Assembly (NCBI GenBank): GCA_021815785.1 | Contig: JAKAZS010000001.1 | Span: 5,599 to 69,598, forward strand | From: a bacterium | GTDB lineage: Bacteria; Cyanobacteriota; Vampirovibrionia; Obscuribacterales; JAKAZS01 | Length of the DNA stretch: 64,000 nt | Direction of reading: 5' to 3' | Part shown: piece by piece, positions 1 to 64,000 of the stretch | Numbering within the stretch: position 1 is the stretch's first letter | Layout: every line of letters begins with the position of its first letter | Position numbers and translations under genes: made by a program | Notes under the pieces: generated by a model | The model's database searches: none | Seen by the model: only the letters and a program-made list of their open reading frames with translations | Told to the model about the DNA's origin: nothing

Positions 1-2210
1 TTAGACAATCTAGCTAAATCAATTACTTTAGGATGAACTTGACCTTCATTATCTGTCCAAGTGATCATTTTGCCTTGACGATCAAAAACATAAGCAGATC
101 CTGAATTGGCAACATTTCCATTTTCAACACCATTAACTAAATCAAGCATACTGGGATTTTTCAAGATATCAGTATTTAATGTTTTATCCATAGCTTTAAT
201 CATAAAATTAAGTTTTACTTCATTTGAATCAAAGCTATTAAGCTTGCTTATATCTAACGATTTAGCACTAACTTTAACAATCATTTTTTGGAGATTGGCA
301 ATGCTTTCATCATTAATTTTATGACTATCATTACTTAAAATTTTAGCATAATCAACTAAACTATTTAAAGCATCTAAATATTTAGGCTTACCTGACTTTG
401 CAATCATTTCGCTGGCATTAGCTAGTTTAGTTTCGGCCTGAGCAATAGCTTTATTTTTACTGACTTCATCAACAAAATTAGCACTTTTAATTTCAGCTAA
501 TCTTTCTTTAGCAGTATGTTCAACATATTTTAATGTGCGTTGATCACTTAAAGCCTTCACCTGAGATTGAGCTTTAATTAAAGCCTTACTTACTGGATCT
601 AATACGGGTTTTTCATTTAATTGAACTTCAACTTTATCGCTAATTACCGGTTTAATATTATCATTAACAATTACTGTTTTAGCCAAATCACTAACAGCGG
701 GTATCGATACTTCATTTAAAACGGGTTTAACATTATTACTAGTTACCGGATGGATATTATCATTAGCCGCTACTGGTACCGTAACTTTTTCCTTAACAGC
801 AACAGGCTTTTCACTAGCTTTAACTTGCTTGTCAACTGGTTTCAACGCTCTTTCCAATTGAGCCTTCGTATCAGCTTCTAATAATTGTTGATAACGGGAA
901 TGTATATCAGTAACTAAATTATTGATATTTTCAACTAATACTGGTCGCTCTGTTTGCTGAAGATTTAAAGTTGATTGTTTTTCAGTCAGTTTAACATTTA
1001 AATCAGCTATTTTTTGCGGAGCTTCACTTTGGGCTTTGGCCAATTGAGCCTCATTATGAGCTACATCTTTTTGAATGGCTTGGTTAACGACATTACTAGT
1101 ATCACTTCTTAATTGTCTAATTTCATCATTAAGTTCAGTTCTGCGTAATTTCATTTTATCAATTTCTTCAATACTTAATGGCTTAATATCAACATTATTG
1201 CCTAATTTGCCATCTTTAATTGCACGATCCGTCTCTAAAGACTTATCAATTTGCAAATGTTCGTTTTCTAAACTAACTAATTTAACCTTATCTAACTCAT
1301 ACATAGCCATTCTAGCCTGTGAAGCTTTGACCGCATCATGTTCGTGCTGTAATTTTTCGGTTTTGCCTAAATTGGTTTTTAAATCTTTAATTTCAGCAGA
1401 TAATTTAGCCGTTGACTTATCATTTTCTTTTAAACTAATAAGAGCATTGTTGAGTTTTCCTTTTAATTCAGTAGCAATAACATCACTGCTTAATAAGCGA
1501 TCGCGTTGCAATTTGGTTAAGCCTTCAAGACCTTCGTAAGCCTTAGGTGGATTGGCAATTTCTTTAGCGGTCTTAAGCAAACCAGCTTCGTTAGCATTAG
1601 CATTTAAAGAAGTGTCAGCAATATTTTTAAACCCTAAACTATCACCAAGGTTTAAATCCAAGGTAGCCAAATCGGCCTTACTCGAAGCTTTAATTCCAGA
1701 GAATACATCTTTAATCCCTAAATTATCCCCAATACTTGCCAGTTGAGGAGCCGCAAAATCAGTACCAAATTTAAAACCACTACCACCGGCTACCCCATAA
1801 AGGATGCCTTGGCCTAAAAATGTGCCTAATGTATCTTGAATTGCTTGTTTATTTTGGGTATGATTTTTATCTGAAACCCAAGTACTGGATATAGCATTAG
1901 ATAATTTACCAAAATCATTTTTATATGAAGAATAGAGCCAAGATCCTAGCATAGCAGTACCGGCAACTGCCACCCCAACTTCGCCCAAAGTCCCAGCTTT
2001 AGAAATGACCCCCATAGCGGTACCAATGCCAAAACCGGTAGCAATTTGAGGGATATCTTTAGGTAAATTTTCCAGACCTTTAACACTGCCATCAACCAAT
2101 GCCCCACCAATAGTAGTAGATTCCCGCAATAACTTAGCCGTTACATTGTTAACTTTAGCATTTACATTGGCTTTTTCAGAACTTAATGTTGAATTTTCTA
2201 AATTTACCAT
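1..2210 (-). CDS. Large Gly-zipper / coiled-coil protein (at least 736 aa). The C-terminal end lies beyond the window. Absent from the supplied ORF track because no stop codon is in-window.
   Basis: ATG at 2210, 8 nt after AGGAG (rc of 2219-2223). I translated the minus frame by hand and found no stops in spot checks of 1-60, 300-420, 1081-1200, 1500-1560, 1740-1800 and 2101-2210. N-terminus is MVNLENSTLSSEKANVNAKV. It has Gly-rich hydrophobic stretches (GFGIGTAMGVISKAGTLGEVGVAVAGTAMLG), then a long K/E/Q/L-rich heptad-like sequence. The plus-strand L/S-rich ORFs here look like its antisense shadow. Confidence 0.75.
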   Translation of the reverse strand, partial: MVNLENSTLSSEKANVNAKVNNVTAKLLRESTTIGGALVDGSVKGLENLPKDIPQIATGFGIGTAMGVISKAGTLGEVGVAVAGTAMLGSWLYSSYKNDFGKLSNAISSTWVSDKNHTQNKQAIQDTLGTFLGQGILYGVAGGSGFKFGTDFAAPQLASIGDNLGIKDVFSGIKASSKADLATLDLNLGDSLGFKNIADTSLNANANEAGLLKTAKEIANPPKAYEGLEGLTKLQRDRLLSSDVIATELKGKLNNALISLKENDKSTAKLSAEIKDLKTNLGKTEKLQHEHDAVKASQARMAMYELDKVKLVSLENEHLQIDKSLETDRAIKDGKLGNNVDIKPLSIEEIDKMKLRRTELNDEIRQLRSDTSNVVNQAIQKDVAHNEAQLAKAQSEAPQKIADLNVKLTEKQSTLNLQQTERPVLVENINNLVTDIHSRYQQLLEADTKAQLERALKPVDKQVKASEKPVAVKEKVTVPVAANDNIHPVTSNNVKPVLNEVSIPAVSDLAKTVIVNDNIKPVISDKVEVQLNEKPVLDPVSKALIKAQSQVKALSDQRTLKYVEHTAKERLAEIKSANFVDEVSKNKAIAQAETKLANASEMIAKSGKPKYLDALNSLVDYAKILSNDSHKINDESIANLQKMIVKVSAKSLDISKLNSFDSNEVKLNFMIKAMDKTLNTDILKNPSMLDLVNGVENGNVANSGSAYVFDRQGKMITWTDNEGQVHPKVIDLARLS

Positions 2211-2407
2211 TATTATTTCTCCTAAAATCTAATAAAAATTTTTAAAATCTAATTACTGAATACTAAATTAAAAAATCGCCCAAGTCGATTGGGGAAATTA
2301 CGCATTTGATTGTAAAAAAACGAATATATTTAAATTAATTATCAGACGATTAATTTAAGCTATTATTAATGAGTAATAGCTGGTTTTTGATTTAAAATAT
2401 TGTCCAA

Positions 2408-3658
2408 ATGTTATCTAATAACCTCAAAACAATCAATTTAATTTTCATAGTTTTAATTTATTCAATATATAATCAAACTATCAGTTTAAGCCAAGAATTA
2501 TCTACTAATGATTTATTTAAACAAGCAAGTCAAAACCTTGAACAAAATAACCTATCCCAGGCAAAAAAACAATTTAAAGAATTACTTAAAACTACTAATA
2601 TAGATGATAATAGAACTATTGCATCAATATATTATAATTTGGCCATCATTAGCACCAAAGAAAACAACCTAAAAGAAGCCTTAGAATTTTATGCTTTAGT
2701 TTACAATTTACGGCCAAATTCCAAAATTGGAAAATACAGCATTAACCAAATTCAGGCCATAAATAAATTAAATTCATCAACCTACTCTAATAAAAACAAC
2801 AACAATCTCGATAATCCCCTAGAATTAACAGTTCCAATTATACTTAGTAAAGATGGTCTGCCTTTATTGAATATAATGATTAATCAAATACCTACAATGG
2901 CTGTATTTGATTCAGGGGCCAGCGATTTTATTATTAATCGTAAACTAGCTAATCAAATTGGCCTCAATCTTCAGCATTTAAGTCCAAATGCCCAAGTAAC
3001 TGGAAGTGGCTCTAAAAATAACAACAAAGCCTGGAGTAATTTCATTGATTTTCAATGTAATTTGATTCATTACCAAAATTTTCCCGTATTAATTACCAAT
3101 GAAAATTTTCCCTTAATACCAGTTCTAGGCAGTAATTGTATGGGTAATTACGATTATTTTCTGGATAAAGATAATTTAAAATTACATTTAACCTTAAAAA
3201 ACAGTTCTAAGACTAGTACGGTTAAAAATATTAATTCAATGCCATTTAATATTTTTACTCTCGATAATAATTGTAAGTATCAGTTTAAAATCCCTTTTTT
3301 CTTTGATCAAAATAATTTAATTGTGATTAATGTCAAAATCAATAATGTTAATTGCCCAATGACATTAGATACTGGCGCTAGTACCAGTATGTTTACGTAT
3401 GACTTAATTAAAAAATACAATTTAAAACTAACCTTATTAAATGATCATGATACCCATTGGGGGGTAAGTGGGAGTTGTAAATCACAGACCTGTAATATAA
3501 ACACCTTAAGTATTGGTCCACTCATTTTAAATAACTTAAAGGCTAGTGTAACCAGTCAGTCGAATGCTAAACGCCCATTGTTAGGGTCCGACGCCTTACG
3601 TAATTGGCTTATAAATGTAGATAAGGTAAATATGGTGATTACCTTTAAACAGGACTAA
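2408..3658 (+). CDS. Secreted TPR-containing protein with two tandem retropepsin-like (clan AA) aspartic protease domains
   Basis: 416 aa with a hydrophobic N-terminal signal-like segment. TPR-like helices (IASIYYNLAIISTKENNLKEALEFY). Two D-[ST]-G-A signatures in the typical hydrophobic context (MAVFDSGASDFII and PMTLDTGASTSMF). Each is followed about 90-100 aa later by a [VL]LG[SN] motif. Confidence 0.7.
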   Translation: MLSNNLKTINLIFIVLIYSIYNQTISLSQELSTNDLFKQASQNLEQNNLSQAKKQFKELLKTTNIDDNRTIASIYYNLAIISTKENNLKEALEFYALVYNLRPNSKIGKYSINQIQAINKLNSSTYSNKNNNNLDNPLELTVPIILSKDGLPLLNIMINQIPTMAVFDSGASDFIINRKLANQIGLNLQHLSPNAQVTGSGSKNNNKAWSNFIDFQCNLIHYQNFPVLITNENFPLIPVLGSNCMGNYDYFLDKDNLKLHLTLKNSSKTSTVKNINSMPFNIFTLDNNCKYQFKIPFFFDQNNLIVINVKINNVNCPMTLDTGASTSMFTYDLIKKYNLKLTLLNDHDTHWGVSGSCKSQTCNINTLSIGPLILNNLKASVTSQSNAKRPLLGSDALRNWLINVDKVNMVITFKQD

Positions 3659-3665
3659 CTAAATT

Positions 3666-4952
3666 TTAATCGCCACCAGCACTTTTATGATGTATAGCTT
3701 TTTGAATTTCATCATTTGAGGCCAATTTAGTTATTACGCTAGCGCCGGTATGCATTTCCTCCGAAGCAGTTACAGCTACAAGATCACCATCTTGTAAATT
3801 CCCGCCTAAAACTTCAATCATATCACCCATTGGCTGTCCTCGCGTAACTTCAACCACATCTAGCTTATCGTTTCTAATTCTAACTACAAATGTTTTTTCT
3901 AGTGAAGTTGTTACCGCTGACGCTGGCACAAAGGCTGTTGGATAATCACGCGTTGCCCGCCAGTGAATCGTAGCAAACATACCTGGCTCCAATCGGTGGC
4001 TTTCATCCCAAATATCTAATTCCACGGGCTCGGTTCTAAATTTATGGAGTAGTGAATAAGCTGGCCTGGCTAAAGTGCCAATAAAATTAACACCAGGATA
4101 AGCCGGGACACTAAAACTTACTTTTTGGCCAATTTTCATACCACCAACTACTGTTTCAGGAACAGCCACAACAACCCTTAAATGAACACGTTGCTGAACT
4201 CGAACTAAAGCCTGGGAGTTATCTGGCGTATTTACGAAACTGCCTTCGTGAACATTACGTTCAGTAACTACACCGTCAAATGGTGCCGTAATCGTTAAAT
4301 ACTGACGCATATCTTCAACCGATTTAAGTTGGTGTTCGCTAGCTTTTACGCGATCGCGCTGAGCTAATAAATAACTTTGAGCCGCCAATACAAGTTTATG
4401 GAGAGAGTTTACACATTCCTTATCACCTTCAACTTCTTTTTGGGCAATATCCACTTCATTTAAGGCAACGGTTCCAGGAACTTTAGCAGCTTGGGTCAAG
4501 CGCTGAGCGGTTAAGGTATCAGCAGCCAGTTTTGCTTCGGCCTGCAATTGATCAGCTTTAGAACTTTCCAGTTTGGACTGAGCTTCTAACAACCCACCTT
4601 TGGCTGCACTGACTTTCGATTCAGCTTCGCTACATTCAGCTTCAAGTTCTGGGGCAAATACCTTAATCATTAATTCACCCTGTTTAACCATTGAGCCACG
4701 ATCTACGCGAATCAACTTAATGAAACCCGGTACTTTAGCATAAATAGGCACGTCTTGAAAAGCCAATAACTCAGCGGTAAGGTCCATATTGCGGTCCAAT
4801 TTTTGTCTAACGACTTTTGAAGCTAAAACAGTTGGAACCTGTGGACCATTAGCTTTTTCTTCTTCTTTTTTCTGGCCACATGAAGAAATTAATAAAACAC
4901 TAATTAGTGGTATTATTTTAAAAAAATTTTGTTTATTTATTATTGCTTTCAT
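3666..4952 (-). CDS. RND efflux periplasmic adaptor (membrane fusion protein, HlyD family), lipoprotein
   Basis: 428 aa. Lipobox LISSC after the signal peptide. Long alpha-hairpin segment (EAECSEAESKVSAAKGGLLEAQSKLESSKADQLQAEAKL) flanked by lipoyl-like and beta-barrel-like sequence. Last gene of the efflux operon. Confidence 0.85.
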   Translation of the reverse strand: MKAIINKQNFFKIIPLISVLLISSCGQKKEEEKANGPQVPTVLASKVVRQKLDRNMDLTAELLAFQDVPIYAKVPGFIKLIRVDRGSMVKQGELMIKVFAPELEAECSEAESKVSAAKGGLLEAQSKLESSKADQLQAEAKLAADTLTAQRLTQAAKVPGTVALNEVDIAQKEVEGDKECVNSLHKLVLAAQSYLLAQRDRVKASEHQLKSVEDMRQYLTITAPFDGVVTERNVHEGSFVNTPDNSQALVRVQQRVHLRVVVAVPETVVGGMKIGQKVSFSVPAYPGVNFIGTLARPAYSLLHKFRTEPVELDIWDESHRLEPGMFATIHWRATRDYPTAFVPASAVTTSLEKTFVVRIRNDKLDVVEVTRGQPMGDMIEVLGGNLQDGDLVAVTASEEMHTGASVITKLASNDEIQKAIHHKSAGGD

Positions 4953-5032
4953 TTTAAATTTACCTTTTCTTCATTTACTGTATAAATTAACTTCGCTTAA
5001 TTTCGTTATTCAAAACCAATCTTATCATCTTT

Positions 5033-8000
5033 TCAAGAGTAAACATCGTCTGGATGCATAGTTGGTTTGTTACGACTAGTTTTGCGTTGGACAATACCAA
5101 AAATTAAAGGTACTACCATAAATACGGTTGAAGTAGAAAAAACCAAACCACCAATAACCGCTCGACCCAGTGGCGCATTTCGATCGCCACCTTCACCCAG
5201 GCCCAAAGCCATCGGAACCATACCAGCTATCATAGCGATAGAAGTCATCATAACTGGTCGCAACCGTGATACCGCTCCGCCTAAGGCTGCATCTTGGGCA
5301 CTCATGCCATCAAGACGTCTAACTTCGGAAAAGTCAACGACAAGAATAGAATTAGCCACACCAATACCTATTGACATAATTGTGCCCATAAATGACTGAA
5401 TATTTATCGAAGAACCCGTTAATTTAAGTGCTATAAGAGCTCCGCATAAAATAGCCGGTGTTACCGACAAGACTATTATAGCTAGCCTTACCGATTGGAA
5501 ATAACCAACCAACAGTAAAAATATTGATACAACGGCAAATAGTACCCCAAAACCAAGACTTATAAAGGTATTATTCATAATTGGCACCTGACCTCGAACA
5601 TTAACTTTAACACCACGCGGTGGTGTGCCTAAAGTTTTAATAGCCTTATCAACTTCTCTAGAGGCAAAACCCAAATCATTGCCAGCAATATTTGCCGTAA
5701 TACTAACCATACGTGCCATATTATAACGATCGTATTCACCCACCATAGTTCCATAATGCGTATTAGCGACATCACGAATAAACGGACCTTCATAATGCCC
5801 TGTTTTAGCTGGTGTAGATTCAACATCGTTAATTGAAGTTATTTCATTCTGAGGAATTTGAACCTGAACTTGATAAGACATACCACTATTAGCGTCCCGC
5901 CAATAGACTGGAGTGACAAACCGACTTGAATAAGTTGATGATACAAAAGCGTGGCCTAATGCGGTCAAATCAACACCTAACTGACCAGCTCGGATTCTAT
6001 CCACATCAACAACTAATGTTGGATAATCTAAAGGCTGAACAATAGTAACATCTTTTAAATAACTTATTGCCTTCATTTTTTCTAATAAGGCTCTGGCATA
6101 TTGCGTATCACGAGGGAAACTAGGTCCATTCACATCAACCTGGATTGGGGTTGGTGCTCCAAAATTCATGATTTTATTAATAATATCTCCAGCTTCAAAA
6201 GTAAAGGAACATTTAGGAAATTCATTAGCTAATCTAGCTCTTAATTTGTTTTGGAGATCGTGCATGATAATATTAGCTTTTTCTTTTAGGCCAACAATAA
6301 TAACCGACTCTTGTGGACCGCTAGTCCACATGTAAGCATTACTAATAGCGTAACTTGGAGGCTGGGTACCAACGTAAGACACCGATACCTCGACATTGTT
6401 CTTACCACCAGCTTCTTCATTAATTATATCTAGTACTTTTTCGGTAATATCAAGCGTCCGCTCAATTCGTAAACCAGTTGGTGCCCGTAATCTAAGCTGA
6501 AACGCTGATGGATTACCTGATGGAAAAATTTCAGTCGGTAAACTAGGGAAAAGAATGAAGATTAAAGCTGGAACACAGGTCAAATAAACCAATAAAATTG
6601 GCCAGCGAATTTTATAGTTAAAATGCACGACGTTTTTATATAGACTTTGGATTTTACCCATAAAGCCACCATGCTCTTCACCTTCATGTAAACCCTGATG
6701 ACTTACATTCTCACCATCATCTTCTTTATGTTCAGCATGTTTTAATAACCAACAGGATAGAACTGGTACAAAAGTATTAGATAGTATATATGAAGAAATC
6801 ATGGCAAAGCCAACCGCTAACGATAATGGAACAAATAAAGCCTGGGTTGATCCGCTCATAAAAAATGATGGCGCAAATACTGAAATAACCGATAACATAG
6901 CCAGTAATCTTGGCGTTACAACTTCTAATAAAGCTTCCCAAACTGCTAGATATAAGCGTTCTCCCTTACCTAAATGCGTATGAATATTTTCAATGGCTAC
7001 AGTTGCTTCATCAACTAAAATACCAACAGCTAGCGATAATCCACCTAAAGTCATAATATTAACCGTCTGGCCACTTATCCATAAACACACAACTGCTGAT
7101 AATATGGCAACCGGAATATTGAGAATAACCACTAATGCACTAGGAATATCTTGTAAAAAAATTAATACCATTAGACCCGTTAGGCCAGCACCGGTTAATC
7201 CTTCAAATAAAACCCCACTAATTGCTTCAGATACATAAACCGATTGATCTAATACATATTTTACACTTATATCTTTGGGTAAGACATTTTTAATTTCAGG
7301 TATGGCCGCTTTAACTTCATCAACCACTGAAAGCGTAGAAGCATCGGCAGTCTTAGAAATCGCCAGATAAACAGTTTGCCGACCATTGACCAAAGCATAA
7401 CCAGTGGGGATATCGATAGTATCCTGGATGCGGCCAATATCTTTTAAGTAAACGGCTGGACCAGACCCCATCGTAAGCGGTAAATTGCCTAATTCCTGGA
7501 TATCCGATACAACTGAATTAATGGTTGACATACGCTGAAGGTCACCAGTTCTTACAATACCTGATGGCATAATCGGATTACCTTTAGCCAAGGTACTGAC
7601 AATATCTTCTGGTCCTAAGTGATACTCTTTTAATTTTTCGGCATTCACACTAATAACAATTGAACGCTGGTTACCACCAAATGGTGGTGGCATAGATACC
7701 CCTGGTAAAGTCGAAACTTTTGGGCGTACTCTTACGTATGCTAAATCTTGAATTTCTCCAACCGATCGTGTGGGACTATCCATAACTAAATAACCTACAG
7801 GAACAGACCCAACATCAAAACGGATAACAAATGGGGTAACGGTTCCTGGTGGCATATAAGCGCGTGAACGTTCGACCTGAGCCAAAACTTGCGACATGGC
7901 ATCAGCCATATTCATTGAAGGTTGGAAATATACATCTAATACAGCGGCACTTTGAATAGACTTAGATTCAATATGATCAATACCGCTAATATATAAAAAA

Positions 8001-8215
8001 TGCTGTTCATAAAATGAGACAATGAAACCTTCCATCTGAGCTGGATCCATACCACCATATGGCTGAATAACCGATACACGAGGTACTTTTAAATCAGGAA
8101 AAATATCGATTTTCATTTTAGTAATAGCAAATATAGCCACTAGGATAATGGCGCTGACCAATACCATGATGGTAATTGGTCGCTGCATTGCTAATCTGAC
8201 TTGGTCTTCACCCAC
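5033..8215 (-). CDS. RND family efflux permease (AcrB/CzcA superfamily)
   Basis: 1060 aa with the 12-TM, two-large-loop RND layout. TM4 motif GLSLAVGILVDEATVAIENI. GTG start lies 8 nt after AGGAG (rc 8224-8228), which overlaps the upstream TAA stop. Confidence 0.92.
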   Translation of the reverse strand: MGEDQVRLAMQRPITIMVLVSAIILVAIFAITKMKIDIFPDLKVPRVSVIQPYGGMDPAQMEGFIVSFYEQHFLYISGIDHIESKSIQSAAVLDVYFQPSMNMADAMSQVLAQVERSRAYMPPGTVTPFVIRFDVGSVPVGYLVMDSPTRSVGEIQDLAYVRVRPKVSTLPGVSMPPPFGGNQRSIVISVNAEKLKEYHLGPEDIVSTLAKGNPIMPSGIVRTGDLQRMSTINSVVSDIQELGNLPLTMGSGPAVYLKDIGRIQDTIDIPTGYALVNGRQTVYLAISKTADASTLSVVDEVKAAIPEIKNVLPKDISVKYVLDQSVYVSEAISGVLFEGLTGAGLTGLMVLIFLQDIPSALVVILNIPVAILSAVVCLWISGQTVNIMTLGGLSLAVGILVDEATVAIENIHTHLGKGERLYLAVWEALLEVVTPRLLAMLSVISVFAPSFFMSGSTQALFVPLSLAVGFAMISSYILSNTFVPVLSCWLLKHAEHKEDDGENVSHQGLHEGEEHGGFMGKIQSLYKNVVHFNYKIRWPILLVYLTCVPALIFILFPSLPTEIFPSGNPSAFQLRLRAPTGLRIERTLDITEKVLDIINEEAGGKNNVEVSVSYVGTQPPSYAISNAYMWTSGPQESVIIVGLKEKANIIMHDLQNKLRARLANEFPKCSFTFEAGDIINKIMNFGAPTPIQVDVNGPSFPRDTQYARALLEKMKAISYLKDVTIVQPLDYPTLVVDVDRIRAGQLGVDLTALGHAFVSSTYSSRFVTPVYWRDANSGMSYQVQVQIPQNEITSINDVESTPAKTGHYEGPFIRDVANTHYGTMVGEYDRYNMARMVSITANIAGNDLGFASREVDKAIKTLGTPPRGVKVNVRGQVPIMNNTFISLGFGVLFAVVSIFLLLVGYFQSVRLAIIVLSVTPAILCGALIALKLTGSSINIQSFMGTIMSIGIGVANSILVVDFSEVRRLDGMSAQDAALGGAVSRLRPVMMTSIAMIAGMVPMALGLGEGGDRNAPLGRAVIGGLVFSTSTVFMVVPLIFGIVQRKTSRNKPTMHPDDVYS

Positions 8216-8227
8216 GAATATTACTCC

Positions 8228-9709
8228 TTAATGCGTACTCATACTAGCTACTTGGCTTAAAAATGGTTTTAAATTACCATGGACATTAGCTGTAGCTAAC
8301 AAAGCTTTCCAGACCCCAATTCGCGCCGAGGCTTCTTGCATTACGGATTTAGCCAATAACTGCTCAGCTTCAGCTACCTGGGCAACAGTTCCTAAACCAA
8401 CTTCATAACGCGTTCGCGCCTTAACAGTAGCATCATTAGCTGCAGCAACCTGAATTGGCATGTTTGCCGCCAATTCAATAGCTGCTTTAACTTGCGCTTT
8501 AGCTCTAAAATCTTCAGTTTGCAAACTTTGCATAATTAAATTATAGCTTTGACGTTCAGCTTGAACTTTATACAATTCTACTTTACGAGCAGCACGTATC
8601 CGAAAAAAATCTAAAAAAGGAAAATCCATAATCATAGCAACATCATAGTTTGGCGCAGACGGCAAAACACCTCCACCATAGGCTGCAGTAGATCGCCCAG
8701 CGGTATTCAAGCCAGCGCCTCTAAAATTTAGCCCACCCAGAAAGTGAAAAGTAGGAACGTACATTTTATCAAAAACATGAACCCGCGCCATCGAGGTATT
8801 AATAATCGCATTGCCAGCTAAAGCTAACGGATGTTCTTTAAAAACCGGTGGATATTGTTGCGTTAGTGTAGGCTGGGATATTTGCGCAATCGATCCAGGA
8901 TCGATATCAATTTTTTTTCCACCTAAACCAATTGAATATGATAAATCAGCAATAGCAATTTCTAACTTATAACGTGATTCTATTAATTGATTACGCGCCT
9001 GAGCTAACTGGGCATCAGCTAAAGAAGCATCAGCTCCTGGTCTTAAATCAGAATCTACCAGGGTATGAACCATGCGGTCAAAAGTATCAAAACGCTCAAC
9101 ATTAGCTTGACTGGCTTTTAGTTGTTCTTGCGCCACCACAACATCTAGAAAACCAGCCGCAGCACGAGTGGCTACATCAAGTTTGGTCGAAGCATAACCT
9201 GCCTCTGTCTGACTTAACTCTGATTTGGCTACGTTGATTTTTGCTTTATGTAAACCAAAATCTAAAGGAGCCCAATCTACTACCGTACCAAAGCCACTGA
9301 AGAAATATCCTTTCATACTAACCGATGGATTACCCGGCCCCATATTAGCGGGAAACACATCAGAAGAAAACAGCAACTGGGTAGTTTTATTATGGGAAGC
9401 AAAGATACTTTGATATTGTAAATCAGCTTCGGGCATATATTCTTTAATGATTCTCAAACGTATATTAGCTTTTGCAGCTTGAATAAGAGCCTGTTGTTGA
9501 AGAATTCTTGGGTAATTAACTAATGACATCGTAACACACGCATTTAAAGTAAGTGGTTTAGAAATTTGCGTGCGTAACTGTAATGGTCGATTTAAATCAA
9601 TTATTGAATTTTCAGTGGCAATTACTGAATTTACCGTAAAGTTTAAACATGAAAATATTAAAATAACAGTTATAAAGAAGAGTTTTAACAAAAATATTGA
9701 TTTATACAT
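8228..9709 (-). CDS. Outer membrane efflux protein (TolC/OprM OEP family)
   Basis: 493 aa with an N-terminal signal-like segment. Two internally repeated alpha-helical/beta halves typical of OEP proteins. First gene of the operon, 12 nt upstream of the RND permease. Confidence 0.8.
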   Translation of the reverse strand: MYKSIFLLKLFFITVILIFSCLNFTVNSVIATENSIIDLNRPLQLRTQISKPLTLNACVTMSLVNYPRILQQQALIQAAKANIRLRIIKEYMPEADLQYQSIFASHNKTTQLLFSSDVFPANMGPGNPSVSMKGYFFSGFGTVVDWAPLDFGLHKAKINVAKSELSQTEAGYASTKLDVATRAAAGFLDVVVAQEQLKASQANVERFDTFDRMVHTLVDSDLRPGADASLADAQLAQARNQLIESRYKLEIAIADLSYSIGLGGKKIDIDPGSIAQISQPTLTQQYPPVFKEHPLALAGNAIINTSMARVHVFDKMYVPTFHFLGGLNFRGAGLNTAGRSTAAYGGGVLPSAPNYDVAMIMDFPFLDFFRIRAARKVELYKVQAERQSYNLIMQSLQTEDFRAKAQVKAAIELAANMPIQVAAANDATVKARTRYEVGLGTVAQVAEAEQLLAKSVMQEASARIGVWKALLATANVHGNLKPFLSQVASMSTH

Positions 9710-9734
9710 GGATTAGAAATTTTATTATAAAAGT

Positions 9735-9748
9735 ATTTGAATTCAAAT
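9735..9748. promoter_or_regulatory. 14-bp perfect palindrome ATTTGAATTCAAAT upstream of the efflux operon (candidate operator)
   Basis: Read directly from the sequence. Lies 26-39 bp upstream of the OMF start codon (9709). Palindromes of this length are expected by chance several times in an AT-rich 64-kb window, so only the position is suggestive. Confidence 0.2.
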
Positions 9749-10014
9749 CGAGATAATAATTAACAGCTTAGATTAAGTGAAACTAATAATAATGGGCTTA
9801 CTGACACTGTAAAGCCTATATTTTAAACTTAATCATTAATAAGTAATATAGTCGTGATCAATTTTAGTTTAATAAATCATTATGAATATAATTTGTTAAT
9901 TATTAAGACTAAGCTATATCTTTACCGAATTTATCCAAAAATTATAATGTAATAACTGATTTAGAGATATACTACAATTAATAATCACATTTCAATAATC
10001 AGGAAGATTTCAAT

Positions 10015-10398
10015 ATGCGCTATTTAAACATCATTATATGTGGATTAAGCTTGTTAACTCCTGTGGCTTTGTCTAAGCCAGCCTATATATTTACAACCTC
10101 GGCAACGCCAAAACTTGATTTTTTTACTTTACCGAAGCTAAATTCAAAGATTTTAATTGCCAAAAATTATGGTTTGCCTAATATATCTAATAAAGGTTAT
10201 GGGTTTCATCAAGGTGGTTATGGGTTTAAACATTTGAAAACACTTAATGACTATGACCAAGATGAGAATGCGACTTGGGCTGATACAAGTTTTGGGCCTT
10301 CAATGTCTTACGGACATAGACCAGGAGCCACAGTCTGGGAACATCTTGGCTGGTATCGTGGTAGTCACAGTGGCCGGTTTGGTCATGCTAGCCATTAG
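10015..10398 (+). CDS. Small secreted Gly/His/Tyr-rich protein
   Basis: 127 aa. Signal peptide MRYLNIIICGLSLLTPVALS. AGGAAG lies 9 nt before the ATG. Mature part is rich in G, H and Y (GYGFHQGGYGFKH, GHRPGATVWEHLGWYRGSHSGRFGHASH). Confidence 0.55.
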   Translation: MRYLNIIICGLSLLTPVALSKPAYIFTTSATPKLDFFTLPKLNSKILIAKNYGLPNISNKGYGFHQGGYGFKHLKTLNDYDQDENATWADTSFGPSMSYGHRPGATVWEHLGWYRGSHSGRFGHASH

Positions 10399-10498
10399 GA
10401 ATAGGGTAATTATTAGAAATATTAAACCGTATAATTAAAAATATTTTGTTTACAAGTTATAATATTTTGAAATTAAGTAACTTGAAATTATAACATTT

Positions 10499-12511
10499 AT
10501 GAGCGACAACAATGACTTAAATCCTAATGACATTTCTTTATTTGGTAATGTTGATTCTTTTGTAGGGATTACCCTCAACGAAAATTATCAAATAACTGAA
10601 TTGCTTGGCGAAAGTAGTAATAATCTTACTTATTTAGCTAAGAATCTAAATAATAAAAATATTCCTGATTTAATAATTGTTAAAAAAGCTAATGCTAATT
10701 TTATTAAACGAATCCAAACCATCAAAAAAATCGATCATTTGCTAAACCCTCTTGTAAACCTTAAACACCCTAATATTTTAGAATCATACGAATATATTTT
10801 AGATAAAAACGATAATTTTTACCAAATTTTGCAATATTTACGCAATGCAATTTCGTTAAAAGAATTTAAAAAAGATCAAACCAACTTAAAAAAAACCGAT
10901 TTAATCAGAATTATCAATCAAATTAGTGATGGCCTTAGTTTTTTGCATGATCATAATATCATCCACGGCGATCTTAAACCGAGCAATATCCTTTGCCAAA
11001 CTGATCAAAATAGTGAAACCAATATTAGAATCTGTGATCCTTTAATAGCTAAATTAATAAATGATCAGGACCAAGACAAAAATCACATTACCTTAAGTAA
11101 AGAACAATTCATTAATCCACAATATTCGAGTCCCGAAATCTTTCAGGGCAAACCAGCTAATAAAAGTAGTGACATCTACTCATTAGGCTGTATTATCTAC
11201 GAATTAATTACTAACGACCCACCTTTTAACAATCAAAATATAACTAGTAATTACGCAAGTCACTTAAATGACTTGCCACAATCATTTCCGTTAGCATTAA
11301 CGCAATCATCCAATTTTATTGCTCGCATTGAATCACTGACGTTTAAAGCCTTAGCCAAAAATCCCAGTAATCGTTACGTAAATGTTACTGACCTTAAAAA
11401 TGATTTAGCTTTAGCTTTTGTAGCCTCCGAAGAAGTCTGGCAATCTAAAGCTATTGCCTTAAAACAAAATGAAACTACCCATAGTAAACTTGGTCGAGCC
11501 ACTTTACCTAGTATAAATTTAAAATCGGAAAAACCTAAAAAAGTCAATTTTAATTGGGAAAAAATAATTTTAAATACTGGTGTTTTTGCGATAATTTGTG
11601 CTTTAGGTTTTTATGGTTATTCAATTGTAATTAATCAGGATAATCTTTATAAAAATCTTAATACCAATCTTCTATTTATCCCCAATCTTGACAGCAGCAA
11701 AAATGCTAGCGTAAATAATAATGATGAAATTGAAAAGAGCAAAATTAACCTTCAAGAAGTCGTTGATGAATGTACGAAAAATTCTCCACAATATTTAAAC
11801 GCCTTAAATCAATTAGGCATTAGTTACTATAAAGCCAATAAATTTGTTGAAGCTAGTGATACCTATTTGGAAATAAAAAAAATTGCTACATCTTTAAAAA
11901 ACAATGAATTTATTATTTTAGCAATTAACAAGTTGGCTCGAATCAATTATTTAAGTCATGATTACCAAGGGGATATAAGTTATTGCCAAGAAGCTTTAAA
12001 TATGATTAAGGCTAATCCCAACAGCCCTTATTTGTGGGATGCCTATACTATATTAGGCAATACCTATACGATAAGCAATGAACCTAAAATTGCTTTAGAT
12101 TACTATAGTAAACTTTATCAAAGCATGTACCCCTATCGTTTTAGAATAGGTAATAGTTTTGCTATAACTGGATTTCAATTAGCTGATACCTATCGAAAAC
12201 TTAATCGATTCAAAGAAGCTTGCCAGATATTTAAATATTGTATAAATAATTGGCAATTTGTAGTTCGCAATCCTAATCATCCTATAATTGCCAATGCTTA
12301 TTACAGCCTGGGCTTATCTTTAATGGCTCAAGGTAATTATCCTGAAGCTATTGAAGCATTGGCAACATGTAAAAAAATCTGCCAAAAACTTAATTTACCC
12401 AAAGATTCGTTTAAAAGTGCCATTGATCATAGTTACTTAACCTGTCTGTGGCATACTAATATATTACAGGCCTTATTTATGGTTCTGGGAATAAAGTCAA
12501 ACTTACCATAG
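10499..12511 (+). CDS. Membrane-anchored Ser/Thr protein kinase-like protein with C-terminal TPR domain (atypical catalytic motifs)
   Basis: Hanks-type motifs are present: IIHGDLKPSNIL (catalytic loop), SSPEIF (APE-like), DIYSLGCIIYELIT. One TM helix (VFAIICALGFYGYSIVI). TPR-like C-terminal half. G-loop reads LGESSNNLTY and DFG reads DPL. Confidence 0.8.
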   Translation: MSDNNDLNPNDISLFGNVDSFVGITLNENYQITELLGESSNNLTYLAKNLNNKNIPDLIIVKKANANFIKRIQTIKKIDHLLNPLVNLKHPNILESYEYILDKNDNFYQILQYLRNAISLKEFKKDQTNLKKTDLIRIINQISDGLSFLHDHNIIHGDLKPSNILCQTDQNSETNIRICDPLIAKLINDQDQDKNHITLSKEQFINPQYSSPEIFQGKPANKSSDIYSLGCIIYELITNDPPFNNQNITSNYASHLNDLPQSFPLALTQSSNFIARIESLTFKALAKNPSNRYVNVTDLKNDLALAFVASEEVWQSKAIALKQNETTHSKLGRATLPSINLKSEKPKKVNFNWEKIILNTGVFAIICALGFYGYSIVINQDNLYKNLNTNLLFIPNLDSSKNASVNNNDEIEKSKINLQEVVDECTKNSPQYLNALNQLGISYYKANKFVEASDTYLEIKKIATSLKNNEFIILAINKLARINYLSHDYQGDISYCQEALNMIKANPNSPYLWDAYTILGNTYTISNEPKIALDYYSKLYQSMYPYRFRIGNSFAITGFQLADTYRKLNRFKEACQIFKYCINNWQFVVRNPNHPIIANAYYSLGLSLMAQGNYPEAIEALATCKKICQKLNLPKDSFKSAIDHSYLTCLWHTNILQALFMVLGIKSNLP

Positions 12512-13916
12512 TTTCAATATGAAAGGTATGACTAAACATATCCAAAGGCTGAATTAAATTAATTTTATAGGCAAAATTCTGATAAGAACTTGTTAAAATT
12601 TTCAAATCCCGAGCTAAGGTAGCGGGATTACAGCTTATATAAATAATATTTTTAATAAAAAGTTTTTTGATTAATTCTAAAACATTTTTATCAACACCTT
12701 TACGTGGTGGATCAAGAATAATTAAATCATAATTATCGTTCAATAAAAATCCCGCTAAATTATCTTCGACTAGGCCTTGGCTAAAATTAATATTAGTAAT
12801 ACCATTTAATTCAGCATTATCCTTACCACATTCAATAGCCTGATGGGATATTTCCAGACAAATTATTTTATTAGCCAATGGTGCTAACCACAGTGCTATC
12901 GTACCAATTCCGCCATAGGCATCAATGATATTAAGTTTATTATTTGAATTTAGGCAAGCCACCACTTTATAAATTTCATCATTTAATTTTTCACAAATCC
13001 GAGGATTTATTTGAAAAAAACTTTGACTTTTAATTTTCAATTTTAAAATATTGCTATTATTTGGCCATTTTACAAATTGGCTTGACAATGATTCAATTAT
13101 ATAGTCATTCCCAACCCCATTACAAAAAGTTTGCCCTAAAATCTTATTACCAGGTTTATCATTAAAATTCAGACAAATTCCTGAAATGTTCTGATTAGAT
13201 TGCCTTAAATCAGCCATAAATAAATTTAATTTATGATTTTCCTTACTATCTATACTTGATTTATCTTTGGTATTTAAGACTAAAGTTACCAATATAGTTT
13301 CATGTCCAAAACTATATTGCATAATAAGATGACGCAATAAGCCAATTTGAGATATTTCATCATAAATTCTCAGCTTATGTTTATTCAATAAAATATGACA
13401 ATTTTCCAGCAACTTATTAATTGACACTGATGCTACGGGACATGCGCTAATATTTATTAAGTCATGTGATTTAATTTTATAAAAACCTATTTCAATTTTA
13501 TTATTTTGAAAAGAGATGGGAAATTGCGCCTTATTACGATAAGCTTTATTTTCAATTGCTGGAATTACAGTTTCTACCAATAAATCTTTAAATCCACCTA
13601 TATGAATTAAACAATTTCTGACAATATCTTGTTTAGCCTTAAGCTGAGCTTGATAATCTAAATGCTGCCACTGACAGCCACCACAAATTGAAAAATGCTG
13701 ACAAAATGGTTTGACTCGATCTGGACTTTGATTTAAAATTTCAACAACTTTACCCAGTGCAAAAGATTTACGAATATCATAAATTTTTACCAGGATTTTA
13801 TCACCAATGACTACACCGTCAACAAAAACAGGAATTGCTAAATTATGGCTAATTCCTTGACCATTGGTTGCATAAGCATCAATTTCAAGCTCGACAATTG
13901 CATTTTTTTGTAACAT
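12477..13916 (-). CDS. rlmD: 23S rRNA (uracil-C5)-methyltransferase, RlmD/RumA family (TRAM + Fe-S + SAM MTase)
   Basis: 479 aa. TRAM-like N-terminus. Cys cluster CQHFSICGGCQWQH. SAM motif IIDAYGGIGT. Catalytic region YISCNPATLARD. Confidence 0.88.
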   Translation of the reverse strand: MLQKNAIVELEIDAYATNGQGISHNLAIPVFVDGVVIGDKILVKIYDIRKSFALGKVVEILNQSPDRVKPFCQHFSICGGCQWQHLDYQAQLKAKQDIVRNCLIHIGGFKDLLVETVIPAIENKAYRNKAQFPISFQNNKIEIGFYKIKSHDLINISACPVASVSINKLLENCHILLNKHKLRIYDEISQIGLLRHLIMQYSFGHETILVTLVLNTKDKSSIDSKENHKLNLFMADLRQSNQNISGICLNFNDKPGNKILGQTFCNGVGNDYIIESLSSQFVKWPNNSNILKLKIKSQSFFQINPRICEKLNDEIYKVVACLNSNNKLNIIDAYGGIGTIALWLAPLANKIICLEISHQAIECGKDNAELNGITNINFSQGLVEDNLAGFLLNDNYDLIILDPPRKGVDKNVLELIKKLFIKNIIYISCNPATLARDLKILTSSYQNFAYKINLIQPLDMFSHTFHIETMVSLTLFPEP

Positions 13917-13921
13917 ATATT

Positions 13922-14839
13922 TTAATATGATTTTAAATATTTATATCTAGACATTAAAAGATTGACTAATAGTTTAGACCCTTGTGCAACCTGAGCTGCA
14001 TTACTACTTGATTTTGCCAACTGATGCAACTGATTATAAGTACTCATTAACTGACTATCAACCTTATCTCCATGATCATTAACCTGGGTTATTAAACTAT
14101 ATACTTGAGCTAATTCATTGTAAGATGCGTCACTAGGAATTGGGGCTTCATTATTTTCGTTATTAATTTTATTCTGTGTTTGATAAGTTAGAATATCAAC
14201 TTCCCGTTTAGTAGAATTTAAATATTTGTCAACCAGGTACTCATTGTTAGCTTTGGCAGCATCTTCTAATTTTATAAACTGATTCATGGCTATATTAATA
14301 TTACCACCACGTTTGCGACAAGCTAAAATAGAGGCAAGCAAAGCCTGTCTTTCTTCAAGCCGAATGCCTGGCACTAGCATATTAATATTCGTAATTAATG
14401 TTGGTGCTGTGGAGGAATGAGCTATTCGTCCTTTAATTACATCAATAACCGAAAACAATAATTTTTCATCCAACTTACCCTTACCAAAAGATTGAATATC
14501 ACCAGATCGAACTACTACCATACGATATTCATCAGTTTTAATATTGTCATAGAAAAAAATGCGTACCAACGAAACTTCGTTAGGATATTTCTGCATAATA
14601 GCTCGAGCCAACAACACAGCATCAATCTTACAATCTTGATCTAAAGCCTTAGAACTGTAATACATGGATAGCACTACTTCCTTATTACTTATTTTAACCT
14701 GAACTTGTTTATTAGCTGGTATTACCTGACTGCGTTTAATTACATCAATAATATCATTATTGTTAAACGCATGGCTTACTTGAACCAATGAGATATTGAC
14801 AACAAGAAATAAACTTAAATATTTTTTGACTTTATTCAT
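13922..14839 (-). CDS. Exported hypothetical protein
   Basis: 305 aa. Signal peptide MNKVKKYLSLFLVVNISLVQVSHA. No family recognised. Lies 5 nt upstream of the methyltransferase gene on the same strand. Confidence 0.55.
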   Translation of the reverse strand: MNKVKKYLSLFLVVNISLVQVSHAFNNNDIIDVIKRSQVIPANKQVQVKISNKEVVLSMYYSSKALDQDCKIDAVLLARAIMQKYPNEVSLVRIFFYDNIKTDEYRMVVVRSGDIQSFGKGKLDEKLLFSVIDVIKGRIAHSSTAPTLITNINMLVPGIRLEERQALLASILACRKRGGNINIAMNQFIKLEDAAKANNEYLVDKYLNSTKREVDILTYQTQNKINNENNEAPIPSDASYNELAQVYSLITQVNDHGDKVDSQLMSTYNQLHQLAKSSSNAAQVAQGSKLLVNLLMSRYKYLKSY

Positions 14840-14888
14840 ACTATAAATTGTATTATATATTTAGGCTAAAAATTAATTCTTTAAAACT

Positions 14889-16115
14889 ATGTCAATTGAA
14901 ATTATACATGTTTCAGATATACATTTTGGTTCGGGTGAAAGCCATGGCAAAATTAATCCTCAAACTGGTTTAAACACTAGATTTGAAGACTTTACTGCCA
15001 GTTTTACTAAAGTTGTCGATTTTGCCATCGACAATCAGACCGATTGTGTGATTTTTGCTGGTGATGCCTATAAAACTGCCAACCCTGAACCAATATATCA
15101 AAAATACTTTGCCCGGGAAATAAAACGCCTATCGCAAAATAATATTATTACCATATTACTGGTAGGAAATCATGATCAAATTCACAAGTCAACCAAAAGC
15201 CATGCTTTATCAGTATTTGACAGTTTAAAAGTCGAAAATGTTTATATTATTGATAGCCCATGTCTGCAAACTTTTAAATGTAAAAATGGTAAATTCCAAC
15301 TCATTGGTCTACCCCATATCACTAAACATCTTTTATCCACCCAAAGCCAATTACAATCTTTAGGCAATGCCAATCTTGATGAAACAATTATTAATCAGGT
15401 CGAAACAATTCTTCAAGACTACTATAATAAACTTGATTCAACTTTACCAAGCATTATTACCGCGCATATGACCGTTGATAAAGCTTTAGCTGGTATTGAA
15501 GAAGAATTACTCTTAGGTTACAGTCTAACTTTCCCCGTATCACTATTTATGAATGACAAAATTGACTATGTAGCACTTGGCCATGTTCATAAACACCAAA
15601 TTATTAATCGAGCAAATCCCGCAATAGTATATTGTGGTTCAATTGACCGAGTGGATTTTGGTGAAGAGTCTGAAGATAAAGGTTTTGTTCAAGTAAGCTT
15701 AAATAGGGCAGGCACAAGTTATAAATTTCATTCCCTTAATCCTCGTCCATTTATAACGATTGAAACTGACTTGAGAAATATTGACAACCCTAATTTGTTT
15801 TTAGCCCAAAAAATAAATAACTATAATATTAATGATTGTGTTTTGCGAATAAAATATACAATTGATAGTGATAATCTTTATAAATTAAATGAAACTGAAA
15901 TAAAAAAAATCTGCACTCCAGCCATGAGTTATAAATTAATTCCTGATATCAAACCAAGTTTTAGCAGAATCAGAATCCCTAATTTACAAGAAGCCATATT
16001 AGAATCGCCTAAACAAGCTTTATCAACTTATTTAAAGGAAAGTTTAAATCTAAATGAAGCAGAGTTAAATAAATTTATTAATTTAATCAACGAATTAAAT
16101 ATTGACAACAATTAA
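14889..16115 (+). CDS. sbcD: SbcD/Mre11-family metallophosphoesterase nuclease
   Basis: 408 aa. Calcineurin-like motifs HVSDIHFG, GDAYK, GNHD and GHVH in the canonical order. Confidence 0.85.
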   Translation: MSIEIIHVSDIHFGSGESHGKINPQTGLNTRFEDFTASFTKVVDFAIDNQTDCVIFAGDAYKTANPEPIYQKYFAREIKRLSQNNIITILLVGNHDQIHKSTKSHALSVFDSLKVENVYIIDSPCLQTFKCKNGKFQLIGLPHITKHLLSTQSQLQSLGNANLDETIINQVETILQDYYNKLDSTLPSIITAHMTVDKALAGIEEELLLGYSLTFPVSLFMNDKIDYVALGHVHKHQIINRANPAIVYCGSIDRVDFGEESEDKGFVQVSLNRAGTSYKFHSLNPRPFITIETDLRNIDNPNLFLAQKINNYNINDCVLRIKYTIDSDNLYKLNETEIKKICTPAMSYKLIPDIKPSFSRIRIPNLQEAILESPKQALSTYLKESLNLNEAELNKFINLINELNIDNN

Positions 16116-16140
16116 TTTTTTAAAGCTTTGAGGTAACTAA

Positions 16141-17481
16141 TTGAATCCCTTATCCTTGCTTTTAAACAATCATCCCAAAGGATTACAAGTATTATTTTTT
16201 ACTGAATTATGGGAGCGTTTTAGCTATTATGGTATGCGCGCAATCTTAATTTTATACATGATAGCTTCTCCTCAAGAAGGAGGCCTTAATTTTACCAGTC
16301 CGTTTGCCTCAATAATTTATGGTATCTATACCAGTTTAGTTTATATGACGGCAATTCCGGGAGGATTTATTGCAGATAACTATCTAGGGCCTAAACTAGC
16401 GATAATAATTGGTGGCAGTATTATCGCCTTAGGTCACATTCTCTTAACCATTAACACCTTACCGTTTTTTTATTCTGGACTGATTGCCATTGTTATTGGT
16501 ACCGGCTTATTAAAGCCAAGTGTAAGCTCAATAGTTGGCAACCTTTATATAGATAATGAAAGCAAACGTGATAGTGGTTTTATTATCTTCTATATGGGAA
16601 TTAACCTTGGTGCGGCTCTAGCACCACTAGTATGTGGCTTTTTAGCCCAAAGCAACGAATTTAAAAGTTTCCTTACCATTTGTCATCTCGATCCAAAAAT
16701 GTCCTGGCATTTTGGTTTTGGCGCTGCCGCTATTGGTATGATTTTAGGCTTAATCACTTTTATCCGGCAAAAATATCTAATTCCTGATGGTCAAGTCAAA
16801 CCAAGTCATATTGATTTAAATCTGCCAGTATTCACCCCTTTAACCAAAACTGAAACCAATAAATTATTGATAATTGCCTTATTATTCTTATTTTCAGCCA
16901 TGTTCTGGGCTGTGTATGAACAAGGCGGAGCTTCACTCAATATATTTGCCAATAAATATACCAATTGTCAAATTGGCAATTATAACTTTCCACCATCATA
17001 CCTCCAAACATTTCAAGCTGTATTTATAATTATTTTTGCCCCCTTAATATCTAAACTCTGGTTAAATTTAGGCAACAAACAACCAAGCAGTCAGGCTAAA
17101 TTTGTTTTGGGGCTGATTTTATTAGGTATTGGAATATGTTTAATGGTACCAGCATCATATTTAGCTTTAACCCATAAAATTAGTCCTCTCTGGATTGTAG
17201 GATGTTATTTATTTGAAGTTTTAGGTGAACTTTGTTTAAGTCCAGTTGGGTTAAGCACTGTTACGAAACTAGCTCCATCGCGTTATGTTGGCTTAGTTTT
17301 AGGAATTTGGTATTTATCCTATGCCCTGGGTAATTTTTTAGCCGGTCTATGGTGCAGTCTGTGCAATATTAACAACCCGATAGCTTATGCTTATGTATTC
17401 TTAAGCATGGCCATATCAGCTCTTTTAGCTTCAATAATACTATACTTACTCTTACCTTTAATTAATAAGTTAGAAAAGTAA
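16141..17481 (+). CDS. Proton-dependent oligopeptide transporter (POT/PTR2 family, DtpT-like)
   Basis: 446 aa polytopic protein. PTR2 signature FTELWERFSYYGMRAILILYM. TTG start 7 nt after GAGGT. Confidence 0.9.
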   Translation: MNPLSLLLNNHPKGLQVLFFTELWERFSYYGMRAILILYMIASPQEGGLNFTSPFASIIYGIYTSLVYMTAIPGGFIADNYLGPKLAIIIGGSIIALGHILLTINTLPFFYSGLIAIVIGTGLLKPSVSSIVGNLYIDNESKRDSGFIIFYMGINLGAALAPLVCGFLAQSNEFKSFLTICHLDPKMSWHFGFGAAAIGMILGLITFIRQKYLIPDGQVKPSHIDLNLPVFTPLTKTETNKLLIIALLFLFSAMFWAVYEQGGASLNIFANKYTNCQIGNYNFPPSYLQTFQAVFIIIFAPLISKLWLNLGNKQPSSQAKFVLGLILLGIGICLMVPASYLALTHKISPLWIVGCYLFEVLGELCLSPVGLSTVTKLAPSRYVGLVLGIWYLSYALGNFLAGLWCSLCNINNPIAYAYVFLSMAISALLASIILYLLLPLINKLEK

Positions 17482-17545
17482 CGATGTTCTGCTTTATCAA
17501 TTAATCACGCAACTCAGCTGTCATTCTATAACTTAAATTATACAT

Positions 17546-18295
17546 TTAATGAATAGTATTTTTAGAATAATTAACAGCCGCTAAAATAGTATGTCTAACA
17601 GGTATTTCATGGGGATTGGTTAATTTTACCACACGATTTCTTAGGCCAATTAAAGTAGAAGGTAATTCCATTTTTACGCCTTCACGAATGATAAACTGAG
17701 GTACAGGGAATCCTGGATCAATAAACATACAATAAGTCAAATCGGTTTTAGTACCATTATCAGCTGACTGCATTTCCCAAGTTCCGCGAAAATCCTTTAT
17801 AAGCCCACCAATTCTTCTAAATTTAACTGATTTATCTTTTTCATAGTCTGATTTAACCACATAAGTTACTTTAGGCAAAGGAAAAGGAACATCTAAAGTT
17901 ACTTTTAATATGGATTCAGACTCTTTATCAACTAAAACTAATACGTCACTCATACGTGGTGAAATTTTCTTTTGAAATTCAAACGGGTTTACCATTATTG
18001 GCCATACTTTAGCTGGTGGCGCATTAATTAGAATTCTTCCCGAGACATATTTGATACCATCAATTTCTTTTAACCCAACGATAACTTCACCTCGATCCAG
18101 GCGGGCTCGCATTTGCGGAGGCAGATTAGCCGCTGCTTTAGTCAAAGAAATTAAGTTATCGTCGATAGGCGTACTTGATTTGACAATTTTAGCATTTATA
18201 GGGTTACAAGGTTTGGCCATTAATTTCAAACTGGAAAAGCAACAAAGCAATGTTAAAACGAGCAGTTTTAAAGAGATTTTTAAGGGATGATTCAT
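17546..18295 (-). CDS. Secreted SRPBCC (START/cyclase-dehydrase-like) ligand-binding protein
   Basis: Signal peptide LKLLVLTLLCCFSSLKLMA. SRPBCC-like pattern (INAPPAKVWPIMVNPFEF ... FRGTWEMQSADNGTKTDLTY). Start taken at ATG 18295; the track uses TTG 18304. Confidence 0.6.
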   Translation of the reverse strand: MNHPLKISLKLLVLTLLCCFSSLKLMAKPCNPINAKIVKSSTPIDDNLISLTKAAANLPPQMRARLDRGEVIVGLKEIDGIKYVSGRILINAPPAKVWPIMVNPFEFQKKISPRMSDVLVLVDKESESILKVTLDVPFPLPKVTYVVKSDYEKDKSVKFRRIGGLIKDFRGTWEMQSADNGTKTDLTYCMFIDPGFPVPQFIIREGVKMELPSTLIGLRNRVVKLTNPHEIPVRHTILAAVNYSKNTIH

Positions 18296-18505
18296 ATTAC
18301 ACAACCTATTTAGTTTTCAATTAATGATAATAACGACGTAATTAAAAGACTATTGATTCAATATTTATAAATTTTAATTATTGAATTCTTGACAAGAAAT
18401 ATATCTTTGAAATTAATTTACCTTACAACAAGCTTACCAACTTAAAATATTTTAGCAAAAAACTAAGCATTTGCAAAATTATATTTTTTAAAGTTTTCAA
18501 GATAA

Positions 18506-19054
18506 CTATACCGGAAAAGCTAATTTGACCTTAGGAAAATCAACCTCAGTTTTGGCCACATGATTAAAATAATTTGTAAAGACATTTAAAGCCACATTGG
18601 CAATAATTTCCGTAATTTCAGCATCGGTGACTCCGGTAGCTTTCAAATCCGAATAATCCGACTCCGGCAAATCTGCTTTACGTAATAATAAATTGCGCGC
18701 AAATCCAAGCATGGCATCAATTTTGGGCTCTTGCGATTGGACTTGTCGAGCTTTCATTATTTCAGCATCATCCAGACCAATTTGTTTAGCTATAGCCACG
18801 TGAGCACTTAAACAATATTCACACAAATGCGTTTCAGCGACTACTATGGCAATACGTTCACGAATTTGGGGACTTAGCACACCATTGGACAAAGCCTCAT
18901 TAAAGGCCAGATAACCTTTAATGCTTTGTGGTGAATTAGCCATAAGGGCAAAAATATTAGGAATTCTACCAAATTTTTGGTTGATTAAATTTAAAACTTC
19001 ATTTTGTTCTTTACTAGCATTATCGGCTTCAATAGGTTTAATTCTGCTTGTCAT
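18506..19054 (-). CDS. Carboxymuconolactone decarboxylase / AhpD-like family protein
   Basis: 182 aa. AhpD-core motif ETHLCEYCLSAH (CxxC followed by His). Confidence 0.75.
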   Translation of the reverse strand: MTSRIKPIEADNASKEQNEVLNLINQKFGRIPNIFALMANSPQSIKGYLAFNEALSNGVLSPQIRERIAIVVAETHLCEYCLSAHVAIAKQIGLDDAEIMKARQVQSQEPKIDAMLGFARNLLLRKADLPESDYSDLKATGVTDAEITEIIANVALNVFTNYFNHVAKTEVDFPKVKLAFPV

Positions 19055-19169
19055 TAATTACCTCCATAATTCTTGATATCTAATTTACCTTTGACAACAA
19101 TATCATGTCAGGAGATATTTGCATGTATAAAGAATGTGATCTAAAAAAGATTTAATTATTTGCTAAATT

Positions 19170-20210
19170 TTAACTAGATTGATTTTTTCCTAAACTTAAA
19201 AGTTCTGAGTTGATATACGTAATTGGTCTTTTAAAGGCTTTTTTAACCTTGGCAATTGGCGAACCAAGAATTTCAATATGGTCATTATCAATATTGCCAA
19301 TTACTTTACCAGCCATGGCTAAATAGGGAATTTTATCAAGCTCCAATTCCATTACTCGGGCACAAGTCGCATCGACACTAGCCAAATCATCGCCCATAAT
19401 AATCAGATTAGCTTCAACCGCATCCCCATTAAGTGGTCCATCGCCTTCCATTGCTAAAATACCATCAACTATGGCAAAATGAGGTTTAGCCAGTAAAATC
19501 AAATCAATAATACATCGAGGAATACCACGGTGATGTAATAAATTTTTCGGCCAACCATATTTTTTGCCAGGGACAATGCCAAAAAAATTTTTCATTGAAG
19601 CTGTTAATAAAGCCCAATGATGGCATTTCATTTTAGGTAGACTAATAATAACGTCAGCATTTAGAATTGTTTTGGGTAAATAAAAAGGATTTATGCCACT
19701 AAAACCATCTGGGTTAGCTACTGGTTCAATATCATCTATATTAAGGTCAACAAATTTTACTTGTTTAGCCTTGCAGACATCACCAATACCAGTTTTAGCC
19801 AAAACAAATTCAGTATCGCGAAAATTACCAGATCCCTCAGCTACGATAATATCTTTAGCCTGGAGATACTCACAAAGTCTAATAACACTAGCTAAAAAAA
19901 TAGCATTGGTTGAAATAACTTTGCCTGGCCAATAATCAACCATATTAGGTTTAAGGATAACGGTTTTATTTTCAAGATTTAAATTGGGAAAATATTGAAT
20001 ATATTTTTTTAAATTTTCCAATATTTCATCTTCATCATATTTATGCGATTCAATTACCGCAACTTTGGATATGTGTTTATTACGATTTTCTAACTGACTA
20101 GCTGTTGGTGGTTTAAACGTCCCAAAATCTAATTTCTTGGCACGCTGGCAAGCACTTAACAAAAACGATGTCAGTAACAACTGTAAAAAAACTCGTCGCG
20201 ATTTATCCAT
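19170..20210 (-). CDS. DUF362-domain protein with Tat-type signal and lipobox
   Basis: 346 aa. MDKSRRVFLQLLLTSFLLSAC carries a twin-arginine motif plus an LSAC lipobox. DUF362-like blocks: VILKPNMV, SLPKMKCHHWALLTASMKNFFG, IVDGILAMEGDGPLNG. Confidence 0.65.
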   Translation of the reverse strand: MDKSRRVFLQLLLTSFLLSACQRAKKLDFGTFKPPTASQLENRNKHISKVAVIESHKYDEDEILENLKKYIQYFPNLNLENKTVILKPNMVDYWPGKVISTNAIFLASVIRLCEYLQAKDIIVAEGSGNFRDTEFVLAKTGIGDVCKAKQVKFVDLNIDDIEPVANPDGFSGINPFYLPKTILNADVIISLPKMKCHHWALLTASMKNFFGIVPGKKYGWPKNLLHHRGIPRCIIDLILLAKPHFAIVDGILAMEGDGPLNGDAVEANLIIMGDDLASVDATCARVMELELDKIPYLAMAGKVIGNIDNDHIEILGSPIAKVKKAFKRPITYINSELLSLGKNQSS

Positions 20211-20223
20211 TCACCAACCACAA

Positions 20224-21222
20224 TTAAGACATCTTAAAAGCATTATAGCCTAAACCAGTTAACAAACTTAAACCAGCTAAAGCCGATACATAATTATTTA
20301 AACCAAAACTACCATCTTTGTTTTGTTTTTCAAGCAAACTATTAAGCCAAATATCATTTTTAACCTGATAAATATCGTTTACGATTTGAGTTAAGGCCAG
20401 TTCCGTAACTGTAGAGCCACTATTAACATTTGAAAGTAAGTATTTAAGCGCTAAATTTATTACCGGATGCGTTTTTACATCCTGTAATGTAATTAAAGTC
20501 TCAGCTGTTGTAGCGGTAATAGCGGGGATCTCATGACCCAAGATAATATCATTGCCATAATTCCATCCTCCATGAAGACAACTATGTTCTAATAAATAGC
20601 GATTTGCTTGCTTAATAATTTTCTGGAAATATTCGCTAGTATTTTTTTGTGGCAATTTAAAAGCTAATAAATTATAACAAGTTGGTTCAATCCACTGATA
20701 ACAGTTTACATCCCAAGGCCAGCCTCGACCATACCTTAAAGCTGGTTCACCATCAATTACATATAATAATAATCGATAAAAAACAGTTGGATTAAATAAT
20801 TCATTACGAATTGCTGCAAGAAAATAAATCGCTTTATTGATAGATTCATCAATTTGCTTATCCTTACTCTTATTAAAATAGGTAAAATATCTTAAAAATA
20901 ATAAAGCTCGACCAGTATTCCAATCAGATTGGCCAATCTTATTAGCTGTAGTCCAACCACCGTCAAGATTTTGATTTTTTAAAATCTCTGACTTAATAAC
21001 CTCAATTAATTCATCAATATTTAAAGAATCAAATAAAGTATTAAAATTCAAATCAATTTTATATTGCTTAACAAAAAGCAATAATATTCCAATCAAACTG
21101 GCAACTTCAATAGAAAACTGCTTTCCATCTGAATATGACCAAACTTGATTTGCCTTATATTTCAGCGACAAGGCAATTATTAGTTTAGTTAATGAATCCT
21201 GGATTTTAGGTTGTAAGAACAT
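20224..21222 (-). CDS. Prenyltransferase / squalene-cyclase-repeat (alpha/alpha-toroid) protein
   Basis: 332 aa. Repeated QW-like motifs: LKNQNLDGGWTT, LEHSCLHGGWNYG, LEKQNKDGSFG. SD GGAGGG upstream of ATG 21222. Confidence 0.55.
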   Translation of the reverse strand: MFLQPKIQDSLTKLIIALSLKYKANQVWSYSDGKQFSIEVASLIGILLLFVKQYKIDLNFNTLFDSLNIDELIEVIKSEILKNQNLDGGWTTANKIGQSDWNTGRALLFLRYFTYFNKSKDKQIDESINKAIYFLAAIRNELFNPTVFYRLLLYVIDGEPALRYGRGWPWDVNCYQWIEPTCYNLLAFKLPQKNTSEYFQKIIKQANRYLLEHSCLHGGWNYGNDIILGHEIPAITATTAETLITLQDVKTHPVINLALKYLLSNVNSGSTVTELALTQIVNDIYQVKNDIWLNSLLEKQNKDGSFGLNNYVSALAGLSLLTGLGYNAFKMS

Positions 21223-21223
21223 G

Positions 21224-21360
21224 ATTACTTAAACCCTCCACATCATACTTACTCATTAGATTATTAAATTTTAAAATAAACTTTTTTTAAAGATTTAATC
21301 TAAAAGGCCTAGGCAAATTTAGATTGTCAAGTTAAAATTAATATTAGGAGGGTAAGTAAT
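21224..21360 (-). promoter_or_regulatory. Candidate SD-sequestering leader of the 20224-21222 gene (long-range anti-SD/SD pairing)
   Basis: On the minus strand, ATTACTTACCCTCC (rc of 21347-21360) is complementary to GGAGGGTTTAAGTAAT (rc of 21224-21239): 14 bp with a 2-nt bulge. That pairing covers the SD and ends 1 nt before the AUG. A TATAAT (rc of 21362-21367) sits just upstream. Confidence 0.3.
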
Positions 21361-21537
21361 TATTATAAATCTTAAATTTCCCTAAAAAGGAGGTTAACAA
21401 TATAATTTAATATTTATTGATAAAATCTGTTTATATTTTACTTTCTATAGTGTACAATTTTGACTTTAATAAAAATTTATTTACTACAATTCTAAACCAA
21501 AGCTGATTAAGCTTTGAAATTCAGGGAGGACAACATA

Positions 21538-21744
21538 ATGTCAAATCAAAAATTCATCGAAAATTTTATTAGCGAAGAATCAGGACAGGGTATTACAGAA
21601 TATGGTGCAATTTTAGCATTCGTTGCTGTACTAGTATCAATTGTATTCACTTTCGTAACTGGTGGTTTAAAGACTGCAATTTCGAACGCATTCTCATCTG
21701 TTGCCAGTCAGTTAAACAACTTAGACTCAACAGCATCATCGTAA
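21538..21744 (+). CDS. flp: Flp/Fap-family type IVb pilin (Tad pilus major subunit)
   Basis: 68 aa from ATG 21538; GGGAGGA lies 7-8 nt upstream. Flp motif G-XXXX-EY: EESG/QGITEYGAILAFVAVLV followed by a hydrophobic helix. The track's TTG 21514 extension is unnecessary. Confidence 0.9.
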   Translation: MSNQKFIENFISEESGQGITEYGAILAFVAVLVSIVFTFVTGGLKTAISNAFSSVASQLNNLDSTASS

Positions 21745-21780
21745 TAAAACTAACAAATAACAAAATATTAAATAAATATT

Positions 21781-21812
21781 ATATTAGGGATGGATTTATT
21801 CATCCCTAATAT
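21781..21812 (+). terminator. Hairpin terminator after flp
   Basis: Perfect 12-bp stem ATATTAGGGATG / CATCCCTAATAT with loop GATTTATT, 37 nt after the flp stop, followed by AT-rich sequence. Confidence 0.6.
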
Positions 21813-21978
21813 GTTTAATAGATAAATTAACAGGGTATATATCTAACAAATAACCAAGAAATTGGTTGGTAAGAAAAATAATTATAAAATGTTAAGAATT
21901 CTAATCATAAAAAATACAAAATTCAGAAGTCAAAAGCAAAATTAATAAAAAATGTGTAAAAATACTGTTATCACGTCT

Positions 21979-21996
21979 AAATTAGAATTCTAATTT
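21979..21996. promoter_or_regulatory. 18-bp perfect palindrome AAATTAGAATTCTAATTT upstream of cpaB (candidate operator)
   Basis: Read directly from the sequence. Lies 28-45 bp upstream of cpaB ATG 22024 and just 5' of the SD GGGGG. A related half-conserved copy TTAAGAATTCTAAT occurs at 21892-21905. Confidence 0.3.
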
Positions 21997-22023
21997 GTAA
22001 GGTTTTTAAGGGGGTAAGTTTAA

Positions 22024-23019
22024 ATGAATCCATTACGTATGTTGTGGTTAAATATAACCAGATTAAATCCGGTTGTATTAGTTGCCATAGTCTTAGTTAT
22101 GGCGGTTATAGCAATGGTAGTTACCAATAAACAGTTTAGTGAACAAGAAGATGAAAAGAATCGAGTCAAGCAAGAATATGAAAGTAAAATGAATGCAAAA
22201 GGCTCAGTAGTACTAGCAAAAAAAGATATTCCTGAAGGTGAAATCATTACCAGTGAGATGTTGGAATTAAAAGAAACAGAACAAAGTAAAATTCCAATAG
22301 ATAGTATCCAGAATTTACAAATGGCTCAAGGGCAAACTGCCAAAGTAAATATTGCTGCAGGTCAAATGCTTCGGTCTTCAGATTTTGCTGTTGCTGCTAA
22401 GGTGATGACTTTTGATCAAAAAATTAAAGAAGGATACCGGGCTGTAACTTTTGGTGTTGATACCAATTCTGGCGTAGCTGGATTTATTACGCCTGAAAGC
22501 CATGTTGACATTGTAGCTTCAGCCGGATCAGCCGCCGATACTAAAGCATCGCCAATACTTTCTGACATTGAAGTTATTGCTGTAGGTCAAACCTTCCAGA
22601 AAGCTGGAGCTGGTAGTGGGCAAGCTGCTGCTCCAGCCAGCTGTGTAACGGTTGCGGTCACACCCGAAGATGCCGACAAGCTAATTAAAGCAATAATGGC
22701 TGCAAAGCTATACTTAACCTTAAGAAGTGAAAAAGATAATACACCATTAGCTACTGTTGATGTAACTTCATTATTCCAAAAAGCTGGCGACAATGGTAGT
22801 AGCGGTGGCAGTAATCCTAACATGCCTAGCGATACTACCGCAAATTTACCTGCGCCTAATTCATTACCAGCACCACCACCAATTCCTGGAGCTGGTGACA
22901 GTGGAGTTAGCCCTGATACTGGCAATGGTGGTGGTGGCGATGTTGCTCCTCCTCCGCTGCATGAAATTGAAATCTGGTCAGGAAGCAGTAAAAATGTTTT
23001 ACAAGTACCACAAGGTTAA
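22024..23019 (+). CDS. cpaB: Flp pilus assembly protein CpaB/RcpC with C-terminal Pro/Gly-rich insertion
   Basis: 331 aa. N-terminal TM helix. SAF-like VVLAKKDIPEGEIITSEMLELKE. RcpC-like block YRAVTFGVDTNSGVAGFITPESHVDIVAS. C-terminal low-complexity NLPAPNSLPAPPPIPGAGDSG...GGGGDVAPPP. Confidence 0.85.
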   Translation: MNPLRMLWLNITRLNPVVLVAIVLVMAVIAMVVTNKQFSEQEDEKNRVKQEYESKMNAKGSVVLAKKDIPEGEIITSEMLELKETEQSKIPIDSIQNLQMAQGQTAKVNIAAGQMLRSSDFAVAAKVMTFDQKIKEGYRAVTFGVDTNSGVAGFITPESHVDIVASAGSAADTKASPILSDIEVIAVGQTFQKAGAGSGQAAAPASCVTVAVTPEDADKLIKAIMAAKLYLTLRSEKDNTPLATVDVTSLFQKAGDNGSSGGSNPNMPSDTTANLPAPNSLPAPPPIPGAGDSGVSPDTGNGGGGDVAPPPLHEIEIWSGSSKNVLQVPQG

Positions 23020-23065
23020 TATATAATAAAGATTATCAAATTTATGTAAGGAGAGACTTAGAAAT

Positions 23066-24250
23066 ATGAAACTGACAACGCTGCTAGTTTGTGATGCTGG
23101 ATTAGATAAACGACAAACTATTGAAGACCTTATCCATTCACAACCCTGGCTAGCGTTGGTCAGTACCGTATCGGGCAGTATGGCTCGCGAACAAATCGGT
23201 AGTTTACATCCTAAACTTGTCTGGATTGAATTAAGTCCAGCTCCGGTTAGAGGATTATCTTTACTAGCTGAACTTAGGGAAACATTTCCCCAATTGTATT
23301 TTTTTGTTAGTTATGATGTACCGGATCCAGAACTTATCAGAACTGCGTATCGGCTAGGAGCATCGGACTTCTTAGATGCTGAACGCTGGCGTACTGATTT
23401 ACCGGCAGCGGTACAAAGCATTCAGCTGAAACAACAGTCTGAGTCAGTTAATGTAGCAGGCGGTAAGGTTATAGCCGTATTCAGTCCAACCGGTGGAATT
23501 GGGGCAACCTCAATATGTACTAATTTAGCTGGACATTTATCCAAATACGGGGAATCTTGTATAGTAGATTTAGACCTTCAATTCGGTATGGTATCTCATT
23601 ACTTAAATCTTGATCCATCATTTTCCTTAAGTACCATTGATTTTTCTCATACTAATTTTGATGCAACATATTTAAGAAATCTTATGACTAAATATGATGA
23701 CAAGTTAAGCATACTTGCAGCCCCGCCAGAATTAGAAGATATTGGTGACATATACGCAGCGCAAGTTCAAGAAATATTATTTACAGCCAAACAAGAATTT
23801 AGATATGTCTTGGTAGATTTACCGAAAAACCTTCTTGACGAAAGAGCTATAGCTACTTTAGATCTAGCAGATAATGTATTAGTGATTACCGAATATAATT
23901 GGGCGGCTATTTTAAATGCACGCAAATGCATTGATACATTTAAAGCCCATTATGCGCAGGATAAACTATTGTTAGTAATTAACCGATCTGAATGGTTGCC
24001 ACCAGATGTTTTAAGTGAATGTAAAGCCAATTTAAATTATCCTGTTTATCACGAAATACCTAGTGATGCCAAAACCGCTAAATGGGTTATTAATCAAGGT
24101 CAAATAGCCCCTGGCCATACAACACTGGGTAAATCACTGGACTCTTTAGCTAAACGTATAGCTGGTGGTGAACAATTGCTTTTGACTTCAAAAGAAACCG
24201 AAAAAGCCTCATTCTTTAAAATACCAGCAATTTTTGGTAAGAAAAAATAA
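23066..24250 (+). CDS. tadZ: TadZ/CpaE pilus-localisation protein (atypical receiver + MinD/ParA-like ATPase fold)
   Basis: 394 aa. Receiver-like N-terminus with Glu at the phospho-acceptor position (LVWIELS). ParA/MinD-like domain VIAVFSPTGGIGATSICTNLA. Position between cpaB and cpaF. Confidence 0.8.
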   Translation: MKLTTLLVCDAGLDKRQTIEDLIHSQPWLALVSTVSGSMAREQIGSLHPKLVWIELSPAPVRGLSLLAELRETFPQLYFFVSYDVPDPELIRTAYRLGASDFLDAERWRTDLPAAVQSIQLKQQSESVNVAGGKVIAVFSPTGGIGATSICTNLAGHLSKYGESCIVDLDLQFGMVSHYLNLDPSFSLSTIDFSHTNFDATYLRNLMTKYDDKLSILAAPPELEDIGDIYAAQVQEILFTAKQEFRYVLVDLPKNLLDERAIATLDLADNVLVITEYNWAAILNARKCIDTFKAHYAQDKLLLVINRSEWLPPDVLSECKANLNYPVYHEIPSDAKTAKWVINQGQIAPGHTTLGKSLDSLAKRIAGGEQLLLTSKETEKASFFKIPAIFGKKK

Positions 24251-24384
24251 TTGTTAATTTTTTTTTATTTTTAATTCCCTAACATATTTTTTCGGCTTAT
24301 TGGGAACAATTAAATTAAGTAGAATGTTTAATTAAAAAATAATTCAAACAATTCTTTTGCGTTTTTAAACAGGATGGTGAGAAT

Positions 24385-26142
24385 ATGGGTGATCAAAGAA
24401 AAGACCAAAATTTGCCGGCTCGTCCAGCGTCATCTTTAATGGGTCAACTAGTACGTCAACGTCAAGGCGGCGAAGTTGCATCGCCTAATCAGGGTACTGG
24501 TGGCTTAGTTGGCAAAGATCAAAACACTGGGTTATCCGGAGGTCAAACAGGTACCCAATTCGGTAGTAAAGATGGCTCAACTGGGCTGGGTGGTAGTCAA
24601 CAGTCAACTGGACTGGGTGGTAATCAACAGTCAACGGGTCTGGGTGGTAATCAACAGTCAACGGGTCTGGGTAATAAAGGTTACCAAACCCAGGCATCCA
24701 AAACTGTTGGCGGATCGGGACTAGAAACTGGTCGAAATTCAAGTGCTGGGGTAACGGAAACATCGGGTCCAAGTAAATCAGATATTGAGAGAATTGACGC
24801 TAAAGATGATAGTGGCCATTTTGGTGGCCATGGTGAAAGTTCATCGGGATCATCTACACAAGACTCTAGTACCAAATTTTCGGCGAATCAACAACTTATT
24901 CGTGAACGGGAAAAATTAATTATTGAACAATTACGTAGAGAATTAGACACTTCAAGATTAACTAATATTTCTGAAGATACCCAGCAACAGGTCAGACAGA
25001 GAATTAGAGAAATTGTAAATTCTGATCCAGCCCCATTAACCATGATGGAAAAAGGTATATTATTACAAAATGTTTTAGATGAAGTATTTGGGTTTGGACC
25101 GCTAGGCCCACTTCTTCGCGATCCAAGCATTGGTGATATTTGCGTTAACGGTTGTCACAGTATTTATGTTGAACGCAATGGACGTCTCGAAAAAACCAAT
25201 GTAGTTTTTGAAGATAACCGCCACTTAAGAATGACAATTGACAAAATTATTCAACCACTGGGTCGTCGTCTTGATGATAATTCGCCAATGGTTGATGCCC
25301 GTTTACCAAACGGTTCACGGGTTAATGCCACCATTCCACCAGTAACCATTGATGGGCCAACAGTTACCATCCGGATGTTTGGTACATCTATTATGTCATT
25401 AGGTCAATTAGTTGAAAAGGGCGCTTTATCAGTTCAAATGGCTGAAGTTTTAAAAGCTTTGGTTAAAGGACGGATTAATATGATTATCTCAGGAGGTACC
25501 GGTTCTGGTAAAACAACACTTTTGAATGCTTTATCAGCGCATATTAATCCTCGTGAACGAATTATTACGATTGAAGATGCTGCTGAATTAAGGCTACAAC
25601 ATGAGCACTGGGTAAGAATGGAAACCAGACCACCTAACACTGAAGGCAAAGGTCAAATTAATCAACGGATGCTTGTAGTAAACTGTTTACGGATGCGGCC
25701 TGATCGAATAATTCTTGGGGAATGTCGGGGTGAAGAAGCGTTTGATATGTTACAGGCCATGAATACGGGTCACGGTGGTTCAATGACCACGATCCATGCT
25801 AATACTCCACGGGACTGTACTAAACGTCTAGAAAACATGATTCTAATGTCTGGAGCTGAAATGCCGCCAAAAGCAGCTCGTGAACTTATAGCTTCAGCAC
25901 TACAGGTCATTATTCAGATTCGTCGTTTAGAAGATGGGACCAGGCGTCTAACCGAAATTGCTGAAATAACCGGTATGGAAGGTGACACTATTGCTATAAG
26001 CTCGATGTTCTTACTTGAACGAGAAGGGCGTGATCCAAGAGGCTTCTTTAAATGTAGGCATGTTGGCTCAGGATTGCCACCAAAATTTTTAGATCAACTC
26101 GAACAAGAATCAGTTCCGTTTAAATTAGAATGGTTAAGATAA
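24385..26142 (+). CDS. cpaF: CpaF/TadA secretion ATPase with about 170-aa low-complexity N-terminal extension
   Basis: 585 aa. Walker [15 protein letters not shown]. Walker B/Asp box [11 protein letters not shown]. His box [13 protein letters not shown]-terminal G/Q/S/T-rich region precedes the conserved core. Confidence 0.93.
24577..24675 (+). repeat. 27-bp in-frame tandem repeat (about 3.7 copies) inside cpaF, encoding STGLGG[SN]QQ
   Basis: Units at 24577-24603, 24604-24630 and 24631-24657, plus a partial unit at 24658-24675. Copies 3 and 4 are identical over the shared part. Confidence 0.9.
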
Positions 26143-26180
26143 TAAAGTTGTAGGTTGTAATCAGGAAATACAAAAATAAT

Positions 26181-27116
26181 ATGGCAACATCAATTCCAAT
26201 AATTGTCTTTTTTATAATTCTTTTGGGTGGAGTTTTATTAATAGCAGCAAGTCAATCAGGGTTTTCTGGTGAACTTACGCGTTTAAGCAAACAACAAAAT
26301 AAATTTAAATCAAAAACCAAACCAACCGAAGAAATAAATTTATTCGTAACCCAAAGAACTAATTTTTTGGCTACTTTACTTGATACAGCTGGTTTAGAAA
26401 ATCAGTATGACAAAATGAAAATGTATTGGGGACTTTCTATTTTTGGTGGTGGGCTTATTTTTGCCGGCGGTTGTGCCTATATGTCGCCAATGCTAGCTCC
26501 TATTGCTTTCTTTTTTGGCTTACCCTTTGGTGGTTATGGCTTTATTTTTGCTTTAAAAAAAATTGCTAAAAATCGCCAGGCCAAAATGACGGCTCAATTG
26601 CCTCAAATTTTAGAAACAATGGTGAGTTCGCTTAGAGCAGGTTCACCAATTATCGAAGTTTTTAAATTATTATCCGAAACAGCACCAGAACCTATACGTG
26701 GTGAATTTAAAAGAGGGCTAGTATCATTACAACTTGGCAAGCCTTTTCGTGAATCACTTAAGGAAATGAGTCTTAGAATTAAAGCAGCTGATTTTAGGTT
26801 ACTCATTACCGCAATTTTTATCTCACAAGATGTAGGTGGAAATTTAGCTGATGTAATAGCCGAAATAGCCGATGCTATTCGCGAACGATTTAAACTGCGT
26901 GATTATATGGACAGTTTAACCTCACAAGGTAAAGCTACAGCAATGTTTATTGGTAGTCTGCCCTATTTTATTACCCTTTTAACTTACACAATGGCACCTA
27001 ATTATATTATGCCGTTTTTAAATAACTTCTTTGCCCGCATTGCTTTAGCTGTATTTGTAATCTGGGAATTAATTGGTTTTTACATTTTAATGAAAATGAC
27101 AACTTTCGAGGTTTAA
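26181..27116 (+). CDS. tadB: TadB-like pilus platform protein (T2SSF domain)
   Basis: 311 aa. N-terminal TM, cytoplasmic T2SSF-like domain (LPQILETMVSSLRAGSPI), C-terminal TM helices. Follows cpaF. Confidence 0.85.
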   Translation: MATSIPIIVFFIILLGGVLLIAASQSGFSGELTRLSKQQNKFKSKTKPTEEINLFVTQRTNFLATLLDTAGLENQYDKMKMYWGLSIFGGGLIFAGGCAYMSPMLAPIAFFFGLPFGGYGFIFALKKIAKNRQAKMTAQLPQILETMVSSLRAGSPIIEVFKLLSETAPEPIRGEFKRGLVSLQLGKPFRESLKEMSLRIKAADFRLLITAIFISQDVGGNLADVIAEIADAIRERFKLRDYMDSLTSQGKATAMFIGSLPYFITLLTYTMAPNYIMPFLNNFFARIALAVFVIWELIGFYILMKMTTFEV

Positions 27117-27123
27117 GCATATA

Positions 27124-28062
27124 ATGAGTTCAAGTGGTTTAGTAAGTTTTCTTGTATTTTTATCCGTACTGCTTTTAGGCTTCGCCATTACCAAACCGGC
27201 AATGGATAATTATATGGATACCTATTCAGTTAGGATCAAAAAACGCAATGAAAAAGAAATTGAAAGCCAAGAAGCACCAAAAGACTCGGCCTTGCTCATA
27301 CTGTTTGAAGGCCTCGGTAAACAACTAATTACCATGGCTCCATTTTTAGTCGATAAACGTACAATTGAGCTGTTAAGTTTTGCTAATTATCGCACCAAAC
27401 AACATTTACATCGTTTTATGGGTATTAAAGGGGCTGTTGGAATATTTTGTATCCTTTGGGGTGTTTCAGCAGCTTTATCTAACCCAATGAATATATTACT
27501 GTCATTTTTTACAATTTTAGTTGGTTGGACTATTCCTAATTTTTTCTTAGCCGGTCGAGCCCGACAAAGACAAGCCCAAATCGTCAAAGAATTACCGACC
27601 GTTTTAGATTTATTGATAGTATGTTCTCAAGCAGGTTTAAGTTTACTAGCTGGCGTTGATAAATTAAGCAAAGAAACTACTGAATCATGCCCATTACTAT
27701 CTAATGAAATGCAACAACTAATTAGTGATGTTAAAATGTTTGCTAAATCGGTACCAATTGCTTTAAGAGAAATGGGCGAACGCTGTGGTGTTGAAGAATT
27801 GATTAATATGGCAGCTGGTTTAATTGCAGCCGAAAGTAAAGGTGCTGATATAAGCTATCCCTTACGCCAACAAGCTGAAGCCTTAAGGGATAGATTAAAA
27901 CGTAAACAAGAAGAAATAGCAGCCAAAGTACCAGTTAAAATGGTTCCTGTCATTATGTTATTTGTTATGCCTTTGATTTTATTACCAATGCTTGGTCCAG
28001 CTGCCTTAACTATTGTCACATCACTTGGTCCATCGATGGGTGGCGGCACTGGTGCTAAGTAA
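27124..28062 (+). CDS. tadC: TadC-like pilus platform protein (T2SSF domain)
   Basis: 312 aa with the same architecture (ELPTVLDLLIVCSQAGLSL). Starts 8 nt after tadB. Confidence 0.85.
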   Translation: MSSSGLVSFLVFLSVLLLGFAITKPAMDNYMDTYSVRIKKRNEKEIESQEAPKDSALLILFEGLGKQLITMAPFLVDKRTIELLSFANYRTKQHLHRFMGIKGAVGIFCILWGVSAALSNPMNILLSFFTILVGWTIPNFFLAGRARQRQAQIVKELPTVLDLLIVCSQAGLSLLAGVDKLSKETTESCPLLSNEMQQLISDVKMFAKSVPIALREMGERCGVEELINMAAGLIAAESKGADISYPLRQQAEALRDRLKRKQEEIAAKVPVKMVPVIMLFVMPLILLPMLGPAALTIVTSLGPSMGGGTGAK

Positions 28063-28417
28063 AATTTGTCAAGTATACAATGTAAATAGCAGTCTCTATG
28101 TATCTAGACAGACAGTAATTGCTGATACATTTTTAACAAGACTAATTGGCTTACTTTTAACAAAAAAATTCAAGCCAGGATCTGGTTTAATTATTGAGCC
28201 TTGTAAATCAATTCATATGTTTTTTATGCGTTACCCTATTGATGTAATCTTTTATAATCAAAATCTAGAAATTGTTGCCTTAGTTGAAAATATCCAACCT
28301 TGGCAGTTTACAAAAGTTTATTCTAAAGCAAAGGCATGTTTAGAATTACCAATAAATTCAATTAGACAAAGTAATTCTTCAATAAATGATCAACTTAAAA
28401 TTGAATTCTTAAACTAA
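28013..28417 (+). CDS. DUF192 (UPF0127/COG1430-like) protein. The start is uncertain: TTG 28013, GTG 28040 or GTG 28052.
   Basis: DUF192-like core ADTFLTRLIGLL...SGLIIEPCKSIHMFFMRYPIDVIFYNQNLEIVALVENIQPW. Overlaps the 3' end of tadC by 11-50 nt depending on the start. Confidence 0.6.
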   Translation: MSHHLVHRWVAALVLSKICQVYNVNSSLYVSRQTVIADTFLTRLIGLLLTKKFKPGSGLIIEPCKSIHMFFMRYPIDVIFYNQNLEIVALVENIQPWQFTKVYSKAKACLELPINSIRQSNSSINDQLKIEFLN

Positions 28418-28508
28418 AGATAGACCTTGCAAAACCTACATATTGAGTTGATCTAAATAAATTTAAATTACTGATTATTGGTAAATTGACCAGCAAATTA
28501 TATTAACT

Positions 28509-29063
28509 TTAGGGTTTTGAATTCATAATCATTTGAATAATAAATTCGCCCCAGTTTAAAGTAATTATCAAGCTTAAAGCAATAAATGGTGCTAAAGAAA
28601 TCCTGGATTTTAAAACGTTATTTAAATTGGTTTTATCAAAATTAAAGACAAAAGCTTGTTTGGTTTGCATTGCTAAGATATAATCCCAACAAAGTTTTCG
28701 CCAGGGAATAACTAAGGCGATGCGAATAACTGAATAGAATCCAAACAAAAATGCATAAAAGAACCAGGTAATTAAAATTAATTTTGGTCCAATAAATGCA
28801 CCAATACAGCCCATTAATTTTACATCACCATAACCAACTTTATGTTTAGGATCAAGCACAATCATTATGACAACGGCAATAATATACGCTAAAATAGAAA
28901 TAAATAAACCTTGCCAGCCACGGTTCAAAGTATTAAGAACCAGTCCTAAGATTGCACCGCCAAAATTAAGATAATTAGGGATTTTCTTGGTTTTAATATC
29001 AATAATTGAAGCAACGATAGCTATTACAACAATAAGGACATTTATAATTGTTAAGCTAATCAT
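28509..29063 (-). CDS. tadV: A24-family prepilin peptidase (TadV/CpaA-like, no methyltransferase domain)
   Basis: 184 aa polytopic protein. Two Asp motifs in context: SIIDIKTKKIPN and VGYGDVKLMGCIGAFIG. Confidence 0.85.
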   Translation of the reverse strand: MISLTIINVLIVVIAIVASIIDIKTKKIPNYLNFGGAILGLVLNTLNRGWQGLFISILAYIIAVVIMIVLDPKHKVGYGDVKLMGCIGAFIGPKLILITWFFYAFLFGFYSVIRIALVIPWRKLCWDYILAMQTKQAFVFNFDKTNLNNVLKSRISLAPFIALSLIITLNWGEFIIQMIMNSKP

Positions 29064-29091
29064 TAATAAACCTTACTCACCATTAATGCAT

Positions 29092-29484
29092 CTAATTATT
29101 GACATAAGCAATAACATCAATTTCGATTTGTGCACCTTTAACTAAGGCATTAACACCAACCGTGGCCCTAGCTGGTTTATGAGTACCAAAAAAATCAGCA
29201 TAAACTTGATTCATTAAAGGAAAATCATTAAGATTTGTCAGGTAAATATTTACCTTGACAATATTCTGATATCCAGAATTAGCGGCCTTAAGTATATTAT
29301 CGATATTAATTAAAATTTGTCGAGTTTGTTCTTTTATATCACCAGTAATCAAATCGCCAGTAACTGGCGATATCGGCAATTGACCTGATACGAAAATTAA
29401 ATTATTAAAAACCACACCTTGTGAATAAGGACCAATAGCTTTAGGCGCTTCATTTGTTTCAATACACAATACTTGCGAATTCAT
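29092..29484 (-). CDS. ridA: RidA/YjgF-family reactive intermediate deaminase
   Basis: APKAIGPYSQG, FVSGQLP and PARATVGVNALVKGAQIEID are typical RidA blocks. Start taken at ATG 29484; the track uses GTG 29496. Confidence 0.88.
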   Translation of the reverse strand: MNSQVLCIETNEAPKAIGPYSQGVVFNNLIFVSGQLPISPVTGDLITGDIKEQTRQILINIDNILKAANSGYQNIVKVNIYLTNLNDFPLMNQVYADFFGTHKPARATVGVNALVKGAQIEIDVIAYVNN

Positions 29485-29557
29485 AGTTCTCTTCACTTAA
29501 CATCGACTTATGAATTCTAACAGATAGGCAGTCAATACGACAATAAAATAATACGAA

Positions 29558-29740
29558 CTATTTTACAAAAAACTTTTTAGGCGATTGTAACAGATTATTA
29601 GCAGTATTAAACGTTGTCGGCAATTTTGTATGGCGTTCTTGAGTCAAATAATGATTAAGTAAGACTTTAAGATCTTTACAATTCTCTTGGTAATTCTTAG
29701 CTTTAACCTGATAAGTTAACAGATTTATAACATTTAACAA
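29558..29740 (-). CDS. Small hypothetical protein (60 aa)
   Basis: TTG start 6 nt after GGAGA (rc of 29747-29751). Same strand as both neighbours. No family recognised. May be non-coding. Confidence 0.3.
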   Translation of the reverse strand: MLNVINLLTYQVKAKNYQENCKDLKVLLNHYLTQERHTKLPTTFNTANNLLQSPKKFFVK

Positions 29741-29760
29741 AATAAATCTCCTTAAAAAAT

Positions 29761-31116
29761 TTAATTAGCCTTTTTCAAAATTTTAGTTTTAATAGGTTTA
29801 ATCTTGGCATTTAACTCAGTTAAAATATAATCCAAAGTAGTTATCACAAAATCAATCTGACTTTGCGTAATAATAAGTGGTGGTTCAATGCGAATGGTTG
29901 AATTAGCATTGAGGGTTGCAGCCACTAATACACCTTTATGGAATAATTTAACCTGAATATCTTCACGCAAATCTTGAGAATTAAATTCCAGACCAATTAA
30001 TAAACCCTTGCCTCTTACGTCTTTAAGAATATTAGGATATTTACATTTTAATTTATTTAACTCAGTGAAGAAATAATTGCCCATAACCATAGAACGCGCA
30101 ATCAAATGTTCTTCTAATAACACTTCAATAGTAGCACTAGCAGCTGCACAAGCTAACGGATTTCCACCAAAAGTAGAATTATGAATGGTTGGGTTAGGTG
30201 TAAAGGCCTGCCAAACTTTAGCATTAGACATAAAACAACCAATTGGCATAACGCCACCACCAAGAGCCTTAGCTAAACATAAAATATCGGGAACAACACT
30301 TTCATGTTCACAAGCAAACATCTTACCAGTTCGCCCCATACCAGTCTGAACTTCATCGAGAATAAGCAAAATGTTATGTTGTTTAGTCAATTTACGAACC
30401 TGTTTAAGGTATCCAGCTGGCGGTAAGTTAATACCACCTTCACCTTGAATTGGTTCTAAAATAACGCAGGCTGTATCTTTAGTTATAGCTTTAGCCAATG
30501 CGTCAATATCACCAAAAGGAACATGCGTAAAACCATTAAGTAATGGTTCAAATGGCTTACGGAAAACATCCCGACCCGTCGCGGATAAAGCCCCTAAACT
30601 AACCCCATGATACGAATTTTTCGTCGAGATAATTTCACTTTTTCCGGTATATAATCGAGCCAGTTTCAAAGCTCCTTCAACAGCTTCAGTGCCACTATTA
30701 CAAAAGAAAGTGTATTTTAAATTACCCGGAGTAATCTTAGCCAATTGACTGGCTAAATAAGCAGCCCATGGATTTAACAGATCCTGACTATGTAAACAGA
30801 CTTGATCTAATTGAGCTTTAACAGCAGAAATAACTTTGGGATGACGATGGCCAATATTAAATATTCCATAACCGCCCAAACAGTCTAAATACCGTTTACC
30901 TTTATTATCATAGGTATAAACCCCTTCATCTTTAAATTCAACAGAACCTTCAGCTCCACACAATTTTTGCGAATAAGATAAATTCAAATGTTCAATTGAA
31001 TTTGTTAAAGCTAAATTAGCAATAACATCATATTGCGTTATTTTAGCTTCTTTAAAAGACTTTGTTTTTTTTCTTAAATTATTTTTTTTATAAACTACCA
31101 TAAAACCACCTAACAT
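29761..31116 (-). CDS. Class-III PLP aminotransferase (acetylornithine/putrescine/GABA aminotransferase-like)
   Basis: 451 aa. Motifs [35 protein letters not shown] and [10 protein letters not shown] (PLP Lys). Confidence 0.88.
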
Positions 31117-31338
31117 ATTTAATAAATAAATACATTGCTATAATTAACTGTAAATAAGATTAAACCAGTTTTTAACGCTAGGGGTCTTTGGACATATGAA
31201 AATTTGACAGATTAGTATCGCAAGGATTCAAGATCTTAATTAATGTATGCCAATAATTTCGCAAATGAATAATCATAAAACCGTATCAGACGATAGCTAA
31301 TGTGTATACTATGATCTTATACAATTCCAATCTTAAGA

Positions 31339-31354
31339 ACAATGTGCACATTGT
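31339..31354. promoter_or_regulatory. 16-bp perfect palindrome ACAATGTGCACATTGT in a divergent intergenic region (candidate operator)
   Basis: Read directly from the sequence. Lies about 130 bp upstream of the TPR gene and about 225 bp upstream of the aminotransferase gene. It has a GC-containing core in an otherwise very AT-rich spacer. Confidence 0.3.
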
Positions 31355-31481
31355 CTAAATTTCAATAAAATAAATTAGCCAATTTGTCTAAAATATCTTA
31401 AACATAAAAATTAAGTTAAATGGTTTTTAAGAAATTAGTAATAAATCAAAATATTTGACATAATATGATGATGGATTTTAG

Positions 31482-33932
31482 TTGAGGTTTTTAAGGAAAG
31501 TGAAACATTTACCACATTATGCTTTGTTGGTGTTACTAATTAGTAATAGTTTAGCTTATGGACAGGATTTAAAACTGCGTGGGCAACTGCCCAGGCTAAA
31601 TCCTAATGATATTCAATCAGGTGGTTTACCGCTTAATCCAGTTAATACAATAACCCCAACGGCTAGTCCCCTAAAGTCATTACCAGAAAACACAAACCCT
31701 ATACCTGTTAATACAGACCTAAGCCCATCTAAAGCAACAAACCTTATTATACCTAGCAATACGAACGTGAATCCATCTAAAGCAGCAATTGTAAGCCCAA
31801 GCAATAGTTTAATCTGTAGTAAAAGTTTGCTCGATTTATATTATCAAGGTATTGCTTATTTCAAACAAGGTTATCCCAATAAAGCTTTGCCAATACTGCA
31901 ATCAGTGGTTTTAAGTGCTCCAGAAGATCCTTTAGCACATATTACTTTAGCCAGTATTCTTGAGCAAAATGGCCTTAGTGAAGATGCAATCTGTGAATAT
32001 CAAAGAGCCATCGAGCTTAAGCCCTCAGACGCCTTTGCCCGAGAAGCTTTAGGTAGCCTTTTGCTGAATCAAGGGAAAAATGAAGAAGCCTTGACTCAAT
32101 TTGCCGAAGCCATAAAATTAAAGCCTGACGTTCCCCTATTAAGGCTAAATTATGGAACAGCTTTACGAAGTCTGAAAAACTTCACCTCAGCGCTTAATCA
32201 GTTCAATCAAGTTTTACAAGCCTATCCTAACGAATTAAAAGCCAGATCACAACTAGCAGTCACCTATCAACAAATGGGAAACTATGAATTAGCGGCCAAA
32301 GAATATACCAAAGTATTAGAAACTGACAAAAATAATTATTCTTTACTTTACAACTTAGGTATTTGTTATTATGAAAACAAAAACTATAAAGATGCTATTG
32401 ACATTTTAAAACAGGCTTGTGATATTAACGCAAAAATTCCTCAAGCATACTATTACATCGCCCAAAGCGAATATAACTTAAACAACTATAAAGAAGCAAT
32501 TCAGAATTATTTAAGTGCCATTGCGCTAAAAAATGATGATCTTAAATATCATTTAAACCTAGCCAAAACCTATACAAAAACCAATGATACCACGCAAGCC
32601 ATTGAAGAATACGAAATAGCCTTAGGCTTAGATCCCCAAAACTGCCAAATTTTATTTAGTATCGGCTATCTGCAACAAACCAGTTTACAATATGATAAGG
32701 CCAAAGAAAACTATCAAAAGGCCATTGCGTTAAACCCTGATTTACCTGATGCTTACTTTAATTTAGGCCTGTTAGATTTAAAAACCAATGAATTAAGTTC
32801 GGCTGAAAATAACTTTAAAACCTATCTGAGTAAAAATCCTAAAGACAGTCAAGCCTTAATAAATTTAGCTAGGGTCTATCTTTTAGATAAAAAACCCGAA
32901 TTGGCAATAACCTATTATAAAGAAGGTCTTAGCTATAATCCTAATGATACCAATGCACTGATTGAACTAGCCAACGCCATGATTAATGTAAAAGACTATA
33001 CCGGAGCCATTCAAAATCTGGAAAGCATAATAACTCTTAATCCGACAAATATTAATGCTAGTTGCACTTTAATTGAATTATACATTAATACCAATAATTA
33101 TGAAAAGGCGCAAAATTTAATCCATAACGTATTAACCCAAGATCCAGAAAATTATGAAGCCAACCGCTTTCAAGCACAATTATTCTTAAATGAAGGTAAA
33201 ACTGTTGAAGCCATTGAAACCTATCAACATATCGTACAAATGAAACCTAATTATGCCAAAGGCTATAATGATTTAGGCATTGCCTTAGAAAAACATAATG
33301 AATTGACGGCTAGTGCTGCTCAATATCATAAAGCGATTGAATTGGACCCTAAATTTTTTGAAGCTTATATAAATTGTGCCAATATTAAACTTATCCAAGA
33401 AGATTATAATGATGCAAAAAATTTATATTCAGAAGCCTTAAAACTTGATCCTAATAATGCCCAAGCACATTTTGACTTAGCCTTAGCCTATGCTGGCCTA
33501 AAACAAACTGATAAAGCTCAAAATGAATATGAAAAAGCTATTGAGTTTGATAAGAACTTAAGCAATGCTTATTATGCCTTAGGTTTAATTTATCAGTCCC
33601 AAAACAATATAAGTAAGGCCGTGCCAGCTTTTGAAGAATACTTAAATATTGATCCTAATGGCAGTTATGCTAGTAATGCTAAAACAATTCTTGATCAAAT
33701 TAAAACGGCTATGGATAACACTAGTAACAATAATTTTACCCCTGATAAAGAAAAGAATCAGACCAATTCTATCTCCCAAACTAACACTCTTGGTGTAATA
33801 ACCAAAGAAGCCAATAATCCTACCCCCAATAATAATCATAACCCTAAAAACAATAATTCACCTAGTAAAGTCAAACCAAATCCTGCGGTAAACTCAAGTG
33901 AAACCTCAAATTCAACAATTAATCCCATCTAA
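31482..33932 (+). CDS. Large secreted TPR-repeat protein
   Basis: 816 aa. Signal-like ALLVLLISNSLAYG. Pro/Asn-rich linker, then about 20 TPR units (recurrent AxxxYxxAlxldPxxxxAxxnLG pattern). N/P/S-rich tail. Start may be TTG 31482 or GTG 31500. Confidence 0.85.
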   Translation: MRFLRKVKHLPHYALLVLLISNSLAYGQDLKLRGQLPRLNPNDIQSGGLPLNPVNTITPTASPLKSLPENTNPIPVNTDLSPSKATNLIIPSNTNVNPSKAAIVSPSNSLICSKSLLDLYYQGIAYFKQGYPNKALPILQSVVLSAPEDPLAHITLASILEQNGLSEDAICEYQRAIELKPSDAFAREALGSLLLNQGKNEEALTQFAEAIKLKPDVPLLRLNYGTALRSLKNFTSALNQFNQVLQAYPNELKARSQLAVTYQQMGNYELAAKEYTKVLETDKNNYSLLYNLGICYYENKNYKDAIDILKQACDINAKIPQAYYYIAQSEYNLNNYKEAIQNYLSAIALKNDDLKYHLNLAKTYTKTNDTTQAIEEYEIALGLDPQNCQILFSIGYLQQTSLQYDKAKENYQKAIALNPDLPDAYFNLGLLDLKTNELSSAENNFKTYLSKNPKDSQALINLARVYLLDKKPELAITYYKEGLSYNPNDTNALIELANAMINVKDYTGAIQNLESIITLNPTNINASCTLIELYINTNNYEKAQNLIHNVLTQDPENYEANRFQAQLFLNEGKTVEAIETYQHIVQMKPNYAKGYNDLGIALEKHNELTASAAQYHKAIELDPKFFEAYINCANIKLIQEDYNDAKNLYSEALKLDPNNAQAHFDLALAYAGLKQTDKAQNEYEKAIEFDKNLSNAYYALGLIYQSQNNISKAVPAFEEYLNIDPNGSYASNAKTILDQIKTAMDNTSNNNFTPDKEKNQTNSISQTNTLGVITKEANNPTPNNNHNPKNNNSPSKVKPNPAVNSSETSNSTINPI

Positions 33933-33986
33933 GTTTATTAATCAGGTATACTTTACCCTTTAAATTGTTTTTCCATATATAGTCGA

Positions 33987-35324
33987 TTACGAATTTTTCG
34001 CATCAAGAATTTCTTTATAATTAAGTAATTTTGTCAAATTAGTTAATGGCAGGTTTAGATAATATTGGCAAATCAAGCCTATTAATTGTCCATAAGCCAA
34101 AAAACTAATTATGCCCCAAAAAATTGGTTGAGTAAACTTTCCGGTAAAATAAAAAATAAAAAAATAATATACATTAATGCTAAACCAAGTCGCAAGGCTA
34201 AGCATTTTTAGCTTATGAGACACCATATCGTTGCTTGATTTATCAAAAACAATGATGCCAGCAATTATAAAAATAATCAAATCATAAACCATTATATGAG
34301 GAGAAACTAAAGGTGTTATCGATATCGCAATAACATATATCAATGGCATAAACTCCTGCCAATTGCTACGATTTTTTTTTAAAACCAAAACCGATATATA
34401 TAAACAATGAACACTTAAAATTAAGGCAAATAAATATATAATATATTTAACTACGTCTCGATAAAGAATTGGAATATATTGAGAAATTATTAGCGGGACG
34501 TTGGCAATAATATAAGGTTCAATTATATAGGTTGAAGTAGTATATACCTTGTCGGTTAAATACAAATCATGAACCCACAGTTTAAGCAAATCAATACCAT
34601 AAAATAATACAATAGTAGAAAAAATCAACCCGCATCCAAGTAGCCAACCATACAAGCATTTTCGTTTACCTAACAGAAAAAGACAAGTAACCGGTAGTAA
34701 TACAATAGGTAGTAATTGAATCTTAAAAAATATAAAAGCAAAACAAATCCCGGCAATAAAAAATTTATTTTTACTAATCAACCAATAACCAATGCAAACA
34801 GGCAATAACGTTAAGATCAAAGTCACTTGACCAATGATCAGATAATGTTGAATCGGCAAAAATAATGATAAAAGTATAAAGTATTTTAGGATTTTATTTT
34901 TAGCAAATCCCGTTAAAAGCACTGTTATAAGCCAAAATCCACTAACTTGAATTATTTGCCACAAACAATATGACTGACCAAGGGGAAGTTTGCTAAAAGG
35001 AATAAAAAATGTTGCTACAAGCGGATTTGAATTAAAAATTATTAAATGTGATTTATTTAGATGAGGTAAATATTGATGAGCCAATTTATTATAAGTATTG
35101 CCATCCAAAAAACTTTTCTGACTAAGTTTGGGATACAGATCTTTATATAAATTCATTGAAGCTAACTTGCCGGAAAAATTAAAAATATTGCCATAATCGT
35201 AATCGCTAAGAAGATCTGGTCTTGCCGTATCAATATAAAAACAAAGTCCAGCTAAAAATATCCATAAGCAAATGGCAAATATATAACAAACTTTCAACCA
35301 ATGGTTTTCAATGAATTTATACAT
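33987..35324 (-). CDS. Polytopic membrane protein, possible GT-C-type glycosyltransferase (DUF2029/GT87-like)
   Basis: 445 aa with at least 10 hydrophobic helices. The family call is from overall architecture only. Confidence 0.4.
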   Translation of the reverse strand: MYKFIENHWLKVCYIFAICLWIFLAGLCFYIDTARPDLLSDYDYGNIFNFSGKLASMNLYKDLYPKLSQKSFLDGNTYNKLAHQYLPHLNKSHLIIFNSNPLVATFFIPFSKLPLGQSYCLWQIIQVSGFWLITVLLTGFAKNKILKYFILLSLFLPIQHYLIIGQVTLILTLLPVCIGYWLISKNKFFIAGICFAFIFFKIQLLPIVLLPVTCLFLLGKRKCLYGWLLGCGLIFSTIVLFYGIDLLKLWVHDLYLTDKVYTTSTYIIEPYIIANVPLIISQYIPILYRDVVKYIIYLFALILSVHCLYISVLVLKKNRSNWQEFMPLIYVIAISITPLVSPHIMVYDLIIFIIAGIIVFDKSSNDMVSHKLKMLSLATWFSINVYYFFIFYFTGKFTQPIFWGIISFLAYGQLIGLICQYYLNLPLTNLTKLLNYKEILDAKNS

Positions 35325-35335
35325 AAAGTTATGAT

Positions 35336-36055
35336 TTATGATCCCTCTTGCAAAATTTCTACAGCACAGCCTTGATAGGAATCTAAAATCAACAGAATAT
35401 TAATAACCGAAGCAATATACATGGTTGAAGGAATTAAAAAAATACCAAATACAGTTAAACCGGGAATTAATATTGCTAAATAAAAAATTCCTGTATTTAA
35501 GCCAAACGTTATGAGCATTATTAAAGGATTACGCCAAAAATTTAAGATAAGCTGTTTTAGTGATTTAATTGGACTAGGTTTATAGGTTTTAGCAAAATCA
35601 ACAATAATAAAATTAATAATAAATTGAAATTTTATCCATAAAAAAAATATGATAAACATCGTCAAACTGGCAGTAAAGGTAAAATACCTGCTTTCAATAT
35701 CAAAAGCATTTAAACAAATTGCTGTAAATAAAACCATACCACTTAAAAACAAAAACATCAGCAAATAACTAAACCACAGTGCCATCCAGTTAAGTCCCGA
35801 TAATAATAAATCAACAAACCCATCATAATCTGGCAAGTCTGCTTTTTTTGCCAATTTATGATTAACACATTTTAAAATATAGCCAATATTTAAGGCAAAC
35901 AAACACACAGTAATCGGTATAAACACCGGACTAAAGAACAAGATAATAATTGCCGTAGCATTTATTATTCCACCAATACCTGTTTTCAAAGTCCAGTTTT
36001 TATCCTGAAAAAACAACTTAAAAGCATTATTGGGATTAAATTTAAGGTTATTCAT
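35336..36055 (-). CDS. DUF4013-like membrane protein
   Basis: 239 aa. N-terminal FQDKNWTLKTGIGGIIN followed by 5-6 TM helices. Its ATG shares one nucleotide with the surE stop (TGATG at 36053-36057). Confidence 0.5.
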   Translation of the reverse strand: MNNLKFNPNNAFKLFFQDKNWTLKTGIGGIINATAIIILFFSPVFIPITVCLFALNIGYILKCVNHKLAKKADLPDYDGFVDLLLSGLNWMALWFSYLLMFLFLSGMVLFTAICLNAFDIESRYFTFTASLTMFIIFFLWIKFQFIINFIIVDFAKTYKPSPIKSLKQLILNFWRNPLIMLITFGLNTGIFYLAILIPGLTVFGIFLIPSTMYIASVINILLILDSYQGCAVEILQEGS

Positions 36056-36864
36056 CAGTTTTCGTGAGTATTAAAATTTAAGTTAAGAATTTGAGGGTAG
36101 TGTTTAAGGTTTTCAACCGATTCATGACAAGATAAATTTAAAGAAATTGGGCTAATTGAAATTTTATTCTGTTCTAAAGCATAAATGTCAGAATTTTTTG
36201 CTTCAGCAATGTTAAGAGTCTGACCATTTAACCAAAAATATTCTTTGCCACGGGGGTCAATACGTTTTTCAAATTGATCATTATAAAGTCGAATTCCTGG
36301 CTCAGTAATCACGACTTCTTTAATTTTATCCAGACTCAAATCAGGAACATTTATATTTAAAAGGTTCGTTTTTTTAAATACATTTTCAAGGTTTATGCTA
36401 AACATAGTTTTAATAAAACCATCCAGAAAAATTGCTGCACTATCATAATGTTTAGCAAAGTCATTATGACTAAATAAACTAATAGCTATACTGGGAATCT
36501 GTAATAATGCGCCTTCACGAGCTGCAGCTACCGTACCCGAATAAAATATTTCGCCACCTAAATTAGCCCCTGAATTAATTCCACTGATAATTAAATCTGG
36601 CGCAGACCCTAAAATTTGCGTTACTCCAAATTTAATACAATCACAAGGAGTACCTGAAGTAAACCATGATTCAATGTCAGGTTGAATTATATCCGTTTTT
36701 TCAAAACGTAAAGGCTTGTGCAACGTCAAAGCATGACCACTAGCACTTCTCTGTCGATCGGGGGCTACTACCACAACTTTAAAAGACTTAGCTAATTGCC
36801 TAGCTAATACTTTTATCCCCAAAGCGGTAATTCCATCATCATTTGATAATAACAAAGTTTTCAT
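36055..36864 (-). CDS. surE: 5'/3'-nucleotidase SurE
   Basis: MKTLLLSNDDGITALGI, SGINSGANLG and YSGTVAAAREG are canonical SurE blocks. An alternative ATG lies at 36876. Confidence 0.9.
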   Translation of the reverse strand: MKTLLLSNDDGITALGIKVLARQLAKSFKVVVVAPDRQRSASGHALTLHKPLRFEKTDIIQPDIESWFTSGTPCDCIKFGVTQILGSAPDLIISGINSGANLGGEIFYSGTVAAAREGALLQIPSIAISLFSHNDFAKHYDSAAIFLDGFIKTMFSINLENVFKKTNLLNINVPDLSLDKIKEVVITEPGIRLYNDQFEKRIDPRGKEYFWLNGQTLNIAEAKNSDIYALEQNKISISPISLNLSCHESVENLKHYPQILNLNFNTHEN

Positions 36865-37034
36865 TATGCTTAACATCCCTGATTTTTTATAATTAATCTT
36901 AAATAATAAAAATCTTACAACATTAGCGAAAATTGACTATTAAATGATTAAGATTTTCCCATAATTATTATAAGGATTAAATAATAGTTGTATTAGTTAT
37001 TAAATTAACTTAAGAATTGCCAAGAGGAGTGTAA

Positions 37035-38159
37035 ATGTTTGATATTAATTATTTAGTCCAAGATGACTGGCTAGCCTATTTATTAACCCAATCATATAAT
37101 TTAGCTTTAAATTTAAAACACAAATATATCTGTAGTCATCATTTATTATCCGTTTTAAGTAAAGAATCCGAAATTATCAATAAAAAACTTTTGACAACTT
37201 TAGACAGTAAAGAAATTGAACTTGAATTATCAAGGTTAAATTATGAAGAAATTGAAAGCACTTATAAGGTTGTCAACCTTAAACTTTTGACAACCAAAAA
37301 TAGTTTAGTAAATGATTGTCAATTTATTGACTTTAGCTTAAGTGAAACTTTAATCAATATTTTAAAAACCGCAAAAAAATATTCTTTATATCTTGATCTT
37401 GAAAAAATTAATGAAAATCACCTATTTATGTCATTCCTCGACAATAATACCAGTTTAGCCAACAAAGCTATTGAATCTACCGGCACAAACCAAAATAGTC
37501 TCAAACAAACCATTATTCAAAATATAACTCAAGATTTAACCCAACAAGGTAATCCTGCCGAATTTAAAAATTGCGTGGTTAAATGCCTCAAAAAAATAAT
37601 TACTTGGTATGAAAATCTGGTTGACAATGTTAATGAATTAAGTTTGCCGCAGCCAAGTAATCAAATTAGACGAGAAGAAATTGCCTTTAAAGTAATGGAA
37701 AAATATTTAACTGAATTAATTCAGTTACAACTGAATTTAAGAAGATTTGCCCTTGAGCATCAGCTTAAAATAATTGACAAACAAGTAGGTCCTTTATCTG
37801 ATCAAATACAATCATCAATTGTATCTTTAGCGGCTCAAAACATAAGAAGTCAAGTAAAGCAAATCATCGAATATATGTTTTCTCATGAATGTCATTTATT
37901 TCATGATATGCCCAATGAATCTGAGTATGAACAAATTGGCCTTATCGTTGAAGATTTATGGTGGTCATATGGTGAGGCTCTGGCCTTAGAGGATTTGTAC
38001 TGCCTGGCTATTGAAGACCATCGTCGTAAACATTTACTGGATCTGCAAAAAAATAAACTGGACATTTGTGAAAAGCTAACTAATTTAAAAACCAAATTAG
38101 TTAATACTTCCAATCAGCTCTTTAAAAAGCATCCTGTTCTAAAAACCGTTCAAAATTAA
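37035..38159 (+). CDS. Orphan Clp_N (ClpA/B N-domain double repeat) protein with helical C-terminal domain
   Basis: 374 aa. Two Clp_N-like repeats (LTQSYNLALNLKHKYICSHHLLSVLSKES and LINILKTAKKYSLYLDLEKINENHLFMSFLDNN). No AAA+ module. SD AGAGGAG before the ATG. Confidence 0.55.
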   Translation: MFDINYLVQDDWLAYLLTQSYNLALNLKHKYICSHHLLSVLSKESEIINKKLLTTLDSKEIELELSRLNYEEIESTYKVVNLKLLTTKNSLVNDCQFIDFSLSETLINILKTAKKYSLYLDLEKINENHLFMSFLDNNTSLANKAIESTGTNQNSLKQTIIQNITQDLTQQGNPAEFKNCVVKCLKKIITWYENLVDNVNELSLPQPSNQIRREEIAFKVMEKYLTELIQLQLNLRRFALEHQLKIIDKQVGPLSDQIQSSIVSLAAQNIRSQVKQIIEYMFSHECHLFHDMPNESEYEQIGLIVEDLWWSYGEALALEDLYCLAIEDHRRKHLLDLQKNKLDICEKLTNLKTKLVNTSNQLFKKHPVLKTVQN

Positions 38160-38173
38160 ATACTTAACACTAA

Positions 38174-38578
38174 TTAATCTTTAGTAATAACGTAAGGACA
38201 TTTTGAACAATAGAATTTTTGCAACTGGACAACATCATTATTAAAGTCAAACCCTTCATAGGTTTTTAACTGTAAGTCAATTTTGCAATTTGGACATATC
38301 TTGTAATCAACAAATTTAATATCAACATAGTCTTTAAATTCAACCTCTAATAAAAGATTGGGTTCGACTTTTAAAGCATTGGCTAATTTTTGCCTTAATA
38401 CCGATGAAAGCCAAGTATCAAGACCAGATTCAATATCTTCAATTTGCTTAATCGGAATTTTGGTCAACTTGGCAAGATCAAGCACCGTGAAATTATTTAG
38501 ACTTCTTAAGCCCTGTATTCTTTGTGCTAGAGTGGAAGTAACAAGTATGGACTCAGGTAAGGAATTTTTTGATTTCAT
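38174..38578 (-). CDS. XRE-family helix-turn-helix regulator with C-terminal CxxC...CxxC zinc ribbon
   Basis: 134 aa. HTH LAQRIQGLRSLNNFTVLDLAKLTKIPIKQIEDIESG. C-terminal CPNC...CSKC. Confidence 0.7.
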   Translation of the reverse strand: MKSKNSLPESILVTSTLAQRIQGLRSLNNFTVLDLAKLTKIPIKQIEDIESGLDTWLSSVLRQKLANALKVEPNLLLEVEFKDYVDIKFVDYKICPNCKIDLQLKTYEGFDFNNDVVQLQKFYCSKCPYVITKD

Positions 38579-38664
38579 CGTGTAATAGGATTTTAAACTA
38601 ACTTTAGTATTATAATTTATATATAATTATCAAAGTCACGTTATTAATAATTTATAATCATTTT

Positions 38665-39540
38665 ATGGAAAAAAACTTTTTAGAACGTCGCGAAAATACA
38701 AATTATGAAAGCACGTCTAAACTTGCTCAAATTATTTCCTTTAAAGCTTTTTTAAAAAAATGGCGAGAATATAATTTTAAATTTGCAAGCAGTAATGAAA
38801 ATTATACCTTAATTTTATTAACTCCCTTAGAATTTTATAGCCTAAGTCAAAATCTCAATAATTTTTCCATGAATCATATTGAAGGCAATTTTCAAAACCG
38901 CCTGTTACAATCACTAAGAAACATTGACTACATCACAATTTATCAACAATATATTTATTTAATTCTACTTAAAACCAACAGCCAAAATGCTGGCAAGATA
39001 ATGGAAAGAGTAGCTAAAAATTTAAGCCTACAAGAAATCACTTATGAAAATATCAAACTTAACCCAAGTATAAAATTCAATCTTGCTAATGCTAGTCAAA
39101 TTAATAATTTAAGCTTTAAAACTGTTTTATTACTGCTTGGATTTGAGCAAAACAGCCAACACCATAATCTCGAGCGACTATGGTATCAAAATATAAAAAA
39201 AACGCAGCTAATTTCTCCAAGTTTTAATTCCTGGCTCAGTCGTTATGCCAATAATTCCTTAATCTATAAAAACAAATCAGAATTTGCCAACATTTCTCAA
39301 GCAATTGATACCTGGAAAAATAATTCTCTAGTTAATTTAATCGAAATAAGCCAGGATAAATACCAAAATTTTGTTAATCAAATCGCCATAATAAATAATG
39401 AAAATTATGCTGGCTTAAACCAGCATAAATGCCAAGAATTATTAGCTAATCTGGGATTAAATATTGATATAACTGATTATTACTATGACGCAGACACTAG
39501 TTCGTCAATTTATCTAGTGACCAAAGTAATCGGAAATTAA
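38665..39540 (+). CDS. Hypothetical protein (weak resemblance to a degenerate GGDEF/nucleotide-cyclase fold)
   Basis: 291 aa. The spacing of YTLILLTPLEFYSL ... IDYITIYQQYIYLILLKTNSQNAGKIMERVAKNL mimics the GGDEF-domain beta-strand/helix pattern, with QQYIY in place of GGDEF. Eye-level similarity only. Confidence 0.35.
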   Translation: MEKNFLERRENTNYESTSKLAQIISFKAFLKKWREYNFKFASSNENYTLILLTPLEFYSLSQNLNNFSMNHIEGNFQNRLLQSLRNIDYITIYQQYIYLILLKTNSQNAGKIMERVAKNLSLQEITYENIKLNPSIKFNLANASQINNLSFKTVLLLLGFEQNSQHHNLERLWYQNIKKTQLISPSFNSWLSRYANNSLIYKNKSEFANISQAIDTWKNNSLVNLIEISQDKYQNFVNQIAIINNENYAGLNQHKCQELLANLGLNIDITDYYYDADTSSSIYLVTKVIGN

Positions 39541-39568
39541 ATTTTACAAAAATACGCTAAACATAAAA

Positions 39569-41614
39569 TTATGTATTATTCAAGTAGTTGTTAGCTTCAC
39601 TCAAATTCTTACGAAAATTCTCTCTTGAATGTTGCATAGTTATTTTACTAATACTACTTTGGCGAATTTCATTTAAATCATATACATTATTTAAAATTTT
39701 ACCTAAGACATTAACGTAAGCACTAACATCATTATTATCAGTAATTAAAAAACCATTTGCTTCATGCTTAATTAATTCACCAATACCACCAACAGCTGGC
39801 GCAATGACAATAAGGCCACTAGCCATAGCTTCCAACAAAACATTGGGCAAACCATCCCAATTGGATGTATAAAGAAAAATATCATAGCCTTGGTCAGCAA
39901 TTCTACTAAAATCGTCATAACTGCCCATATATTTAATATTAGCCAAATTCTTCATTAATTCAATATATTCTTTGCAATTATCCTCATAACTTCCATAAAC
40001 ATCAAAAGAACATGGCAGATTTGAACATTGCCTTACTATTTCCAACACCATATCAATTTTTTTTTCCTGGGCAATTCTTGAAGCCCAAACGACTTTAAAA
40101 TTTTGCTTAAATTTAAAATCATTTAGACTGATTCTAGGAATTGTAATAGGTTGATAATGTGTAGCAAATTTAGCTCTATCTAAACCCAAGGTATTGACAC
40201 AGTATTCAATAATAGCCATATTATCAGTAAAAACACAGGTAAGATCTTTAAAAACATTACGTAAATGATAGACTACATAACCACCACGCCTACCACTTAA
40301 AGCCAGCCCATAGGCAAATATACTAACAAATAATTGGGAAAATTGTTTTAAAATATAACCGTAATCCATAAATAATTCATAAGCCATTAAACAGTTAATA
40401 TTATGAATAACTTTAGGTGTTTTATTTAGAAGTAATTTTAATATCAAATGCTTAAGGCGTTCATAATCCAGATCAGGAAACAGTTTAACCAATTCGATAA
40501 CATTAACCCCAGAATTCAATTTATATAACCAGGCCGAGTCAGGATTTTGTGTTGTTATAACGGTAACGACTTTACCCAATTCATTTAAATTATTAATATA
40601 ATTTAGTGCCACCAAATCACTGCCTCCAATATTTAAAGCCGGCAACATAAATAAATGGGTGGTGGTATCATCATATTGGTTTTCGAGTTCTTGATATATA
40701 TTCTGAAGATATATTTCCGGAATTAGACATTTTTCATATTGTTTAAAAATCCAGGCAGCTGGATAGGTTATTGGTTCAATTTCATGGATTTGCTGCCAGA
40801 TCGAAATTAATTGCTGATATTGATTATCCACTAATAGCTTAGGTTTCACAACTTCAAACACGGTCACTTTGGGTGGTTGACTAAAACGTCTTCGTATTTT
40901 GCTATTAAAATTTTCTAACTTTGTTTTAAATGAGTCAGATTTAAGGATTAATCGATTGTCAATACTCGTAAATTCAAGCTTATTTATTTCATCAATCGAT
41001 CGTGGGCCTAAACTCTTATAAATCAGCATCTCTAGTTTACGGTTATTTGCCTGAATCCGGCTAAAATATACCGTATTTTTACTGGTATTTACAGTAAACT
41101 CAATAAACTCGCCTTTATACTTTTGATTTAAAAGACATCGCGACCCAAAGACAAAAGCACCTAATAAAAGTAAATTATCTTTTATACAATCTTGAGTTTC
41201 AATTAAATGAGCTGATTCAGTAAAAAAAATAATATATTCAGGCAATATAAAGTTGTTATTAACTGATATTTCATAATTATTAATCAAATAGTTTGCTGAT
41301 ATTAAATCACCACCTTCAAGAAAGGCAACCTGCTCACCACAGGCCATTTTTAACCCAAATTTACGTATATCAAAAGGATTATCATTGTCTACTTCAACAA
41401 CTTTATGATAATTGTTCGCAATTACATAATTGTTAACAATTGAACGAGAAATATCATCGCATAAACTTAACAGGAAAATTACTTCAACCTGAAGGTTATT
41501 AGCTACAGCCATATTTACAGCTAATTGCATACTGGCTAGACTTGGCTGTAAATAGTAGCCAGGCTGGCTTACGGTAACAATCAACGAAATATCTACTTTT
41601 AATTTCTGTTGCAT
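39569..41614 (-). CDS. Bifunctional glycosyltransferase (N-terminal GT2-like + C-terminal GT4/GT1-like)
   Basis: N-terminus ISLIVTVSQ...VAFLEGGDLI is GT2-like with a degenerate DxD. C-terminus LLEAMASGLIVIAPAVGGIGELIKHEANGFLI carries the GT4 E-x7-E motif. ATG 41614; the track uses GTG 41617. Confidence 0.75.
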   Translation of the reverse strand: MQQKLKVDISLIVTVSQPGYYLQPSLASMQLAVNMAVANNLQVEVIFLLSLCDDISRSIVNNYVIANNYHKVVEVDNDNPFDIRKFGLKMACGEQVAFLEGGDLISANYLINNYEISVNNNFILPEYIIFFTESAHLIETQDCIKDNLLLLGAFVFGSRCLLNQKYKGEFIEFTVNTSKNTVYFSRIQANNRKLEMLIYKSLGPRSIDEINKLEFTSIDNRLILKSDSFKTKLENFNSKIRRRFSQPPKVTVFEVVKPKLLVDNQYQQLISIWQQIHEIEPITYPAAWIFKQYEKCLIPEIYLQNIYQELENQYDDTTTHLFMLPALNIGGSDLVALNYINNLNELGKVVTVITTQNPDSAWLYKLNSGVNVIELVKLFPDLDYERLKHLILKLLLNKTPKVIHNINCLMAYELFMDYGYILKQFSQLFVSIFAYGLALSGRRGGYVVYHLRNVFKDLTCVFTDNMAIIEYCVNTLGLDRAKFATHYQPITIPRISLNDFKFKQNFKVVWASRIAQEKKIDMVLEIVRQCSNLPCSFDVYGSYEDNCKEYIELMKNLANIKYMGSYDDFSRIADQGYDIFLYTSNWDGLPNVLLEAMASGLIVIAPAVGGIGELIKHEANGFLITDNNDVSAYVNVLGKILNNVYDLNEIRQSSISKITMQHSRENFRKNLSEANNYLNNT

Positions 41615-41818
41615 CACAAATAGGTCAAGAAAAATTCATTATTCATCAGTATACTAGGATAAGGTAAGCTAATTTATATATATACATAAATTGATTTAAT
41701 ACACATTGATTAAGTAAATTTTATTACATTAACTAGACTAAATCATAATATTAATGTAAGAATCATGTAATTGTAACAGTTTAACCTAATAATTTAAAAT
41801 ACAATCAAGAGGTCTACT

Positions 41819-43252
41819 ATGCCAGTTAATACCAACAAATCCCAAGATAACACCTTAATAGCAAAAGATGTTGAACTTAATCTTGATACAATAAGCGAAG
41901 AAGATTTACTTAAGATTGAGAATGAGGTCTGTTCTTACGGAGATACAGTTCATTATGCCGACAAGCCAAAATTTTTCGAAACCTGTAATGGTAGTTACCT
42001 CTATGATACTAACAATACACCATATTTAGATTTACAAATGTGGTATTCTGCAGTCAATCTTGGTTATAACAACCAAACCATAAATAATGCATTAAAAAAA
42101 CAAATTGATAAATTACCTCAATTAGCCTGTCAGTATTTACATAAAGAAAAAGTCTCACTAGCCTATATGTTAGCTCGTGGAGTCGAACGTAATTTAGGTG
42201 CCAAAGGTCGAATTCATTTTAACGTAGGTGGAGCTCAAGCCGTAGAAGACGCCTTAAAACTAGTCCGCAAGACCACTGGCAAAAGTAAAATGCTGGCTTT
42301 TGAAGGTGGCTATCACGGTCGAACTTTAGGCGCTTCTGCCATAACCAGCTCTTATCGTTATCGTGAACATTATGGTGAATTTGGCGACAGAGCTGAATTT
42401 GTGCCTTTCCCTTACTGCTTCCGTTGCCCCTACGGCAAAAAAGTAGAAAGCTGTGAATTATTTTGTGTTAAACAAATCGAACGTAAATTTGAACACGAAT
42501 ATACTGGTACCTGGAATCCTAAAACCAAAAAAGCTGAATTTGGTGCCTTCTTTATTGAAGTTATCCAAGGAACTGGTGGTTATGTCATTCCGCCCAAAGG
42601 TTATTATGAATACTTAGCTAAAATATGCCGCGATCATGGCATATTACTTGTCGACGACGAGATTCAAATGGGCTTTTTTAGAACAGGAAAACTATTTGCT
42701 ATTGAAAATGAAAATATTGTTCCTGATGTTATCGTTTTTGGTAAAGCCTTAACTAATGGCTTAAATCCTTTATCCGGAATTTGGGCTAAAGAAGAATATA
42801 TTAGTCCTGATAAATTTGGGCCAGGTTCAACCCATTCTACTTTTTCTTCGAATAGCCTAGGAACAGCAACCGGTCTAGCTGTTATGCAAGAATTTGCCCG
42901 CAATGACTATACCAAAACAGTTAATGAAAAAGGTAAATATTTCTTAAACCAGTTAAAAGACTTAAAATCACGTCATAAAGAAATTGGTGATGTTGATGGA
43001 CTAGGTTTAGCCTTACGAATGGAAATGTGTCAAATGGATGGTTTTACACCCAGCCGTACCCTAGCTGATAAAATGTTCCAAATGGGTTTAGAAGGAAATT
43101 TAAAAATCCAGGGTAAAACTTTAGGCTTAATTTTGGATATTGGTGGCTATTATAAAAATGTTGTAACTCTAGCACCATCGCTTAACATAACCAATGAAGA
43201 AATTGATTTAGCAATTGATCTTTTAGATCTAATCATCAGTAAATGTAAATAA
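41819..43252 (+). CDS. Class-III PLP aminotransferase (unassigned substrate)
   Basis: 477 aa. Motifs NVGGAQAVEDALKLVRK, LLVDDEIQMGFFRTGKLFA and VFGKALTNG (PLP Lys). Cys-rich insert PYCFRCPYGKKVESCELFC. Confidence 0.85.
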   Translation: MPVNTNKSQDNTLIAKDVELNLDTISEEDLLKIENEVCSYGDTVHYADKPKFFETCNGSYLYDTNNTPYLDLQMWYSAVNLGYNNQTINNALKKQIDKLPQLACQYLHKEKVSLAYMLARGVERNLGAKGRIHFNVGGAQAVEDALKLVRKTTGKSKMLAFEGGYHGRTLGASAITSSYRYREHYGEFGDRAEFVPFPYCFRCPYGKKVESCELFCVKQIERKFEHEYTGTWNPKTKKAEFGAFFIEVIQGTGGYVIPPKGYYEYLAKICRDHGILLVDDEIQMGFFRTGKLFAIENENIVPDVIVFGKALTNGLNPLSGIWAKEEYISPDKFGPGSTHSTFSSNSLGTATGLAVMQEFARNDYTKTVNEKGKYFLNQLKDLKSRHKEIGDVDGLGLALRMEMCQMDGFTPSRTLADKMFQMGLEGNLKIQGKTLGLILDIGGYYKNVVTLAPSLNITNEEIDLAIDLLDLIISKCK

Positions 43253-43265
43253 GGAAACAATTTAA

Positions 43266-43988
43266 ATGTCAATTAATATAGAAATTTTTTGTGATTTTGA
43301 TGGGACTATATCCAAACAAGATACTATTGACTTACTTTTAGAACGTATTGGCAATCCAGCCTGGCTTGAATTTGAAGATCAATGGCTCAAAGGTCTGATT
43401 GGCAGTAAGGAATGCATGGCTAAACAAATCCCACTTATTGAAGGTGGTTTTAAAAATGTGTTAAAAGTATTAGAAGAAGTTCAACTAGATGAAACCTTTA
43501 AAAGTTTTGTCGATTGGTGCGACAAACACAAAATCAAACTTACGGTAGTTAGTGACGGTTTAGACCGAATTATCAACTATTTATTTTTTCGTGAAAGAAT
43601 TAGTATTAAAAACATCATTTCCAATAAATTAATTGAATTACCCAATAATAAACTGGAAATGGCCTTCCCTTATAGTCAAGTTGGCTGTAATTCTGGTGTG
43701 TGTAAATGTGCCATTATAAATAATACCAACAAAGTTAAAATTGCTATTGGTGACGGTCGTAGTGATTTTTGCTTTAGTGGTCAAGCTAATCTTGTTTTTG
43801 CTAAAGCAAAACTGCTAAATTATTGTCAGGAAAATAATATCAAACATTATCCATTTTCTAACTTTAATGATATCAAACTTACTCTCGAGAATCTCTATAT
43901 AAATCTACCGGTTGGATTAAGCCCGGATATAGAACCGCCCTTTCGGTCTGCTGATCTCAATCTAAATTCAAGCAAATTTGTCCTTTAA
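43266..43988 (+). CDS. HAD-IB phosphatase, MtnX / phosphoserine-phosphatase-like
   Basis: 240 aa. Motif I FCDFDGTISKQDT. Motif IV IGDGRSDF. Cys cluster CNSGVCKC as in MtnX-type enzymes. Confidence 0.6.
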   Translation: MSINIEIFCDFDGTISKQDTIDLLLERIGNPAWLEFEDQWLKGLIGSKECMAKQIPLIEGGFKNVLKVLEEVQLDETFKSFVDWCDKHKIKLTVVSDGLDRIINYLFFRERISIKNIISNKLIELPNNKLEMAFPYSQVGCNSGVCKCAIINNTNKVKIAIGDGRSDFCFSGQANLVFAKAKLLNYCQENNIKHYPFSNFNDIKLTLENLYINLPVGLSPDIEPPFRSADLNLNSSKFVL

Positions 43989-44023
43989 TCACTTATTGAT
44001 AAAAAAATCAGCAATTTTTTTTG

Positions 44024-44062
44024 CCTAAACCAAATTCAAATATAGTTTGAATTTGGTTTAGG
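44024..44062. terminator. 17-bp perfect hairpin between convergent genes (putative bidirectional terminator)
   Basis: CCTAAACCAAATTCAAA (44024-44040), loop TATAG, TTTGAATTTGGTTTAGG (44046-62). A T8 run sits on the 5' side on the plus strand, so there is no canonical 3' U-tract on either strand. Confidence 0.45.
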
Positions 44063-44078
44063 GCAGACTTATTAAAAT

Positions 44079-45260
44079 TTACTTGATCCAGCCTAATTCC
44101 TTTAAAGCCTCATCAAAACTAATATTTTTCTGACGACACATATTCATAACTATTACAGCATGTTCAATATTAATAAAACCTTGATTTATTAAGTACTGAC
44201 AGCGTAGACAGGAATTTAACAACCCTGTGTCAATGGTGCCAGCATTAAGTAAAATCTGACCTAACAGTTTTGAATTTTGAATAGCCTTTTTAACTGCTTT
44301 AAGCAAATCATCATCGCTGGCAATTCCACAGACTTTTAAAACATCAGTTAATTTTATATTTTTACTGTCATCAGATTCATTAAAACCAATTTCAGCTGTA
44401 GCTTGTTCAACACTAATACCACGTGTAGCAATTTGATTTAGACAAATCGAAGCAAAATGTGGTGACAAAGTTTTATTGCCAACCATTTTTTGGATGTCTA
44501 AAGCCGCATTAAGTACCTGAGTATTAATGTAACCAGATTGAACCAAAACTTCACCAAGAGCTAATTCTTTAGCTAAAGAAGTTTCCAGACAAGTCATAAT
44601 ATCGGTCTCGGTAACTAGACTAGCTTTTACTAATAATTCACCAAGTTTAATCCAAGGTTTACCCGGTGGCTGATATAATCCCTGCTCAATAAGTGATTTT
44701 TCAAAATCGCCCCGCCTGCGTTTAGCAGCTTTTAAGCCTTGAATAGCCTGCTCTCTGGTTAATTTTTCATCACGAATCAAAACTTGCGTAGTTAAAGCTG
44801 CTGTTAACAGCTCTTCACTTAACTTCTGAGTTAATACCATAACTCGACCCAAGGGTAACCCCGTTTCTTTGGATGTTGCTAATGCTTCATTTAACTTATC
44901 AGATGTAGTAATTTGCGCTTCAACCAAAATTTCACCAAGACGAGCTGTAGCTCTAGTTTTCAAAGCTTCAAAACCGGCTTTTTTTAAAGCCTCATCAATT
45001 TCGACATTTTCAAAGTGAACAATTTTTAAAGTTTTAATCGCCATATCAGAATCAACTAATTTATCCTTAATCAAAGACTGTAACTTAACCGCACCAGTTA
45101 AAACAGTTTCCGATAAAATACCACGCATGACGAGTTCACGACCAACTGGTAATTTAGTATTTTTCGATGATTCAATAGCTTGATTGAGATCTTCAATATT
45201 GAGAATCTCAGCGTAAATTAATAATTCGCCCAATTTTATTGACGGTAATGAGTTTGTCAT
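44079..45260 (-). CDS. Protein composed of four tandem T2SSE_N / MshEN-like repeats (no ATPase domain)
   Basis: 393 aa. Four units of about 90 aa, each starting [KR]L[GT][ED].L and containing a second half-site such as LPVGRELVMRGILSETVLTGAVKLQ. The pattern matches the GspE/MshE N-terminal domain. Confidence 0.65.
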   Translation of the reverse strand: MTNSLPSIKLGELLIYAEILNIEDLNQAIESSKNTKLPVGRELVMRGILSETVLTGAVKLQSLIKDKLVDSDMAIKTLKIVHFENVEIDEALKKAGFEALKTRATARLGEILVEAQITTSDKLNEALATSKETGLPLGRVMVLTQKLSEELLTAALTTQVLIRDEKLTREQAIQGLKAAKRRRGDFEKSLIEQGLYQPPGKPWIKLGELLVKASLVTETDIMTCLETSLAKELALGEVLVQSGYINTQVLNAALDIQKMVGNKTLSPHFASICLNQIATRGISVEQATAEIGFNESDDSKNIKLTDVLKVCGIASDDDLLKAVKKAIQNSKLLGQILLNAGTIDTGLLNSCLRCQYLINQGFINIEHAVIVMNMCRQKNISFDEALKELGWIK

Positions 45261-45288
45261 AACTAACCTTTTAAACTCATCTAAAATT

Positions 45289-45361
45289 TACCCCCAAGGG
45301 GATTCGAACCCCTGCCGCCTCCGTGAAAGGGAGGTGTCCTAGGCCTCTAGACGATGGGGGC
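45289..45361 (-). tRNA. tRNA-Glu (anticodon UUC)
   Basis: Minus-strand GCCCCCATCGTCTAGAGGCCTAGGACACCTCCCTTTCACGGAGGCGGCAGGGGTTCGAATCCCCTTGGGGGTA folds as a cloverleaf: 7-bp acceptor stem (G1-U72 wobble), anticodon stem CCTCC/GGAGG with loop CTTTCAC, T-arm AGGGG-TTCGAAT-CCCCT. No encoded CCA. Confidence 0.93.
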
Positions 45362-45387
45362 AGAATTAACCTACAACAACCAAAATA

Positions 45388-45417
45388 AGCATAACAAAAA
45401 ACATTTAGTTATGTCAA
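45388..45417 (-). promoter_or_regulatory. Candidate sigma70-type promoter for tRNA-Glu
   Basis: Minus strand: TTGACA (rc 45412-45417), 18-nt spacer, TATGCT (rc 45388-45393), about 25 nt upstream of the tRNA 5' end. Confidence 0.3.
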
Positions 45418-45642
45418 TGATATAAAGATAAATAACTTAAAGATTTTAATTATCATTTTAAGTATCTTAATTAATCTTTACAAGATTACTGCCTCAGAAA
45501 ATTATGACCAATTTTTACTTTCTAATTAAAATACACTAGCCCTTGGACTTCCAATATATTGCTCTAGAGAAGATTAGGTGTCTATACGCAACGATAGCCT
45601 TGTGTGTTAATTAACGTGTAGTGTTATTATAGAATCGTTACA

Positions 45643-46434
45643 CTAGCCATTGTGATAATCCAATAAAAAGTCCTGGTTGCCCAAATGCTTAAACTTAAGT
45701 TTAAAAACAGCCTCTAAATTTGATTGCGTCAGAACATCCTTAGTCGATCCAAAAATATGATTATAACGGCTATCACAATTAAGTAAAATAACTTTATCCG
45801 TAACTTTACTTAGAAAATTTAAATCGTGACTGACAACCAATAAGCCAATATTTTGCTTAGCTATATGTTTTAGAATACGGGAAAGATTCAACTGATGATT
45901 TATATCCAGATTATTACTGGGCTCATCTAAAAGTAAAAACCGACTTCCTTGAGCAATAACACTACCTAGCCACGCTCTTTGTAATTCACCACCAGAAATC
46001 TTACTTAAGGGCATATCGGCTACTTTGAATAAGTCCAATAATTCTAAGGCTTGTTTGACAATACTTTGATCAAAATCAGATAATTGCCATTGAAAAATTT
46101 TCTGATAAGGATTTCGACCTAGTTTAACCAAGTCTTTAACAGTTAAATACTCTGATACCGCAAGGTTTTGTTCCAGAAAATTTACTAATTTAGCAAAATC
46201 TTTTAACTTATAATGATTAATGTCTTTATCATTAATTTTAATTAAACCACTAGATGGCTTTATTTTTCGCATTATCGTTTTTAAAAGGGTGGATTTGCCA
46301 ACACCATTGACACCTATTAAACCTAAAATTTCACCAGTAGTCAGGGAAAAGTTTAAATTACCTAGTAATATTTCCGACTTGAAGCCAATGTTTAGCTTTA
46401 TTACTTCTAAGTGCATAATTGATTCATTATTCAT
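45643..46434 (-). CDS. ABC transporter ATP-binding protein (FepC/FecE/BtuD-type iron-chelate/cobalamin importer)
   Basis: 263 aa. Walker A GVNGVGKSTLL. Signature LSGGELQRA. Walker B FLLLDEPSNNLD. Confidence 0.88.
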   Translation of the reverse strand: MNNESIMHLEVIKLNIGFKSEILLGNLNFSLTTGEILGLIGVNGVGKSTLLKTIMRKIKPSSGLIKINDKDINHYKLKDFAKLVNFLEQNLAVSEYLTVKDLVKLGRNPYQKIFQWQLSDFDQSIVKQALELLDLFKVADMPLSKISGGELQRAWLGSVIAQGSRFLLLDEPSNNLDINHQLNLSRILKHIAKQNIGLLVVSHDLNFLSKVTDKVILLNCDSRYNHIFGSTKDVLTQSNLEAVFKLKFKHLGNQDFLLDYHNG

Positions 46435-46443
46435 TTTTTTAGT

Positions 46444-47442
46444 TTAATTTTCAAAGTTATATTCATTCATCAAGTATAAGAAAAACGGGCTGCCAATTAA
46501 AGCCAAAACTGAACCTATAGGCAAATCCTGACCAGGTATAGTAATTCTGGTTAAAATATCAGCAACAACAACAATAATACTACCAATTATAGCTGTGCCC
46601 ATAATTTGATAACGTTCATCTTGGTAGAAAATTTTACGCCCAATATTAGGAGAAATAAGACCAACAAAGCCAATAATACCACAATATGCAGTGACACTAG
46701 AACACATTAATACAGCTAAAATTAGTAAGGAAAGCTGAAGTTTAGGAACATTTAAGCCAAAATTGCTGGCTGAACTTATACCTAGATTTAAAATTCTCAA
46801 AGCCTTAGCCAAGTACAAAGTTAGGCTAACACCCAATATTGCAATCAATACCGGAAAATTCAAATCAGCTAAAGTCTTATTGGCTAGGGTTCCAAATAAC
46901 CAATAGAGTAGGCTCATGACTTTTAAGTTATTTCCATTCAACAAGACAAGCAAAGTCATTACAGCTGAACAAAGACTTGAAATAGCAAATCCACTCAATA
47001 GAAGTCGTGTTGAATTAATCAATTGATTCTGATGAGCAAGTTTTAACACAATTACACAGGTAAGCAGTGATCCCAAAAAGGCAATCGCCGGTAACAACTG
47101 ACAACTTAATCCACAAAACAGTCCTAGGATAGAAAACAAACCAGCTCCACTGGCAATGCCAATTATAAAAGGGTCAGCTAAACAGTTATTGGTTAAAACT
47201 TGAAGAATATAACCTGATACCGATAAACTAATCCCGGTCACTAGGGCAAAAAGCGCCCTTGGCATCCTAATTTGCCATAAAATTGCCAAATTAAGACTTT
47301 GACTGTCACTAGTCAGTAAATTGTGAAAAACCTTAAATGGATTATTTATACAATCAGCAGTACTAAGGCTTAAAATTAAAGCTGTAAGTAATAATAAAAT
47401 GGAAATAATAAAACGAATTTGCAAAACATTACCATAAAACAA
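46444..47442 (-). CDS. FecCD/BtuC-family ABC importer permease
   Basis: 332 aa with about 9-10 TM helices. FecCD-like blocks RMPRALFALVTGISLSVSGYILQ and GIIGFVGLISPNIGR. TTG start. No substrate-binding protein gene is adjacent. Confidence 0.85.
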   Translation of the reverse strand: MFYGNVLQIRFIISILLLLTALILSLSTADCINNPFKVFHNLLTSDSQSLNLAILWQIRMPRALFALVTGISLSVSGYILQVLTNNCLADPFIIGIASGAGLFSILGLFCGLSCQLLPAIAFLGSLLTCVIVLKLAHQNQLINSTRLLLSGFAISSLCSAVMTLLVLLNGNNLKVMSLLYWLFGTLANKTLADLNFPVLIAILGVSLTLYLAKALRILNLGISSASNFGLNVPKLQLSLLILAVLMCSSVTAYCGIIGFVGLISPNIGRKIFYQDERYQIMGTAIIGSIIVVVADILTRITIPGQDLPIGSVLALIGSPFFLYLMNEYNFEN

Positions 47443-47525
47443 AAAAATATATTATTAAGATTCTAGTATAATATTTATCTATATTCATTTTAAGCAAGTT
47501 AACTTTAATAAAAAAACATAAAATT

Positions 47526-48671
47526 ATGGAAATATATTTTGATAATAGTGCTACCACAATAATCCATCCCGATATCCAGAAATCAGTTTATCATAACCTA
47601 CAGAAAGCTTATGGTAACCCTTCTTCAATTCATAGCTTAGGCTTAGAAGCTAATAATATACTGGATAAAGCTCGTAATCAATTAAGTAGGCTGGTAAACT
47701 GCAGTCCCAGTGAAATTTATTTTACTAATTCCGGGACTTTTGCCAACAACTTAAGTATCTTAGGTAGAGCCAGGTTCATTCAAGCCAACAATTTAGGCAA
47801 ACATATAATTACCTCAGCGATTGAACATCCCAGTATTCTTGGACCAATAAAGTATCTTGAAAGCCAGGGATTTATGGTAACCTATCTTAAACCTGACCAT
47901 AATGGACAGATTCAAACGCAAACCGTTATTAATGCATTAACCAAAAATACCAGTATCGTTAGTATCATGTGGGCAAATAATGAAATTGGTTCATTATTCC
48001 CAATTCAAGACTTGGCTCAAAAATTAGCTCAATTAAATATTTTCTTTCACACTGATGCCATTCAGGTTGCTGGCAAGCTTAACATTGACTTAGAACAAGT
48101 TCAAGTTTCAACTTTAAGCTTATCTGGTCACAAATTCCATGCGCCAAAAGGTATTGGTGCCATTTTTATCCGGAAAGGAATTAATCTCATGCCAATTATC
48201 TTTGGTGGTGGGCAAGAAATGGGTTACAATCCTGGTACCCATGCCCTAACTAATATTGAAGCCTTAGGTCAAGCAAGTGAATTAGCCAAGAACAACTTAA
48301 ACAGATATCAGGATAATTTACGCCAATTACAAAACTATCTAATTAATGAAATTTCGCAATTGCCAAATACTGTACTAACAGGTCCAATTACCAGCGATTT
48401 AAGATTACCTGGTCATGTTAGTTTCGCTACTTCTTTATATAACGCAGAAGCTCTCGTAAATAAAGCAAGTTTAAAAGGATTGTACTTATCAAGCGGTTCA
48501 GCCTGCAAAGCGGGAATCAAAGAACCATCACACGTTTTAAAATGTCTCGATCTGCCAGAAGATTACTTAAACGGTGCTATTCGTATATCTCTAAGTCAAT
48601 TTAATACTATGAGTGAATGTCAAACAGCTATTGAAATTCTTAAAAGAATTCTTTTAGCAAAGGATAATTGA
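47526..48671 (+). CDS. Cysteine desulfurase (NifS/IscS-like, class-V aminotransferase)
   Basis: 381 aa. PLP Lys in LSLSGHKFHAPKGIGA. Catalytic Cys loop SSGSACKAG. Confidence 0.9.
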   Translation: MEIYFDNSATTIIHPDIQKSVYHNLQKAYGNPSSIHSLGLEANNILDKARNQLSRLVNCSPSEIYFTNSGTFANNLSILGRARFIQANNLGKHIITSAIEHPSILGPIKYLESQGFMVTYLKPDHNGQIQTQTVINALTKNTSIVSIMWANNEIGSLFPIQDLAQKLAQLNIFFHTDAIQVAGKLNIDLEQVQVSTLSLSGHKFHAPKGIGAIFIRKGINLMPIIFGGGQEMGYNPGTHALTNIEALGQASELAKNNLNRYQDNLRQLQNYLINEISQLPNTVLTGPITSDLRLPGHVSFATSLYNAEALVNKASLKGLYLSSGSACKAGIKEPSHVLKCLDLPEDYLNGAIRISLSQFNTMSECQTAIEILKRILLAKDN

Positions 48672-49006
48672 TTATTTCTAGCTAAAACATCAAAAAAATA
48701 CAGTCAGTCAAGTCAGTTGTTTGTATTGATTTTACTGGTATCGCACGCTGCATTGTGCAACTAAAGCTAATAGCGTTGCATTTCAAACAATTGTCGTCAT
48801 GATCATTAAATTGATTTAATAAAGCCGTCTCGCTTTTGCCAATGACCAATATTACAATTGCAAAAATTAATTTATTATATTTTCATTGCAAGGTCATTAC
48901 ATTAAAACTAAGAACAATAATATTTTGTTATAATGATGAAAATTTTAAAAGTCAGTTAATTATTTTAAATTATGACGATTTACTAATATTTAATAAGGAC
49001 AAATAC

Positions 49007-49750
49007 ATGAGTCAACCAGTTTTAACACAATCACATCCCACTAAAACCGCCCGCAATGATAATTGGTGGCTAGAACCAGCCTCAATTGCCTTAGGTTTTA
49101 CTTTGTTTATTATTTATGCCACCTGGCGAGCATTTGAATTTAAATATTTTGAATTTAATCAATATTTATCGCCATTTTATTCACCAAAAATCATTTTAGA
49201 TTTCTGGAAATTTTCTCCGGCAATTTTAGTCTTATGGATTCCTGCAGGATTTAGGGCTACTTGTTATTATTATCGTAAAGCTTATTATCGTGCCTATTTT
49301 ATGGATCCACCAGCCTGTGGCGTAGGTCATGGTGACTCTAAATATAGTGGTGAAACGGCCTTTCCTTTTATTTTACAGAACCTACATCGATACTTCTTTT
49401 ATTTAGCAGCTCTAGTTGTACTCTGGCTTTGGAAAGATGCCTTTGAATCCATTTACTGGCAAGGTCAGTTTACTTTTAGCATTTTAAGCCTAGTAATGTT
49501 TATCAACGTTATCCTACTGTCAAATTATACTTTTGGATGTCATGCCTACAGACATTTAGTTGGTGGTAAATTAGACTGCTTTTCCTGCACTAAGGCAACT
49601 CAAACCAAGCATAAGGTCTGGAAATTTGTAAGTTCTTTAAATGAACACCACATGTTTTGGGCCTGGTTAAGTTTATTTTCGGTAGGATTTACTGATTTTT
49701 ATATTCGTCAAGTAGCCTGTCACTCTTTTGATCCAATGAGGTTATTTTAA
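49007..49750 (+). CDS. Candidate membrane anchor subunit of succinate dehydrogenase/fumarate reductase (about 5 TM)
   Basis: ATG 49007 lies 8 nt after AAGGA. The track's TTG 48836 start adds an implausible I/L/N-rich leader. Hydrophobic helices with conserved-looking His residues (HRYFFYLAAL, GCHAYRHLVGG). The stop lies 2 nt before sdhA. Confidence 0.55.
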   Translation: MSQPVLTQSHPTKTARNDNWWLEPASIALGFTLFIIYATWRAFEFKYFEFNQYLSPFYSPKIILDFWKFSPAILVLWIPAGFRATCYYYRKAYYRAYFMDPPACGVGHGDSKYSGETAFPFILQNLHRYFFYLAALVVLWLWKDAFESIYWQGQFTFSILSLVMFINVILLSNYTFGCHAYRHLVGGKLDCFSCTKATQTKHKVWKFVSSLNEHHMFWAWLSLFSVGFTDFYIRQVACHSFDPMRLF

Positions 49751-49752
49751 TT

Positions 49753-51549
49753 ATGGAAAATTATCAAACAATCGAACATGATGTAATTGTAATTGGAGCT
49801 GGTGGAGCTGGTTTAAGAGCAGCAATTGAAGCTTCAGCCCAAGGTGTATCAACTGGTTTAGTATGTAAATCACTCTTAGGCAAAGCTCATACCGTTATGG
49901 CTGAAGGTGGCATAGCAGCAGCCTTAGCAAACGTTGACAGTGAAGATGGTTGGCAGACGCATTTTTGTGATACTATGAAAGGTGGCAAAATGCTCAATAA
50001 TTTTCGCATGGCCGAATTACATGCTAAAGAAGCCCCTATTCGTGTTAAAGAACTAGAAAAATGGGGTGCTGTTTTTGACCGCACTCAAGATGGTAAAATT
50101 TTACAACGCGCTTTTGGTGGCCATAAATATAAACGCTTATGTCATGTTGGCGATCGAACTGGTCTTGAACTAATTAGAACCTTACAGGACAAAGGTGTTC
50201 ATCAAGGCATTAATGTTTATATGGAATGTACCATAACTAAATTATTTAAAGATGGAGATACTATTTCTGGTGCCTTAGGATATTACCGCAATACTGGTGA
50301 ATATGTATTGTTTAAAGCTAAAGCAATTGTTCTAGCAACTGGCGGTGTTGGCAAGAGTTTTTCGGTCACATCCAATTCCTGGGAATATACTGGAGATGGT
50401 CATGCTTTAGCCTATGAAGCGGGAGCCGATCTTATTGATATGGAATTTCTTCAATTCCATCCCACCGGCATGGTCTGGCCACCAGGAGTGCGAGGGCTCT
50501 TAGTTACCGAAGGTGTTCGCGGAGAAGGTGGTATTTTAAGAAACAGCAAAAATGAACGTTTTATGTTTAAATATTTACCTGAGACCACTAAAAATGATTT
50601 TGCCGCAACTGAAGAAGAAGCAAAAGAATGGGTAGAAGCCACTTTGACTTTAGCTAAAACGCAGGCGCGTAGACCTCCAGAATTATCAACTCGCGATAAT
50701 GTTGCTCGCGCTATTTATACAGAAGTTAAGGAAGGTAGAGGTTCACCACACGGTGGTGTATTTTTAGATATAAGCTATCAGGACAAGGATAGAATTAAGA
50801 AAAAATTGCCATCTATGTATCATCAGTTTAAAGAATTAGCTGATGTTGATATTACAGCAGTACCAATGGAAGTTGGACCAACTGCTCATTATATAATGGG
50901 TGGAGTAAGGGTTGATGCTGACACAGCTCAAAGCAGAGTCAAAGGGCTTTTTGCCTGTGGTGAAGTTAGTGGTGGTATGCATGGGGCTAATCGCCTTGGT
51001 GGTAATTCATTATCTGATCTTATTGTATTTGGGGCCAGAGCTGGTTTACATGCAGCAAATTATGCTAAAGAACTTAAAGCAAAACCTGCCATCAATAATA
51101 AAGATATTGAAAATGAAATTACTGATTTAGAAAAACCATTAAAGGCTGAATCAGGCATTAATCCCTATGACTTACATAAAGAATTAAATCAGATTATGGG
51201 TACTTACGTAGGTATTTTTCGTGAGTCTAGCGACTTAAGTACTGGATTAAGCAAATTAATTGAATTACAAAGTAAACTAACTAACCTTAAAGTTACTAAT
51301 AATAAAGTTTATAATCCTGGCTGGCATATGTGTCGTGATCTAAAAAATATGATTACCTGTTCTATGGCTATAACAAAATCAGCCATTGAACGTAAAGAAA
51401 GTCGTGGTGCTCATAGCCGTCTTGATTTTACGCAAACTGATGATAATCTGGGTAAAGTCAATTCATCTATCTATGAAGAAAATGGCGAAATGAAATTTAA
51501 GCATACGCCAACGTTAAAAATGCCTGATGAATTAGCAAAATTATTTTAA
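49753..51549 (+). CDS. sdhA: Succinate dehydrogenase/fumarate reductase flavoprotein subunit
   Basis: 598 aa. FAD fold VIVIGAGGAGLRAAIEA. Covalent-FAD His in FLQFHPTG. Active-site ESRGAHSRLD. Confidence 0.93.
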   Translation: MENYQTIEHDVIVIGAGGAGLRAAIEASAQGVSTGLVCKSLLGKAHTVMAEGGIAAALANVDSEDGWQTHFCDTMKGGKMLNNFRMAELHAKEAPIRVKELEKWGAVFDRTQDGKILQRAFGGHKYKRLCHVGDRTGLELIRTLQDKGVHQGINVYMECTITKLFKDGDTISGALGYYRNTGEYVLFKAKAIVLATGGVGKSFSVTSNSWEYTGDGHALAYEAGADLIDMEFLQFHPTGMVWPPGVRGLLVTEGVRGEGGILRNSKNERFMFKYLPETTKNDFAATEEEAKEWVEATLTLAKTQARRPPELSTRDNVARAIYTEVKEGRGSPHGGVFLDISYQDKDRIKKKLPSMYHQFKELADVDITAVPMEVGPTAHYIMGGVRVDADTAQSRVKGLFACGEVSGGMHGANRLGGNSLSDLIVFGARAGLHAANYAKELKAKPAINNKDIENEITDLEKPLKAESGINPYDLHKELNQIMGTYVGIFRESSDLSTGLSKLIELQSKLTNLKVTNNKVYNPGWHMCRDLKNMITCSMAITKSAIERKESRGAHSRLDFTQTDDNLGKVNSSIYEENGEMKFKHTPTLKMPDELAKLF

Positions 51550-51566
51550 GACGAAGGAGAAGAAAA

Positions 51567-52298
51567 ATGCCTGAGGTAACGTTAAAAGTTTTTCGTGGCA
51601 ATAACCAAAAAGGGGAATTTAAAACTTATAAAGTTCCTATTGAAGATGGCATGGTTATTCTTGATGCAATCCACTATATTCAAGCCAATTTTGACAATGA
51701 AATTGCCGTACGTTGGAACTGTAAAGCGGCTAAATGTGGTTCCTGCTCAGCAGAAGTTAATGGCAAACCATCGTTAATGTGTAAAACACGCCTGGATAGA
51801 TTTGAAAAAGATGAAATAATTACAATTCAACCTTTAAAAACTTTTCCAGTAATTAAAGATTTAGTTACTGACGTATCCTGGAACTATGAAGTTAATAAAC
51901 ATATAACGCCATTAACTTCAACAGATGAAAGTGAATGGGTAATTTATCAAGAAGACATAGACCGCGTTCAGGAATTCCGCAAATGTATTGAATGTTTTTT
52001 ATGTCAAGATGTATGCCATGTTTTACGTGATCATGATCAACATGCAAAATTTTCCGGCCCGCGCTTTTTGGTCAGAATGGCCGGACTAGAAATGCATCCC
52101 AAAGATACAGCTAGTCGAACTAAATACTTAAAAGATGAAGGTGGAATAGGCTATTGCAATATTACCAAATGCTGTACTGAGGTCTGCCCTGAAGAAATTC
52201 ATATAACTGATAATGCTATTATTCCATTAAAGGAACGAGTAGTAGATGATTTTTATGATCCAATTGCTAGATTTATAAAATCCATTTTTAAAAGCTAG
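51567..52298 (+). CDS. sdhB: Succinate dehydrogenase/fumarate reductase iron-sulfur subunit
   Basis: 243 aa. [2Fe-2S] region CKAAKCGSCSAEVNG...LMC. Cluster motifs CIECFLCQDVC and CNITKCCTEVCP. Confidence 0.9.
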   Translation: MPEVTLKVFRGNNQKGEFKTYKVPIEDGMVILDAIHYIQANFDNEIAVRWNCKAAKCGSCSAEVNGKPSLMCKTRLDRFEKDEIITIQPLKTFPVIKDLVTDVSWNYEVNKHITPLTSTDESEWVIYQEDIDRVQEFRKCIECFLCQDVCHVLRDHDQHAKFSGPRFLVRMAGLEMHPKDTASRTKYLKDEGGIGYCNITKCCTEVCPEEIHITDNAIIPLKERVVDDFYDPIARFIKSIFKS

Positions 52299-52326
52299 TT
52301 TAACTAATTAATTAAATATTGAATAT

Positions 52327-53904
52327 TCATTTTGGACTAAAATTATCTTTAATAGCTTTAATCATGGAAATGCTTGAATTTATACCTTTATTAAAATCAC
52401 GTAAATGCAGGCTCAAAATCCCAGTTTTAGCAATTATTTCGGAATGAAGTCCATACGGATACCACCAGATTTTAGCAAACCGTGATGGAGCATCATTACT
52501 GATGGTTTTTATGTTCACGAAATCTAAGGCATTATAAAATGAATGGCTACGGCCAAAACCACTATTTTTAAGCCCGCCCCAAGGCATTTGTGGACAGGCA
52601 AAGGCAAACAAACAATCATTAATAGTTATAGTACCAGCTATAACTTTACTGGCAATCTTTTTTGCTTGCTGAGTATTTTTCGTCCAAATTGATGCACACA
52701 AAGCAAAATCCGAATCGTTAGCTAAATCAATGGCTTCGTTCAAATTATCGACTAACATAATTGGTAAAACTGGACCAAAAATTTCTTCCTGCATAATTTT
52801 CATTTGATGATTAACATTAATTAAAACCGTTGGTTCATAAAAATAACCACCTAAATCCTCGCGTGTTTTACCACCAACAAGTAATTGTGCACCCTTATTT
52901 ACTGCATCCTGAACCAAACTATCAACCCTTAATAAAGATTCAGAGTCAATCAATGGACCAAGATCAATATTTTTCTGGTTGAATTGAGTGGTGTCACCAA
53001 TTTTAAGTTTTTGGGTAAGTTCAACTATTTTATCAATTAATTTTTGGGTATCCTTACCTTTAACAAGATAAAGTCTTTCAATTGAAGCACAAGCCTGACC
53101 ACTATTGGTGAAACCACCCCAGACAATACCTTGAGCGGTTGGATCAATAGGTGCATCAGCCAAAACTATAGCAGGATCCTTGCCACCTAATTCTAGGGAA
53201 ACTGGAACCAGCTGGCTTGCAGCATTTTGCATAATTATTTTACCAATATTTGGTGAACCAGTAAACACCAGTCTAGCTAATGGCAATTTACTAAAATAAG
53301 CTCCAGTTACACTGCCACCAATAACCACATTTAATACATTATCAGGTAAAGTAGTAGCTTTAAATAATTCACTAATTTTTAAAGCTATTAAAGATGCTTT
53401 TTCCGATGGTTTTAAAATGACGGCATTACCTAAGGCAATAGCCATTAAAATACCCATGACCGGAATTGAAAAAGGATAATTCCAGGGTGAAATAATGCCA
53501 ATAACACCCAGTGGCTCAAAAATAATTTGATTGTTTTTCGACCAGAGTATGGGGTTAGTTAATTTAAAAGTTTTAGCCTTAGGTAAATTATCACCTTTAA
53601 TTAACCAATCACACATCTCTAAACACGGTGAAATTTCAGCCAGATAGCTTTCCGTTCTAGGCTTACCAATTTCACTGGCAATAAGGTCAACAATTTCATC
53701 ACTAGAATTTAAGAGCATGGTTTTAAATTCTTTGATATAATTCAGTCTTAGACTAAAATGGTTATCTTTAAAAGAATTAAAAGCTAAAGTGGCATTTTGG
53801 AATATCTCATCAATCTGCGAAAAACTAGTAATCGGAATGCTACCAATAATTTTTTTATTGCTGGGATTTAAACAATTTAAGAATTCAGTTTCAAATGATG
53901 TCAT
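52327..53904 (-). CDS. NAD(P)-dependent aldehyde dehydrogenase family protein
   Basis: 525 aa. Motifs ELGGKDPAIV and FTNSGQACASIERLYV (catalytic Cys), plus EEIFGPVLPI. Confidence 0.9.
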   Translation of the reverse strand: MTSFETEFLNCLNPSNKKIIGSIPITSFSQIDEIFQNATLAFNSFKDNHFSLRLNYIKEFKTMLLNSSDEIVDLIASEIGKPRTESYLAEISPCLEMCDWLIKGDNLPKAKTFKLTNPILWSKNNQIIFEPLGVIGIISPWNYPFSIPVMGILMAIALGNAVILKPSEKASLIALKISELFKATTLPDNVLNVVIGGSVTGAYFSKLPLARLVFTGSPNIGKIIMQNAASQLVPVSLELGGKDPAIVLADAPIDPTAQGIVWGGFTNSGQACASIERLYLVKGKDTQKLIDKIVELTQKLKIGDTTQFNQKNIDLGPLIDSESLLRVDSLVQDAVNKGAQLLVGGKTREDLGGYFYEPTVLINVNHQMKIMQEEIFGPVLPIMLVDNLNEAIDLANDSDFALCASIWTKNTQQAKKIASKVIAGTITINDCLFAFACPQMPWGGLKNSGFGRSHSFYNALDFVNIKTISNDAPSRFAKIWWYPYGLHSEIIAKTGILSLHLRDFNKGINSSISMIKAIKDNFSPK

Positions 53905-53985
53905 AATTATTTTTAAATTTCATTTCAATATATTAATATTATTCAATATACAATAAAATTAAGCAAAAGGGAATTTCTAAATAAT

Positions 53986-55071
53986 ATGGGCTTTTCTAAA
54001 TTTTACCAAAGTTTAATCTTGATTATTTTCCACTGCAGTTCAACTTTATCGTGCCTGGCTAAAAACCCAAGTGAAACCAGCCAAACCAATGCTCTTATTA
54101 TTCAGGCACGTCAATTAGTTAAAAACCACCAAGTTACCCAAGCAATTGATTTATTAGCTAATACACCTAATCAGGATCATAAAATTCTCGATGCCTTGGG
54201 AGTAATGTATGATGAGTCGCAACAATATGATCTAGCTATTAAAGCGTTTAAAACTGCTTACACCAAAAATCATAAAGATAATTTTGCTTTAAATAACCTA
54301 GGAAATCTTTACCTTAAGACAGAAAATTATCAAGAGGCTATTCATTTTTATCAAGAGTTTATTAAATTAGATAATACTAAAGCTTTAGTTTATTATAATC
54401 TTGCCTATTCCTATACAAGATCCAAAAATCTCAAATCAGCGTTAATTAATATTGACAAATCGCTTGAATTAAATCCTATTCAAGCTGACGCATTTTTTTT
54501 ACGCGGTGAAATTCAGGAGAAATTGGGTGACTTCAATAAGGCTTTAGCAGATTACAATCAAGCTCTAAAAATTAATCCTGATTTACCTGAAGCTCATAAC
54601 AATTTAGGTATTATTTTAAGCAAATTAGGAAAAGACAAGGAATCGGTTGAACAGTTTAAATTAGCCAATAATTTACTTCCGAATAATCTAACCGCCCAAA
54701 AAAATCTAGGTTTTGCCAGTGCTCATAACAGCTTAGGCATAATGTTTTATAAACAGAAAAACTATAAGAAAGCCAAACAGGAATATTTAAAAGCTTTAGA
54801 TATAGATAAAAACCAATCTGAAACTTATTATAATTTAGGCTTAATTTATCAAGACGAAAACAACTTACCATCAGCAATTAATGCATATAAATGTGCCATT
54901 AAAGCTAATATTAATAATTATAAAGCTTATAATAATCTTGGGGTAATTTATCTTAAGCAAAAAGACTACATACAAGCAAGTAATTCATTTAATCAGGCCT
55001 TAAAAATCAAACCTCATTTTAATGCAGCTTTAGAGAATATTGACATCTTGAAAAAATTAGAAAAAAAATAA
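53986..55071 (+). CDS. Exported TPR-repeat protein
   Basis: 361 aa. Hydrophobic N-terminus, then about 8 TPR units (ALNNLGNLYLKTENYQEAIHFYQEFIKLDN and similar). Confidence 0.8.
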   Translation: MGFSKFYQSLILIIFHCSSTLSCLAKNPSETSQTNALIIQARQLVKNHQVTQAIDLLANTPNQDHKILDALGVMYDESQQYDLAIKAFKTAYTKNHKDNFALNNLGNLYLKTENYQEAIHFYQEFIKLDNTKALVYYNLAYSYTRSKNLKSALINIDKSLELNPIQADAFFLRGEIQEKLGDFNKALADYNQALKINPDLPEAHNNLGIILSKLGKDKESVEQFKLANNLLPNNLTAQKNLGFASAHNSLGIMFYKQKNYKKAKQEYLKALDIDKNQSETYYNLGLIYQDENNLPSAINAYKCAIKANINNYKAYNNLGVIYLKQKDYIQASNSFNQALKIKPHFNAALENIDILKKLEKK

Positions 55072-55120
55072 GAAGTAAACTATAATAAAAAAGTTAATTA
55101 ATTTGTCGATAACCAATTAA

Positions 55121-56080
55121 ATGTCAATCATTCAAAACCAGCTCACTAAATTACCGATTGATCGACCTATTGGTAATTTAGAAATTATTGATAAAGCTTT
55201 AGAATTATGTCTTAATAACTGGAAAATAATTTTAACAGTGTCACTTTGGCCAGCGCTTTTCTGCTTTATAAGCCAAGTCGTTATTCAGTATTCAATAAAT
55301 CATATAATGCTGGATCATTTAAACTTTATGAATAATCTGGTTTTTGCGATTTTAGCGTTAATAAGCATTGTCATATATTTTATAAGTTTTTGGATCTGGT
55401 TTGTAAGACAACTCGCAACAGCAAGATTAATAGTAGGTTTCAGTAATTCAATAAAAGACTCAATTAATCATATAAATATAATTCAATGGCATATTGTAAT
55501 TTATAATCTAGCATGGCTTATAGCTTTAATATTATTTACAGTACTTTATATTATTACAACTATACTATTGATGCTCCTAACTAAAAATCATCCTAGTTAC
55601 ACCAATATCGTTCTTGGTATTATGATTGGATCAATATTCATAGTTTCGTTTTGCTTCTTTATAATTTTGACGTTAATGATTACTGGCAGTATAGTACTTA
55701 TATGCGAAGATTACAATTTTAAAGAAAATTTAAAAAAAATATTTCATTTTATCAAACTGGCCTTTGTTAGTATGATAGCATTACATATCACACTGGCTCT
55801 ATTATTAATTCCAATTGGAGTCGCCTTTTATTTACCAGGTGTTATCATTTCAATTATCAATATCTCTATTTTCGAAAGAGGTCATCAACTTCATGAACTT
55901 ATTCGAAATCAAGGCATTACCACAATTATTATCTATAAATTCTGTGAAGTTGCATTCCAGTTTTTTTCTTATTCCTTTATAAACATTACCTATGGTCTAT
56001 TTTACCTAAATTATAAAATGAAATTTTTAGGCTTTGATATTATATATAATCTTGAACAAAATAATAACTTACAGGCATAA
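55121..56080 (+). CDS. Polytopic membrane protein (about 7-8 TM), unknown function
   Basis: 319 aa, strongly hydrophobic. The stop lies 5 nt before the next gene. No family recognised. Confidence 0.55.
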   Translation: MSIIQNQLTKLPIDRPIGNLEIIDKALELCLNNWKIILTVSLWPALFCFISQVVIQYSINHIMLDHLNFMNNLVFAILALISIVIYFISFWIWFVRQLATARLIVGFSNSIKDSINHINIIQWHIVIYNLAWLIALILFTVLYIITTILLMLLTKNHPSYTNIVLGIMIGSIFIVSFCFFIILTLMITGSIVLICEDYNFKENLKKIFHFIKLAFVSMIALHITLALLLIPIGVAFYLPGVIISIINISIFERGHQLHELIRNQGITTIIIYKFCEVAFQFFSYSFINITYGLFYLNYKMKFLGFDIIYNLEQNNNLQA

Positions 56081-56085
56081 AGATA

Positions 56086-56736
56086 ATGGAAGACTATCAT
56101 GACTTAGTACTTAAATTAGCTAATATTTACAAGAAAAAAAATCTTGTAAATATTAATTATGAAAAAATAATTACCGAAATAATATCTATTATCAATAATA
56201 TCAAAAAATTAATTTCAGAATTTTTTGCAACAAATTACTCAAGTTTCAAATTTTCAGATAGCTCTAACATCCAAGTAATTATAATTATAGCTATCATTAC
56301 TTGCTTTATCAGCTTATTTATTTATTATTTACTAGCCATTCTAAAATACCGAAAAAAATCCATTGTCAGCAATAATCAAAGTGATATAAACATTACCAGT
56401 CTAATAAATTCAGTTTACTGGCAAAATAAATCAGAAGTTTTTATTCAAGAAAACAATTACACTGAAGCAACAAAATCACTCTATTTTGCGTGCCTATCCT
56501 TAATGGTTGAAAATAATATAATTAAATATGATTACAATAAAACTAATTATGAAATAGGTAAAGCTCTGTTTAAACATCAACAGCTAAAGGAAAATTTTCT
56601 GATTATTGCCAAAACATTTGAGAAAGCTTTTTTTGGTGAATATCAGCTTAAGATTGAAGATTACTATACAGTTAAAGATTCATACGAATTTTGTAAAGAC
56701 TATATTCAAAAAACTGGTATTACAAATGAAAAATAA
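56086..56736 (+). CDS. DUF4129-like membrane-anchored protein
   Basis: 216 aa. One TM helix (VIIIIAIITCFISLFIYYLLAIL). The C-terminal helical domain resembles DUF4129 (TEATKSLYFACLSLMVENNIIKYDYNKTNYEIGKAL...FEKAFFG). Sits in the typical position upstream of DUF4350/MoxR/DUF58. Confidence 0.45.
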   Translation: MEDYHDLVLKLANIYKKKNLVNINYEKIITEIISIINNIKKLISEFFATNYSSFKFSDSSNIQVIIIIAIITCFISLFIYYLLAILKYRKKSIVSNNQSDINITSLINSVYWQNKSEVFIQENNYTEATKSLYFACLSLMVENNIIKYDYNKTNYEIGKALFKHQQLKENFLIIAKTFEKAFFGEYQLKIEDYYTVKDSYEFCKDYIQKTGITNEK

Positions 56737-57997
56737 AGATACCATAAAAATCATTGCATTATTGTTATTTATGGTTATTTTAATGTCTTTGTTTGTCAAA
56801 TATCGAAATTTTTCAGCTTTGGACGCACTTATCCCTGAAGAAACTCCAAATCCATCAATATACAATACTAAATTATCGGGACTGTCTGAATTTTATAAAG
56901 CTCTAAATGAAATTAATGTAAAGCCAAAAATCTGGACTCAAAGCCTGACTGATATCAATAAAATTGATGGCCTTTTAATATTTTATGGAAACAAGAATAA
57001 ACTAGATGCTACTGAGCTTATAGTTCTTATCAACTGGATTAAAAATGGCAATGTTTTAATCTGGTTTGATGATTTTAGCAATGCCGACTTGTATCGAATA
57101 TTCTATAAAAACTTCAATCTTAAAGTTAGAAATAGTTTAGTAAAATATAAAGTAAATTTTAATTGTCCAGATAACTTACCTTTATTAAATAAATTTACGA
57201 ACATTGATAATCATTTTGTAACTTTCAAACTTAAAGATAGTGATATTAAAACTTTTAACTCAATATTATCCACTGATGCTTGGAAACATGTAAAAAACAT
57301 ATCTTTGGAGACCTATTCATTGTTTTACGAGCGCAATCGCATTAACAGTCAATTTCAATCTTTTATCTGGGATTTTATTCGCGTCTATAAAATTAACCAA
57401 GGTGGTTTAATACTTATTAACGATAGCTCGTTTATAAACAACACGACCTTAATTGACAACCGCTGCTTTGATAATTTTCAATTTATCCTAAACATTATAA
57501 AACAAATAAACAAGCCTGTATACTTTTATGAACTTAATCAAAATACCACTTACAATAGCAACAGTGTCTATAGTTATCTAATTAAGGGAAATAATAAACT
57601 TATCACTATTCAATTATTTTTTTTGTTTTTCATAATTATGTTAAGTCTGATGCAGCGTTTCGGCAAAATTCGTCCTATAGCTAATCAGAGAATTCTTAGT
57701 CAGACTGAATACATGGAAAACATGGCGTTATTTTTACAATCAAAAAAACTAAATTTTTATGCTTATGAAACTATTTTAAAAGCTTTTCTAATAAGTCTTA
57801 GAAATCATTTTCAACTTAAATATGATATTTCCCTAAACGAAATATTACTTGACAGCAATATACAAAAAAACAAAGAATTAATAGCTTTATTAAATAATTT
57901 AAATAGTATTAATGAAGCGACCCAATTATCCAGTACAGAATTAATTACAATCGTAAACAAAATAGATCAAACCATTTTAAATTTAGGCGTTAAATAG
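56726..57997 (+). CDS. DUF4350-like membrane protein
   Basis: Start taken at ATG 56726 (MKNKDTIKIIALLLFMVILM), overlapping the upstream stop by 11 nt. The track's 56606 start lies inside the previous gene. N- and C-terminal TM helices flank a domain with GLSEFYKALNE...LIVLINWIKNGNVLIWFDD. Confidence 0.5.
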   Translation: MKNKDTIKIIALLLFMVILMSLFVKYRNFSALDALIPEETPNPSIYNTKLSGLSEFYKALNEINVKPKIWTQSLTDINKIDGLLIFYGNKNKLDATELIVLINWIKNGNVLIWFDDFSNADLYRIFYKNFNLKVRNSLVKYKVNFNCPDNLPLLNKFTNIDNHFVTFKLKDSDIKTFNSILSTDAWKHVKNISLETYSLFYERNRINSQFQSFIWDFIRVYKINQGGLILINDSSFINNTTLIDNRCFDNFQFILNIIKQINKPVYFYELNQNTTYNSNSVYSYLIKGNNKLITIQLFFLFFIIMLSLMQRFGKIRPIANQRILSQTEYMENMALFLQSKKLNFYAYETILKAFLISLRNHFQLKYDISLNEILLDSNIQKNKELIALLNNLNSINEATQLSSTELITIVNKIDQTILNLGVK

Positions 57998-58047
57998 TTT
58001 AATCTTATGTATAATCAAATTTTAATAAGTCTTTTTATCAATCAACT

Positions 58048-58995
58048 ATGAATTCAATAAATCTTAACAAAATTTCCAATCTACAAAATAAGCTTAATGA
58101 ATATATTCTTGGTCAGGATAAAATCATTGACTTTATAACAATATCCTTAATAGCAGGTGGTCATGTTCTTTTAGAAGGTGTGCCTGGAACCGCTAAAACT
58201 TCACTCGTTAAAGTATTAGCTAGACTCTTAAATGCACCATTTAAACGAATTCAGCTAACTCCAGATATGTTACCATCCGATATTACTGGTACCAGTATGT
58301 ATGATTTTAACACGAAAAACTTCCATATTCATCAAGGACCTATTTTTTCGAACTTAATTCTAGCTGACGAAATCAATCGTACCCCACCAAAGACCCAGTC
58401 AGCTCTTCTTGAAGCTATGGAAGAACGTCAGGTAACCATAGATGGTCAAACTCAACCTTTATCTGAATTTTTCATGGTAATTGCCACCCAAAATTCAATA
58501 GAATTTGAAGGGACCTACCCTTTACCAGAAGCCCAATTAGACCGCTTTATGTTTAAGTTGAATTTTAATTATCCTGATGAATTAAATGAAATAGCTATGC
58601 TAAAACTATGGCAAAATTCACGCCAAAAAAAACTGATTCAAAATATTGAACCGGTAATATCAATTGATGAGATTCTTGAACTAAGACAAGAATTAACCAA
58701 AATCACCATTGATGATACCATTTATGAATACCTCGTTAAATTATCAAATGTTTCTCGTAACTCATCTAGCGTATTTCTTGGTGCTAGCCCAAGAGCTACC
58801 TTAAACTGGCTGATAGCTGCTAAGACTACGGCTTTTATTCAAGGTCGAGATTTTGTTACTCCTGATGATGTGAAATTTGTAGCTCAACCAATTCTCGAAC
58901 ATCGTCTCATCTTAAATCCCGAATCAGAACTCGAAGGTAATACAATCAGTCAAATTATCAACTTGTTACTAGAACAAGTAAAAGTTCCTCGTTAA
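58048..58995 (+). CDS. MoxR-family AAA+ ATPase
   Basis: 315 aa. Walker A LLEGVPGTAKTSL. Walker B LILADEINRTPPKTQSALLEAMEE. C-terminal lid typical of MoxR. Confidence 0.92.
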   Translation: MNSINLNKISNLQNKLNEYILGQDKIIDFITISLIAGGHVLLEGVPGTAKTSLVKVLARLLNAPFKRIQLTPDMLPSDITGTSMYDFNTKNFHIHQGPIFSNLILADEINRTPPKTQSALLEAMEERQVTIDGQTQPLSEFFMVIATQNSIEFEGTYPLPEAQLDRFMFKLNFNYPDELNEIAMLKLWQNSRQKKLIQNIEPVISIDEILELRQELTKITIDDTIYEYLVKLSNVSRNSSSVFLGASPRATLNWLIAAKTTAFIQGRDFVTPDDVKFVAQPILEHRLILNPESELEGNTISQIINLLLEQVKVPR

Positions 58996-58999
58996 AATC

Positions 59000-60316
59000 A
59001 TGATTTTAAGTAAGCAATTACTGATTTTACTAATACTACCATTAATCCTAGCAATACTTGGATATAAATATGAAATTTGTACGTTATTATTTTACTTATA
59101 TAATTTCTGCTTATTTATTTATTTAATTGTTGATGTCATAAAAACTAAGGCTCATAAATTAATAACTATATCCAGGGTTTGTGATTCCAGGCTTTCATTA
59201 CAACAGAATAATCCAGTCAAAATTATTATCAGTAATAATAATTATTATAGTGTTTTATTAATAGTCAAAGATAATTATCCAGATTTTATGACTTGCGATA
59301 CCTTAGAAAAAAATATTAAAATTCCACCACTAGCCAATGCTGAATATATTTATAATCTAATTCCTCATAAGCGCATAAAATATAATTTCACTTCAATCTC
59401 TTACCGATACTTAAGCTATTTTGGTCTATTCTATAAACAGGTTAATGTTAATGCTCATCAAGAAGTCGTTGCCTTATTTGTAAAATCACAGCTAAATAAT
59501 ATTTTAATTAAAATTACAAAAAGTACAGCGATTGGCGAATTAAAACAGAATCGAAGCGGTCTTAGCACAAATTTTAGCTCATTAAAAGAATATGCCAAAG
59601 GAGATCCATTACGCTATATCGATTGGAAAGCTACGGCCAGATATGATAAACCAATTGTAAAAACATATACGAAAGAAAATGAACAGAATTTATTAATTCT
59701 TGTTGATGCCAGCAGAATTATGAACAGCCATCTTAAAGGTATGACCAAATATGATCACGCATTAAATGCTGCTTTTGGATTAGCCTTAACCGGCCTACTT
59801 CATAAAGATAATGTCGGCATTGGAATTTTCGCCGATAAACCTTTACTCTATTTAAAACCAAAACGGGATTCAAATTATATTAATACAATAATTGAAGCCT
59901 GTGCCAGTATAAATGCTATAAGCAATGAGGCTGATTATATTACGGCACTTTTATATTTTACTAAATATTTAAAAGAAAGAAGTTTAATTGTTATTCTAAC
60001 AGATATAACCGATGAAATAAGCTCAAACTGCCTGCTTAAATGTATTCAGATTATTAATCATAAACATTTAAGTTTTGTAGCAACCATTTACGACAAAGAA
60101 ATAATGACTATAGCGAAACCTAACTATAAATCAATTCCACAAGACCTCAACAGCATATTTAAGCGGGCTACTTGTATAAATATGTTAAATGATCGTCGCT
60201 TAGCCTTAAGTAATTTAAAAAAATCAAAATGCCTAGTCTTAGACAGTTCAATTGAAGATTTTAATACGGAACTAATTAACAGTTACATTAATATCAAGTT
60301 AAGAAATAAAGTATAA
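59000..60316 (+). CDS. DUF58-domain protein (vWA-like, MoxR partner)
   Basis: 438 aa. Two N-terminal TM helices. DUF58 signature KGDPLRYIDWKATARYDKPIVKTY, then a vWA-like LLILVDASRIM. Starts 4 nt after the moxR stop. Confidence 0.85.
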   Translation: MILSKQLLILLILPLILAILGYKYEICTLLFYLYNFCLFIYLIVDVIKTKAHKLITISRVCDSRLSLQQNNPVKIIISNNNYYSVLLIVKDNYPDFMTCDTLEKNIKIPPLANAEYIYNLIPHKRIKYNFTSISYRYLSYFGLFYKQVNVNAHQEVVALFVKSQLNNILIKITKSTAIGELKQNRSGLSTNFSSLKEYAKGDPLRYIDWKATARYDKPIVKTYTKENEQNLLILVDASRIMNSHLKGMTKYDHALNAAFGLALTGLLHKDNVGIGIFADKPLLYLKPKRDSNYINTIIEACASINAISNEADYITALLYFTKYLKERSLIVILTDITDEISSNCLLKCIQIINHKHLSFVATIYDKEIMTIAKPNYKSIPQDLNSIFKRATCINMLNDRRLALSNLKKSKCLVLDSSIEDFNTELINSYINIKLRNKV

Positions 60317-60478
60317 CGAATTAGTTTAGGTCAAAAACGTTTTTGGCCAGGTAAAATGTTTATAGTTTTAACCAATTGTTCTAATAGTAAGGACACATAA
60401 GTATTAATTCTAGCATAGAGATTACATAAGTTAAAATTAAATATTGTTTTTACCGATTAAATAGTAAAATAAAAGGTT

Positions 60479-60721
60479 TTATTCCTTTTTATGATCTAGT
60501 TTTAAATCAAGGTATTGTTTTAAAGCAACTGCGTTATTGAACTGACGAGCCTTAGCACCATAAATCAAACTTTGCAGAAAAAAGCCTACTGTAAATAAAG
60601 AAATACCAAACATAGCAAGTGTTCTACCTAGCAAATTATCTATGAATCTCTCGATATAAGGAACCGAAATTGTTACTGCCGTCCCAATTATGCTGGCGAT
60701 TAAACCTATTATAAGACCCAA
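60479..60721 (-). CDS. Small two-TM membrane protein (uncertain gene)
   Basis: 80 aa. TTG start without a convincing SD. Two hydrophobic helices. Confidence 0.3.
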   Translation of the reverse strand: MGLIIGLIASIIGTAVTISVPYIERFIDNLLGRTLAMFGISLFTVGFFLQSLIYGAKARQFNNAVALKQYLDLKLDHKKE

Positions 60722-60925
60722 AGTTAAGGAATTTTTTAATTATCGTTGATCAACAATTATTCTCAAGAATCTCCTAAACGAAAATTGGCCATAAAAACAA
60801 ATAAAGACAATTTGAAATAAATATGTAAATATTTTTATCATTGCTAAAACCAATATCAATTATATATTAAAATTCTCCTTGACCTTTTTGCAGAAACTAA
60901 TTAACACAATCAATTATTATCTAAA

Positions 60926-60962
60926 AAAATAAAGCAGTGTAAAATATCACTGCTTTATTTTT
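60926..60962 (-). terminator. Rho-independent terminator downstream of the giant repeat-protein gene
   Basis: Stem AAATAAAGCAGTG / CACTGCTTTATTT with an 8-nt loop, flanked by A-runs and T-runs on both sides (works on either strand). Lies about 50 nt after the stop at 61010. Confidence 0.65.
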
Positions 60963-61009
60963 TATATTAGCCTTTAAAGATTTATTTTATTAGCCAAATA
61001 TATTTTAAC

Positions 61010-64000
61010 TTACTTCATTGCTGTATATTTTGGTTTAGTTACTTGTTCGTAAACACCAGCTCCACTTGTACTTTGAGTTACCACGCAACTGGTTTTCAGT
61101 AATTGATTGGCAATAGCTTTTATTTGCTTATCATTACTTCTAAACATGGCTTTTAATGGTTTAATAGCACTAATAGCACTAGGTATCGAAAAATCAGATA
61201 GATATGTTGATCTTCCATTACTATTACGGGCATTGACATTGCGATAACCAATTTTACTAACCTGATTAATAAAAGCAAAGTCAACTGATTGGCTGGCGCA
61301 AGCTAAGGATAAATGTCTTCCGGGAGCCAAGGAAATTGGTTTAATTCCTTTTACATATACAACGACACTATCTTTAGCATTATCATGTAAATTATAAACA
61401 CTTACAATTGAACCATTAGCTATAGCTAATACAATAGCTCCACGTTTCAAGCTTAATTTAACTGGTTTAATTACTCCTAAGGTAACTACCATATCATGGC
61501 TAGCACTTATGACGCTACTACCCTGACCAAGTGTCGCTCTTTCATTATTACTACCATTAAAGGTTAGTCCACATGCTTGACTTGTATTCTTGATACTTAA
61601 TCCGGCAACTTCATGATTATAAGCAATTGGCATTATAAGTGATGTATTTTCAATAATTGCGTTATTTTCATCACTATTAGTGGTCAGATATTTTGTATCC
61701 ATGCTTTGTTGCTTAACTTGGGCATTAAAATTAGTATTTAAACCAGCTTGATTATTATCTAACACATTAGCTACACTTTGATTGCTATTAGCTTGATTAT
61801 TAGCAGCCGAATTTTCGTTATAAACTCCAAATGCCGACAGATTATTTTGAATAACCGCAATTCCCGAATTAACTACTGGAGGATCAGCTGTTATTTTCAC
61901 ATTACCTTGTAACGTTATGGCACTAGCCCCTAGATTTCCAGTATTAAATATAATATTTCGACCAGCTGCGTTAAGCACGTTTCCACCAGCAGACGCTCTT
62001 ATACCATTATTACCAAAGAACACATTCGCTCCATTAGCAATAACTGTGATTAAACTTGGATTCGGGTTAGTAGTATTAATAGCATTAGCTGGCCCTATAC
62101 TTATAGTAACGTAACCAACATTAGGCGTAAACGAACTACCTAATATATTACTGCCATTGGCTATATAAATCGACCCACTAGTTAGATTATTATTAGTAAC
62201 AGAGACTGAGCCATTGTTAGCTATTAAACCGATAGCCGAAGTAGTTCCAATATTCATAAAACCATTACCGCTAAAGTAAATGCTACCACCACTGGCGCCA
62301 ACTCCAGCCCCTGTTGCAATGTTACCTAAAACATTTAAATTGCCAGTATTAAACACTATATTTCCACCAGCTTGAGCTCCGACAATTTGAGTAGTTGTAG
62401 CATTGTCAGTAACATTAATGCCACCTAAACCTTGAGTTGAAACAGCAATCATTCCACTATTCACCATTAAGGTTCCGCCAGCCCCAATAGTTCCACCACC
62501 ACTTACTAAAGCCAAATTAGGAGCAACCATATTAGCACCAGTACCGGGTTCGGCAATATATCCAGTTTGCGAAGCTGTTAAGAAGGCAAAATTACTAGCT
62601 TGAATTAACCCATCGTTATATATACCAAAACCACCACCAGAGGCTAAAGCTACAACCTGACCGCCAATAATTCCTGGAGTAACAACTCCACCTTGATTAA
62701 TTTGAGCGTAAATAGTAAGGCTACCAGCTACATTTACCGCAAGCGTACTGGAAGCTTGACTTTGTTGCATTACAGTATTACCAGTAAAATTATCATTTAC
62801 ATAAATACTCGATCCATTACCATAGCTTTGTAATCCTAAATTATGGGCATTGACCTGAATGTATGAATTAGCAGAACCAATACCAGTACTACCACCAAAT
62901 GAATACAAACCAAGCACAGGGGCTGTTATTGTACCACCGGCAGTCATAGTACCGCTAGTTTCAACATAAACATTAGCTCCGGAATTAGAAGTACCTAGGT
63001 TTAAGGTAGCGCTAGTATTATTTATACCAACTGACAATCCAGCATTAAATATAATATTACTTGCCTGAGTATATAATGGCTGATTTCCACCAACACCAAA
63101 ACCAATTTCACCATTAGCGGTTTGCATAGTTAAAGTATTACCAACAACTAAACCACCAGTGCCAGTTAAGATATAACCAGTACCGTTAGCCGTAATATTC
63201 TGGAAAGTATTAGCATTTCCCACAGTTGAGTCAAAGGTAATATTCCCATTATTATTAGCAGTTAAATTAATCGCCGACGCACTAACAAATCCAGTAGTTG
63301 TTATCGATCCACTTGAAACTAAAGTTAAGGTTGAGCCAACTGAACTAGCTCCTAAATTAACACTACCAGCAATATCAGTAACATTTGCTAAAGCATTATT
63401 AGCTGAACCGGTATAAGTATTATTTAAGGTAAGATTTTGTGTATCAACATTAAGGGGTGTATAAATAGCACCAATATTTTGATTTTGAGTTACTAAATTA
63501 ATAAATCCTGCGGTTAAGGTCTGTCCACTAGCCTCGGTAATTGCACCTGTGCCACTAGCACTTAAGTTAATAATGCCATTTCCACTATCAGTACCAACAC
63601 TTATTGATGATGTAATATAAATTCCACCACCAATTGGATTAGTCATTACCAAACTAAATATGCCATTAGAACCAACTGAAACATTACCACCACTGCCACC
63701 GCCAATATTTACTACCCCATTATAACTGTCACTTAAAAAGGCGCTAGCAAATTTATTACTTGTACCTAAGTTAACATTAATAGCTGCGGTATCAATATAA
63801 AGTGGATTAATTGCTGAGACCCCAAGGCTACCACCATCAGTGACAATATTTATATTGCCAGCTTGAAGAATATCAGTATTAGCCGCAGTTGTAATCGATC
63901 CACCTAAACCAGTAGTCAAATTAATCGTACCCACTCCAGCGTCGGCTCCAGCTGTAAGCAAACCATTAACAACAACACTACCTTGTGTATTTATGTTTAA
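61010..64000 (-). CDS. Giant Gly/Asn/Thr/Ser-rich beta-helix-type repeat surface protein. The N-terminal part lies beyond the window (more than 996 aa in-window).
   Basis: The frame stays open from 61010 to 64000. The track's M at 63961 is an internal TTG (Leu). About 700 aa of degenerate G-x-I/V-x-repeats (GGSIYFSGNGFMNIG, GGNIVFNTGNLNVLGNI), then an unrelated C-terminal domain of about 270 aa ending KPKYTAMK. Confidence 0.8.
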   Translation of the reverse strand, partial: LNINTQGSVVVNGLLTAGADAGVGTINLTTGLGGSITTAANTDILQAGNINIVTDGGSLGVSAINPLYIDTAAINVNLGTSNKFASAFLSDSYNGVVNIGGGSGGNVSVGSNGIFSLVMTNPIGGGIYITSSISVGTDSGNGIINLSASGTGAITEASGQTLTAGFINLVTQNQNIGAIYTPLNVDTQNLTLNNTYTGSANNALANVTDIAGSVNLGASSVGSTLTLVSSGSITTTGFVSASAINLTANNNGNITFDSTVGNANTFQNITANGTGYILTGTGGLVVGNTLTMQTANGEIGFGVGGNQPLYTQASNIIFNAGLSVGINNTSATLNLGTSNSGANVYVETSGTMTAGGTITAPVLGLYSFGGSTGIGSANSYIQVNAHNLGLQSYGNGSSIYVNDNFTGNTVMQQSQASSTLAVNVAGSLTIYAQINQGGVVTPGIIGGQVVALASGGGFGIYNDGLIQASNFAFLTASQTGYIAEPGTGANMVAPNLALVSGGGTIGAGGTLMVNSGMIAVSTQGLGGINVTDNATTTQIVGAQAGGNIVFNTGNLNVLGNIATGAGVGASGGSIYFSGNGFMNIGTTSAIGLIANNGSVSVTNNNLTSGSIYIANGSNILGSSFTPNVGYVTISIGPANAINTTNPNPSLITVIANGANVFFGNNGIRASAGGNVLNAAGRNIIFNTGNLGASAITLQGNVKITADPPVVNSGIAVIQNNLSAFGVYNENSAANNQANSNQSVANVLDNNQAGLNTNFNAQVKQQSMDTKYLTTNSDENNAIIENTSLIMPIAYNHEVAGLSIKNTSQACGLTFNGSNNERATLGQGSSVISASHDMVVTLGVIKPVKLSLKRGAIVLAIANGSIVSVYNLHDNAKDSVVVYVKGIKPISLAPGRHLSLACASQSVDFAFINQVSKIGYRNVNARNSNGRSTYLSDFSIPSAISAIKPLKAMFRSNDKQIKAIANQLLKTSCVVTQSTSGAGVYEQVTKPKYTAMK

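Follow-up and report, generated by a model that had tools for sequence, protein, structure and literature searches.

A conserved tad operon without secretin, TadD or minor pilin genes in the diderm order Obscuribacterales

Results

The diderm order Obscuribacterales (Vampirovibrionia/Melainabacteria) carries a tad operon that contains no gene for a secretin, TadD or minor pilins, a finding now stronger than an earlier note, made from one stretch of DNA, could know. We favor, with reasonable though not high confidence, the interpretation that this operon encodes the inner-membrane and periplasmic (plus cytoplasmic) core of an ordinary, functional Tad/Flp (type IVc) pilus whose secretin, pilotin and minor pilins are unlinked. 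The operon spans positions 21538-29063 of the 64,000-nt stretch of an Obscuribacterales contig analyzed here (the window), and the earlier note was right in both content and coordinates when it read the order as flp, cpaB, tadZ, cpaF, tadB, tadC, a DUF192 gene and a convergent tadV. The features of the region are:

19170..20210, minus strand: DUF362 protein (PF04015, E 2.2e-45)
20224..21222, minus strand: 332-aa protein containing GGW-type repeats (unmatched in Pfam and NCBIfam)
21538..21744, plus strand: flp, Flp-type major prepilin, 68 aa (sequence, ribosome-binding site, processing motif, phmmer)
21781..21812, no strand: inverted repeat with a 12-bp stem (terminator-like scan and sequence)
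22024..23019, plus strand: cpaB/rcpC, periplasmic alignment-ring protein (PF16976 and PF08666, TIGR03177, PDB 9gzr)
23066..24250, plus strand: tadZ/cpaE, ParA/MinD-like localization ATPase (PF13614, AAA_31; TIGR03815-like matches)
24385..26142, plus strand: cpaF/tadA, motor ATPase (PF00437, T2SSE, E 1.5e-59)
26181..27116, plus strand: tadB, half of a split platform (PF00482, single T2SSF domain)
27124..28062, plus strand: tadC, other half of the split platform (PF00482, single T2SSF domain)
28052..28417, plus strand: DUF192/UPF0127 protein, about 121 aa (PF02643, E 2e-15; longest ORF from 28013)
28509..29063, minus strand: tadV, A24 aspartic prepilin peptidase, 184 aa (PF01478 only)

Searches with Pfam and NCBIfam found the core Tad families all present and intact, including the platform split into one PF00482 stretch each in the tadB and tadC products. 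The flp product matched no model of either collection, Flp models included; its identification relies on the processing motif SG/QGITEYGAILAFVA, in which G/xxxxE[YF] precedes a hydrophobic helix (SG/QGITEYGAILAFVAVLV at 21538-21744), and on phmmer, which connects it with flp genes of Pandoraea. Cleavage by TadV is predicted after Gly16 (..EESG/QGITEYGAIL..) and would leave a mature pilin of about 52 aa. The motif DESGQGITEYGAILAFVA is kept in all related loci, in one or two copies each. The inverted repeat that follows flp is probably a partial terminator or attenuator, which would uncouple expression of the pilin from that of the machinery. TadV is of the expected type, an A24 peptidase with a GYGDVK motif and no methyltransferase domain; its gene is convergent with the operon, and in most related loci it adjoins a RidA gene downstream of the DUF192 gene, in either orientation.

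TadZ scores 30.4 bits against PF13614 (cut-off 27) and far under the cut-offs of the MinD and Ssd models, and its residues 5-121 give weak CheB/response-regulator matches, resembling a receiver-like N-domain; its position and its homology to the TadZ proteins of comparison loci are clear, but the signature lysine of its Walker-A motif is replaced by Thr (PTGGIGATS), the residue being K or R in 50 of 52 comparison proteins. CpaF is a T2SSE ATPase that reaches 337.8 bits with the TadA family model TIGR03819, under the equivalog cut-off of 373, and begins with about 180 aa in which Gly, Ser and Gln abound, a stretch whose coding sequence includes a 27-nt tandem repeat (24577-24672).

The in-locus RcpA/CpaC secretin (PF13629 N-domain plus PF00263) expected of a diderm Tad system is absent from these loci. 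The gap between the end of cpaB at 23019 and the start of tadZ at 23066 is 46 nt long and holds no ORF, as had been claimed, and Pfam detected no secretin among all window ORFs of at least 100 aa. A secretin HMM whose seed sequence alone recovers RcpA, GspD, PilQ, pIV and InvG in the PDB had no match at E<=10 in any stop-to-stop ORF of 40 aa or more in the window, nor in related loci L001-L029 or L091-L170; for L087-L090, precomputed Pfam reports none. In all, no secretin of any class was seen in some 1.1 Mb of Obscuribacterales-type sequence, comprising the window, L001-L029 and L087-L170. This counts against an unlinked secretin and favors a rival interpretation, which we consider quite unlikely, that these diderms run a Tad system with no secretin, either as a periplasmic endopilus (serving as scaffold or piston) or by way of an undescribed conduit other than a secretin, to which the CpaB hairpin would bind. 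The layout of the operon (cpaB-tadZ-tadA-tadB-tadC) is also the monoderm type. However, absence from flanking sequence differs from absence from a genome.

Minor pilins are missing as well. A pilin-motif regular expression found only flp in the window and in the Obscuribacterales loci, and had matches in 47 of 57 comparison loci (mean 2.6 hits). TadE/F (PF07811) and TadG (PF13400) were not found, a rescan of the family-less window proteins at E<=0.1 gave no TadE/Tad match, and in no Obscuribacterales locus is there a minor pilin gene within about 10 kb of the operon. Likewise, no TPR lipoprotein corresponding to the pilotin TadD was found in the window. The absence of TadD/E/F/G that the earlier note reported after tadC therefore holds, and extends to every ORF of the 64 kb. 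An 816-aa TPR protein (31482-33932) was considered as TadD and rejected: although it carries a signal peptide, it lacks a lipobox, and its synteny is limited to the closest relative, L007.

A comparison of synteny in relatives, which the earlier note had proposed, revealed that the secretin-less operon is fixed across the order. The same architecture recurs in 84 related loci from many habitats, with cpaB-tadZ gaps of 15-460 bp and a secretin in none, whereas comparable loci from other phyla encode a CpaC/RcpA secretin in 44 cases out of 44 (Fisher p ~2e-35). In the comparison loci the secretin gene always lies inside the tad locus, usually between cpaB and tadZ, although its position varies (it follows tadC in L056).

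Tad islands are often transferred and partly lost, and the operon has a GC content of 0.39-0.40 against about 0.30 in its flanks, as might be expected of a non-functional leftover of a horizontally acquired island that has lost its secretin. We give this explanation next to no credence, as conservation effectively refutes it. All eight genes are intact wherever a locus is long enough, and the TadZ protein (89%) and the CpaF core (90%) are far closer across the order than the products of neighboring housekeeping genes (only 45-55%); CpaB shares 55% and TadB and TadC about 58% identity with the window proteins. The AcrB gene shows raised GC as well, which means that GC content follows conserved coding sequence. 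This order-wide conservation of an identical architecture indicates that the operon is not a decaying remnant, and it shows strong purifying selection despite the missing secretin gene. The unusual conservation of TadZ and its order-specific Walker-A change are, on the other hand, consistent with the secretin-less interpretation.

The earlier note singled out an extended CpaB and the DUF192 protein as candidates for the outer-membrane role. CpaB is a typical alignment protein (144.8 bits with the TIGR03177 equivalog model, cut-off 71; PDB 9gzr RcpC, E 2e-5) with, in order, a transmembrane helix (~16-56), a D1 SAF domain, a D2 RcpC domain, a Pro/Gly-rich linker (~249-311) and a C-terminal beta-hairpin, HEIEIWSGSSKNVLQVPQG (313-331). 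An AlphaFold2 model places strands at 312-319 and 322-329, with low confidence (hairpin pLDDT below 50). The extension amounts to a longer linker ahead of a canonical hairpin, and no domain is added. Its hairpin pattern, x[VI]E[VI]xxGxKxxxxx[FV]P, is shared with CpaBs encoded beside a secretin gene, so this C-terminus is not supported as a conduit. The hairpin is the best-conserved segment of CpaB across the order (74% identical versus 53% for the remaining protein), yet some of its residues differ from those in relatives (W for I and S for R/T; IEIWSG versus VEVIRG/VEVITG). In P. aeruginosa, the RcpC hairpin is required for Tad function and was modeled to complete a sheet of the RcpA N-domain (PMC12307814), although Evans et al. 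speculated that it closes the RcpC ring as a lid, and its role may be independent of the secretin. Retention of this docking element argues for an existing partner, and hence against a system without a secretin.

The DUF192 protein is, judging by its sequence, small and soluble, with no signal peptide, and not a component of the outer membrane: an N-terminal hydrophobic segment occurs in none of 45 Tad-linked copies. Its gene lies 3' of tadC in every Obscuribacterales locus of sufficient length and likewise in 27 comparison loci, of which at least 22 bear a secretin. Monoderm Firmicutes have the gene in their tad operons too (PMC12786226), so the outer-membrane candidacy falls away. Two other neighbors were considered. 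The DUF362 protein has a Tat-like signal and a lipobox (MDKSRRVFLQ...LLSAC); its gene is a conserved divergent neighbor upstream of flp in most Obscuribacterales loci and also lies upstream of Terriglobia-type loci (L033, L036, L072, L078, L080 and L084), and the protein may stand outside the pilus machine. The gene for the 332-aa protein, which has no detectable signal peptide, is always found between DUF362 and flp in related loci, and a homologue adjoins DUF362 in acidobacterial L078. The operon has no conserved neighbors besides these three. We infer that all three are conserved accessories and not a conduit, given that they also accompany secretin-bearing acidobacterial loci, which leaves the secretin-less interpretation with no candidate conduit.

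Discussion

The earlier note posed the right pair of alternatives, missing parts encoded elsewhere or an undescribed solution. According to our preferred interpretation, the split-locus pilus, TadV would cut the Flp prepilin after SG, CpaF acting on the TadB/TadC platform would polymerize Flp while TadZ positions the machine, and the CpaB ring would take the fiber across the periplasm, all as in established Tad biology. One or more unlinked loci would then supply a secretin with a PF13629-type N-domain, a pilotin and TadE/F/G-type minor pilins, and the conserved CpaB hairpin would dock there, in the manner of RcpC and RcpA. A review of type IV filaments counts TadE/F as conserved proteins with a part in filament assembly (PMC10191384); with no minor pilin near the operon, it cannot be self-sufficient, and at least one further locus is anticipated. 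In acidobacterial relatives, TadE/G are encoded outside the operon, and type IVa pili nearly always (99%) have their genes spread over several loci. However, Tad systems usually occupy a single locus, which makes a clean, order-wide excision of cpaC alone unusual and counts against this interpretation.

The clean loss of cpaC from 84 of 84 loci suits another explanation, which we regard as distinctly improbable, that the genome has no cognate RcpA-type secretin and the fiber exits through a secretin, such as a PilQ or PulD type, that belongs to another type IV filament system of the cell and to which CpaB would have adapted. Relatives from the sister order carry several secretins, including PulD beside PulE/PulF (PMC4451040, Table S3), prepilin peptidases are shared between systems, secretins were repeatedly co-opted in evolution (PMC6668835), and the lineage-specific hairpin substitutions are compatible with such an adaptation. 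Against this, phylogenies of secretins reveal few transfers from one system type to another (PMC6668835), the hairpin pattern is overall still that of RcpA-binding CpaBs, no PilQ or PulD gene of this lineage was seen, and the missing minor pilins are left unexplained. Melainabacterial envelopes could be of an atypical diderm kind (PMC4040986), which would favor the interpretation without any secretin.

The gene content nevertheless places the host among diderms, with an HlyD-AcrB-OEP tripartite RND pump in the window (3666-9709), bearing out the earlier claim of a TolC-family outer-membrane protein. Moreover, Melainabacteria carry genes for lipid A (PMC4040986) and SomA/OmpM-type porins (PMC9388160).

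We know of no diderm that exports a type IV filament without a secretin, which weighs against dispensing with one. Taken together, a truly secretin-less system and a borrowed pore seem rather unlikely. It is unlikely that the whole order runs a Tad filament without a cognate secretin, through a non-secretin or foreign conduit or as a periplasmic endopilus, with the TadZ lysine lost; if true, a type IV filament in a diderm without its cognate secretin would be mechanistically new.

Denise et al. (2019) tied loss of the Tad secretin to adaptation to monoderm envelopes and held that bacterial Tad systems were founded when a secretin was acquired. A diderm order with a conserved, monoderm-style, secretin-less operon contrasts with that account. 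If the split-locus interpretation is correct, the operon is a clear case of a Tad system divided between loci, and automated detectors that use an in-locus secretin as a core component may miss or misclassify the whole order. Furthermore, DUF192 emerges as a recurrent Tad accessory regardless of envelope type, and the DUF362 and 332-aa gene pair stands beside tad operons in two phyla; all three are uncharacterized.

Compared with canonical diderm Tad systems (Aggregatibacter flp-rcp-tad, Caulobacter pilA-cpaA-F, Pseudomonas aeruginosa flp-rcpCA-tadZABCDG), the Obscuribacterales operon has the same order minus the missing genes, and shares the Flp G/xxxxEY motif, a TadV-type A24 peptidase, CpaB/RcpC with linker and hairpin, TadZ/CpaE, CpaF/TadA and the split platform TadB plus TadC. 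It differs by having no rcpA/cpaC, rcpB/cpaD, tadD, tadE/F or tadG in or near it, by the lysine-to-Thr change in TadZ and the disordered N-extension of about 180 aa in CpaF, and by DUF192 at its 3' end with tadV convergent and downstream.

Monoderm Tad operons usually include tadE/F-type minor pilins. Those of Actinobacteria and Firmicutes (e.g. Bulleidia extructa) are secretin-less, as here, and in Bulleidia, Erysipelotrichales and Helcococcus the tad operon has a DUF192 gene close to its 3' end (PMC12786226); unlike them, the present host is diderm and its CpaB keeps the secretin-docking hairpin.

In the same class, Vampirovibrio chlorellavorus, from the sister order, also has cpaB, cpaE, cpaF, tadB and tadC, but in two canonical tad loci, cpaB-cpaC-cpaE-cpaF-tadB and tadE-cpaB-secretin-cpaE-cpaF-tadB-tadC; in each, a secretin gene separates cpaB from cpaE, and the second also has tadE adjacent (PMC4451040, Table S3).

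Acidobacterial Terriglobia-type loci (such as L030, L033, L072 and L078) encode CpaFs that rank with the nearest matches from outside the order (about 53-55% identity, L030 coming first). They share accessory genes that are otherwise unusual for tad loci. A DUF192 gene follows tadC and a DUF362 gene lies upstream, joined in L078 by the 332-aa homologue; a polytopic membrane protein (about 540 aa) is also shared, with Obscuribacterales locus L016. They differ in carrying a CpaC secretin of 450-520 aa (PF13629, BON and PF00263) between cpaB and tadZ, tadV upstream of cpaB, a TadZ with KGG and, at least in L033 and L036, TadE/TadG-like genes within a few kb.

Results

The Tad/Flp region (21538-29063) consists of eight genes and is a bona fide Tad/Flp system of unusual genetic architecture.

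Genes of the Tad/Flp region (window coordinates)
21538-21744: flp, 68 aa, with an AGGGAGG ribosome-binding site upstream and the Flp processing motif SG/QGITEYGAILAFVA
22024-23019: cpaB, SAF and RcpC domains (TIGR03177, 144.8 bits against a cut-off of 71; match to RcpC of PDB 9gzr)
23066-24250: tadZ, ParA/MinD-like
24385-26142: cpaF, T2SSE domain (E 1.5e-59)
26181-27116: tadB, single T2SSF domain
27124-28062: tadC, single T2SSF domain
28052-28417: DUF192 gene
28509-29063, minus strand: tadV, A24 peptidase, convergent with the operon

The flp gene was recognized by a phmmer match to Pandoraea flp genes; the Pfam and NCBIfam Flp models gave no match. Directly 3′ of its stop codon lies a perfect inverted repeat with a 12-bp stem (21781-21812), followed by a spacer of approximately 210 nt before cpaB, and this hairpin is plausibly an attenuator setting the ratio of pilin to machinery. 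The N-terminal region of CpaF (24385-24930), approximately 180 residues long and rich in Gly, Ser and Gln, contains a tandem repeat (24577-24672; 3.6 copies of a 27-nt unit) encoding STGLGGNQQ; acidobacterial and proteobacterial CpaF proteins begin near residue 180 of the window protein.

Our searches bear out the earlier note's description of a Tad locus devoid of secretin and minor pilins in the window: ORFs of the 64 kb gave no Pfam match to Secretin, TadE or Tad/TadG, none reached E ≤ 10 with our own secretin HMM, and a pilin-motif search found flp alone. Approximately 7.6 kb upstream of the window on the same contig contain no pilus genes, and a secretin is absent from approximately 1.1 Mb around Obscuribacterales-type operons, a figure that covers operon surroundings rather than genomes. 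An 816-aa TPR protein (31482-33932) was rejected as a TadD forming part of the conserved system, as it lacks a lipobox and shows synteny in L007, another Obscuribacterales locus, alone. Elsewhere in the window, a DUF4350/MoxR AAA_3/DUF58-VWA cluster (56606-60316, within 55121-63961) lies beside three unannotated proteins (319, 216 and 983 aa) for which Pfam gave nothing even at E ≤ 0.1; an 824-aa protein just upstream of the window (7329-9803 of the contig extension L088) has no match either.

An identical CpaF protein occurs on a 139.8-kb MAG contig of GCA_027399115.1, on NCBI MAG contigs of two sister assemblies and in ENA assemblies. A scan of species-representative genomes returned 23 close relatives (68-90% CpaF identity), annotated as Candidatus Obscuribacterales, Obscuribacter or Melainabacteria or else evidently mislabelled, and a next tier at 47-55% identity made up of Acidobacteriota, Burkholderiales and others. 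Several public MAGs with an Obscuribacterales-type operon (L008, DATNPN010000043.1; P0012; P0015; P0028) bear the names Planktothrix sp., Trichormus sp. or Chroococcales cyanobacterium, and look like mislabelled Vampirovibrionia genomes.

Synteny comparison in relatives, as the earlier note had suggested, revealed that the secretin-less order is kept throughout. All 23 genome loci read DUF362 and 332-aa genes (both minus strand), flp (one or two copies), cpaB, tadZ, cpaF, tadB, tadC and DUF192, a short way beyond which lie tadV and a RidA gene, and the same gene order was found in 80 more metagenome loci retrieved by a CpaB profile. The cpaB-tadZ junction, 46 nt in the window, measures 15-460 bp in 84 Obscuribacterales-type loci, none of which gave a secretin match, versus 1.0-4.7 kb in 44 comparison loci from other phyla, all of which did (Fisher's exact test, p ~2e-35); the eight comparison loci without a secretin match stop short on their upstream side at a contig end. 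The ORF occupying the gap in comparison loci is the CpaC/RcpA secretin (PF13629, BON and PF00263). Our secretin HMM was built from 36 such ORFs, a single one of which retrieves RcpA, GspD, PilQ, phage pIV and InvG in PDB, so that other secretin classes would not have escaped. No cpaC remnants were detected in the cpaB-tadZ spacers (15-460 bp), the longest of which, in L010, is a tandem repeat. The short repeat arrays of two Obscuribacterales loci, L010 (8350-8563, cpaB-tadZ spacer) and L026 (6313-6565, flp-cpaB spacer), can be translated on either strand into repeated peptides and probably do not code for protein.

The operon is not in decay. Across the order, median identity to the window protein reaches 89% for full-length TadZ and 90% for the CpaF core, with 55% for CpaB, 59% for TadB, 58% for TadC, 38% for DUF192 and 33% for TadV. 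This conservation contradicts the reading of the operon as a dead remnant, which we find scarcely credible. The identity of TadZ spans all 394 aa, on par with the CpaF ATPase core and far above CpaB, TadB and TadC. All 22 Obscuribacterales TadZ proteins, drawn from the window and L007-L029, carry the motif PTGGIGAT[TS], versus xKGGxGxT or xRGGxGxT in 50 of 52 comparison TadZ proteins; in this order Thr thus takes the place of the ParA/MinD signature lysine.

The earlier note had put forward the extended CpaB as an outer-membrane conduit, but the extension proved canonical. An AF2 model of moderate quality (pLDDT 63 on average, below 50 in the hairpin), used for secondary structure alone, shows CpaB with one TM helix and two domains rich in beta-strands, then a Pro/Gly-rich stretch that is disordered (249-311) and lastly two terminal strands (312-319 and 322-329). 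The terminal sequence HEIE[IL]WSG[SG]KK[DE]VL[ST]VP is kept in every Obscuribacterales CpaB, and no part of the protein is better conserved than the hairpin (74%, versus 53% for the remainder). Secretin-adjacent comparison CpaBs show this pattern at their ends too, preceded by a comparable Pro/Ala-rich linker (e.g. PPPYSVEVITGDKHEVKNFPN and PTVEIIRGDKRTQVVVG). The element is the ‘L3 linker plus beta-hairpin’ of RcpC. In P. aeruginosa, Tad function depends on the hairpin, which AlphaFold-Multimer predicts to complete the RcpA N-domain beta-sheet (PMC12307814). If anything, the conserved hairpin would argue that a secretin-like partner still exists, and a truly secretin-less machine, working in the periplasm or through an unknown conduit, seems to us unlikely.

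Stand-alone cpaB paralogues lie away from tad genes on six Obscuribacterales contigs: L021 (1328-2275, retaining the C-terminal hairpin), L116 (9968-10942), L118 (9989-10951), L152 (1062-2021), L162 (3650-5791, a tandem pair) and L163 (3047-4009). They were rejected as pointers to a second locus, their neighbours being unrelated and carrying no secretin or Tad domains. In L118, L152 and L163 a convergent gene comes after the paralogue; it encodes a single-TM protein (196-254 aa) whose N-terminal region is acidic and for which Pfam gave no match.

The DUF192 protein, the other conduit candidate of the earlier note, did not hold up either. Its gene comes after tadC in 27 comparison loci, with a secretin present as well in at least 22 of them, and monoderm Firmicutes likewise have it at the 3′ end of their tad operons (PMC12786226). 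The protein is small (~120 aa), and 45 Tad-linked copies all lack a hydrophobic segment at the N-terminus. Taken together, these features point to an envelope-independent accessory, predicted to be no outer-membrane component and probably cytoplasmic. DUF192/UPF0127 recurs at the tad-operon 3′ end in Obscuribacterales, Acidobacteriota and an Akkermansiaceae MAG (L059), and we know of no function for it in Tad biology. Divergent from flp, a DUF362 Tat-signal lipoprotein and a 332-aa GGW-repeat protein without family match (19170-21222, minus strand) form a pair found beside flp in nearly all Obscuribacterales loci.

Discussion

Our results support one part of the earlier interpretation, a secretin-less operon in a diderm, and extend it order-wide, while CpaB and DUF192 drop out as conduits. 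The TolC-family outer-membrane protein reported from the window belongs to an HlyD-AcrB-OEP efflux system (3666-9709). Melainabacteria encode a diderm envelope set, with lipid A synthesis and SomA/OmpM porins (PMC4040986; PMC9388160), and Soo et al. noted that an atypical diderm is not excludable from sequence alone (PMC4040986). Since Denise et al. linked secretin loss in Tad systems to adaptation to monoderms (PMC6668835), a diderm order with a secretin-less layout falls outside the usual pattern. Vampirovibrio chlorellavorus, of the sister order, has two tad loci, each with a secretin between cpaB and cpaE (PMC4451040 Table S3). We found no publication that treats Tad pili or secretins of Obscuribacterales, and this secretin-less architecture, conserved across the order, is to our knowledge undescribed so far.

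The operon most likely covers all functions that the machine requires at the cytoplasmic membrane and within the periplasm, without minor pilins, secretin and pilotin. TadV would mature the prepilin, CpaF acting on TadB/TadC would drive polymerisation and depolymerisation, TadZ would place the machine and CpaB would form a periplasmic guide ring. A T4F review includes TadE/F in its list of conserved proteins with an implied role in assembling the filament (PMC10191384). One or more further loci must therefore contribute. The simplest reading, and one we hold to be fairly probable, is that secretin, pilotin and TadE/F/G are encoded at another locus and that the CpaB hairpin docks onto that secretin. 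That a foreign secretin, for instance PilQ or PulD, is used instead is quite unlikely, and a small share of the probability goes to none of the readings considered here. Precedents include a displaced secretin after tadC in L056, a comparison locus from another phylum, TadE/G outside the operon in acidobacterial relatives, and type IVa pili, which are almost always multi-locus. The Obscuribacterales Tad system is probably a split-locus variant, and would be of high interest only if complete genomes prove to be without a cognate secretin.

Eight acidobacterial loci (L030, L033, L036, L072, L076, L078, L080 and L084) have accessory genes in common with the Obscuribacterales operon: DUF192 downstream in all eight, DUF362 upstream in six (L033, L036, L072, L078, L080 and L084) and a 332-aa protein homologue in L078. 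They also carry a gene for a polytopic membrane protein of approximately 540 aa, adjoining GT2 and methyltransferase genes where checked (L072). In the Obscuribacterales locus L016, a 540-aa polytopic membrane protein without Pfam match (13735-15357), encoded between tadC and DUF192, is a homologue (E 1e-15 to 1e-22) of this gene, which lies upstream of acidobacterial tad loci. The DUF362, 332-aa, ~540-aa, GT2 and methyltransferase set may be a pilin-modification or surface-glycan module tied to this Tad subfamily. In a CpaF neighbour-joining tree, Obscuribacterales form a single long-branched clade whose sister group is not nameable under midpoint rooting, so that the link to Terriglobia-type loci comes from best hits and shared accessory genes. 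Given these shared genes, including that of L016, the Obscuribacterales and acidobacterial loci appear to be one Tad subfamily, of which the Obscuribacterales version is without cpaC and has tadV moved downstream.

Follow-up and report, generated by a model that had tools for sequence, protein, structure and literature searches.

Does the complete ORF at 44079..45260 (minus strand; 393 amino acids, ATG start, stop codon included) encode a receptor for c-di-GMP and, if so, how many ligand molecules might one chain hold? The c-di-GMP network is least complete on the side of its receptors and, to our knowledge, nothing is known about those of the non-photosynthetic cyanobacteria. The first-pass annotation of the window (the whole 64-kb stretch of DNA that was analysed) had proposed a multivalent receptor built from four MshEN-like repeats. 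The candidate-receptor part of that proposal is the reading that the evidence supports best, although the valency is more likely to be three than four. With moderate confidence, we regard the product as a soluble cytoplasmic candidate c-di-GMP receptor or adaptor of the ‘MshEN_N-only’ class, with three sites and one degenerate docking module.

Repeat architecture of the protein

The ORF, all features of which are given here on the minus strand, is laid out as four successive units of MshEN_N plus helical tail. The repeats start at residues 9, 107, 205 and 303 of the translation, and the unit is exactly 98 amino acids long, comprising a 53-amino-acid four-helix bundle and a homologous helical tail of about 45 amino acids. 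Each of the four repeats has two 24-residue motifs around a 5-residue spacer (53 residues in all), as in MshEN, and all four of the 53-residue strings previously listed are present in the translation. When the motif pairs were compared in register, the BLOSUM62 sum was 444 against −213 ± 39 for shuffles (0/5000 reached 444); the 45-amino-acid inter-motif stretches are likewise mutually homologous, with a sum of 158 against −223 ± 32 (0/5000).

Repeat 1 (amino acids 9–61; 45078..45236) has the motif pair KLG.../PVG...Q, retains Gly3 in both halves and carries Glu as turn residue 10 of motif I; it is followed by tail 1 (62–106; 44943..45077), which was modelled as two helices with a low-confidence connector. 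Repeat 2 (107–159; 44784..44942; RLG.../PLGR...Q) is the top-scoring and most conserved copy and has Gln as turn residue 10 in both halves. Its tail (160–204; 44649..44783), a long basic helix (…KAAKRRR…), is the most conserved of the four and packs against the bundle in the single-unit model. Repeat 3 (205–257; 44490..44648; KLG.../ALG...Q) and tail 3 (258–302; 44355..44489) lead into repeat 4 (303–355; 44196..44354; KLT.../LLG...Q) and tail 4 (356–393; 44082..44195), which ends …ELGWIK. The protein terminates 38 residues past repeat 4 and the T2SSE (PF00437) ATPase domain is absent, Pfam and NCBIfam searches confirming that this is a stand-alone protein. No other domain, signal peptide or membrane segment was found in its 393 amino acids.

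Profile searches and predicted structure

The relationship to the GspE/MshE N-domain claimed in the first-pass annotation is backed by a curated HMM, by PDB sequence matches and by model superposition. The NCBIfam profile NF053729 (‘c-di-GMP_motif, MshE-related’; cut-off 38) matched the whole protein with 119.4 bits (E = 3.8e-35) and repeats 1–4 individually with 37.0, 49.8, 42.1 and 22.1 bits, aligned over HMM positions 1–53; it also matched 69/69 aligned homologues. The best match in the PDB was PilF (6f8l; E = 1e-5), and MshE (5htl) was matched at E = 0.013. The Pfam profile PF05157, which had been suggested as a check, gave no match in the protein even at E ≤ 10, nor does it figure in the precomputed Pfam annotation of 120 homologues. 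The reason is the missing MshEN_C half: the alpha/beta subdomain (T2SSE_N1) is absent and the predicted model is all-helical. Searched against family profiles, the tails matched no family. Weak, sub-threshold Pfam matches to FumaraseC_C, DUF6494 and M_domain were dismissed as helical look-alikes, and a PATAN domain was rejected, the DUF4388/PF14332 marks on homologues being marginal and partial (17–35 bits, profile positions 33–87) and overlapping the motif region.

Structure prediction for a single unit (AF2; pLDDT 90.6, pTM 0.75) gave a compact four-helix bundle, closest to holo-MshE and PilF GSPII-B. The model superposed on c-di-GMP-bound MshE with an rmsd of 0.6 Å over 54 residues (39% identity, probability 1.00) and on holo-PilF GSPII-B with 1.0 Å over 53 residues (40–42% identity); PilB-N of X. 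citri, taken from its complex with PilZ, was among the structural neighbours. In repeats 1–3 the modelled helices start at motif position 2, like those of binding-competent domains. Whole-chain Foldseek matches to designed toroids, TALE/BurrH and fumarases (TM ≤ 0.14, rmsd > 20 Å) were set aside as generic helical repeats.

Conservation of the ligand-contact positions

MshEN_N alone suffices for c-di-GMP binding and Gly3 is essential, the substitutions G11L and G40I abolishing binding by MshE (Wang et al., 2016; PMC5013675). Gly3 is present in both motifs of repeats 1–3 (G11/G40, G109/G138 and G207/G236) and missing only from motif I of repeat 4, where Thr305 takes its place. Positions 2, 17 and 21, which make up the guanine-stacking clusters, are L/I/V/M in 8/8 half-motifs and are conserved family-wide. 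The published motif has R at position 1 (extended K/L; relaxed R/K/P/N), Gly at position 10 (relaxed G/A/S) and Gln at position 24 (relaxed Q/N/K/R/Y/W/S/T), and its relaxed form is satisfied by two of the eight half-motifs. Read in order, these have K, P, R, P, K, A, K, L at position 1 and E, G, Q, Q, S, G, G, G at position 10; the failures are due to Glu or Gln at the turn Gly10 (motif I of repeat 1 and both motifs of repeat 2), to Ala at position 1 (motif II of repeat 3) and to non-hydrophobic residues at positions 11–12 of repeat 2. At position 24 the protein has Ser or Ala in motif I and Gln in motif II; across the whole family motif I closes with Ser, Ala or Gly, not Gln, which would cost the site half of its hydrogen bonds to the ribose-phosphate. 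The first-half Gly that an earlier description of motif erosion took to be mostly lost is the turn Gly at position 10; the essential Gly3 is not lost from repeats 1–3. Nor do Lys, Pro and Leu at position 1 amount to erosion, since such residues are tolerated with nM–µM binding in PilF, where GSPII-B (K/L) binds at 6 nM and GSPII-C (Pro) at ~500 nM (PMC11731258).

Nine columns are invariant in an alignment of 69 family members, and eight of them coincide with MshEN ligand contacts (hypergeometric P = 2.3e-7). Entropy per column rises from 1.12 at ligand positions through 1.59 in the hydrophobic core to 2.13 elsewhere. Among 192 diverse representatives, Gly3 is found in 184–190 and the motif-II Gln in 187–189 sequences for repeats 1–3. 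Since conservation in the family peaks at the MshEN ligand-contact positions, a candidate c-di-GMP receptor is the best-supported reading. The same positions are unconstrained in repeat 4 throughout the family; a valency of three is therefore likelier than four, and repeat 4 is probably a degenerate, non-binding module.

The alternative that survives best is a ligand-independent helical scaffold, with the bundles kept as a fold or docking surface and no repeat binding nucleotide, for which XpsE/GspE N1, PilF GSPII-A and the X. citri PilB-N:PilZ interface would be the models. We consider this unlikely. The known non-binders have lost Gly3 (XpsE G11V/G40L; GSPII-A A41), whereas Gly3 and the motif-II Gln of repeats 1–3 are the residues that this family conserves most, and ligand positions are conserved beyond the hydrophobic core, which fold constraint alone does not predict. 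The contrast between repeats 1–3 and the relaxed repeat 4 of the same proteins argues for an extra, ligand-type constraint on the former. What keeps the scaffold in consideration is that non-binding MshEN homologues are well documented, that X. citri PilB-N in its PilZ complex is a structural neighbour, that six of the eight half-motifs fail the relaxed motif with motif I lacking its closing Gln, and that repeat 4 is clearly degenerate.

For the receptor reading, we infer that repeats 1–3 would each bind one c-di-GMP in the mode of MshE and PilF. The guanines would stack on the Leu2/Leu17/Leu21 clusters, capped by the position-1 Lys or Arg of motif I or the Pro of motif II, with hydrogen bonds from the closing Gln of motif II and from the backbone NH groups of Gly3 and residue 4. 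Repeat 4, no longer able to bind, would have a structural or docking role like the one suggested for PilF GSPII-A. With ligand bound or absent, the beads-on-a-string array would differ in shape or in accessibility, and this would control the binding of one or more partner proteins. In PilF GSPII-A even a perfect consensus does not bind where flanking structure blocks the site, and by analogy the family-specific tails could block the site here.

Family members and gene neighbourhood

The family is large: a threshold of E ≤ 1e-30 gave 652 clusters, and at 50% identity the clusters number in the hundreds. It is unrecognised by Pfam and annotated as ‘hypothetical’ throughout, and neither a four-repeat MshEN_N protein nor a c-di-GMP receptor from Melainabacteria was described in the literature searched. 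A genome scan with a profile from a 14-sequence alignment located 217 loci. The 80 that were fetched all come from MAGs (80/80), almost all of which carry the label Melainabacteria, Obscuribacterales or cyanobacteria. The four-unit core is invariant and the C-terminal additions differ: some members have none, others a TPR domain or a long disordered tail with the conserved peptide K(K/R)RLxDL(I/V/M)P at its end. These extensions follow the point at which tail 4 of the present protein stops. Each genome has two to three paralogues with differing C-terminal adaptors, and the addition of TPR or a peptide-bearing disordered tether to the core suggests an adaptor role. As regards ligand supply, no GGDEF, EAL or HD-GYP gene lies within the 64-kb window, intact GGEEF proteins are present in related Obscuribacterales loci and HD-GYP genes have been reported in one Melainabacteria genome.

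The sole neighbour conserved throughout the orthologue clade is a tRNA-Glu(UUC) gene (45288..45362, minus strand), 27 nt upstream of the ORF and on the same strand. Just upstream of the tRNA lies a sigma-70-like match, TTGACA-18-TATGCT with TG (45388..45417, minus strand), a consensus match only; this putative promoter may drive the tRNA and the ORF together. No terminator-like site was found between the two, and apart from the tRNA no c-di-GMP riboswitch or other RNA family was found in the 64-kb window. Co-transcription with tRNA-Glu was rejected as a universal rule, a strong terminator hairpin directly after the tRNA being present in about 12 of 28 orthologue loci.

Perhaps these proteins are Melainabacteria-specific c-di-GMP ‘counting’ adaptors whose ancestral orthologue is a passenger of the tRNA-Glu transcription unit, a joint reading that we hold to be improbable. 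In a fixed array, three binding MshEN_N modules and one degenerate docking module would translate graded c-di-GMP into the recruitment of partners step by step, by way of the conserved tails, TPR domains or the tethered C-terminal peptide, and expression as a tRNA-Glu passenger would couple receptor dosage to growth-rate control.

Another possibility, raised in the first-pass annotation, is that a trans-acting MshEN scaffold regulates pilus or secretion ATPases, placing CpaF (or TadZ) and with it the Tad/Flp pilus under c-di-GMP control. A tad cluster (22024–29063, opposite strand; CpaB, TadZ-like, CpaF, TadB, TadC and prepilin peptidase) does sit in the window, MshEN domains classically regulate this ATPase superfamily, and CpaF itself (24385–26142) is, as stated, without an MshEN-type repeat, its ~190 N-terminal residues having no domain assignment. 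Genomic support is nevertheless lacking and we give this possibility little credence: 18 kb of unrelated genes separate the two on opposite strands, and conserved neighbours with a pilus or secretion function are absent from the 80 related loci, whose surroundings are housekeeping genes (radical-SAM enzyme, ROK kinase, GlyQ, MoxR, transketolase and the like). The presence of two to three paralogues per genome with different C-terminal adaptors also argues for several partners.

Other ligands and functions

Binding of another cyclic dinucleotide, such as 3'3'-cGAMP, in place of c-di-GMP appears very doubtful. The guanine-reading elements (Gly3 backbone, Leu clusters) are retained in both half-sites, no cGAS/DncV-like or CBASS gene and no PADLOC match was found nearby, and the cyclic-dinucleotide enzymes seen in relatives are GGDEF and HD-GYP proteins. 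A section heading in Wang et al. (2016) does read ‘MshEN can also bind cGAMP’, and the half-sites are unequal, since motif I systematically closes with a small residue where Gln would be expected; this could suit an asymmetric ligand. Equally hard to credit is a c-di-GMP buffer or sink, a multi-site high-affinity binder that would set a threshold by sequestration without an output partner: three conserved predicted sites per chain, a 393-amino-acid form without an output domain, hydrophobic or Lys residues at position 1 (which predict high affinity in PilF) and a location behind a tRNA promoter that could mean high expression would all fit, but protein partners are indicated by conservation of the tails and of the degenerate fourth unit and by the TPR and peptide-tether extensions of the paralogues.

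If repeats 1–3 of the candidate receptor do bind, the protein would be the first of the stand-alone MshEN_N type to exceed two modules, with three active and one degenerate, and a simple natural system for the multivalent reading of a second messenger. The effect on affinity of Glu or Gln at the turn, and of the small residue that replaces the motif-I Gln, could then be asked, and the protein would offer a route to the machines that Melainabacteria put under c-di-GMP control. If the repeats do not bind, they would be a clean case of a ligand-binding fold re-used as a scaffold.

Comparison with known systems

An architectural precedent is cce_1044 of Cyanothece sp. ATCC 51142, a stand-alone cyanobacterial protein consisting of tandem MshEN_N modules only, (MshEN_N)2, which is placed in the class with MshEN_N and no T2SSE_N1 (Wang et al., 2016, Suppl. 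Table 4; PMC5013675). Compared by description, it has two units of ~70 amino acids without the conserved 45-amino-acid tail as against four 98-amino-acid units here, and it was not among the matches listed in the homologue searches. The C-terminal MshEN domain of Escherichia coli NfrB is also related, the NfrB and PRK15489 models aligning to each repeat over profile positions ~477–546; the NfrB match is confined to the motif region (52 bits against a family cut-off of 1170), and in NfrB, a c-di-GMP-activated glycosyltransferase, the domain is a single copy fused to the membrane glycosyltransferase.

With the MshEN_N of Vibrio cholerae MshE (PDB 5HTL) the protein shares the 24 + 5 + 24 motif pair, the predicted four-helix bundle and, in repeats 1–3, Gly3, Leu2/17/21 and the motif-II Gln. 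It differs from MshE in having neither the MshEN_C (T2SSE_N1 alpha/beta) subdomain nor an ATPase, in carrying four copies, each bundle with an extra helical tail of ~45 residues, and in its motifs, motif II starting Pro-h-Gly-Arg instead of Arg-Leu-Gly and motif I closing with Ser/Ala/Gly instead of Gln. Thermus thermophilus PilF (GSPII-A/B/C; PDB 6F8L, 8PDK and 8PFA) likewise has tandem MshEN-type domains in one chain, of which GSPII-B and GSPII-C bind, while the degenerate GSPII-A has been suggested to act as a ‘landing pad’; Lys at position 1 of motif I, Leu or Pro at position 1 of motif II and Arg at motif-II position 4 are common to both proteins. In PilF each GSPII domain is complete, with an N and a C subdomain, and the array is fused to a PilB-type ATPase, whereas the protein described here is a stand-alone chain of N-subdomains with a different tail, in which the degenerate copy comes last, not first.

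A protein of four MshEN_N-type units

The ORF lies where the first-pass annotation placed it, at 44079-45260 on the minus strand; it begins with ATG and encodes 393 aa, and its translation contains all four 53-residue repeats described there, which begin at residues 9, 107, 205 and 303, exactly 98 residues apart. Each repeat consists of two 24-residue half-motifs (motifs I and II) with a five-residue joint, the 24+5+24 layout given for MshEN_N by Wang et al. (2016; PMC5013675). The four-fold repeat is far above chance, with an in-register BLOSUM62 sum of 444 as against -213 +/- 39 in shuffles (0/5000 attained 444). The 45-residue stretches between motif pairs are also mutually homologous (158 against -223 +/- 32; 0/5000 shuffles), and a family-model search of these tails matched no known family. 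Pfam did not return a T2SSE_N (PF05157) match, even at E<=10. NCBIfam NF053729, a 53-position model ('cyclic di-GMP-binding domain-containing protein, MshE-related'), matched the protein at 119.4 bits (cut-off 38), and repeats 1 to 4 scored 37.0, 49.8, 42.1 and 22.1 bits one by one. A PDB sequence search with the 393-aa protein found T. thermophilus PilF (E=1e-5) and V. cholerae MshE (E=0.013).

The whole-chain AF2 model (pLDDT 77.9, pTM 0.31) has four helical units at pLDDT ~80-88, linked through residues 100-105, 194-197 and 293-298, which are modelled with low confidence. A single unit (aa 103-200), modelled from a 41-row alignment of units, was confidently predicted (pLDDT 90.6, pTM 0.75) to form a four-helix bundle with a single long tail helix. 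The closest PDB neighbours of this model are c-di-GMP-bound MshE (5htl; rmsd 0.6 A, 54 columns, 39% identity, probability 1.00) and c-di-GMP-bound PilF GSPII-B, which aligns at 1.0 A (53 columns, 40-42% identity); X. citri PilB-N in complex with PilZ comes after them. The shortness of the match keeps the Foldseek E-values weak (0.14-0.8), and the alignments cover the bundle only, the tail having no counterpart. Designed toroids, TALEs and fumarases were rejected as whole-chain relatives, being generic matches (TM<=0.14).

Conservation at ligand-contact positions

In a 69-sequence alignment, eight of the nine invariant columns fall at the 48 c-di-GMP-contact positions known from MshE (P=2.3e-7), and column entropy averages 1.12 at ligand-contact positions, 1.59 in the hydrophobic core and 2.13 elsewhere. 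This conservation is selective for repeats 1-3, where entropy is 0.5-0.9 at ligand positions versus 1.5-1.75 over the whole repeat; repeat 4 has no ligand signal (2.19 versus 2.18). Among 192 diverse representatives, 184-190 have Gly3 and 187-189 have the motif-II Gln in each of repeats 1-3, the rest being alignment gaps. The median score of repeat 4 is 22 bits versus ~60 for repeats 1-3, and it usually has no recognisable 'RLG' start, many paralogues having 'PLYQFL' at that place.

Motif II of repeats 1-2 starts with an invariant Pro-h-Gly-Arg, and motif I closes family-wide with Ser/Ala/Gly, not Gln. Of the eight half-motifs of the window copy only two pass the published relaxed motif, the failures being mainly Glu/Gln at the turn Gly10 and the residues at positions 1 and 24. 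The first-pass annotation saw differing degrees of motif erosion in the copies. Binding is at 6 nM in PilF GSPII-B, which has Lys and Leu at position 1, and at ~500 nM in GSPII-C, whose motif II has Pro there (PMC11731258); the K-L-G and P-h-G starts are therefore not erosion.

On balance we lean towards a joint reading in which each of units 1-3 would bind a single c-di-GMP the way MshE and PilF do, unit 4 would be a degenerate docking or structural module, and c-di-GMP occupancy would govern the binding of partner proteins. That the protein is a ligand-independent scaffold would suit the relaxed unit 4, and seems unlikely beside the constraint on ligand positions in units 1-3.

Family and architecture

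A word-indexed search recovered 264 homologues, essentially all annotated 'hypothetical', the most distant full-length ones sharing 33% identity; in 185,579 species genomes scanned, 217 loci were confirmed, at 2-3 per assembly. All 80 loci fetched are from metagenome-assembled genomes, nearly all labelled Melainabacteria, Obscuribacterales or cyanobacteria, with a few bins labelled otherwise; the protein of Candidatus Melainabacteria bacterium clean1587 (locus L001) is 99% identical to that of the window. Members with unchanged synteny also occur in records labelled Planktothrix sp., Drouetiella sp., Flavobacterium psychrophilum, Actinobacteria or Proteobacteria (L003/L052, L019/L047/L053/L062/L073, L037/L064, L028, L031/L056). 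The family is otherwise Melainabacteria-restricted; these MAG labels are probably wrong.

Searched exhaustively with HMMER, the 98-residue unit profile has 11,856 hits at E<=1e-3, of which 652 reach E<=1e-30. Exactly four stretches occur in almost all of the 150 top representatives (264-1,858 aa), and the modal spacing is 98 residues in all three intervals; the four-unit core is therefore fixed. What follows the core differs among members: nothing (window copy), TPR repeats, or a long P/Q/A-rich disordered region that terminates in a conserved peptide, K(K/R)RLxDL(I/V/M)P, which has the look of a short linear docking motif on a tether. Both extensions are consistent with occupancy-controlled partner binding.

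Paralogues with the terminal peptide that keep the four-unit core (proteins P0041, P0048, P0053, P0068, P0052, P0060, P0063, P0066 and P0087; L076 9986-12706) have S/A/T/I at residue x, K(K/R)RL(S/A/T/I)DL(I/V/M)P. Members of 900-1026 aa (L073 9986-13066, L074 9986-12991, L076 9986-12706) have a C-terminal half of 500-600 low-complexity residues with repeated (S/A/T)DW motifs. Proteins of ~200 aa, ~9 kb upstream of a four-repeat paralogue, join an N-terminal J-like domain (YYQILGIxPDA…, no obvious HPD) to one MshEN_N motif pair (L054 689-1285, L055 751-1347, L057 681-1280, L058 712-1311, L059 316-924, L068 1968-2621), a further unreported MshEN_N architecture. Positions 33-87 of the profile of DUF4388 (PF14332), the PATAN-type domain, give marginal partial matches to the MshEN motif region (P0005 216-266, P0026 136-181, P0041 118-181, P0093 103-132; 17-35 bits, cut-off 25), a hint that part of DUF4388 is related to an MshEN half-motif.

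Genomic context and c-di-GMP turnover

Immediately next to the gene in the window lie a FecCD/ABC transporter on the upstream side and, downstream, a HAD hydrolase and an aminotransferase. On the same strand, a tRNA-Glu(UUC) gene, 45288-45362 (-), sits directly upstream of the ORF at a distance of 27 nt. A tRNA-Glu stands in this place in 28/29 orthologue loci (8-325 nt elsewhere; L001-L045 and L053, ~9600-10040, plus strand) and in 0/22 paralogue loci, even though the window lineage and Obscuribacterales have different protein-coding neighbours here. In the window the tRNA is preceded by a sigma-70-like promoter match, with no terminator between tRNA and ORF, and co-transcription is plausible there; a strong terminator hairpin stands right behind the tRNA in ~12/28 orthologue loci, so co-transcription is not universal. 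A MoxR AAA ATPase and DUF58/VWA pair, 58048-60316 (+), lies upstream of the gene at ~13 kb, and in Obscuribacterales loci at ~7 kb (cluster 8 and 11 genes, L004-L053), a synteny remnant in support of the window copy being an orthologue. Elsewhere in the window, a 416-aa ORF at 2408-3658 (+) has two retropepsin-like aspartyl-protease domains (gag-asp_proteas / Asp_protease_2, two stretches), and Pfam matches none of the sizeable ORFs of 983, 332, 305, 319 and 216 aa (61010-63961 (-), 20224-21222 (-), 13922-14839 (-), 55121-56736 (+)), the first four of which also match nothing in an NCBIfam scan.

The tad/flp cluster at 22024-29063 (CpaB/RcpC, TadZ-like AAA_31 protein, CpaF, TadB, TadC, DUF192, prepilin peptidase A24) lies 18 kb from the four-repeat gene, on the opposite strand. 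CpaF indeed has no MshEN_N repeat, as first noted; it is long (585 aa), with ~190-236 N-terminal residues that match no family. The first-pass annotation put forward, as an idea to test, a trans-acting scaffold for pilus or secretion ATPases. Regulation of CpaF or TadZ, a special case, would draw on the shared window and is improbable: genomic support is lacking, as the conserved protein neighbours at 80 related loci are housekeeping (radical-SAM enzyme, ROK kinase, GlyQ, MoxR/DUF58, transketolase, aminopeptidase N), with no pilus or secretion gene among them.

Within the 64-kb window, neither a GGDEF, EAL or HD-GYP gene nor a c-di-GMP riboswitch was found. In two loci, a protein with an intact GGEEF motif is encoded 2-5 kb away from a family member (L033 5206-7872 (-), L077 2887-4818 (+); phmmer E=1e-28 and 1e-17 with a PleD GGDEF probe), which shows that the order has diguanylate cyclases, their linkage to family members not being conserved. 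With the HD-GYP genes reported in a Melainabacteria genome (Galperin and Chou), c-di-GMP turnover is therefore present at the level of the class. Two further readings are equally remote: another cyclic dinucleotide as ligand, and a c-di-GMP buffer, for which the three constrained units would serve and against which the C-terminal extensions of paralogues speak.

Comparison with MshE, PilF and cce_1044

The favoured reading, c-di-GMP binding by units 1-3 with control of partners, can be set beside known systems. According to Wang et al. (PMC5013675), MshEN_N by itself binds c-di-GMP (KD 0.35 uM); MshE G11L and G40I no longer bind, while affinity falls >10-fold with Leu substitutions and <5-fold with changes of Arg9, Asp12 or Gln32. 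PilF GSPII-A is non-binding even with a restored consensus, its site being obstructed by an extended, N-capped helix and by contacts between subdomains, and it has been proposed as a 'landing pad'. Our literature search found no description of a four-unit array with a 98-residue unit, of three constrained units with one relaxed unit, or of a lineage-wide family with swappable C-terminal adaptors. The window protein is homologous to the MshEN_N module, and would work like it; the two agree in motif layout, HMM match, Gly3, hydrophobic cluster and predicted fold. It is not a full MshEN/T2SSE_N domain, as it has no MshEN_C and no PF05157 match, and, unlike GspE, PilB and MshE, it is not an ATPase of that type. 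An 'MshEN_N only' class already appears in Wang et al., including a stand-alone (MshEN_N)2 protein, cce_1044 of Cyanothece.
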